From NCBI GenBank assembly GCA_045649935.1, contig JAZRQQ010000120.1, positions 1 to 24,000 of the forward strand: a DNA stretch of 24,000 bases, given 5' to 3'. Each line of letters begins with the position of its first letter. Position 1 is the first letter of the stretch. The notes below the pieces were generated by a model. That model saw nothing but the letters and a program-made list of their open reading frames with translations. It had not been told where the DNA came from and made no database searches. The stretch is from Acutalibacteraceae bacterium (GTDB lineage: Bacteria; Bacillota; Clostridia; Oscillospirales; Acutalibacteraceae). The position numbers were made by a program, and so were the translations under genes. Shown piece after piece: positions 1 to 24,000 of this stretch.

Positions 1-27
1 TGCCGCTATTTTTTTATTATGATGAAA

Positions 28-125
28 CAGGACTCGAAGTAGGAGCGGTAGTGAATGACAGTCCGGTGGACTGTCAGAGCCGCGAATGACCGAAGCGCGC
101 AGTTCGCGCAAGAGTCGAGTCCCTT
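28..125 (+). ncRNA. Unclassified GC-rich nested-helix element (possible 3' part of a structured RNA or leader; may be cut by the window edge)
   Basis: GGACTCGA 30-37 is the exact complement of TCGAGTCC 115-122. This pair encloses GCGG 45-48/CCGC 80-83, a perfect 9-bp hairpin TGACAGTCC-ggt-GGACTGTCA 56-76, and GCGCG-cagtt-CGCGC 95-109. The segment is locally GC-rich in AT-rich surroundings, and an intrinsic terminator follows at 138-169. No RNA family recognised. Confidence 0.25.
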
Positions 126-137
126 ACAGCACGCCAT

Positions 138-169
138 GAAAAAAGCACTTCTTCGGAAGTGCTTTTTTC
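138..169 (+). terminator. Rho-independent terminator (UUCG tetraloop)
   Basis: GCACTTC 145-151 / ttcg / GAAGTGC 156-162, flanked by an A-run upstream and TTTTTT 163-168 downstream. Confidence 0.85.
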
Positions 170-170
170 A

Positions 171-341
171 ATGAAATAAATCCCTTTCGGGATTTGTGAA
201 ATATGCTATCGCATATGAAATAGCTTACGCTATGAAATACACTGCGGTGTATAAGGGATTTATTTTATTTCACATTTTGCTATAAAGCAAAATATTTCAT
301 AATCTCCAAAGATTATTTCATATTGCGTAGCAATATTTCAT
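171..341. repeat. Array of 4 direct RTGAAATA boxes followed by 4 inverted TATTTCAY boxes, interleaved with short unrelated palindromes
   Basis: RTGAAATA occurs at 171, 196, 215 and 232; TATTTCAY occurs at 266, 293, 314 and 334. Between the boxes are mini-palindromes with 3-4 nt centres: AAATCCC-tttc-GGGATTT 177-194, ATATGC-tatc-GCATAT 201-216, TAGC-ttac-GCTA 221-232, ATACAC-tgcg-GTGTAT 237-252, ATTTTGCT-ataa-AGCAAAAT 274-293, AATCT-ccaa-AGATT 301-314, ATTGC-gta-GCAAT 322-334. Confidence 0.6.
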
Positions 342-347
342 TAAAGA

Positions 348-356
348 TGCTATAAT
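348..356 (+). promoter_or_regulatory. Extended -10 promoter element (TGcTATAAT) for the four-helix-bundle gene
   Basis: tgcTATAAT at 348-356, about 20 nt upstream of the RBS GAGGTGA (364-370). No good -35 seen. Confidence 0.4.
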
Positions 357-375
357 GCTCACTGAGGTGATTATA

Positions 376-726
376 ATGAAAGAAAACAAGCTTGTAGATT
401 TATCTATGGACTTTTCTGTAAAAATCATTAAGTTGTGCGAAACAATAAAATATCACCGTTCGCTGGTCAATCAATTAGAACGCGCTGCAACATCAATCGG
501 CGCTAATATCCACGAAGCAAACTACGCTCACGGAAAGCCGGATTTTATTGCAAAATTACAAATTGCTCTGAAAGAATGTTACGAAACTGAATACTGGATT
601 GAGCTCTTTGTAAAATCTGATATTATCAACAGAGATATTGCTGTCAGCTTATATAATCAGTGCGGTACAATCCGTCGCATCCTTATTTCATCCATAAATA
701 CTGCAAAAGCAAATCAGAACAAATAA
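376..726 (+). CDS. Four-helix-bundle protein (23S rRNA intervening-sequence protein / DGR Avd-like family)
   Basis: The ORF-track 355-726 frame is trimmed to ATG 376, which has RBS GAGGTGA 6 nt upstream. The sequence 'LERAATSIGANIHEA...FIAKLQIALKECYETEYWIEL' matches my recollection of the TIGR02436/PF05635 family signature. Confidence 0.8.
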   Translation: MKENKLVDLSMDFSVKIIKLCETIKYHRSLVNQLERAATSIGANIHEANYAHGKPDFIAKLQIALKECYETEYWIELFVKSDIINRDIAVSLYNQCGTIRRILISSINTAKANQNK

Positions 727-770
727 AAAGTAAAAGCAGTTATGCCGTCAATATTCAACAAAACAAACTA

Positions 771-796
771 ATCCCCGTCCGGTTACAGACGGGGAT
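771..796. terminator. Hairpin between the four-helix gene and the att repeat (likely the original tRNA-Thr terminator and/or the + strand gene terminator)
   Basis: ATCCCCGTC 771-779 / 8-nt loop / GACGGGGAT 788-796. A T-rich tract follows on the minus strand (ttagtttgttttg) and a weaker one on the plus strand (cattttc). Confidence 0.5.
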
Positions 797-803
797 CATT
801 TTC

Positions 804-849
804 TGGAGCTGGAAACGTGACTCGAACACGCGACCTGCGCATTACGAAT
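804..849 (-). repeat. attL: 46-bp duplicate of the tRNA-Thr 3' portion (anticodon loop to CCA)
   Basis: 804-849 is identical base for base to 9792-9837. The flanks diverge immediately on both sides. Confidence 0.95.
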
Positions 850-950
850 ACTAATTTCTATGAATTCGCGTTGTTTCATAAAGTGTCATTTTCTCCCGTC
901 ATATCTATATTTTCGGCACTTTTATCTTTCACGAGCTTTCACCAAATGTA

Positions 951-1005
951 AACGCCAAAACACCGAAACAAACGCCAAATAAACGCCAAGAAAAATTGTG
1001 CAAAA
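951..1005. repeat. Left-end arm-type repeats (AACGCCAA x3, TTGTGCAAAA)
   Basis: AACGCCAA at 951, 971 and 982. CGCCAAATAAACGCCAA 973-989 is identical to 9705-9721 at the other end. TTGTGCAAAA 996-1005 is the reverse complement of 9691-9700. Confidence 0.6.
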
Positions 1006-1108
1006 TTGTGAAAAATTTGGAATTTTTTGCAAAGGTAAAAATGCCTCTTCCCCTTATGCCGTCTAAGTTTATCGTTATTTTTATCTCTCAGAATGTAAAA
1101 AAGTTTTT

Positions 1109-1990
1109 TTAACAGCATTTTTGCTCTCTTTCGTTTCTTATTGCAACCACCTCAACAGAAGAAAGACCGCTGTTTTTGAAGCACCCTGCAGAATACTTAT
1201 AACTCACAGAATCATCATAGTGTTCTTCTTTCATTATCGCCTTGCGTAGCCGCCAATCTCTTCTTAAATCTCTTACCGCATTAGTTCTGAGTGTATATAC
1301 ATAATTCACAGATACATTCAAATCTTTCGCTGTATCAGAAAATGATTTATTCTCAAAATAAAAATCCGTTATTGCTTTCTTTTTCTGAGGGCTTAATTTA
1401 TCAACAGCTTTGTAAAGGCAACTCTGATAATACTCTTGTTCTTTATCTTCAGCTATATTACCCTCAATATCTTCATCTGATGGTATTGTTTCTTCCATAG
1501 ACAGCCCATCTGCATCTTTTATAGGCTCGTCAAATGATACCATCTTCATCCCTATAATTGCTATCTTTAAGTTTTCTAAGGTTGTTTGTGATATATTCAA
1601 TGCCCTCATATATTCGCTTTCATCAGGCTTTCTGCCATGTTTTTGAAAGTAATCTTGTTTGAATTGATAATATCTTCTGATTAACTCTTTGAACTCTGAG
1701 GGCATCTTTACAGGTACAGAAGAGCTGAAAGAATAAGCAGAGAGCCTCCATTTAAGTATTTTGCCGAAATAGGTTATGAATTTGACGTTTATATCCGTCT
1801 TGTAATTTTGTACAGCTTCATCAATAGCAATATAAGCCTCTTGCATTAAATCGTCTATTTCTGCAGTGTTTGAGTATTGAAGAGCAGTTTTGTATATAAA
1901 ACCTCTGTTTTGATTGTACAGTTGAGCCATATACTTGCTTTTATCCACCGGGCAACTTTTTATTTTTGTAATAAGCTCTTCATTAGTCAT
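1109..1990 (-). CDS. Sigma-70 family RNA polymerase sigma factor-like protein
   Basis: 293-aa ORF with RBS GAGGTGA upstream. It has a region-2-like segment 'DDLMQEAYIAIDEAVQNY' and a region-4-like HTH 'SFSDTAKDLNVSVNYVYTLRTNAVRDLRR', plus a ~45-aa C-terminal tail ending KCC. Confidence 0.7.
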   Translation of the reverse strand: MTNEELITKIKSCPVDKSKYMAQLYNQNRGFIYKTALQYSNTAEIDDLMQEAYIAIDEAVQNYKTDINVKFITYFGKILKWRLSAYSFSSSVPVKMPSEFKELIRRYYQFKQDYFQKHGRKPDESEYMRALNISQTTLENLKIAIIGMKMVSFDEPIKDADGLSMEETIPSDEDIEGNIAEDKEQEYYQSCLYKAVDKLSPQKKKAITDFYFENKSFSDTAKDLNVSVNYVYTLRTNAVRDLRRDWRLRKAIMKEEHYDDSVSYKYSAGCFKNSGLSSVEVVAIRNEREQKCC

Positions 1991-2069
1991 ATTTCATCAC
2001 CTCATACCCCCATTTTAAAGCCTAAATCTCACAAAGTAAATATCAAAGTCCAAAAATACGGACACCAAA

Positions 2070-2104
2070 AGACCGCTAACCTCACAAAAAAAGGAAAGCG
2101 GTCT
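2070..2104 (-). terminator. Hairpin directly after the integrase stop
   Basis: AGACCGCT 2070-2077 / AGCGGTCT 2097-2104 with a 19-nt loop. T-runs follow on both strands. The large loop lowers confidence. Confidence 0.4.
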
Positions 2105-2110
2105 GTTTTT

Positions 2111-3493
2111 TTATACTGTTTGTTTTCTGCCAAGAGTTAAAATATCTGCTATTGCTTCAGCTGCAGCTTCATCAGCCGACTTTATAGCGTGGGCATATAT
2201 TTTTGTGGTTGTGCTTGCATTGGTATGGCCGAGGCGGTGAGCAACCGTTGTAAGTGGAGTACCTGCGGCAATCTGCAGAGTGGCGTTTGTGTGTCTTAAT
2301 CCGTGTATGCTTATGCCCTCAATATTATGCTTCTGTTTAAATCTTCTGAATTTGCTTGTTAATGATGAGGGATTCAACGGCTCACCGTTCCAAGAGGTAA
2401 AGAGCCTGTTTGAATTTATCCACTTATCACCGAGCCTAAGCCTTTGTCCTGCTTGCCAGGTTCTCTGCTCTTTCAGTAAGTCAATAACTGCATCTGATAT
2501 TTTAAATGCTCTTTGCGAGCCTGCCGTTTTGGTTTCATCTTCGAAAACGCCCATTTCAGGCAGATATAAGGAATTACGGCGCACGTGTATGATTTTATTT
2601 TCAAGGTCTATATCAGACCATTCCAAGCCTAACAGTTCACCACGTCTTAAGCCTGTAAACATTAACAGTTCTATCATTACCCGGAACTGTACGCCCTCAT
2701 CCTGCAGACAATCAATTAAATTCTTTGCCTGCTCTTCATCAAGATACTTCGGCTCAGGCTTGCCGACTTTGGGCGGCTTTACTCTGTCGCAGGGATTAGA
2801 AAATATAATCTGCCATTGTACGGCCGTAGTCAGCATTGATGAAATGACATTGTGATAATAATGCACTGTTGATGAAGCTAATGTCTTGCCCTCATCGACA
2901 ATAGCAAACACATTCTCTATCGGCTCACACAAAGCACTACATATTGCGAGAGCTGTTTTTTCTGTTACATTCTGACCGTTTACAGCTGCAGATACTGTTC
3001 TTTCACCTATTCCGCCACATTCGGCAATACTGCTGAATGTAAGTTTTTTACGCTTTATGAGGGCACGCAGGTCACAACAGGCTTTATACTTCATATCCTC
3101 TCTGATACCCTTTTCAGCAAGGTTCTTATAAAAAGAGAGAAGGTGCTGAGGCTGTATTCTTTCGAGCTTCATATGTCCTATTGCGGCGTTTATTCTCGGC
3201 ATCATTGATTTATACCGCTTGTATGTGGTTGCCCTCAGATGCTCTTTTGCATAATCGTTAAACCATTGTTCGGCAAAATCAGCAAACTTAATAGATCCGT
3301 CAAGATAAGTACCGTTTCTCACCCTTTCTTCAAAGAGTACCGCTTGCCTTTTTACCTCTTTTTCTGCCTGTTTCAAAGTCATTGATGAGGGCGGCTTCCA
3401 GGTCATATATCGGCGTATCTGTTTACCGTTTATATCATAACCGGCTGAAACGGTTATTTTATACGTGTCATTCCGCTTCGTTATCGTTGGCAT
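2111..3493 (-). CDS. int: Tyrosine-type site-specific integrase
   Basis: Catalytic signature: 'TGLRRGELLGLEW' (Arg), 'HGLRHTNAT' (HxxR), 'HRLGHTNASTTTKIYAH' (His...Tyr). The N-terminus 'MPTITKRNDTYKITV' is typical of an arm-binding domain. The start is moved to the sixth codon, Met 3493; the alternative start is 3508. Confidence 0.9.
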   Translation of the reverse strand: MPTITKRNDTYKITVSAGYDINGKQIRRYMTWKPPSSMTLKQAEKEVKRQAVLFEERVRNGTYLDGSIKFADFAEQWFNDYAKEHLRATTYKRYKSMMPRINAAIGHMKLERIQPQHLLSFYKNLAEKGIREDMKYKACCDLRALIKRKKLTFSSIAECGGIGERTVSAAVNGQNVTEKTALAICSALCEPIENVFAIVDEGKTLASSTVHYYHNVISSMLTTAVQWQIIFSNPCDRVKPPKVGKPEPKYLDEEQAKNLIDCLQDEGVQFRVMIELLMFTGLRRGELLGLEWSDIDLENKIIHVRRNSLYLPEMGVFEDETKTAGSQRAFKISDAVIDLLKEQRTWQAGQRLRLGDKWINSNRLFTSWNGEPLNPSSLTSKFRRFKQKHNIEGISIHGLRHTNATLQIAAGTPLTTVAHRLGHTNASTTTKIYAHAIKSADEAAAEAIADILTLGRKQTV

Positions 3494-4370
3494 TTGAATC
3501 ACCTGCAATATTTACAAGATTTAAAAAACTCATCTTAACTTTTTCCTTTAAAGGATATAATTCTTCTTTTTCTTTGTCCGTTAAGTTAAAGTGTATGGTA
3601 GGATAGTCCGCTTTAAGACCATCTTTCGCCATAAGTTCACTTTTAAAGGAATCATAATCAAATATGAACTTTAATTTTTCTTCAGCTTTATCCCAATTTT
3701 TATAAACAGTCTCTGTGAAATTATCAATAATCATTTTTAAGTTTTCGGTTGCTTCGAAATATTGCAATCTAAAAGTTGGATATTTTTCAATTCTTGCGAT
3801 GGTCTCCATTGGAGATATATCGTTAAGCAATGCTTCATCAAATTTATTATAGATAGCTGTTGTGCGTTGTTCCATTTCATCGATATAACTCAAAATGAAA
3901 CAAACGGCATCAAAAAAACTATCTGAACTTAGAAAGTAATTAACAACTGATAGCTTTTTTAAAATCCACTCTCTTCTTTCATAAAACATTTCTTCTGTTA
4001 TAAAAAAATCATCAAATTCACAATCTTCTGCTTTTTCACTCAAAGGTTCTGCTATCGAATGTAATTTTTCAACAGCCTGTTCATTTAATCCTGTGTAATC
4101 TTCAATTTCGCGTATTATTTTGCCCTCTTCAGTAGCCATAGGCGTTTTATATTCGGATATGCCCAACAAATAATCTGCTGATACACCAAAATATCTTGCA
4201 TATTTAACAACATACTCTGCTGTAACCTCTCTTTTTCCGTTGTAATGTTTTGTTACCAAAGAAGTATCGCATTCTAATCGTCTTGCTATTTCTTCTCGTG
4301 TTTTGGTATCAATCAATTTTCTTAATCTTTCTAAATTTACACCGTTTTTTTCTATATTTTTGTCACTCAT
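3468..4370 (-). CDS. XRE-family HTH regulator with ~220-aa unknown acidic C-terminal domain (candidate master repressor)
   Basis: N-terminal HTH 'REEIARRLECDTSLVTKHYNGKREVTAEYVVKYARYFGVSADYLLG'. RBS GGGTGG. The gene is divergent from the HTH-xis-rep module and overlaps the integrase start, so co-transcription is likely. It is very AT-rich relative to its neighbours. Confidence 0.75.
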   Translation of the reverse strand: MSDKNIEKNGVNLERLRKLIDTKTREEIARRLECDTSLVTKHYNGKREVTAEYVVKYARYFGVSADYLLGISEYKTPMATEEGKIIREIEDYTGLNEQAVEKLHSIAEPLSEKAEDCEFDDFFITEEMFYERREWILKKLSVVNYFLSSDSFFDAVCFILSYIDEMEQRTTAIYNKFDEALLNDISPMETIARIEKYPTFRLQYFEATENLKMIIDNFTETVYKNWDKAEEKLKFIFDYDSFKSELMAKDGLKADYPTIHFNLTDKEKEELYPLKEKVKMSFLNLVNIAGDSNANDNEAE

Positions 4371-4395
4371 ATAGATTTAAACCACCCTTTCAATC

Positions 4396-4511
4396 AGTTT
4401 TGTCACAACTTTATCGTCAAAAGGACAAAACTCTTGATTTTTAGTTTTGTCACATATATAATTAAATTGTGACACATACAACAACACAAGTATATCATTA
4501 TGTGTTGTTGT
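4396..4511. promoter_or_regulatory. Divergent switch region with repeated operators
   Basis: AGTTTTGTCACA direct repeat at 4396-4407 and 4443-4454. Inverted partners are GACAAAACT 4424-4432 and TGTGACA 4468-4474. There is an 11-bp inverted repeat ACAACAACACA 4478-4488 / TGTGTTGTTGT 4501-4511. The region lies between divergent starts 4370 (-) and 4543 (+). Confidence 0.6.
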
Positions 4512-4542
4512 TGTCAATATTAAATTTAAGAGGTGTAAAACA

Positions 4543-4728
4543 ATGAATAATCAGGAAATCAGAATCAAAGCAAAAGAAAAGGGCGTTCGTCTTTGGCAAA
4601 TCGCTGAAAAACTTGGCGTGTGCGATATGACATTAACAAGAAAACTCCGTCACGAACTGCCCGTAGACGAAAAAACAAAGATACTTGCCATAATTGACAG
4701 TATCTCTGCAAACAGAAAGGCGGTTTAA
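4543..4728 (+). CDS. Small HTH DNA-binding protein (Cro-like candidate)
   Basis: 61 aa with RBS AAGAGGTG. HTH-like segment 'VRLWQIAEKLGVCDMTLTRKLR'. It is the first gene of the rightward module. Confidence 0.6.
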   Translation: MNNQEIRIKAKEKGVRLWQIAEKLGVCDMTLTRKLRHELPVDEKTKILAIIDSISANRKAV

Positions 4729-4729
4729 T

Positions 4730-4963
4730 ATGTCTGTGCCACGAATGAGAACTCTCCCGGAAGCATTTGCAGAGCTGAAAAAGGCTGACCCTGCAACGGC
4801 TTACACTCTGAGGGCATTAAGAGCAGCAGTAAATAAGGGTGAAATACCCGTTGTAAGAGTGGGCAATAAAAGGCTTATAAACCTTGACCGACTCTTTGAA
4901 ATACTGAATACGCCCTCATTAAGTCAAAAAGAAACTCATGAGGGCATAAGAAAAGTAATCTGA
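4730..4963 (+). CDS. xis: Excisionase-family / MerR-like HTH protein
   Basis: The start is moved to ATG 4730 (RBS AAAGG), 1 nt after the upstream stop. 'YTLRALRAAVNKGEIPVVRVGNKRLINLDRLFEIL' resembles excisionase-family DNA-binding domains common in Firmicutes elements. Confidence 0.6.
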   Translation: MSVPRMRTLPEAFAELKKADPATAYTLRALRAAVNKGEIPVVRVGNKRLINLDRLFEILNTPSLSQKETHEGIRKVI

Positions 4964-4979
4964 AATAAAAAAACGCCCC

Positions 4980-5077
4980 ACATAAGCTGCAACTTATGTA
5001 AGGCACGCCCTAAGGCGGTAAGCATGTGAGCATACATAGTATAACACAATAAAGTCTGTATGTCAAATTTACCGCCT
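4980..5077. promoter_or_regulatory. Hairpin cluster upstream of rep (candidate terminator plus origin/nick region)
   Basis: ACATAAG-ctgcaa-CTTATGT at 4980-4999. A 9-bp inverted repeat AGGCGGTAA 5013-5021 / TTACCGCCT 5069-5077 encloses CATACA / TGTATG. Confidence 0.35.
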
Positions 5078-5109
5078 AAATATGAGTATTCAGACGGAGA
5101 TTTGATGAA

Positions 5110-5844
5110 ATGCGAAAAAGAATAAAGAAAAGGACTTTTTCAGGCGTTGTATGTGAACAGGAAATATACAGCATATCTGACAGAGCAAAGAACGATATAA
5201 CAGCAAAGCCACGCTTAAGATTTAATACCGAAGAAGAGCGAGAAAAGCATAAATTAGGCATATCGAGACGTAACCACGCCCGTCTTGTCAATGAAAACTT
5301 TTCTCCCGGCTCTTTATACAGCACGCTTACCTTCGATAATGAAAACGAGGTACATACCTTTGACGAAGCAAAGCATATCAGAGATTTGTTTGTACGTCGA
5401 TTAAAGTATGCTTGCCCTGATGCCGTTATCTTCATATACCTGGGCAGAGGTAAAAATACACGGCGTATTCATGTACATATGCTTTCTGAGGGCGTATCTG
5501 CAGAGATAATCAATAAACAGTGGACATATGGCTCTATTGTTTCCGTTGAGAATCTGAGAGAGCATAACTTTTATAACGGTGTCGATTATGGCTGTGACTA
5601 TACAGGCCTTGCAAATTATCTCTTTGACCATTGGACACCTGAACAGGGCGGTCACCGATGGAAGCACACACGCAACGCAAGAACGCCCGAAAAGGAAGAT
5701 ATAGCCGAAGTTAAGCGCATATACAGCGAGAAAAGCCCACCGCAAGCCCCTAAAGGTTATAAATTGGTCGAAATCAAGTGTACCAAATACGGATATTTAT
5801 ACTTCAAGTATGTAAAAGAAGTGCAGAAAGTCACGCCCTCATAA
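5110..5844 (+). CDS. rep: HUH-superfamily rolling-circle replication initiator / relaxase-like protein
   Basis: Motif-1-like 'LYSTLTFD', HUH 'RRIHVHMLSEG' and a Tyr-rich motif-3 candidate 'DYTGLANYLFDH', in canonical order and spacing. Confidence 0.6.
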   Translation: MRKRIKKRTFSGVVCEQEIYSISDRAKNDITAKPRLRFNTEEEREKHKLGISRRNHARLVNENFSPGSLYSTLTFDNENEVHTFDEAKHIRDLFVRRLKYACPDAVIFIYLGRGKNTRRIHVHMLSEGVSAEIINKQWTYGSIVSVENLREHNFYNGVDYGCDYTGLANYLFDHWTPEQGGHRWKHTRNARTPEKEDIAEVKRIYSEKSPPQAPKGYKLVEIKCTKYGYLYFKYVKEVQKVTPS

Positions 5845-5954
5845 CCCTTAAAAGAATAATTCGAGCTGATTTTTATATCAGCTTTTACAAGACTTGAAAA
5901 TGTGTAAAGTTTTAGAACGAAACACAGCACAGAAAGTAAAAAGAGGTAAATACT

Positions 5955-6659
5955 ATGTATGATTTAATATCAGTTAATTATGATAATGACAGGCCGACAG
6001 TATCAGCAAGAGAATTACATCAGTTTTTGAATGTAAAAACATCATTTACAGACTGGTTTCCGAGAATGTGTGAATACGGTTTTGAAGAAGGAAAAGACTT
6101 TTACTCATTTTTGAGTGAAAGTACAGGCGGCAGACCTAAAACAGAGTATCAGCTGACAATTGAAATGTCAAAAGAGATTTGTATGCTGCAGAGAAGCCCT
6201 GAGGGCAAACAGGCAAGACAGTATTTTATTGAGCTTGAAAAGAAGTGGAACTCTCCCGAATCGGTTATGAGCAGAGCTTTGCAATTTGCGCAAAAACAGC
6301 TTGATTCTGTAAAAGCAGTTAATACTGCCCTCATAGAGGAAAACACCGTTATGAAACCAAAAGCTGAATATTATGACAACGTTATTGCTCACGGTAAGTC
6401 AGTTAATTTCACGGATGCCGCAAAGCTGATAGGTGTACCGAGAAACAGACTTATCAATGAACTTATGCAAGCAGGCTATACCTATCGTGACGGTTACGGA
6501 GATATAAGAGCATATCAGCGCAGTATTGACCAGGGATTATGTAAGCATAAGCAGTTTTATAGTGACAGAAACGGCCACAGCGGTATTCAGGTACTTATAA
6601 CACCAAAAGGCATAGAAAAGTTTATACAGCTTATGAGGGCGAATGTAGAATCGAACTGA
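5955..6659 (+). CDS. Phage antirepressor (AntA N-terminal domain + KilAC C-terminal domain)
   Basis: N-terminus 'TVSARELHQFLNVKTSFTDWFPRMCEYGFEEGKDF' is AntA-like. C-terminus 'AEYYDNVIAHGKSVNFTDAAKLIGVPRNRLINELMQAGY' is KilAC-like. RBS AGAGG. Confidence 0.8.
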   Translation: MYDLISVNYDNDRPTVSARELHQFLNVKTSFTDWFPRMCEYGFEEGKDFYSFLSESTGGRPKTEYQLTIEMSKEICMLQRSPEGKQARQYFIELEKKWNSPESVMSRALQFAQKQLDSVKAVNTALIEENTVMKPKAEYYDNVIAHGKSVNFTDAAKLIGVPRNRLINELMQAGYTYRDGYGDIRAYQRSIDQGLCKHKQFYSDRNGHSGIQVLITPKGIEKFIQLMRANVESN

Positions 6660-7059
6660 GAGCGAACAGAGAGAAAATGCCCTTTTTCACCTGTTCAATA
6701 AGCACTAATCCGGACACGATAAAAAGAGAGCATAAAAGAGGGCGTGAAAGCCCTTTAAACGGCTCTTAACAGTATTAAGTTTAGGACATATATGCCCTCA
6801 TAAAGTATCAAAAACAACCTGACAAAACCTGACATCTCTCACGCGTGCGCGCGCGAGGAAAGCGGATTGAACTCCGAGAAAACATCAAAGCGAACCGAGA
6901 ACGAAGCGAGAGAAAATTGCAAATAAGTTCATTATAAAAACATTCAAAAGGTCTATGAGGGCAATTTTGACAAAGAAAAGAGCAAACAAATGCTCCTTGT
7001 CTGCTCTTATATGTCCTGTGGTTGGTTAATATGGTGTTTTTCGCTTTGGTCGGTGATCT
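6660..7059. other. 400-bp non-coding centre of the element (candidate origin / cis-acting region)
   Basis: No ORF in the track. Tandem AACCTGACA at 6816-6824 and 6826-6834. Alternating tract cacgcgtgcgcgcgcg at 6840-6855. Direct repeats GAGAGAAAAT at 6669 and 6908. Inverted repeats AGGACATATA 6783-6792 / TATATGTCCT 7008-7017 and GCCCTCAT 6794 / ATGAGGGC 6955. Confidence 0.35.
6971..7008 (-). terminator. Terminator of the 7060-7413 gene
   Basis: On the minus strand: AAGAGCAGACAA-ggagca-TTGTTTGCTCTT, a 12-bp stem with one G-U pair, followed by ttctttg. Confidence 0.6.
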
Positions 7060-7413
7060 TTATTTAGCTGCTGATTCTTTCAAAATTTCATTAAGTCTCA
7101 GCTGTTCTTCAGGCTTCAAATCTCCGATACACTCAATATGTTCTCTGAGCCACTGTTTTATCTTCTCAATAACTGCCGGTACATCTTCTCCTCTGCTCTC
7201 GTAGCCCTCAGGACCTTCAATTCGGCTCATAAGAGATAAATATTGCCATTTAAAGTCTGACATCATTTTTATATTCAAAAGCGGTACAGCACCAGGATAA
7301 TCTTTCTCCACTCTTGCACCCTTATCACACGCATTTGGTGAAACATAGCCTATGATATCGTATTCTTTGCCGTTAATAGTGTATTTTTCGTTTTTTGCCT
7401 TGTTTTCAGTCAT
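7060..7413 (-). CDS. Hypothetical protein (117 aa)
   Basis: Clean ORF with RBS AAGGAGA upstream of ATG 7413. No family recognised. Confidence 0.6.
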   Translation of the reverse strand: MTENKAKNEKYTINGKEYDIIGYVSPNACDKGARVEKDYPGAVPLLNIKMMSDFKWQYLSLMSRIEGPEGYESRGEDVPAVIEKIKQWLREHIECIGDLKPEEQLRLNEILKESAAK

Positions 7414-7432
7414 TTAATATTATCTCCTTTTC

Positions 7433-7461
7433 TTGACAAAAAAGAGAGGGCATTATATAAT
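7433..7461 (+). promoter_or_regulatory. Perfect consensus sigma-70 promoter, antisense to the 7539-7814 gene
   Basis: TTGACA 7433-7438, 17-nt spacer, TATAAT 7456-7461 on the + strand. It is embedded in the 9-bp inverted repeat AAGAGAGGG 7442-7450 / CCCTCTCTT 7469-7477, which on the minus strand is followed by a T-run (terminator-like). Confidence 0.5.
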
Positions 7462-7538
7462 GAATTTACCCTCTCTTGACAGGGTTTGATTATGCTCTTG
7501 TATTTTGCTTTGGTCGGCGTTGATACAAGGGCTTTTCT

Positions 7539-7814
7539 TTATGCCACGCTGAAACGTCGTGTTTCGGTCTGTTTACTGTACTGTTCATATAAATCTCCGT
7601 GCGTCTTTTTGAAAGCTGTTGAGTCAAAACGGCTGCTTGTAACTGTCTTGTAGCGGATTTTGAAGATATCAACGGTCATTTCTTCTTTGCCCTCAGAGGT
7701 CATATGAGCCTTTAATTCATCCTTAATGGCTTCTGCCTCAGCTGTTGCTTCATCAATGAGGGCTTGCAGTTCCTTAAGCTCTCTGATTTTGGTTGTGAGT
7801 TCGTTTGTTGTCAT
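7539..7814 (-). CDS. Hypothetical coiled-coil protein (91 aa) common in Firmicutes phage/ICE modules
   Basis: RBS AAGGAG 8 nt upstream. N-terminal heptad-like 'ELTTKIRELKELQALIDEATAEAEAIKDELK'. No function known to me. Confidence 0.6.
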   Translation of the reverse strand: MTTNELTTKIRELKELQALIDEATAEAEAIKDELKAHMTSEGKEEMTVDIFKIRYKTVTSSRFDSTAFKKTHGDLYEQYSKQTETRRFSVA

Positions 7815-7990
7815 TGGTTTTATACTCCTTTGCTTTATATTCGGTTAAGTGGTGAGGGGCTTTAAGTTATCTACCGTCACATTGAGGGGTTTCTATCAGG
7901 CTTATCCGTTCTCACTCTTATATTGCACTCTTGGTTCAGCTCTCGCTTACTTCGTCTGCCTTTCCTTAACTCTGTGATTACATTATATAC

Positions 7991-8088
7991 CTTGTACAAG
8001 TATAAATCAATAGACAAGATAAACAAACTTGTACAAGTATATTTGTGCATTTTTATACTTGACCAAGTATTGATGTTTATGCTATAAT
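7991..8088. promoter_or_regulatory. Operator palindromes plus divergent promoters
   Basis: CTTGTACAAGTATA at 7991-8004 and 8028-8041 (core palindrome TTGTACAA), with a related palindrome ATACTTGacCAAGTAT at 8055-8070. The + promoter is TTGACC 8059-8064, 18 nt, tgcTATAAT 8081-8088. On the minus strand, TTGATT-17-TATAAT spans the first palindrome. Confidence 0.55.
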
Positions 8089-8150
8089 GAATACACTGGG
8101 AATAGAATATATTTAAAAATATCCACCAACATTAGAAATGAGGTATAAAA

Positions 8151-8375
8151 ATGGCTGAAAATACAGGAAAAGCAAGCACAAGAGCTAAAAATAAATATAA
8201 TACCGCCAATTATGATAATCTTAGAATTATCGTCCCCAAGGGCAAAAAAGACATCATCAGAGAATACGCCGCAAGAAAAGGTGAAAGTATAAATGGCTTT
8301 GTAAACCGTGCTATCGATGAAGCTATGCAGGATGAGGGCGAAAAAGAAGCAAAATGCCCTCATAGCGCAACATAA
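8151..8375 (+). CDS. Ribbon-helix-helix (CopG/Arc-type) DNA-binding protein
   Basis: 'LRIIVPKGKKDIIREYAARKGESINGFVNRAIDEAM' fits a beta-strand/helix/helix RHH pattern. RBS GAGGT. Confidence 0.65.
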   Translation: MAENTGKASTRAKNKYNTANYDNLRIIVPKGKKDIIREYAARKGESINGFVNRAIDEAMQDEGEKEAKCPHSAT

Positions 8376-8426
8376 AATATCGTAAAGCAACATAAAATAA
8401 TGCAAAGCAACGTAAAATATCGTAAA
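8367..8426 (+). repeat. Three tandem 20-bp repeats (GCAACATAAAATATCGTAAA-like)
   Basis: Units at 8367-8386, 8387-8406 and 8407-8426. Units 1 and 3 differ at 1 position; unit 2 differs at 4. The array starts in the last codons of the RHH gene and ends 25 bp before a strong promoter. Confidence 0.75.
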
Positions 8427-8451
8427 TATACACAAATTTTCACAAAGCGTG

Positions 8452-8479
8452 TTGACATCGTGTAATTTTCGGATATACT
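8452..8479 (+). promoter_or_regulatory. Promoter for the 8684-9289 gene, giving a ~200-nt leader
   Basis: TTGACA 8452-8457, 16 nt, TATACT 8474-8479. The leader contains an 11-bp hairpin TAGGCACTTCG-ttttt-CGGAGTGCCTA (8635-8661) just before RBS GGAG. Confidence 0.55.
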
Positions 8480-8683
8480 AAAAGTGAAGAGAAAGCCACC
8501 GCTAAATCTTCTCAGTGCCAGTGAAACGTTATGCCTTGCCGAGGTGGTATGCGTTGAGGCTCTTATAGGGTTTGTACATTAAGCCTGTTCTCGGCTATGA
8601 CTTAAAGTCAAAAAAATGTACGGTTTTACAAAGAGTAGGCACTTCGTTTTTCGGAGTGCCTATAATGTTATGATGGAGTTAAA

Positions 8684-9289
8684 ATGAAAGATATAAAAGA
8701 ATGTGCAAAGTTATATAAAACACTGCTAAATAAAGATTACATATTTACTCTTGAGCAGGGAATTAAGTTTAAATTATTCTTTAAAATGGGCAATTTTCAC
8801 CATCTGCTTGGTTTAGGGAAATTAAAAGATATCGAAAATCTAAATTTAAAAAGAAACAAAGCGGAGGATATTTATAAGAAGATATTGAAAGGTGACATAA
8901 AGCCCGATCTAATAGAAAAAAGCTCTTTTTATCAATTAATTAAAGACAGAATTGAAAACTTCCAAGGCATAACGGACCTTCTTGACGCCAATAAATGCAA
9001 AATACTTATCGACTTTGATAAGGAGCTTCTTGAATCAACTAATTTAACTAACACAAAATATATACTCTATAAACATAAAAACGATGGCTATCTTCATCTT
9101 ACTTTGGGCGATATTGGCAAAGGAATTTATCCTGAAACATTTTTCTTTGAAAACAGTAAAAGATACATAAGTGAACAGACGTTATTAGACATTATTGATA
9201 TTGAAATTTTAGACAGAAAAAATATAAAGAAAAGAGCTGTTGAAGTTTATAAAGATATACTCCAAAATGAAAGTTCTTCTGTTGGGTAA
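8684..9289 (+). CDS. Putative PBECR-like (Barnase/EndoU/ColicinE5-D/RelE-fold) nuclease; otherwise hypothetical
   Basis: 201 aa and very AT-rich. The motif 'GNFHHLLGLGKL' after a short N-terminal beta-rich segment resembles my memory of PBECR4-type domains; this is unverified. RBS GGAG. The gene is followed by a strong terminator. Confidence 0.35.
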   Translation: MKDIKECAKLYKTLLNKDYIFTLEQGIKFKLFFKMGNFHHLLGLGKLKDIENLNLKRNKAEDIYKKILKGDIKPDLIEKSSFYQLIKDRIENFQGITDLLDANKCKILIDFDKELLESTNLTNTKYILYKHKNDGYLHLTLGDIGKGIYPETFFFENSKRYISEQTLLDIIDIEILDRKNIKKRAVEVYKDILQNESSSVG

Positions 9290-9304
9290 TTATATTTTTA
9301 TTTT

Positions 9305-9336
9305 ATGAGGGCAAATTCGCCCTCATTTTCTTTTTT
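9305..9336 (+). terminator. Rho-independent terminator built from an inverted pair of the island 8-mer
   Basis: ATGAGGGC 9305-9312 / aaattc / GCCCTCAT 9319-9326, followed by tttcttttttat. Confidence 0.85.
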
Positions 9337-9400
9337 ATACCCTCAGTTATATTGGAACGCAAAATTGTAGAATAATAAACAATATAAGGAGATGATACAA

Positions 9401-9583
9401 ATGGCTAAAAAACAAAAATACACGGTAACATTTCACCTTCAAAAGTCTGACGGTGAGATAGTTCCTTTTGAGAAATTGAGCGACGAGGAAAAAGAAGAGG
9501 CTTTTGCAGGTATGAGAAAAAACTTAAGTGAAACGCTGAGCCGTTATTTCGGACTTCATCCGGAAGAATATGAAAAGTTATAA
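9401..9583 (+). CDS. Small acidic hypothetical protein (60 aa)
   Basis: The start is moved to ATG 9401, with RBS AAGGAG 9386-9391. No family recognised. Confidence 0.5.
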   Translation: MAKKQKYTVTFHLQKSDGEIVPFEKLSDEEKEEAFAGMRKNLSETLSRYFGLHPEEYEKL

Positions 9584-9690
9584 AACATCAGCTGCTTGTC
9601 GGCAAAAAATATAATCACAATATTATAACAAAAGACCTCTCTCCCGGACAAAAGGAAAGAGATCCTTTTTTTCATATAAAAACACCTGAA

Positions 9691-9721
9691 TTTTGCACAA
9701 TAAGCGCCAAATAAACGCCAA
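9691..9721. repeat. Right-end arm-type repeats
   Basis: TTTTGCACAA 9691-9700 is the inverted copy of 996-1005. CGCCAAATAAACGCCAA 9705-9721 is a direct copy of 973-989. Confidence 0.6.
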
Positions 9722-9791
9722 ATCACATTTATGAGGGCAAATCATAGAAAAGAGAAAAACCCCTGAAGCCTTATGCTACAAGGGTTTGTGT

Positions 9792-9867
9792 ATGGAGCTG
9801 GAAACGTGACTCGAACACGCGACCTGCGCATTACGAATGCGCTGCTCTACCAACTGAGCTATTCCAG
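9792..9867 (-). tRNA. tRNA-Thr: tRNA-Thr (anticodon CGU), CCA encoded; its 3' 46 nt form attR
   Basis: Hand-folded cloverleaf: acceptor GCTGGAA/TTCCAGC, D arm GCTC/GAGC, anticodon stem GCGCA/TGCGC with loop TTCGTAA, T arm GCGTG/CACGT with loop TTCGAGT, discriminator T, then CCA. Total 76 nt. Confidence 0.93.
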
Positions 9868-9888
9868 CATATTGACTTGTGCTTTGAC

Positions 9889-9918
9889 AATTATACTAAA
9901 AGAGATAGCTTTTATCAA
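9889..9918 (-). promoter_or_regulatory. Candidate tRNA-Thr promoter
   Basis: On the minus strand: TTGATA (9918-9913), 18 nt, TATAAT (9894-9889). The -10 element ends about 21 nt upstream of the tRNA 5' end. Confidence 0.45.
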
Positions 9919-10076
9919 GTCTTTTAATAAAAAAATTAAAAATATATTTCTTCAGAAAATTGGCTTTTCTGAAAGCAAAATACAAATATACGGACTTTCA
10001 CTATGCTATACTTAAGACACAAACGAAACACAGATTAACTGATCATTTCTCTTTTTTCACTCCACACTCATATATG

Positions 10077-10127
10077 TAAAAACAGGAAGCCGTGGGCAGC
10101 ACTCCGCCCGTAAGCTTCCTGTTTTTC
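10077..10127 (-). terminator. Bidirectional hairpin terminator after the helicase-loader gene
   Basis: AACAGGAAGC 10081-10090 / GCTTCCTGTT 10114-10123, extended by flanking A and T runs. It begins 11 nt past the stop at 10138. Confidence 0.7.
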
Positions 10128-10137
10128 ATTTTGTCTT

Positions 10138-11112
10138 TTATTTAAGCTGTCTTATGTCCTTACCGCAGAAGCGTACGGGATAACAGCTTCCCATAATTCT
10201 TGAAGCAATTCTCTGAGTGTATTTCTGCTCGAGCTCATGTATTTCAAGATTAGTGCTGATAATCGTGGGTAATGAACGGAGTATTCTTGTGTTAATAATA
10301 TTGTGAAGCTCACTGATTGTAAACTGTGTCACAAACTCTACGCCTAAGTCATCAATAATAAGAAGGTCACAGCTGAGAACATCATCCTTTATGCTTTCAT
10401 CAGCAGGCAGTCTTCCGAAATGCTCTCTTTCAAGCTTATCCATAATATTCTGAATACTGTCATAATAAACATCGTATCCCTTTTCAAGCACCTTGTTTGC
10501 AATCGCAAGGGAAAGATGAGTCTTACCAAGACCGGTTTTGCCTACCATTATAATACCCTTTGAATTAAGAGAAAAATCTTCTGCATAAGCCTTACAGAAA
10601 TTATATACCTGATCCATATGCTCCTTCTGATTAACCTTAAGCTCTGCATCAGTTATATCGGGATAATACTGAGTTCTGAAATTATCAAAGGTACATTTTT
10701 TTATAGGTGAATTTGAATCAAGATTTTCTCTTGCCACATCACGTATAAGCTTTTTATAACAATGACAGTAGTAGCCGTCGTGAGAGCCTGTATCCTTACA
10801 TACAATACAGTTATACTTTACTTCGAGATAATCCTCAGGCAGACCGACACTTTTAAGCAGTGCTTTTCTTTTATCCTGTGCAGCAAGATTTTTTACAGCA
10901 AGAGAACGGACATATTCGGCAACATCACCGCCAAGACCTACAGCCTTTATCACATCGGCACCGCACTGTGCCATTTCTCTTTCAACCTCAAGAAGCTCGG
11001 GACATTTGACAACAGCTTCACCGTGACGGATTTCAGCCTCCATTTCAGCCTTCTGTCTTCTTTCGTCAAGAATTTCCTTGGCTTTCTGATATACACTTCT
11101 CTTATATGCCAT
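10138..11112 (-). CDS. DnaC/DnaI-like replicative helicase loader (IstB-like AAA+ ATPase)
   Basis: Walker A 'GKTGLGKTHL', Walker B 'LLIIDDLG' and a Cys-rich N-terminal Zn-like motif 'CIVCKDTGSHDGYYCHC'. The start is moved to ATG 11112 (RBS GGTGGTGA), overlapping the upstream gene end. Confidence 0.8.
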   Translation of the reverse strand: MAYKRSVYQKAKEILDERRQKAEMEAEIRHGEAVVKCPELLEVEREMAQCGADVIKAVGLGGDVAEYVRSLAVKNLAAQDKRKALLKSVGLPEDYLEVKYNCIVCKDTGSHDGYYCHCYKKLIRDVARENLDSNSPIKKCTFDNFRTQYYPDITDAELKVNQKEHMDQVYNFCKAYAEDFSLNSKGIIMVGKTGLGKTHLSLAIANKVLEKGYDVYYDSIQNIMDKLEREHFGRLPADESIKDDVLSCDLLIIDDLGVEFVTQFTISELHNIINTRILRSLPTIISTNLEIHELEQKYTQRIASRIMGSCYPVRFCGKDIRQLK

Positions 11113-12151
11113 TATTGTCACCACCGTTTTTCGTATAAGTCAGATTAAAAGCTTTCTGCATATATGCATCAATATCATAGGATGCATCACTCTTTTTCTT
11201 TTCTGTTTCCTTATCCTTGGAAGCATACTTCTTTTCCTTCTCTGCTTCCCATTTTATTCTCTCGTTCTGAATATCACTTACATTCTTTACGCCCTTTTCG
11301 TGCCAGGAACGGATTATTTTATCCATATACGGCATACTCATCTTGCCTGTACGGTCAATGCTTTCTTCATAGGCGTAATAAATAATTTCTTCGTTATAGC
11401 CGTATTCCTTGACCCAGGCCGTCAGATACTTTCTCTGCTTTTCTGTAGGATTGCGGTTAGTGATTTCCGTAAGACTGCGAAGCTTTTCCCATGTCTCGTC
11501 AACAATATTATGCTCTTCGATATATTCCATAGCACCCTCAAGAGTGTCTATTTCAAGCTCACTCCATCTTTTGCCTATGCGGGATATAGCTGTGTAGCTT
11601 GTCTTCTTCTGAGAAACGGCATATTCAATTGCCATAAGAATTACCTCAGTGGGAAGACCGTAGCTGTCGTGCATCATAAGAAGCACCGACTGACCGTCAT
11701 AACCCACAGTCTTTCCCAGAGCCGTCTGTGCCTCCTGGAAGAGAGCAGCAATTTCTTCACTTTCCTTAAGTCTTGCGGCAATCTGATCGTAAGTAGGTCT
11801 TGAGATAGGAATATCTGTGACCTTTTTGGTACGTACCTCCGGCTCAGATGTTTCTTCAGGCTCTTTATTTTTTGCAAAGCTCTCTGCTGTTACGGGAGCC
11901 TTTACCTCACCGTCTTTGAGAAGAATCCCTCTTTCGTTCCAGAAAATCATTGCATCATTCACATCGTCCTTATCAACAGAAAGAGCATCGGAAATCCTTT
12001 CACTGCAAAGGTCTGCTTCACCGTTATGTCTGAGCATATATAAAAGGACCTTCAGCTGAACAACGCTGGCAAGTCTTATATTATCGTCAACCAAAGCATT
12101 GGGAACAGGGAAAATTCCCGTAAATGCCATCGGATTAATTTTATATTCCAT
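11102..12151 (-). CDS. DnaD-domain replication initiation protein (Firmicutes DnaB/DnaD type)
   Basis: Two DnaD-like C-terminal repeats ('PTEVILMAIEYAV...', 'EKQRKYLTAWVKEYGYNEEIIYYAYEESI...YMDKIIRSWHEKGV'). The start is moved to ATG 12151 (RBS AAAGGTG). The gene is coupled to the helicase loader. Confidence 0.75.
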   Translation of the reverse strand: MEYKINPMAFTGIFPVPNALVDDNIRLASVVQLKVLLYMLRHNGEADLCSERISDALSVDKDDVNDAMIFWNERGILLKDGEVKAPVTAESFAKNKEPEETSEPEVRTKKVTDIPISRPTYDQIAARLKESEEIAALFQEAQTALGKTVGYDGQSVLLMMHDSYGLPTEVILMAIEYAVSQKKTSYTAISRIGKRWSELEIDTLEGAMEYIEEHNIVDETWEKLRSLTEITNRNPTEKQRKYLTAWVKEYGYNEEIIYYAYEESIDRTGKMSMPYMDKIIRSWHEKGVKNVSDIQNERIKWEAEKEKKYASKDKETEKKKSDASYDIDAYMQKAFNLTYTKNGGDNNGI

Positions 12152-12210
12152 ATTTTTCACCTTTCGGGCAAAACAGGGCAATCGCCAAAGCCATTGCCCT
12201 TTTCTGATTA

Positions 12211-13542
12211 TTAATATTTACCTAAATATTTGTCAATCTCCCACTGAGAAACTCTTGTGCTGTATTCACGCCATTCTTCTTCCTTGGCAGCAATATACTT
12301 GCTCCATACGTGCTCGCCTACTGCTTCTTTTGCAAAGGGGCTCTTTTTAAATTCTCTGAGAGCATCGTATAAGGTCTTGGGAAGAGAATGAATATCAGCC
12401 TCTCTTCTTTCGTCCTTGGTAAGCTTATAGATATTTGAATCCTCAGGAGAGGGAGGTGTAAGCTTTCTTTCCACACCGTCAAGACCTGCCTGAAGAATAG
12501 CAGCCATAACAAGATAGGGGTTAGCTGCAGGGTCAGGATTACGAAGCTCAATTCTTGTGCCTGTACCTCTTGCTGTAGGAATACGGATAAGAGGACTTCT
12601 GTTCTTTGCTGACCAGGCAATATATACGGGAGCTTCATAGCCGGGAACAAGTCTCTTATAAGAGTTGACTATAGGATTGGTAAGAACAGTAATAGACTTG
12701 ATATGCTCCATAACACCGGCGATAAAGTTATATGCAACCTCACTCAATCCTCTTTCGTCATTCTCGTCACAGAAAGCATTTTTGTTTCCGTTGAAAAGAG
12801 AAATGTTGATATGCATACCTGAGCCGCAGATACCGTAAATAGGCTTGGGCATAAAGGTAGCATAAAGGCCGTGCTGATTTGCAAGATTCTTTACAACATA
12901 CTTGAAGGTCATTACGTTATCTGCAGTTTTAAGCACTTCATCATATCTGAAATCAATTTCGTGCTGTGCAGGAGCATTTTCGTGATGTGAAGCTTCAACC
13001 TCAAAGCCCATCTTTTCAAGGCAGAGGCAGATTTCTCTGCGGCAGCCTTCACCTCTGTCAACGGGACCTAAATCAAAATATCCGCCCATATCGTAGCTTC
13101 TTGTTGTAGGCTTATCGTGTTCATCAAGATGGAAAAGGAAAAACTCACATTCGGGACCGATGTTGCAGGTATATCCCATATCCGCTGCTCTTTTTATTGC
13201 ACGGCGGAGCACATAACGGGGGTCACCCTCAAAGGGAGTTCCGTCAGAGTTGTAAACGTCACAGATAAGTCTTGCTGTCTTGCCTGTATTTTCATCCCAG
13301 GGAAGAATAACGAAAGAGTCAAGGTCAGGATGAAGACACATATCACTTTCTTCTATTCTTACAAAGCCGTCTATGGATGAACCGTCAAACATACAGCGGT
13401 TGTCAAGTGCCTTCTGAAGCTGACTTGTAGTTATAGAAACACTTTTAAGAGTACCGAGAATATCAGTAAACTGCAGATCAATAAAGTTTACCTTCTCTTC
13501 TTTTGTAATACGGATTATATCTTCCTTTGTATAAACGCTCAT
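12211..13542 (-). CDS. glnA: Glutamine synthetase, type I
   Basis: 443 aa. It has 'FDGSSIDGF', 'GPECEFFLF', '[13 protein letters not shown]', '[17 protein letters not shown]' and 'NRSPLIRIP', which are classical GS-I motifs. Confidence 0.93.
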
Positions 13543-13637
13543 TTGACTACCTCTTTCATTAACAGGAAATAATAACTGATATTTGAACTAATATACCATA
13601 TTATATAATTATTTGTCAACGGAAAACACTGCAGACA

Positions 13638-13672
13638 AATAAAAAAACACCTATCCGTACGGACAGGTGTTT
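13638..13672 (-). terminator. Terminator of the 13687-14199 gene
   Basis: AAACACCTaTCCG / ta / CGGAcAGGTGTTT at 13645-13672 (one mismatch), followed on the minus strand by TTTTTTT. Confidence 0.75.
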
Positions 13673-13686
13673 AACTGTTTACTTTA

Positions 13687-14199
13687 TCAGAAATCAACAG
13701 CGCCTTCAAAAATCTTTGCGAAGTATTCGAAGATCTGATTGAATCTTGCGAAAATAGAAGCAATTAATGCCCAGAAGGATACGTTTTCCTTGATTTCCTC
13801 TTCGTGGAATACTGCTACAAAAACAACTTCGTCACCGTTAGCAACACCAGCGGGAAGCTTGAGTGTGCCTGAGTAACCCTGATTGCCTGTGGGCTCCCAC
13901 TTACCTTCTTTTACCTTGTATTCTTCCCAGTACTTGAAGGTGTACTTTGTTGTTTCGGTTGATTCCTTAGCGGGAGTTTCGGGATATCCGTAGTATTTGA
14001 AATACTCTACAAGGTTCTCGCTTGCATCAATCTTAACAACGTTCTTGGGTTCACCGTTTTCGATGTCATCTGCATCCCAATAGAACTTAACTGTAACTAA
14101 GGGAGCTTCTGTTTCTGTTGAATCTTCTGCAAATGCCATTACGCTTACTGCTGAGAACATAAGAATAACAGCAAGAATGACTGATAATACTTTTTTCAT
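13687..14199 (-). CDS. Secreted hypothetical protein (signal peptide)
   Basis: N-terminus 'MKKVLSVILAVILMFSAVSVMAFA' is signal-peptide-like. RBS GGAGGAAA. No family recognised. Confidence 0.6.
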   Translation of the reverse strand: MKKVLSVILAVILMFSAVSVMAFAEDSTETEAPLVTVKFYWDADDIENGEPKNVVKIDASENLVEYFKYYGYPETPAKESTETTKYTFKYWEEYKVKEGKWEPTGNQGYSGTLKLPAGVANGDEVVFVAVFHEEEIKENVSFWALIASIFARFNQIFEYFAKIFEGAVDF

Positions 14200-14421
14200 A
14201 TTAATTTCCTCCAGATTCTGAATTAATATATGTCTAAAGACATTTATACAAGAAGATTATAAATGAAAATTCACTGTTTGTCAATATTTAAAACCATATT
14301 TGAACTTTATTTTACTTATTTTACCCTACAAATATTCTGTTAACTTTTTGTTCAACTTTACGTATCAAAGTTACATAACATCAGAGATACAATTTTCCAA
14401 AAGGACAAAAGAGATGATAAA

Positions 14422-15258
14422 ATGAAAAACTGTTGGTTTGACGGAAAAACCGTAATAATTACAGGTGCTTCAAGCGGAATAGGTAAAAACATCACTGAAA
14501 AGCTTATAAAGGAACACTCCTGCAAGGTAATCGGTATTGCAAGAAACAAGGAAAGGCTTGAGCTTTTAAAGGAAAGTCTCGGTGTCTTCGGAAAGGATTT
14601 TTCCTATTATAACTTTGATGTTTCCGTAAGAGAGAACTGGGAAAGCTTTGCTGAATCGGCTGAGAAGGAAAACCTTCGTCCGGATATACTTATAAATAAT
14701 GCAGGTATTCTTCCTAAATTCGATAAATTCGATAACTACTCTGTCGAAGAAATAGATAAGGCAATGCAGATTAATTTCTACTCCTGCGTTTATTCTATGA
14801 AAGCACTTATGCCCCTTATTCTCAAATCCCCGTCGGCAGCAATAATTAACATCGCTTCATCTGCTGCCCTTTGCTCCCTTGCTGGTACATCCGTTTACTC
14901 GGCAAGTAAGGCTGCTCTTAAAAGCTTTACCGATGCCGTCCGTGAAGAGCACAGACGGGACTGCTATGTAGGTCTTGTCTGCCCCGGCTTTACAAAGACA
15001 AATATTTTCTGCAACCAGGGTGTAACCGTCGAAGGCACTGCACAGAAGGCAATGAATCTTATAAGCACCGACTGTGAAAGAATGACCGACCTTATTATAA
15101 GAGGTATGAAAAACAAAAGAGAGGATATGGTTTTCGGTACGGATGCTCACTTTATGAGTGTTGGCAATAAGCTTTTAGGCACCGCCTGCTCCCATATAAG
15201 CAGTAAGGTAATGGAGATATCAAAGCTCGAACTGTTTAAAAAGGTATTTGAAAAATAA
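14422..15258 (+). CDS. Short-chain dehydrogenase/reductase (SDR) family oxidoreductase
   Basis: 'TGASSGIG' cofactor motif, 'NNAG', and catalytic 'YSASKAAL'. Confidence 0.85.
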   Translation: MKNCWFDGKTVIITGASSGIGKNITEKLIKEHSCKVIGIARNKERLELLKESLGVFGKDFSYYNFDVSVRENWESFAESAEKENLRPDILINNAGILPKFDKFDNYSVEEIDKAMQINFYSCVYSMKALMPLILKSPSAAIINIASSAALCSLAGTSVYSASKAALKSFTDAVREEHRRDCYVGLVCPGFTKTNIFCNQGVTVEGTAQKAMNLISTDCERMTDLIIRGMKNKREDMVFGTDAHFMSVGNKLLGTACSHISSKVMEISKLELFKKVFEK

Positions 15259-15276
15259 ACAACCCGATAAAAATAT

Positions 15277-15310
15277 AAACGGCTGTCAGATGACAGCCGT
15301 TTGATTTTTA
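15277..15310. terminator. Bidirectional terminator between convergent genes
   Basis: AAACGGCTGTC-agat-GACAGCCGTTT at 15277-15302, an 11-bp stem with A and T runs on either side. Confidence 0.8.
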
Positions 15311-15311
15311 A

Positions 15312-16250
15312 TTAATAAGTAAATGTCCACTTTTCATCAAGGAAGCCTTCAAAAGAAGCATTACCTGAGAAGAATGTAATCTGTGCTTCACCGTAACCGG
15401 TCATAGGCATATAGTTTGAAAGAGCTGTAACCTTACCGTCAGCATTTACGGTAAACTTAACTGTTGAGCCGGGATACTTCATATCTGCCTTTTTGATTGT
15501 TACACCGGGAAGATCAAGTGATGCTATATCAAGATAGCCGATTGCTGTTGAGTTGTGAGAAGGAACGGGAGATGCTGCTGTTGTGGTTTCCTCTGTAAGA
15601 ACAATTGTATAAACAGTGTCAGTGCCTACTGTCTCTGCTACTGCAGAAACAACGCCTGCATCAGTAAGTACGAAATCCTTGTTAATGGGAGGAATAAGAG
15701 CAAACATTGTCTCTCCGGCTGCTGTCTTACCGCCTACAAAATCGTAATCAACCTCTTCTGCACCGGCAATGTTCTGAATGATATCATTGATAACATCAAC
15801 AGCTGCTGAAACTGAACAGTCAGTAACATTAACTACGATGTTCTCTGATTTATGAGCCTTTACATTCTGCTCTGCCTTAAGAGCGGCAATATAAGTATTT
15901 GCCTTTTCAATTACTTCCTGCTTTGTCATACTGCCTGTGTTTGCAGCCGTTGTATCCGGAGGTGTAACGGGAGTAACTTCAGTAGGCTCGGTAACAGCGT
16001 CAGTTACGGGAGCTGTTGTAGGAGCAGTTGTAGGAACTGTTGTAGGTACCGTTGTGGGTGCTGTTGTAGGAGCAGTTGTGGGAGCTGTTGTAGGAGCAGT
16101 TGTCTGCTGAACAGGTGTTACGGTATTTACAACCTCCTGTGTTGTGTCGAGATTTGCCTTTCTCTCTTTATATGTGCCGATTTCAAAGCCCATTACAAAA
16201 AACCATACGCTGAGAACTACGGCAACGGCAATTTTTATTTCTTTTTTCAT
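15312..16250 (-). CDS. Membrane-anchored extracellular protein with Thr/Pro-rich linker
   Basis: N-terminal TM 'IAVAVVLSVWFFVMGF', then a (TTAP/TTVP)x8 linker, then a ~220-aa domain of unknown function. Confidence 0.65.
   Translation of the reverse strand: MKKEIKIAVAVVLSVWFFVMGFEIGTYKERKANLDTTQEVVNTVTPVQQTTAPTTAPTTAPTTAPTTVPTTVPTTAPTTAPVTDAVTEPTEVTPVTPPDTTAANTGSMTKQEVIEKANTYIAALKAEQNVKAHKSENIVVNVTDCSVSAAVDVINDIIQNIAGAEEVDYDFVGGKTAAGETMFALIPPINKDFVLTDAGVVSAVAETVGTDTVYTIVLTEETTTAASPVPSHNSTAIGYLDIASLDLPGVTIKKADMKYPGSTVKFTVNADGKVTALSNYMPMTGYGEAQITFFSGNASFEGFLDEKWTFTY
16008..16103 (-). repeat. Eight tandem 12-bp coding repeats (TTAP/TTVP linker)
   Basis: ggagcagttgta-type units encode residues 50-81 of the 15312-16250 protein. 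Confidence 0.85.
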
Positions 16251-16370
16251 AACTCAATCTCCTTTATATTAATATATACTATTATACACGTAAAAGCATT
16301 ACTTATAATTTACTCGGTTTTCGTCTTTTTGTCAATAGAAAGGAAAAATAATATGGTAAATATTTCGTGA

Positions 16371-16423
16371 ATAAAAGAAAAGCCCGCAGACTGCACTTAC
16401 CTGAGTAAGGCATAATCTGCGGG
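16371..16423 (-). terminator. Terminator of the TRAP operon
   Basis: CCCGCAGA 16383-16390 / TCTGCGGG 16416-16423, with an inner helix CTTAC/GTAAG. A T-rich run follows on the minus strand. Confidence 0.6.
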
Positions 16424-16436
16424 AAATATTTTTTAG

Positions 16437-18413
16437 TTATGCAGCATCCGTCACTTCTGCCACAGGTGCTGAGGGACCGTTCTTTTTCTTTGAAGAAAGC
16501 TTCTGAATAACGGCAACAACCACAATAATTCCGAGACCGATAGCATCGGTAACAACGCCGGGATAAATAAGAAGCAAGCCGCCGATAATGCTCAGAATTC
16601 TTTCAGGCCATGACATACGGCATAGGAAATATCCCTGAAGTGAAGCTGAAACAGCAAAGATACCTGCAAAGGATGTGATGCAGATAAGGATAACCTCCCA
16701 TGCACTTGTGTCGATAAACAGCATTGCGGGATTGAGAGCAAATACATAAGGAACAATAAAGGCGCCTATAGCAAGCTTTGTAGCCGTAAATGCAGTTTTC
16801 ATGGGATTTGCCTGAGCAATTGCAGCACCGGCATAAGCGGCAAGAGCAACAGGCGGTGTAAGGTCTGCAACAATACCGAAATAGAAAACAAAGAAATGAG
16901 CAGCAATCATAGGAACGCCCATCTGAACAAGAATGGGAGCGCAGGTTGCAGCCATAATACAGTAGTTAGCTGTAGTGGGAACACCCATACCGAGAATAAT
17001 ACAGCAAAGCATTGTAAGGAAGAGAGCAATAATAACCTGATTGCCCGCAATAGCAACAATACCGTTAAAGAGTGTATATGCAAGACCGGTAACACCGATA
17101 ATACCTGCAATAACACCTGCAACACCGCAGGCAGCAGCTACGGTGATCATACCGCGTCCGCCGGCAGCAAGAGCCTCAAAGAAGCGCTTGGGTGTGATTC
17201 TGTGTTCTTTGTTGAAAAGACTTACAACGATTGAAGCAACAATTGCAATTGCAGCTGCATAAGCAATTGAACGTGTGCTTGTACCTACAAGATAGATAAG
17301 AAGAACAAGAGGGAAGAGAAGATAGCTCTGCTTGATAAGAGGCTTGAGTCTGGGTAATTCTTCCTTGCTCAGACCCTTGAGTCCTTCCTTCTTGGCTTCA
17401 AGATGAACAGCAATAAATACGCCTGCAAAATAGAGAACTGCCGGAAGAATAGCTTTTACAACGATGTTTGAATAAGGAACACCTATTGTTTCAGCCATAA
17501 GGAAAGCAGCAGCACCCATAATGGGAGGCATAATCTGACCGCCCGTTGATGCTGAAGCCTCTGCAGCTGCAGCAAATTCAGGCTTGTAGCCTGTACGCTT
17601 CATAAGAGGAATAGTAACTGCACCTGATCCTACCGTATTGGCAACGGATGAGCCGGAAACCATACCCTCCATAGCTGAAGCAACAACAGCTACCTTTGCA
17701 GGACCGCCTGAGAAACGGCCTACGAGTGCATTGGAAATGTTGATAAAGAAATCTGCAATACCGGTTCTTTCAAGGAAAGCACCGAAAATGATAAACATTG
17801 CAATATATTTTGAGCATACGTTTACGGGAGTTGAGAGGATACCCTCCTTTGAATAGAAGAGAACTCTTACGTTTTCCGTAATACGTGCAAACATATCGGG
17901 ATTGGTTGAGCCCCAGATAAGAGCATAGACAAGCAGAACACCCGCAACGATAAGAATAGGAAGACCTACACTTCTGCGGCAAAGCTCAGCAAGACAGACA
18001 ATACCGATAATGCCTATGATAACTTCTATGTTTGTAATTTTGAATCTTGAAACGATTTCTGACGCATTAAGTGCGTAATATAAGAATGAGCCCGTACCGG
18101 CTATCATAAAAATAAAATCATACCAGGGTATGTGGTTAGCCTTCTGAACACCCTTTTTTATGGGGAACACAAGATAACCTATAAGCATAATGAATGCCAT
18201 AAAAGATGCAAGTCTCAATTCATCAAGCCATGTAGCAAACAGTGTAACATAAATACAGAACACAGCAAATGCCGCAAGAATACAGTTTACAACTGTTCCG
18301 GGAACGCCGTTCCATACACGTGTGTTTGATTCACGGTCGAATTTTTTCATAACATCATCAAGATCCATGCTTTCAGGTGTTACTTCAGAGTTGTTTTTCT
18401 TGAAAAATCCCAT
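16437..18413 (-). CDS. TRAP transporter fused permease (TAXI-associated DctQ-DctM fusion type)
   Basis: 658-aa polytopic membrane protein located immediately downstream of a TAXI-type binding protein. RBS GGAGG. Confidence 0.8.
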   Translation of the reverse strand: MGFFKKNNSEVTPESMDLDDVMKKFDRESNTRVWNGVPGTVVNCILAAFAVFCIYVTLFATWLDELRLASFMAFIMLIGYLVFPIKKGVQKANHIPWYDFIFMIAGTGSFLYYALNASEIVSRFKITNIEVIIGIIGIVCLAELCRRSVGLPILIVAGVLLVYALIWGSTNPDMFARITENVRVLFYSKEGILSTPVNVCSKYIAMFIIFGAFLERTGIADFFINISNALVGRFSGGPAKVAVVASAMEGMVSGSSVANTVGSGAVTIPLMKRTGYKPEFAAAAEASASTGGQIMPPIMGAAAFLMAETIGVPYSNIVVKAILPAVLYFAGVFIAVHLEAKKEGLKGLSKEELPRLKPLIKQSYLLFPLVLLIYLVGTSTRSIAYAAAIAIVASIVVSLFNKEHRITPKRFFEALAAGGRGMITVAAACGVAGVIAGIIGVTGLAYTLFNGIVAIAGNQVIIALFLTMLCCIILGMGVPTTANYCIMAATCAPILVQMGVPMIAAHFFVFYFGIVADLTPPVALAAYAGAAIAQANPMKTAFTATKLAIGAFIVPYVFALNPAMLFIDTSAWEVILICITSFAGIFAVSASLQGYFLCRMSWPERILSIIGGLLLIYPGVVTDAIGLGIIVVVAVIQKLSSKKKNGPSAPVAEVTDAA

Positions 18414-18442
18414 AATTGCCTCCTTTATTTTACCAAAATTTT

Positions 18443-18477
18443 CAGAAAAAACAGGCTGCAGTTGCTTCGACTGCAGC
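18443..18477 (-). terminator. Intercistronic hairpin/attenuator between the binding-protein and permease genes
   Basis: GGCTGCAGT 18453-18461 / ACTGCAGCC 18469-18477, followed on the minus strand by tgttttttct. Confidence 0.55.
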
Positions 18478-18501
18478 CGATAATTCAGATGTAAAGGTCA
18501 A

Positions 18502-19452
18502 TTATTTTGTTTCAACAGTAACGCCTTTTTCTGCAAAGTACTTAGCAGCGCCTGCATGGAAGGGAGCTGTCATACCGCTTGTTGCGTTTTCGATTGAAAG
18601 CTCAGCACTCTTTGCGTGTGTGATAGCATCAGCATTTTCAAAAATAGCCTTTGTGATGTTGTATACATCTTCTTCAGCAGCATTTGCACTTACGATAAGA
18701 GTAGCCTTGACTGTAACTGTCTTGACTGCCTTCTTCTGACCGTCATAGGTCTTTGCGGGAATCTCATATACTGTGTAGTAAGGAGAAGCTTCCATAAGCT
18801 TGTCAGCGATTTCACCGTCGATGGGAACGAGGTAAGCATCAGCTGATGTGCAAAGCTCCTGGATAGCGGGTGTGGGAGCACCTGCAACGATGAATGCTGC
18901 GTCAATCTTCTTGTCCTTGAGAGCGTCAGCTGAATCACCGAATGACTGATACTGAGGCTGGATGTCTTCCTCTGTAAGGCCTGCTGCTGCAAGAACATCG
19001 ATTGCGTTGAAGTAAACGCCTGAGCCTGCTGCACCGATAGAAACCTTCTTACCCTTAAGGTCAGCAACTGACTTGATTTCGGGATCCATTGTGATTAACT
19101 GAACAGCTTCTGCATAGAGACCGCCGATAACTCTGAAGGACTCAAGAGCGCCTTCGGTTTCGAATGTACGTAAGCCTGCCCATGCATAAGCCATAACGTC
19201 TGACTGAACTGTACCGAGCTGATAGTTGCCGGCATCAATACCGAGAATGTTTGCTTTTGAACCGTCTGTTGAAACAACGTTTACTGTGATACCTGTAGCT
19301 TCCTTAAGGTGGTTACCGAGAACACCGCCGTAAGCGTAATATGTGCCCTGTGTACCGCCGGTACCCATTGTCATAGCTGTTGTACCGCCACCGCAAGCAA
19401 CAAGTGTGAAGAGCATAAGAGCTGCAAGAAGCACTGCAAGAATTTTTTTCAT
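18502..19452 (-). CDS. TAXI-family TRAP transporter solute-binding lipoprotein
   Basis: The start is moved to ATG 19452 (RBS GGAGG). Lipobox 'LVAC'. 'TMGTGGTQGTYYAYGGVLG' is typical of TAXI/Imp-type receptors. Confidence 0.8.
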   Translation of the reverse strand: MKKILAVLLAALMLFTLVACGGGTTAMTMGTGGTQGTYYAYGGVLGNHLKEATGITVNVVSTDGSKANILGIDAGNYQLGTVQSDVMAYAWAGLRTFETEGALESFRVIGGLYAEAVQLITMDPEIKSVADLKGKKVSIGAAGSGVYFNAIDVLAAAGLTEEDIQPQYQSFGDSADALKDKKIDAAFIVAGAPTPAIQELCTSADAYLVPIDGEIADKLMEASPYYTVYEIPAKTYDGQKKAVKTVTVKATLIVSANAAEEDVYNITKAIFENADAITHAKSAELSIENATSGMTAPFHAGAAKYFAEKGVTVETK

Positions 19453-19721
19453 AAAATATTCCTCCGTAAAATATATTTTCCGGGCTCTGCCCAGAATCTG
19501 CCTCATTTAAAATGAATAAATATAAATTCAAATATTCATCTTTCAGAGAATGTGTTTAATATATTAATATATTTGTCACCTTTTTGTCAAGTCTTACAGA
19601 GAAAACTTAAGTATTTTTACCTCTTTTTTCACAAAAATCCTCTTTCTCTTGCTTTTTACGGCAGAGAGATGGTAAAATGGCTATGCAAAATTATGAAAAT
19701 TTATAAAAAAGAAGGTGCCCC

Positions 19722-20513
19722 GTGAATACAGAAAAACCCTTAGCCGACTCCGCGCTTATAAAAAAGCTTCTGAGCTTTGAAAACAACGATATCTCCGTCA
19801 TAACCGTCAGAGAAACCTCATCAACCAACGATGAGGTCAGAAGCCTTGCCGTAAACGGAGCGGAAGGCACTGTTCTCTATGTTGCCGACAGTCAGACAAA
19901 AGGCAGAGGCAGAAAGGGAAGAAGCTTCTTTTCCCCCGACGGCACGGGAATATATATGAGCCTTCTCCTTCACCCCTCCTTACCTGCAGAAAGCTGTACC
20001 CTTCTTACACCTATGTGTGCTGTTGCCGTTTCCGAAGCTATTGAAAGCATCGTTTCTGCCGAAAGTAAAATAAAGTGGGTTAATGATATTTTCATAGACG
20101 GAAGAAAGGTTGCAGGTATTCTTACAGAGGGAGCCTTCACAAAAGGCAGAATCGATTATGCCGTAGTAGGAATCGGTGTAAATATTTCACTCCCGGAAGA
20201 GGATTTCCCCGAAGAAATAAGAAGCACAGCCGGTGCTCTTACAGAAAACCGTACAGATTTCAGAAACGAGCTTATCGCTGAGATAACTAACAGATTTATG
20301 CATTATTATAAACAGCTTCCGAAAAAAGCTTTTCTGGACAAATACAGAGAAAAGCTCCTCTTTCTCGGAGAAGAAATCACTGTTATTGCTGCAGATAAAA
20401 CCTATACTGCAACAGCAGAAGACATAGATGACGACTGCAGACTTATCGTGCGTACTCCCGAAGGAGAAAGAATAGCTCTCGGCAGTGGTGAGATAAGTAT
20501 AAAAATCCGTTGA
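19722..20513 (+). CDS. birA: Biotin--[acetyl-CoA-carboxylase] ligase, without N-terminal repressor HTH
   Basis: GTG start with RBS GAAGGTG. Signature 'QTKGRGRKGRSFFSP' and 'KWVNDI'. At 263 aa there is no room for a wHTH domain. Confidence 0.8.
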   Translation: MNTEKPLADSALIKKLLSFENNDISVITVRETSSTNDEVRSLAVNGAEGTVLYVADSQTKGRGRKGRSFFSPDGTGIYMSLLLHPSLPAESCTLLTPMCAVAVSEAIESIVSAESKIKWVNDIFIDGRKVAGILTEGAFTKGRIDYAVVGIGVNISLPEEDFPEEIRSTAGALTENRTDFRNELIAEITNRFMHYYKQLPKKAFLDKYREKLLFLGEEITVIAADKTYTATAEDIDDDCRLIVRTPEGERIALGSGEISIKIR

Positions 20514-20552
20514 AATCCTTGAAAATCAATAATTATACTATAAGCCTGAACG

Positions 20553-20586
20553 CAAAAAAACTCCGACACGGTCGGAGCTTTTTTGC
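20553..20586 (+). terminator. Rho-independent terminator after birA
   Basis: CTCCGAC 20561-20567 / acg / GTCGGAG 20571-20577, then cTTTTTTG, with an A-run upstream. Confidence 0.8.
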
Positions 20587-20749
20587 TTGGGAATTTGATT
20601 GAGGTAACTATGAAAATGAAAAAACTTTTAGTTTATTTACACAACAATAATATGCTTTCCGTTTAATAAATTCAATGCTTTAAAGGAATTATTTACGATG
20701 CGTTAACAATATTTTTAAGGTTTGTTTTAAGTTAAACGCAGAACTTTTC

Positions 20750-22081
20750 TCATTTAGTAAGGACACCGCCGTCACTGTATAAAAGGAGCATAATATCCCT
20801 CTCTTCACCGGTTACCGCATCAACATAAACAAGAGCCTCCTGGCCCTCTTCATCCTTACAGTGAAATTCGAAGCAGAGAGCTTCCTTTCCCGTCTTAAGA
20901 GGGATAACTGCCTTGCGTGATGAAAGTACTTTAAGAGAGGGCTGAAGAGACTTTCTGCACTCTTCAGATGAAAGTGTGTTTTCATCACATTTTCTTTCTC
21001 GGTGGTTCATCAGATACCCGCTGCTGTCAACAGCAACAGCTTCACCCGTTTCAAGGGAGATTCCCACCTTGATAAGATCTGCGTAATAAATCACGCCGTC
21101 TTTTTCGTAAGCATAATTGACTGTGCAGATACCATCATAGGTGCTGTAATAAGTCTCTGTCATATTTTCTTTAAAGCCCGTTTTTCCGAGATATTCCTTG
21201 CCGCGCATTACGGCTTCACTGTGGCTGATTGTTGCCTCACCGGCATAATCCTCACCTGTAAGATAACACACCTTACCGCCTCTTTTGGTTATCCCCACAG
21301 TCCTGTCTCCCTTTGAAAAGCAGTAAAGACTTATTGTCGAATCAATATCTGCCTCCTGCTTCAGTGCAGCTTCTTCACAGCCGAGAATCTCTCCTGCAAT
21401 TTTTCTTGCCTCATGAGCTGTTATCTCATCACCTGAAAGCCCCAGAGCTTTTTTATTCAGAACAGTATCGGCAAAGGGTCCGTCATACAAAAGAGTCGGA
21501 TAGTCACCCATTGTCTGCTGTGTGTCCGTAAAGCTGTCGGAAAAGCTTATCTGCTCATAGCTTTCATCGGTCATAAGAGTGCTGAGCTTCTGTGAAAAAG
21601 TTACACCTCCGTTATAGTAATCTGATGCTATTTCCTCAAAGGCTTCAGAAAGCTTCCGTGAATAATTGCAAAGCTTCCTCAGATTATCTCTTTCCTCCTG
21701 AGTCATATTCAGTTCGTCCTCCGACGAAAGAGAAGACGTATAATCGCCTACCTGCGACAAAAATTTATATATCTCATCTGTTATCATACTCTCGTCCGTA
21801 AGTCCCGAAAGGCTCACCTTTGCAATGCTTGCTTCACGGTAAAGGTCACTGCCGTTTTTTCTGAGCATTTCCGATGTTCCCGTACAGAGACTTTTCTGCA
21901 GATGGGTAGTGATTTCATCAAGGCTTTCACAGAGCTCGGAAAGGTATTTCTGATTTCTTACCTCTCTTTCCCTTTCAAGATTTTTTATCTTTACGCCGCT
22001 GATAACCGACAGCACAAGAAAGGCAACACACAGCACCGATAACACACCGATTATTTTGTTCTTATCACGGTTATTTTTCAT
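20750..22081 (-). CDS. ypeB: YpeB-like germination protein (N-terminal TM, PepSY-type C-terminal region)
   Basis: 443 aa, with a single N-terminal TM 'IIGVLSVLCVAFLVLSVISGV'. The overall length and N-terminal helical region resemble YpeB as I recall it. Confidence 0.55.
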   Translation of the reverse strand: MKNNRDKNKIIGVLSVLCVAFLVLSVISGVKIKNLEREREVRNQKYLSELCESLDEITTHLQKSLCTGTSEMLRKNGSDLYREASIAKVSLSGLTDESMITDEIYKFLSQVGDYTSSLSSEDELNMTQEERDNLRKLCNYSRKLSEAFEEIASDYYNGGVTFSQKLSTLMTDESYEQISFSDSFTDTQQTMGDYPTLLYDGPFADTVLNKKALGLSGDEITAHEARKIAGEILGCEEAALKQEADIDSTISLYCFSKGDRTVGITKRGGKVCYLTGEDYAGEATISHSEAVMRGKEYLGKTGFKENMTETYYSTYDGICTVNYAYEKDGVIYYADLIKVGISLETGEAVAVDSSGYLMNHRERKCDENTLSSEECRKSLQPSLKVLSSRKAVIPLKTGKEALCFEFHCKDEEGQEALVYVDAVTGEERDIMLLLYSDGGVLTK

Positions 22082-22173
22082 ATATTTTTTCTCCTCTGAA
22101 ATAATATTAGTATTTTATAAAACTATTTTACGAAAAATTTACAAAAATATCCCCTTATTTAGCAATTGTGACG

Positions 22174-22202
22174 TTGAATATTTTTTCGTATTGTAGTATA
22201 AT
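22174..22202 (+). promoter_or_regulatory. Promoter of the cysteine desulfurase-thiI operon
   Basis: TTGAAT 22174-22179, 17 nt, TATAAT 22197-22202. Confidence 0.5.
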
Positions 22203-22232
22203 AACTTGAATATAATGAGGAGGTATGTCCCT

Positions 22233-23360
22233 ATGATCGCTTATCTTGATAACAGCGCTACCACAAAGGTATGTGAAAACGCAAAAAAGCAGATGCTTCT
22301 TGCCATAGAAAACTGTTGGGGAAATCCCTCTTCTCTTCACGAAAAAGGCATCGAGGCTGAAGCTCTTCTTATAAAAGCCAGAGAGACAATTGCCAAAGCT
22401 CTCTGCTGCACAAGGGAAGAAATAATCTTCACAAGCGGAGGCACCGAGGGCAACAATCTTGCAATTCTCGGCGCAGCCCGTGCAAACAAAAGAAAGGGCA
22501 ACCGTGTTATCACCTCTGCCATTGAGCATCCGAGTGTGCAGAAATCCTTTGAAAAGCTTTCTCAGGAGGGCTTCGAGGTAATATATATCGGTACCGATGA
22601 AAAGGGACACCTTGATATGAAGGCTCTCTCCGAGGCAATAAACGAAAAAACCGTCCTTGTAAGTATTATGGCAGTAAACAACGAGGTAGGCACAATTGAG
22701 CCCGTTTCGGAAATCGCAGGCATTATCCGTCTTAAAAATTCTCCCGCCCTTTTTCACATTGATGCCGTTCAGGCCTTCGGTAAAATTCCCCTTAACGTAA
22801 AGAAGCTCGGAGCTGACCTTATGACCGTCAGCTCACATAAAATCCACGGACCCAAGGGAACGGGCGCTCTCTTTGTAAAAAAAGGAACAAAGCTTACACC
22901 TAATGCTCTCGGCGGCTCTCAGGAAAGGGAAATCCGTCCCGGCACCGAGCCCGTACCGGCAATAGCCGGCTTCATGGGTGCGGCAGAAGAGCTTACAGTA
23001 AGTGCTTCTCTTGAAAAAATAACGGCTCTGCGTGATTACTTTACGGAAAAGCTTAAGGAAAGAGAAGGCATTGAAATCAACAGTCCCGACGATGCTCTCC
23101 CCTATATAATCAACATCTCCCTGCCGGGATACAGAAGTGAAACCCTTCTGAATTTCCTCTCTGATGCGGGAATATATGTTTCCTCAGGCTCTGCCTGTGC
23201 AAAGGGACATAAGAGCCACGTGCTGACTGCCATGGGACTTTCAGACAGAACAATTGATTCATCTCTTCGTATCAGCCTTTCAAGATTTACCGAAAAGGAA
23301 GAGCTTGACTTTTTCCTTTGCAATATCGACAAGGCAATGAAGGTAATTATGAAAAAATAA
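22233..23360 (+). CDS. Cysteine desulfurase (NifS/IscS class V aminotransferase)
   Basis: The start is moved to ATG 22233 (RBS GAGGAGG). It has 'YLDNSATT', PLP-Lys 'SSHKIHGPKGTG' and active-site 'SSGSAC'. Confidence 0.9.
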   Translation: MIAYLDNSATTKVCENAKKQMLLAIENCWGNPSSLHEKGIEAEALLIKARETIAKALCCTREEIIFTSGGTEGNNLAILGAARANKRKGNRVITSAIEHPSVQKSFEKLSQEGFEVIYIGTDEKGHLDMKALSEAINEKTVLVSIMAVNNEVGTIEPVSEIAGIIRLKNSPALFHIDAVQAFGKIPLNVKKLGADLMTVSSHKIHGPKGTGALFVKKGTKLTPNALGGSQEREIRPGTEPVPAIAGFMGAAEELTVSASLEKITALRDYFTEKLKEREGIEINSPDDALPYIINISLPGYRSETLLNFLSDAGIYVSSGSACAKGHKSHVLTAMGLSDRTIDSSLRISLSRFTEKEELDFFLCNIDKAMKVIMKK

Positions 23361-23370
23361 GAGGTAGAAA

Positions 23371-24000
23371 ATGAAAGAAGTATTACTTTTAAAGAACGGA
23401 GAACTTGCCCTTAAAGGTCTTAACAGAAGCACCTTCGAGGATGTTCTTGTAAAAAATATCAAACGCAGACTTTTAAAATCTGTAGGTAAATTCACCTTCA
23501 CAAAATCACAGTCAACAATCGTTGCTGAGCCCGTAGACGAGGATATCGATTTTGATGAAGCTGTTGAGGTTATGAAAAAGGTTTTCGGTATCGTTGCTTT
23601 TTCAAAGGCAGCCGTTACGGAAAAGGACCTTGAATGTATGAAGGACGTTGCCCTTTCCTATCTCGGTGACGATTTAAGAAGCGTAAAGACCTTCAAGGTA
23701 AACGCAAAGAGAAGTGATAAAAGATTTCCTCTTACCTCTCCCGAAATCTGCCGTGAGGTAGGTGCACACCTTTTAAGAAACATCCCCTCACTCAGTGTTG
23801 ATGTTCACAATCCCGATATTACCGTAACCGTTGAAGTAAGAGACAAAAACGTCTTTATTCACGGTAATCAGATAAAGGGTGCAGGCGGTATGCCCGTCGG
23901 CACTGCAGGCAGAGTTGCTCTTCTCGTTTCCGGCGGAATTGACAGTCCCGTTGCAGGCTGGATGATGGCTAAAAGAGGTCTTCAGCTCAGCGCAGTTCAC
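23371..24000 (+). CDS. thiI: tRNA 4-thiouridine synthase ThiI (5' partial, runs off the window)
   Basis: ATG 23371 (RBS GAGGTAG) is open to the window end; this ORF is not in the track. It has 'MKEVLLLKNGELALKGLNR' and the PP-loop 'LLVSGGIDSPVA'. Confidence 0.85.
   Translation, partial: MKEVLLLKNGELALKGLNRSTFEDVLVKNIKRRLLKSVGKFTFTKSQSTIVAEPVDEDIDFDEAVEVMKKVFGIVAFSKAAVTEKDLECMKDVALSYLGDDLRSVKTFKVNAKRSDKRFPLTSPEICREVGAHLLRNIPSLSVDVHNPDITVTVEVRDKNVFIHGNQIKGAGGMPVGTAGRVALLVSGGIDSPVAGWMMAKRGLQLSAVH

Follow-up and report, generated by a model that had tools for sequence, protein, structure and literature searches.

A single heptamer, GCCCTCA (TGAGGGC on the opposite strand), is scattered at high density over a small mobile island in the stretch of DNA analysed here (the window, 24,000 nucleotides in all), which comes from a gut Clostridia bacterium. 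There are 27 exact sites, 13 on the plus strand and 14 on the minus strand, every one of them inside 1386-9738, and an exact count over both strands found none in 1-1385 or 9739-24000. Our results support the view that the heptamer is a real recognition word at the DNA level, under selection, rather than a by-product of coding or composition. It is one of a set of words that differ by island lineage.

The island and its sites

The island (8,989 bp) is inserted at a tRNA-Thr gene and bounded by 46-nt att repeats. Its features are given below; a sign after a site position is the strand bearing GCCCTCA.

804-849, no strand: attL, a 46-nt direct repeat identical in sequence to the 3' part of tRNA-Thr; the copy at 9793-9838 is 100% identical, at a spacing of 8989 bp
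1109-1990, minus: sigma-70-family protein, regions 2 and 4; 3 word sites
2111-3508, minus: tyrosine integrase with an inserted HTH; 6 word sites
3468-4370, minus: XRE-family regulator, a module of 30% GC; 0 word sites, alleles unrelated among sister islands
4543-4728, plus: small Cro-like HTH protein
4694-4963, plus: Xis-like protein; 3 word sites, kept in all word-carrying islands
5110-5844, plus: HUH-type replication initiator (Rep; HVH motif); 2 word sites, common to tailed phages of Oscillospirales
5955-6659, plus: AntA/KilAC antirepressor; 3 word sites
7060-7413, minus: orf117; 1 word site
7539-7814, minus: orf91, with weak matches to Gp157 and RecE-C-terminal-like; 2 word sites
8151-8375, plus: RHH-like small protein; 2 word sites
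8684-9289, plus: PBECR4 nuclease-like cargo gene, 31% GC; 0 word sites
9793-9838, no strand: attR, the 46-nt direct repeat within tRNA-Thr(CGT) (tRNA 9793-9868, minus strand)
1386-3392: nine sites in the sigma and integrase genes, 1386-, 1602+, 1697-, 2315+, 2693+, 2888+, 3058-, 3231+, 3386-
4809-6962: ten sites, 4809-, 4912+, 4939-, 5487-, 5835+, 6200-, 6327+, 6634-, 6794+, 6956-
7204-9738: eight sites, 7204+, 7689+, 7757-, 8333-, 8356+, 9306-, 9319+, 9732-
4911-4946, plus: hairpin at the end of xis, its 8-bp stem being the word (GCCCTCAT...ATGAGGGC)
8332-8363, plus: hairpin at the end of the RHH gene, stem formed by the word (ATGAGGGC...GCCCTCAT)
9305-9326, plus: canonical intrinsic terminator downstream of PBECR4, stem formed by the word

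The positions and the strand split listed in a first-pass annotation of this DNA were all confirmed as exact matches, and its claim that the word exceeds chance holds: dinucleotide shuffles of the window gave a mean of 1.61 sites and a maximum of 6. The annotation had also argued that protein-level selection does not explain the sites. A codon-preserving shuffle (2000 times) agrees, yielding 2.4 sites on average and never more than 8, against the 22 sites observed in coding sequences. These sites span all three frames, lie 9 in sense and 13 in antisense, and make use of rare codons (AGG, ATA, CTC). The three inverted pairs that it described do fold as hairpins with 8-bp stems.

The 8-mer GCCCTCAT accounts for 18 of the 27 sites, and the remaining nine have G at +8. 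The extended word is thus GCCCTCA[T/G], preceded in most cases by Y, or 5'-[A/C]TGAGGGC[A/G]-3' on the G-rich strand. Variants with one mismatch show no enrichment, numbering 12 in the island against 27 in the flanks, so the word is sharply defined. Its density in the island is about 1 per 670 bp per strand, or 1 per 336 bp counting both strands.

Related islands, with the same word and with others

The same word saturates islands of the kind studied here (W-type) at at least 12 other loci in other genomes, among them islands from 52% GC hosts and islands whose replication gene is different. It is kept in islands from hosts of 38-54% GC, follows the integrase clade, and is confined to the element in the window and in each related locus examined. 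Conservation in homologous islands, raised as a check by the first-pass annotation, is evident: among islands 76-89% identical, 77-86% of the word 7-mers are intact versus 26-52% of other 7-mers. Seven of the nine sites in 1386-3392 are intact in an island that is 76% identical (L003). Where an island has lost a site, it often has a new one within a few bp (4809/4818, 6794/6806, 6956/6991, 7845/7852), as expected from selection on local density and not on exact position.

Sister islands, whose integrases are about 50% identical to those of W-type islands, are equally saturated on both strands with GAGCGGG, GAGCGGT or GAGCTTG, at 1.3-3.8 sites per kb. One of them (L270) holds 27 sites in 7.5 kb versus 1 in 14 kb of flank. 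Integrases are 54-85% identical among islands with TGAGGGC, 66-98% among those with GAGCGGG, and 44-52% when the two groups are compared.

These data bear on whether the word is functionless now, a relic in base composition left by a former host or by biased mutation or repair. Such a relic would fit host flanks that are not enriched at present. However, conservation of the sites exceeds that of neighbouring 7-mers about 1.5-3-fold, new sites often stand near lost ones, decayed one-mismatch copies do not accumulate, and sister lineages reach equal density with other words. We therefore regard a relic as extremely unlikely, and the signature of a previous host, suggested in the first-pass annotation, as strongly disfavoured on the same grounds.

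Islands that share the word differ in much else: their sigma factors are 31-43% identical, their XRE alleles are unrelated, their replication proteins differ and the RHH protein is missing in most. The Rep, sigma, XRE and RHH proteins, first proposed as readers, are thus unlikely ones, being swapped or missing among islands that keep the word. The most conserved island protein is orf91 (90-93% identity), and the integrase is the only one whose clade tracks the word.

A role as promoter or operator for the island sigma factor or repressor, forming a silencing network like that of stoperators, is accordingly very unlikely. Of the 13 islands examined, 11 have a sigma-70-family gene, a hallmark of the island family, and in this lineage the two genes likeliest to be expressed when integrated, XRE and PBECR4, are free of the word. 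Yet the sigma factors and XRE alleles are exchanged while the word stays identical, sites do occur in the XRE genes of GAGCGGG islands, and the sites lie inside ORFs in both orientations to transcription. The phages with one-strand words described below lack a homologous sigma among those examined, with one weak exception (L227). The stoperators of Cluster A mycobacteriophages are 13-bp sites, mostly intergenic and oriented with transcription, bound by an immunity repressor with which they co-vary. They resemble the present word in being 24-36 lineage-specific copies of an asymmetric word scattered over a mobile genome; here, in contrast, the repressor alleles change and the word does not.

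The match between word and integrase phylogeny suggests another reader, the island tyrosine integrase with its extra HTH, for which the copies would be arm-type (or other) sites that assemble or sequester the protein. In GAGCGGG islands three copies lie within 60 bp just downstream of int, adjoining att (11385+, 11409+ and 11439- in L270), and a copy in the present island, at 9732, is 60 bp from attR. We nevertheless consider this improbable. Phages have the same words and the same flank preference, GAGCGGG[C/T], as islands, without this integrase (within ±10 kb of Rep), and arm sites leave the 20-30 copies in coding regions and the strict one-strand pattern of phages unexplained. A nested hairpin resembling a terminator lies in the cluster next to int and is found again at other places in the island. 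Two loci, L170 and L171, have identical integrases and no dense word, only sparse GAGCGGG (about 8 sites), which shows a strand bias in the host flank as well. A shared host range would explain the match with the integrase clade equally well.

Phages and the direction of reading

Tailed phages with a related Rep carry words of the island type on a single strand. Counts reach 26+/0- for GAGCGGG; GAAGCGG stands at 18+/0- in phage L008, with two sites in minus-strand genes, one a Pfam-confirmed integrase. TGAGGGCA occurs in two phage fragments, at 12+/1- (L009) and 6+/0- (L336). These one-strand counts are 4-6 times those of codon-shuffle nulls. The use of one strand in phages, combined with sites facing both ways within individual island genes, argues for a directional reader that enters from DNA ends.

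RNA polymerase, the replisome, FtsK/SpoIIIE and an ordinary DNA-binding protein were also considered as readers and set aside as misfits with this contrast between phages and islands. KOPS and SRS, the words read by FtsK/SpoIIIE, are chromosome-wide and switch orientation at dif. The island word shares with them a G-rich 7-8-mer form and directional reading, but sites facing both ways within a 9-kb element would be useless to these translocases.

Our favoured reading, which we hold tentatively, is that the word is a Chi-like signal, recognised by a helicase-nuclease of the AddAB/RecBCD type. The enzyme would enter at a free DNA end, read the word in one orientation, and there halt degradation of the DNA and promote RecA-dependent recombination. 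The phage-type HUH Rep suggests rolling-circle or sigma-mode replication, which would yield linear tails and concatemers, and an island without structural genes is probably carried in the capsids of a helper phage. If a 9-kb element were cut or packaged at permuted positions, any position might become an end, facing either way, and this would select for many sites in both orientations; related phages with defined ends would carry the word on a single strand.

Several words have a familiar look. GAAGCGG is the Chi of S. aureus; GAGCGGG, GAGCGGT and GAAGCGG all include AGCGG, the Chi of B. subtilis; and GCTGGAGG matches the H. influenzae form. TGAGGGC itself bears no likeness to any characterised Chi. 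Rolling-circle plasmids form high-molecular-weight DNA only with Chi present. Against the Chi-like reading, a rolling-circle replicon alone needs just one orientation, and a word kept across the host GC range while tracking the integrase clade also fits a reader borne by the element.

Host flanks, putative helper phages and known systems

The main weakness of the Chi-like reading is that the word is not enriched in host flanks. Known Chi words are usually over-represented in the host and co-oriented with replication. Pooled host DNA flanking W-type islands, about 52-62 kb, holds 8-9 TGAGGGC sites where about 6 are expected, and GAGCGGG is likewise not enriched in flanks adjoining G-type islands. 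The absence from the flanks noted in the first-pass annotation stands as a count, zero in 15 kb. It is a weak sign of absence from the host, since about 1.8 sites would be expected there at the density of S. aureus Chi (1 per 8.4 kb). These flanks hold another strand-biased word, TGACGG(T), at 13-/2+, a further point against the Chi-like reading. In its favour, in the host of L170 and L171 the chromosomal flanks are strand-biased for GAGCGGG (5/1) and AGCGG (22/7) across genes of both orientations, and a small resident island has GAGCGGG in both orientations.

The unenriched flanks also undo the analogy with DNA uptake sequences drawn earlier. Neisseria DUS and Haemophilus USS belong to the host and occur throughout its genome, about once per kb. 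They resemble the island word in being short, exact, on both strands and often paired into terminator hairpins, whereas the carrier here is a mobile element in non-competent Clostridia.

A possible but less likely explanation is that a directional machine encoded by mobile elements reads the word, most likely that of an L009-type helper phage: a terminase or packaging motor, a phage nuclease, or a system marking self versus non-self. Islands would then be satellites that copy the helper's word on both strands to be recognised. Each of two independent word systems has its word restricted to elements and missing from host flanks, and the word follows the element lineage over hosts that differ in GC. 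Island and phage pairs share a word and nearest Rep relatives: Rep is 72% identical between G-type islands and G-type phages, and the present island has Rep and orf63 in common with L009. Packaging of small satellites as concatemers has been described (PICMI, PMC10803314). However, Rep is the only protein common to islands and phages of one word and does not co-vary with it, the Rep of the present island being 73% identical to that of L006 (GAAGCGG) and 68% to that of L009 (TGAGGGC). Reading of scattered heptamers on a single strand is not known for any terminase or phage system, several of the words are the same as or close to the Chi of other Firmicutes hosts, and the host DNA of L170/L171 shows a strand bias for the word.

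The island is like PICMI (PMC10803314) and PICI-type islands in its size (about 9 kb), integrase, repressor switch, own replication initiator and lack of capsid genes. It differs in its hallmark sigma-factor gene, and no terS or capsid-remodelling gene was seen in it. Word saturation is unreported for those satellites, and in the literature searched we found no description of natural both-strand saturation of a whole element.

The closest parallels to a Chi-like signal come from phages and plasmids. Chi-rich phages without their own recombination module include E. coli phage LLS, P1 and Pseudomonas phage MD8 (Bobay 2013, Zheng 2025, PMC12315714). In these too a short G-rich word is the commonest k-mer of the element, far over codon expectation, and it lies almost wholly on one strand, as in the phage relatives found here. 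The island departs from them in a density 4-6 times higher (1 per 336 bp versus 1 per 1.3-1.9 kb), in using both strands equally, in being a 9-kb integrative element without structural genes, and in a word that is the host Chi only by proposal, its host flanks being unenriched. Chi shields rolling-circle plasmids from RecBCD/AddAB (Dabert 1992; Biswas 1995; El Karoui 1998; Halpern 2007; all as reviewed in bioRxiv 10.1101/2021.07.08.451572). The likenesses are the HUH Rep and words of 5-8 nt, several words of the island family being equal to or containing GAAGCGG or AGCGG; the plasmids differ in that each site was engineered singly and acts in one orientation. For the islands and their phage relatives, strand polarity points to a directionally moving reader common to both, and a Chi-type nuclease signal would be its simplest form.

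An exact word that fills the island

A search of both strands of the 24-kb window finds 27 exact copies of GCCCTCA (TGAGGGC on the opposite strand), 13 on the plus and 14 on the minus strand, all between 1386 and 9738. There are none outside that interval, with 0 in 15 kb of window flank. This bears out the sites, strand split and confinement to the island reported in the first-pass annotation. Dinucleotide-preserving shuffles of the window give a mean of 1.61 copies and a maximum of 6, and the word is the island's commonest 7-mer. The base before it is mainly T or C, and 18 of the 27 sites run on to GCCCTCAT, with G at that position in the remaining 9. The 21 one-mismatch variants show no enrichment (12 in the island versus 27 in the flanks), therefore the signal is the exact word rather than a degenerate binding motif.

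Features of the window (coordinates and strand where noted)
169-243, plus: match to Gut-1 RNA (RF01706) that exceeds the gathering score; it lies in the left host flank, and a four-helix-bundle-like ORF (355-726) follows downstream
804-849 and 9793-9838: 46-nt att direct repeat bounding the 8,989-bp element
3468-4370: XRE regulator module
7539-7814, minus: orf91
8367-8446: a 20-bp repeat (GCAACATAAAATATCGTAAA) in three to four tandem copies directly 3' of the RHH gene, adjoining a word hairpin
8684-9289: module with the PBECR4 nuclease-like cargo gene
Island gene: sigma-70-family protein
Island gene: tyrosine integrase with an inserted HTH
Island genes: Cro-like HTH protein and Xis-like protein
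Island gene: Rep, a 244-aa HUH-type replication initiator (PF23343, phrog_3584)
Island gene: AntA/KilAC antirepressor
Island genes: small ORFs

The element is inserted at the 3' end of tRNA-Thr(CGT). Its flank genes encode a DnaI/DnaC-like loader, a DnaD-domain protein, GlnA and YpeB, and these belong to the core gene set of a Clostridia host that forms spores. Megablast found no match to the island in phage and plasmid collections, and exact-protein look-ups found no identical copies of the window proteins on record.

Coding constraints do not account for the sites. A shuffle that keeps the proteins and the per-gene codon pool, as the first-pass annotation had proposed, puts 2.4 sites on average, and never more than 8, in coding sequences, where we observe 22, and the annotation's case against protein-level selection holds. 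These sites occupy every frame, with 9 in sense and 13 in antisense orientation, and draw on the rare codons AGG, ATA and CTC. Long stretches of the island without the word occur only at 3393-4808 and 8363-9305, and they match the two AT-rich modules, XRE and PBECR4 (30-31% GC, zero sites). XRE alleles are unrelated between islands that are otherwise 90% identical, which suggests that such modules may often be replaced from a pool that lacks the word.

Two further features of the island deserve mention. The tandem repeats at 8367-8446 are iteron-like and may mark a replication origin; the word itself, dispersed over 8.3 kb, is rejected as a set of iterons or origin repeats. The most conserved island protein is orf91 (90-93% identical where others are 55-87%). 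Sipho_Gp157 and the C-terminal part of a RecE-like PHROG match it weakly, and a role at DNA ends is conceivable; a single-sequence AlphaFold model (pTM 0.39) is too weak to use.

Conservation of the word and sister islands with other words

Scanning one genome per species with Rep turned up five near-identical islands (L001-L005), in different Acutalibacteraceae and Clostridia metagenome-assembled genomes. Each carries 24-28 word sites, nearly all inside the island; the flanks have 2-3 isolated ones. Three of the five occupy the window's tRNA-Thr locus, in host flanks that are 76-84% identical. In alignments with islands of 76-89% DNA identity, 17-19 of 22 window sites are intact versus only 26-52% of other 7-mers, so the proposed check for conservation in homologous islands came out in favour of the word. 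For several lost sites a new one has arisen a few bases off (4809/4818, 6794/6806, 6956/6991 and 7845/7852), a pattern that in these alignments reads as a signature of selection for local density.

The same word is found in more distant islands. In L164 and L165 the integrase is 61% identical, the host flanks are 52-59% GC and a DUF6291 replication gene replaces Rep. Integrase homologues led to further same-word islands (L166, L168/L169, L254, L255 and L334). The sites end at the island borders in every same-word island that has flank; the contigs of L254, L255 and L334 carry little or none. Site orientation alternates (20 switches in 26, p=0.007) in the TGAGGGC lineage only, and we therefore reject alternation as a general feature. 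The host flanks of L164 and L165 contain strong local repeats, of AGCGACAAGC type and of CCTTGCCC/CAAGGGGC type respectively, which inflated pooled k-mer statistics. In many assemblies the island is a separate contig of 8.8-9.1 kb, and these unit-length contigs end in the att repeat. L334 (8,809 bp) begins and ends in it, with a 14-bp terminal overlap, which could mean that the element was excised as a circle or that the assembly broke at the repeat.

In sister islands other GC-rich heptamers saturate both strands, at 1.3-3.8 sites per kb. These islands surfaced in a metagenome scan with integrase alignment, whose matches are mostly distant integrases; those of the sister islands are about 50% identical. 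The core that they have in common is the integrase, a sigma factor, XRE and usually a Rep of the same superfamily.

Words of sister islands and of phages (plus is the Rep strand in phages)
GAGCGGG, islands L261-L268, L270, L271, L273, L274 and L318: both strands
GAGCGGT, island L290: 13 sites in 4.3 kb
GAGCTTG, island L258: 34 sites in about 9 kb
GAGCGGG, phage nd12, all 32.8 kb: 19 plus, 0 minus
GAGCGGG, dozens of IMG/VR contigs: 16-26 plus, 0 minus
GAAGCGG, phage locus L008: 18 plus, 0 minus
GCTGGAG(G), phage loci: up to 16 plus, 0 minus; GCTGGAGG, 9 plus, 0 minus
TGAGGGCA, phage-like fragments L009 and L336: 12 plus, 1 minus and 6 plus, 0 minus

In the GAGCGGG island L270 there are 27 sites in 7.5 kb (13 plus, 14 minus) and a single one in 14 kb of flank; its genes hold 19 against 3.3 in a codon shuffle. 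Terminator-like hairpins with paired copies of the word as their stems are found in sister islands as in the window. One nested hairpin, about 45 nt long, GAGCGGGC-AATTGCATTCGACTGCAAAA-GCCCGCTC followed by a T-run, is present in three or more copies per GAGCGGG island (L270 4910-4950, 6445-6485 and 11409-11450; L261 2238, 3751 and 8711; L264 11411), and looks like a reused terminator cassette built on GAGCGGG. The hairpin ATGAGGGC-N3-12-GCCCTCAT gave at least 120 chance matches in viral contigs, with none word-dense among the matches listed.

One-stranded words in phages and candidate readers

The Rep family belongs to tailed phages, among them nd12 and, from C. perfringens, PhiS63 and phiSM101, whose annotations call it a replication initiation protein. 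In Rep-bearing phage loci the words lie nearly all on the Rep strand, at 4-6 times their codon-shuffle nulls. Counts of sites in minus-strand genes are unreliable in GC-rich phages, since a greedy ORF picker takes spurious antisense ORFs: two GAAGCGG sites of L008 fall inside minus-strand genes, and only the one within a Pfam-confirmed integrase rests on an independently verified gene. The window's own word follows the one-strand pattern as well, in the phage-like fragments L009 and L336, which carry Rep, SSB, a ParB-N protein and VRR-NUC. Islands and phages have the flanking preference GAGCGGG[C/T] in common, and the Reps of GAGCGGG islands are nearest to those of GAGCGGG phages (72% identical). 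TGAGGGC is not enriched in L335, a Ruminococcus bromii prophage and possible phage of the same host clade, and relatives of the integrase and of the L009 ParB-like protein were not found in viral contigs. Some single phages (IMG/VR contigs L174-L195) carry three one-stranded G-rich words, GAGCGGG, GAAGCGG and GCTGGAGG, e.g. L188 with 16 plus and 1 minus, 17 plus and 0 minus, and 9 plus and 0 minus, respectively. Three words per phage could serve several hosts or several nucleases.

The first-pass annotation had proposed Rep, the sigma factor, XRE or RHH as the reader, and none of these proteins follows the word. Between islands with an identical word, sigma identity is just 31-43% and that of XRE alleles 28-44%; most of the islands lack RHH, and in some unrelated proteins replace Rep. 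Nor does Rep identity co-vary with the word: the window Rep is 73% identical to that of L006, a GAAGCGG locus, but only 68% to that of L009, which has TGAGGGC. Dispersed repressor operators are rejected on the same XRE divergence. Known stoperators co-vary with the immunity repressor, are oriented with transcription and are mostly intergenic, whereas 22 of the 27 sites lie in ORFs, in mixed sense. An RNA-level function is likewise rejected, with sites on both strands in every gene, apart from the XRE and PBECR4 modules. The suggested likeness to DNA uptake sequences fails too, as these are dense, genome-wide host words and TGAGGGC is neither in the window flank nor enriched in pooled flanks.

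Only the integrase clade matches the word. The integrase might read it at arm-type sites, which are few, cluster in the att arms and co-vary in specificity with the integrase, and GAGCGGG islands do have att-proximal clusters. We regard this as a minor alternative, which leaves unexplained why 20-30 copies are dispersed and why these words recur in phages that lack this integrase in the regions compared. Moreover, the elements L170 and L171 have an identical integrase at the same host site, without a dense word. Beside their VapE-type primase gene are clustered iterons (TTAGGGGCA four times in L170, 6336-6370; TGGTGGGG eight times in L171, 6326-6650), which are origin repeats and not dispersed words.

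The decisive pattern is geometric: strictly one-stranded in phages and mixed within single genes in islands. A phage count of 26 plus and 0 minus does not fit a non-directional binder, the sense and antisense mixture excludes RNA polymerase, and the replisome or FtsK/SpoIIIE would give a polarity switch rather than the fine-scale mixing seen. Both arrangements fit a helicase-nuclease entering at DNA ends.

A probable Chi-like signal, a possible phage-borne reader and what they would mean

The best-supported mechanism is that the word acts as a Chi-like signal for an end-processing nuclease, a reading to which we give slightly less than an even chance. In phages with fixed DNA ends one orientation would be enough, while in a small element any position could become an end, and both orientations at high density would be needed. 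In a rolling-circle replicon the two orientations would presumably reflect ends that are permuted or the packaging of concatemers, on the model of PICMI satellites. Chi sequences are exact 5-8 nt words with inactive single-base variants, which matches what we find in sequence, and they are polar in replicons with defined ends, as are the words of the related phages; the island itself uses both orientations. Chi proper is recognised by RecBCD or AddAB, whose nuclease activity it attenuates and which then loads RecA.

There is precedent for this behaviour. Chi is the commonest octamer, on one strand, in phages LLS, MD8 and P1 (1 per 1.3-1.9 kb), which are without recombination and anti-RecBCD modules of their own (PMC12315714). 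Rolling-circle plasmids accumulate high-molecular-weight DNA only with Chi, and through this assay the Chi words of S. aureus (GAAGCGG), B. subtilis (AGCGG), L. lactis (GCGCGTG) and H. influenzae (G(G/C)TGGAGG) were defined (bioRxiv 10.1101/2021.07.08.451572). Three words of the island and phage family equal or contain Chi sequences of these four species. In literature searches we found nothing relevant linking GAGCGGG with Chi, or Chi with satellites, and the GCCCTCA heptamer returned only primer sequences.

The host flanks fit less well. Known Chi sequences are usually in excess in the core genome of the host and share the direction of replication there. For TGAGGGC, pooled host flanks of 52-62 kb contain 8-9 sites against about 6 expected, with a 6:3 strand split, which is indistinguishable from chance and shows no enrichment. 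Nor is GAGCGGG enriched beside its islands. These flanks have little power, because even S. aureus Chi is no denser than one per 8.4 kb (bioRxiv 10.1101/2021.07.08.451572), similar to the TGAGGGC flank density of about 1 per 7 kb; the lack of enrichment weakens the Chi-like reading without refuting it. In the host of L170 and L171, GAGCGGG (5/1) and AGCGG (22/7) are strand-biased in the chromosomal flanks across genes of both orientations, and a resident small island has GAGCGGG in alternating orientation. A different word, TGACGG(T), is strongly strand-biased in the window's host flank 9870-24000 (13 minus, 2 plus); TGACGGT is on the minus strand in 7 of 7 cases, two of them in plus-strand genes, and flanks of related loci have the same bias. 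The host may have a polar word of its own here, or the bias may stem from coding.

A serious rival is that the reader is encoded by a helper phage. By gene content the island resembles PICI- or PICMI-like satellites, being a small integrative element that has an integrase, a repressor switch and an initiator of its own and is free of virion genes. The Rep and word that it has in common with L009-type phages, and the unit-length att-ended contigs, are indirect hints that a helper phage may induce and package it. A phage-encoded directional machine (packaging motor, nuclease or similar) would then read a 7-8-nt word that diversifies between lineages, and satellites would exploit it through copies of the word placed on both strands every ~300 bp. 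That the heptamers are not host Chi but the cis half of such a self-recognition system, lineage-specific and so far undescribed, in phages and satellites of gut Clostridia, we think rather unlikely.

The observation is confirmed and is more general than a single window could reveal. There is a family of small islands with an integrase and a sigma factor in gut Oscillospirales that carry a lineage-specific heptamer on both strands, and related phages carry it on one. This difference is a simple signature for finding such elements and reading out their end structure. If the reader is element-borne, the word would represent a categorically new kind of phage-satellite recognition code. If the Chi-like reading is correct, TGAGGGC, GAGCGGG, GAGCGGT and GAGCTTG would be the first candidate Chi sequences for uncultured gut Oscillospirales. 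It would also follow that a host end-processing nuclease can shape small mobile islands almost to saturation, with rare codons used, sites in every gene (bar the two word-free modules) and terminator stems formed by the word. Chi is thought to limit CRISPR spacer acquisition and the generation of Argonaute guides. The finding would then bear on how mobile elements escape degradation, and the word may bear on their escape from these two processes as well.

Follow-up and report, generated by a model that had tools for sequence, protein, structure and literature searches.

A divergent drum-class RNA upstream of a PBECR4-family gene, probably an RNA-controlled toxin module of mobile elements

Organization of the locus

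The window analyzed here is a stretch of 24,000 nucleotides from an Acutalibacteraceae bacterium (contig JAZRQQ010000120.1), and it carries an 8.9-kb integrative element in tRNA-Thr, bounded by 46-bp att repeats that were located by repeat search at 804-849 and 9793-9838 (inside tRNA-Thr). The cassette described below is cargo at the attR end of this island, where three open reading frames (ORFs) lie on the forward strand: a 74-aa ORF at 8151-8375, encoding a probable ribbon-helix-helix (RHH, Arc-like) DNA-binding protein; a 201-aa coding sequence at 8684-9289, containing GNFHHLLGLGKL and assigned to the PBECR4 family (Pfam PF18813); and a 60-aa ORF at 9401-9583 (63 aa if the start is 9392). 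These positions, the placement at the att end, and the AT-richness of the segment agree with a first-pass annotation of this DNA. The module has a GC content of 30.8%, while the remainder of the island stands at 37.6% and the host DNA at 41.5%; the low value is driven by the PBECR4 coding sequence (28.2%), whereas the RNA described below has 43.6%. The same annotation had taken the absence of the island word GCCCTCA from this segment as a sign of later acquisition. As evidence of foreign origin the gap does not suffice: at 943 nt it is not unusual on its own, since a Poisson model with 27 sites in 8.35 kb predicts about 1.4 such gaps. The same cassette in a related island (locus L001) also lacks the word. 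An intrinsic terminator identified by a terminator scan at 9305-9326 (forward strand), 3′ of the PBECR4 coding sequence, ends the cassette, and its stem is formed by an inverted pair of GCCCTCA.

The 201-aa protein (pI 8.8) matches PF18813 over residues 3-161 with 80.9 bits (cut-off 27; E = 2e-22), and the earlier PBECR-type call thus holds at the family level; the cut-off is likewise passed by 25 of 27 aligned homologs. Homologs comprise 42 close relatives and 1309 representative clusters, most of them solo single-domain proteins. Residues H40, D49, R89, D110, Y149, E151, and Q165 are invariant in the alignment (A1), and T152 is at least 90% conserved. The active site of PBECR domains consists of a histidine that lies in the N-terminal helix plus a C-terminal threonine or serine (Iyer et al. 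2017, PMC5512222). The AlphaFold2 (AF2) model of the protein (pLDDT 92.1) places H40 in a predicted helix (37-41) and T152 in a strand (148-156), a configuration that matches the PBECR active site and makes these two residues candidates for a catalytic role in what is predicted to be a metal-independent RNase. The secondary-structure order (a helix, then a β-meander) is compatible with a BECR core without proving it. At the level of solved structures, the expected resemblance to Barnase, EndoU, or RelE-type nucleases did not appear: Foldseek of the AF2 model against the PDB gave a best E-value of 0.22 at TM below 0.3 with no nuclease among the matches, and a profile search against PDB sequences retrieved only polyhedrin (E = 0.055). 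Given the missing fold match, the prediction of nuclease activity derives from Pfam membership and the conserved His/Thr pair. A search of BFVD returned one unnamed viral protein (E = 8e-6) and weak matches to polyvalent proteins, while the GenBank phage collection, searched with PBECR4 by tblastn, contained no match. PADLOC defense models matched none of the three proteins of the module, NCBIfam yielded nothing useful for them, and ToxN/AbiQ, CptN, and TenpN were not detected in the 201-aa protein by Pfam or PADLOC. A similarity to DUF3800 (PF12686) lies below threshold (15.4 bits against a cut-off of 21; E = 0.031); weak DUF3800 matches occur in 3 of 27 PBECR4 members, with a best E-value of 0.0042, and extend over most of the domain.

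RHH proteins frequently serve as type II antitoxins, and the three genes stand next to each other on one strand in the window. The first-pass annotation had joined them into a single defense or toxin module, composed of an RHH regulator or antitoxin, a PBECR toxin, and a small acidic protein acting as immunity factor. The 74-aa protein matches phrog_13890 (E = 2.5e-16), and its RHH character draws weak support from the Arc-like repressor family phrog_582 (E = 0.0019), with all Pfam matches below cut-off; a weak RelB-like match (E = 0.071) would suit an antitoxin. By tblastn, an RHH gene was found near PBECR4 in 3 of 83 other loci (L004, L083, and L049), where it lies upstream of PBECR4 genes from different clades, and the 60-aa ORF in none of the 83. 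The latter belongs to phrog_26314 (E = 2.5e-13), a phage family unrelated to PBECR4; the protein is acidic, as had been stated, only mildly (pI 5.64, 12 D/E versus 10 K/R), and its proposed part as immunity or antitoxin partner falls away with its absence from the other loci. Exact 15-nt direct repeats (9302-9316 and 9728-9742) flank this ORF. In L001, the closest relative and a member of the same island family, an HTH gene and a 72-aa ORF replace the RHH gene, with retention of the repeats, promoter, RNA, and PBECR4. The RHH and PBECR4 genes are 308 nt apart, with a separate promoter and a small RNA (sRNA) gene in the spacer, which confirms the earlier remark that this is not a textbook type II toxin-antitoxin layout, and a terminator separates PBECR4 from the 60-aa ORF. 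Moreover, clustering of all flanking ORFs reveals no conserved protein partner of PBECR4. The three-gene module is largely refuted by this co-occurrence analysis and is highly improbable; the RHH gene and the 60-aa ORF are neighbors or unlinked passengers rather than partners in the cassette.

A drum-class RNA gene in front of PBECR4

Three 20-bp direct repeats (GCAACRTAAAATAWYGYAAA) lie on the forward strand at 8367-8426, followed by a degenerate fourth copy at 8427-8446, which substantiates and extends the array seen at first pass. The repeats stand in exact register, with 3 matches found against 0.05 expected by chance, and the array (8367-8446; period 20, 3.0 copies) shows a period-10 sub-structure and abuts the -35 box. 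It may represent phased A-tracts or a regulator-binding array. Among the loci compared, the repeats are kept in L001 and L020 despite the different upstream regulator gene there and are absent from L002 and more distant loci; since only the closest relatives keep them, they are not part of the core cassette. They lie upstream of the promoter and are not co-transcribed with the RNA. The promoter, which had also been proposed previously, is of the sigma-70 type (TTGACA-16-TATACT, forward strand, 8452-8479) with 11 of 12 consensus matches and serves the sRNA/PBECR4 unit; the transcription start site would fall at about 8485-8486. Across homologous loci, the -35 and -10 boxes keep a fixed distance from the RNA.

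On the forward strand, the RNA opens with a 5′-terminal hairpin identified by folding (P0, 8486-8511; GAAGA 8486-8490 paired with TCTTC 8507-8511), and in nearly all of 32 loci examined a 5′ hairpin of varying sequence begins right after the -10 box. The core at 8514-8623, defined on the same strand by a match to the Rfam family RF02958 (drum) and by covariation, comprises the helices P1 (8517-19/8558-60), P2 (8526-35/8546-54), P3 (8569-72/8582-85), and P4 (8598-8601/8607-10) together with the pseudoknots PK1 (8538-41/8592-95) and PK2 (8574-79/8616-21). RF02958 aligns over its full length (model positions 1-112 of 112) at 8516-8624 with 33.0 bits (E = 1.5e-4), a score below the Rfam gathering cut-off of 43 bits, so that the match is seen only in E-value mode. 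At the gathering threshold, neither the window nor any of L001-L014 gives a drum match. The window clade nevertheless aligns column-for-column with the canonical drums of L028, L030, L037, L083, and L021, and the architecture of the motif is present: P1, a long P2, an outer stem around a small hairpin, and conserved single-stranded tracts. The Rfam model overlooks an entire gut clade, and the spread of drum is therefore wider than annotation now indicates.

The evidence for structure is comparative. A single-sequence folding of the leader yields an MFE z-score of -2.84, and covariation is far stronger: 30 of 40 pairs carry compensatory changes, 85.6% of cells are paired compared with 35-44% in slid controls, and none of 500 shuffles reached either the covariation score or the percentage of paired cells. 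Across 51 distinct sequences, every one of the 22 nested pairs shows compensation, and covariation backs seven helices, two of which are pseudoknots. Variable parts of the RNA are stems, loops, and linkers with compensatory changes, and no tandem repeat was found within 8484-8665 by repeat search. Two small ORFs in this region (8484-8582 and 8572-8673), which resemble N-terminal extensions of P0005 and P0006, were dismissed as coding sequences, the likeness being DNA-level conservation of the RNA hairpins. What had been described as a long structured leader is indeed structured; as a 5′ untranslated region the description fails, and its sequence and covariation mark it as a separate sRNA gene of the drum class that carries a 3′ hairpin and putative terminator of its own. 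Within this class it falls in a divergent Acutalibacteraceae/Ruminococcus clade, whose P4 hairpin differs.

A Rep-like protein (rolling-circle Rep, 5110-5844) is encoded on the island, and the method of Weinberg et al. can also find single-stranded DNA motifs (PMC5737381), which raises the question of whether it is single-stranded DNA, rather than RNA, that functions in the structured region, for example by providing this Rep with a single-strand origin. We reject this role and give it next to no credence: the element retains a promoter and an intrinsic terminator of its own and remains tied to PBECR4 in loci that lack this Rep, and many conserved pairs are G-U wobbles on the forward strand only (e.g., UG in 15 of 24 and GU in 12 of 24 sequences).

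Between the core and the gene lies the 3′ hairpin of the sRNA (forward strand, 8636-8662; UAGGCACUUCG-UUUUU-CGGAGUGCCUA, about -18.5 kcal/mol), which was found by folding and covariation and shows compensatory changes in 7 of 9 pairs. In 38 loci the corresponding GC-rich hairpin has a stability of -11 to -23 kcal/mol, and in most homologs a U-rich tail makes it a canonical intrinsic terminator. In the window the tail is AUAAUGUUAUG, and the terminator scan made no call; because the U-tract is broken in this clade, read-through is probably higher in it, and the argument from the RNA:mRNA ratio is weaker here. The ribosome-binding site (RBS) GGAG at 8675-8678 (forward strand) follows about 20 nt past the hairpin and precedes the PBECR4 start at 8684, and the gap from hairpin to RBS is too short for a promoter. 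Promoter, RNA, hairpin, RBS, and gene thus succeed one another on one strand.

Such a layout would also suit a cis-acting leader, that is, a riboswitch or a protein- or RNA-responsive attenuator that sets terminator read-through into PBECR4 without acting directly on the protein. The RNA is always 5′ of the gene and on its strand with the terminator before the RBS, its pseudoknotted core is aptamer-like in complexity, and in the RCd22-AbiF system the terminator lowers toxin expression 17-fold (bioRxiv 10.1101/2025.04.15.648962). An expression platform is, however, not evident, as the linker between core and terminator varies and is not conserved, and complementarity of the core to the two terminator arms does not exceed that to shuffled arms (mean z -0.32 and -0.08; 38 loci). 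Tandem RNA copies in L073 also speak against a leader, and Weinberg et al. regarded a riboswitch role for drum as improbable, since in their set it seldom lies in 5′ UTRs and can stand on either strand and side of the associated gene (PMC5737381). We consider regulation purely in cis unlikely.

Linkage of the RNA to PBECR4 across loci

To follow the RNA beyond the window, we used a covariance model built here (R1), which scores 109.5 bits on the window RNA. A scan of 871 kb on both strands returned 54 matches in 52 of 84 PBECR4 sources; all of them lie on the PBECR4 strand just upstream of PBECR4, most ending 45-65 nt before the start codon, and L073 holds two copies in tandem. Among the remaining 31 loci, 26 share one conserved upstream region and 2 have too little upstream sequence, while nhmmer finds drum matches in 8 (6 of them within the cluster of 26). 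Canonical drum RNAs, scoring above the Rfam cut-off, are located directly upstream of PBECR4 homologs in 7 loci (L021, L028, L030, L083, L036, L037, and the Enterococcus faecium plasmid pAJ10XM1A). Divergence among the RNAs correlates with that among the proteins (Mantel rho 0.61, p = 0.001), and PBECR4 has no conserved partner other than the RNA. Carriers of the cassette include integrative islands, predicted viral contigs, and plasmids, and PBECR4 domains are also found inside polyvalent proteins of conjugative elements (e.g., P0073 and P0078).

In the literature searched, no joint mention of PBECR4 and drum was found. The window locus is a new member of a known, functionally unexplained RNA-protein pairing. 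Relative to the published drum motif (RF02958; Weinberg et al. 2017, PMC5737381), its RNA shares the same helices, the full-length consensus match, the conserved single-stranded GGUU, UGAA, and A-rich tracts, the 3′ hairpin, and the tie to one specific protein family, with canonical drums occupying the identical position upstream of PBECR4. It differs in its score of 33 bits against the cut-off of 43, in its P4 hairpin, and in the U-tract that is broken in the closest relatives; furthermore, in the loci studied here the RNA is always upstream and on the same strand, whereas both orientations are reported in the paper (PMC5737381).

Tight linkage and co-divergence would be expected equally if drum RNA and PBECR4 formed a ribonucleoprotein in which the RNA serves as cofactor, scaffold, guide, or activator, or as a dedicated processing substrate, and not as an inhibitor. 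The complex could then be an RNA-directed or RNA-activated nuclease against host defenses or competing elements, in line with the proposal that invading elements use PBECR domains against host or CRISPR RNAs (Iyer et al., PMC5512222) and with the presence of PBECR4 in polyvalent effector proteins. DUF3800 proteins, to which PBECR4 bears a weak likeness, are found together with retron RNAs, with Cas12a2, and with eleven distinct RNA motifs, and Weinberg et al. suspected a ‘biochemically challenging task’ (PMC5737381). Against this view, the aligned RNAs show no evident variable, guide-like segment, and an arrangement in which a terminator limits the protein relative to the RNA is the typical pattern of toxin control. 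A ribonucleoprotein of this kind appears to us a minority prospect, comparable in weight to the cis-acting leader.

Proposed mechanism and relation to known systems

Since drum RNA directly precedes PBECR4 in dozens of mobile elements, the pair is probably an RNA-controlled toxin module. As a more specific proposal, which we favor tentatively and at somewhat less than even confidence, the functional unit would be a two-component RNA-protein cassette acting as a type III-like toxin-antitoxin system, in which drum RNA controls the predicted RNase PBECR4. We infer for this purpose the RNase activity and toxicity of the protein as well as its binding and neutralization by the RNA. One sigma-70 promoter (8452-8479) would drive an sRNA of about 180 nt, composed of the 5′ hairpin, the drum-class core, and the 3′ hairpin/terminator, and PBECR4 would be transcribed only by read-through of that hairpin, so that copies of the RNA would greatly outnumber the PBECR4 mRNA. 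In its folded form the RNA would bind the PBECR4 RNase and hold it inactive, or would be its preferred substrate. If transcription of the cassette stopped, or if the RNA were degraded or titrated, the more stable nuclease would be freed and could cut cellular or phage RNA; phage infection or loss of the element are possible triggers, and abortive infection or addiction the possible outcomes. The logic would be that of a type III-like toxin-antitoxin with a non-repetitive, pseudoknotted antitoxin.

Some observations count against an antitoxin. The confident AF2 model has no significant match to a solved nuclease (Foldseek against the PDB), and the PBECR4 domains of polyvalent proteins are thought to be injected effectors (Iyer 2017, PMC5512222), which would not need one. 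In the data set of Weinberg et al., a drum RNA may stand on either side of its associated gene and on either strand (PMC5737381), a placement that fits a trans-acting partner and is not specific to an antitoxin.

The closest experimental precedent is the abiF motif (RF03085), another motif of the Weinberg 2017 set, whose RNA RCd22, from the phi027 prophage of Clostridioides difficile, has been shown experimentally to neutralize AbiF by direct binding (bioRxiv 10.1101/2025.04.15.648962). Both systems reside on a mobile element of a Clostridia host and present a SigA promoter, a structured non-coding RNA, a Rho-independent terminator (in the window a hairpin with a broken U-tract), no intervening promoter, an RBS, and the toxin gene, with a transcription start site 168 nt before the ATG in RCd22-AbiF and about 198 nt in the window. 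RCd22 consists of two simple hairpins, compared with the double pseudoknot of the window RNA, and AbiF is an Abi_2/HEPN-like protein rather than PBECR4; neutralization in the window would be by analogy.

Type III toxin-antitoxin systems (ToxIN, CptIN, TenpIN) likewise place an RNA gene upstream of an endoRNase-type gene on the same strand, use a single promoter with a terminator between the genes that sets their ratio (in the window the U-tract is weak), and combine carriage on mobile elements with a role in abortive infection. Their antitoxins are tandem repeats cut by the toxin, whereas the window RNA has no tandem repeats, and their toxins are of the ToxN/AbiQ type, which Pfam does not find in the 201-aa protein.

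A third comparison concerns DUF3800 proteins and their partners (the DUF3800-I to -XI and skipping-rope RNAs and type VII retrons), which also join a small predicted mobile-element nuclease to a structured RNA with a terminator. The weak PBECR4-DUF3800 matches are in line with a relationship suspected in 2017 (PMC5737381), which is not established: DUF3800 has been described as RNase H-like with DE and QxxD motifs, while PBECR4 is assigned to the BECR fold with a His and Thr/Ser site. Polyvalent PBECR proteins (Iyer et al. 2017, PMC5512222) belong to the same Pfam family, and in P0073 and P0078 an N-terminal PBECR4 is fused to ArdC-N, Toprim, metallopeptidase, and LPD25 domains. The window protein is by contrast a solo single-domain protein with a dedicated RNA gene in front, a feature not described for PBECR domains.

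Few orphan bacterial RNAs in the 2017 Breaker-lab catalog match drum in conservation and structural complexity; Weinberg et al. had no obvious functional hypothesis for the DUF3800 motifs and offered none for drum (PMC5737381). In these loci the gene that follows it is identified here as PBECR4, a predicted mobile-element endoRNase, and the pair shares its promoter-RNA-terminator-gene layout with proven RNA-antitoxin systems. A broader proposal, which we advance more speculatively than the cassette model itself, is that drum serves a BECR-fold RNase as dedicated RNA antitoxin or infection-sensing inhibitor. The drum-PBECR4 pair would then form a widespread and new type III-like class of toxin-antitoxin or abortive-infection systems whose antitoxin is non-repetitive and double-pseudoknotted, and the other orphan RNAs of 2017 that bear terminators (DUF3800-I to -XI, skipping-rope) would by the same reasoning be protein-neutralizing as well. 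If this is true, RNA-based toxin control and phage defense would gain both a toxin family and an RNA architecture that are new, which would also explain why small islands of gut Clostridia carry this cargo. The Enterococcus faecium plasmids are a tractable source of drum-PBECR4.

A drum-class RNA gene in front of PBECR4

Every sequence object described by the first-pass annotation for this part of the window was found at the coordinates given there: a 74-aa RHH-like ORF (8151-8375), three 20-bp repeats (8367-8426) followed by a degenerate fourth, a promoter (TTGACA-16-TATACT, 8452-8479), about 200 nt of spacer, a 201-aa ORF carrying GNFHHLLGLGKL (8684-9289), a terminator (9305-9326) and a 60/63-aa ORF ending at 9583. 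The spacer, which had been described as a long structured leader, is indeed structured, but it is not a leader; Rfam matching and covariation identify it as a drum-class sRNA gene. Its core (8516-8624) matches drum (RF02958) across the entire model in an Rfam E-value scan, with 33 bits (E=1.5e-4) against a gathering cut-off of 43 bits.

Even between homologous loci (numbered with the prefix L) whose PBECR4 proteins are only 35-77% identical, the upstream regions can be aligned at the nucleotide level. The alignment runs from a conserved -35/-10 promoter through a variable-sequence 5' hairpin, a conserved core and a variable linker to a GC-rich hairpin, in most loci with a U-tract, followed 10-25 nt on by the RBS and then the start codon. 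The U-tract is broken in the clade of the window, so that read-through may be higher there. A structure of five nested helices and two pseudoknots was drawn by hand and scored on a 24-locus MAFFT alignment, in which 85.6% of cells were paired versus 35-44% with the partners slid, and compensatory changes occurred in 30 of 40 pairs. No shuffle (0/500) equalled the observed covariation score or paired-cell percentage. Support extends to both pseudoknots (8538-41/8592-95 and 8574-79/8616-21), and in a set of 51 distinct sequences every one of the 22 nested pairs has compensatory changes; since many conserved pairs are G-U, the plus strand is the functional one. Judged by sequence comparison, the window RNA is a divergent drum-class sRNA gene and a new member of a known RNA-protein pair, the drum RNA and its link to one specific neighbouring protein having been published in 2017 (Weinberg et al., PMC5737381). 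The Rfam drum model overlooks a gut-Clostridia clade.

Linkage of the RNA to PBECR4 and nature of the protein

Drum RNAs above the Rfam cut-off lie immediately 5' of PBECR4 homologues in seven loci: L021 (45.1 bits), L028 (70.2), L030 (51.4), L083 (50.4), L036 (76.2), L037 (88.1) and L085, the E. faecium plasmid pAJ10XM1A (51.8), where 54 nt separate the drum end from a CDS annotated "PBECR4 domain-containing protein". When the window and 83 loci (871 kb, both strands) were searched with R1, a covariance model of the drum-like RNA made in this analysis, 54 matches were obtained in 52 sources, all upstream of PBECR4 and on its strand, typically with 45-65 nt between the end of the match and the start codon. 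In L073, two tandem copies (5535-5646 and 5730-5839) precede one PBECR4 gene, the second with its own promoter-like sequence and terminator. Among the 31 loci lacking an R1 match, two have no upstream sequence, 26 have one conserved upstream region in common, and eight, six of them inside this 26-locus cluster, give sequence-profile matches to drum. Divergence of the RNA correlates with that of the protein (Mantel rho 0.61, p=0.001), and drum RNA and PBECR4 are therefore inherited as a unit.

Several observations concern individual loci. On L085 (343-3007), drum-PBECR4 lies directly 3' of a DUF6414 gene and an AAA ATPase gene, with a recombinase adjacent, and the same PBECR4 occurs on about ten Enterococcus plasmids; L084 encodes a longer PBECR4 protein between IS1251 and ISEf1, without a drum RNA. 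In L023 (Lachnospiraceae), a sub-threshold Clostridiales-1 RNA match (5575-5729; 29.7 bits, cut-off 48, E=0.016) lies just 5' of the drum-like element and PBECR4. The drum region is also mis-annotated as coding in databases: the gene calls of some homologues (P0005, P0006) begin too far 5', inside the 3' hairpin, yielding false N-terminal extensions such as GTSYYFGVPIFL.

The suggestion that the 201-aa protein is PBECR-like was borne out by PF18813 (PBECR4; 80.9 bits, E=2e-22, cut-off 27), and on this sequence evidence its family membership is solid. It has 42 close homologues, and a profile search yielded 1309 representative clusters. Almost all of these are stand-alone proteins 180-200 aa long; in a few, PBECR4 forms the N-terminal domain of a conjugative-element polyvalent protein and is joined to ArdC-N, Toprim, metallopeptidase or LPD25 domains, in agreement with the account of Iyer et al. 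2017 (PMC5512222). H40, D49, R89, D110, Y149, E151 and Q165 are invariant among the homologues and T152 is nearly so. In a confident AF2 model (pLDDT 92.1), H40 belongs to a helix and T152 to a strand, an arrangement that fits the His plus Thr/Ser site by which PBECR domains were defined (PMC5512222). The fold match to solved nucleases proposed as a check was not obtained: a Foldseek comparison of the model with solved structures returned no resembling fold (best E-value 0.22), and a sequence-profile search of the PDB with PBECR4 found no relative. "Nuclease" is therefore a family-level prediction. PBECR4 was introduced in 2017 as a predicted RNase (PMC5512222). PBECR4 proteins also give weak, sub-threshold DUF3800 matches, which recall a relationship suspected by Weinberg et al. 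(PMC5737381) and do not establish it.

Possible action of the RNA on PBECR4

The only promoter available for transcription of PBECR4 is that of the RNA, via read-through of the 3' hairpin. This architecture of one promoter, RNA, hairpin and gene is that of type III toxin-antitoxin loci and of RCd22-AbiF from C. difficile, whose RNA, likewise taken from the 2017 motif catalogue, is followed by a terminator, without a second promoter, and neutralises its toxin, in cis as well as in trans, by binding it directly (bioRxiv 10.1101/2025.04.15.648962). By analogy with this common layout, we favour a model in which the drum RNA would bind and restrain the predicted PBECR4 RNase, which would be freed upon infection or loss of the element. 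The locus departs from classical type III systems in having neither a repeat array nor a ToxN-type toxin. A role of the RNA as a riboswitch or attenuator is weakened, as core-terminator complementarity was not found in 38 loci and Weinberg et al. argued against a riboswitch role (PMC5737381). That the RNA instead serves as a positive cofactor or guide of PBECR4 is a possible alternative, and the offensive role that has been suggested for PBECR domains speaks for it (PMC5512222).

For the related DUF3800 motifs, "no specific hypothesis" was obvious to Weinberg et al., and none was offered for drum (PMC5737381). The literature searched, a scope outside which lies the 2017 supplement naming the drum-associated protein, contains no mention of PBECR4 together with drum and no treatment of drum as an antitoxin. 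The value of the window instance lies in a testable hypothesis on drum-PBECR4 and in revealing the clade overlooked by the Rfam model.

The integrative element and its exchangeable parts

The window DNA is Clostridia-type, and the cassette lies at the right end of an integrative element of ~8.9 kb, whose attL (804-849) and attR (9793-9838) are defined by 46-bp direct repeats at its borders; the right-hand copy coincides with the 3' part of a minus-strand tRNA-Thr(CGU) gene (9793-9868). The element encodes a sigma factor, a tyrosine integrase, an HTH protein, a rolling-circle Rep-like protein and an AntA/KilAC antirepressor.

The proposed grouping of PBECR4 with two small proteins did not hold, as an RHH-like gene occurs near PBECR4 in 3/83 loci and the 60-aa ORF in 0/83. 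Clustering of all ORFs within 2.5 kb of PBECR4 revealed no conserved protein neighbour, and the biggest "clusters" were spurious ORFs overlying the conserved RNA. L001, which carries an island of the same family (Rep 87% and integrase 90% identical), keeps the 20-bp repeats, promoter, RNA and PBECR4, has an HTH gene and a 72-aa ORF in place of the RHH gene, and lacks the 60-aa ORF between PBECR4 and the tRNA. The 60-aa ORF, a member of phage family phrog_26314, is bracketed by exact 15-nt direct repeats, TTTATGAGGGCAAAT (9302-9316 and 9728-9742), which include the island word GCCCTCA; it resembles a small cassette that was inserted, or exchanged, at sites carrying this motif. The 20-bp repeats are limited to the window, L001 and L020, and are therefore a clade-specific feature upstream of the promoter; their period-10 A-tract sub-structure suggests curved DNA or a binding array.

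GCCCTCA, usually as GCCCTCAT/G, has 27 copies in the window, counting both strands, versus 1.6 expected, and all of them fall within the island, between 1386 and 9738. The related island of L001 has 20 copies in 6.8 kb, and the word is absent from other islands with the same cassette (L002, L021). Several copies lie at gene ends or form inverted pairs or hairpins (4912/4939, 8333/8356, 9306/9319), and the word may serve as a site for recombination, binding or modification. The stretch free of it had been considered special; its 943 nt fit the Poisson expectation of ~1.4 such gaps. The AT-richness of the segment was confirmed (30.8% GC vs 37.6% in the remainder of the island) and arises because the PBECR4 CDS has 28.2% GC; the spacer RNA has 43.6%.

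Short AAACGCCAA-type repeats just inside both island ends (~955-1000 and 9699-9723) may be arm-type binding sites for integrase or excisionase. A palindromic box, (C/A)CTTGTACAAGTAT, is present three times at 7990-8070, overlapping the RHH promoter in the divergent promoter region between a minus-strand ORF (7539-7814) and the RHH gene; the three boxes probably act as operators in the switch region of the island, and L001 has similar TGTACA boxes. At 169-243, a Gut-1 RNA (RF01706, 55.8 bits, above cut-off) is followed directly 3' by a gene for a 23S rRNA intervening-sequence protein (355-726), which is another orphan RNA-gene pairing.
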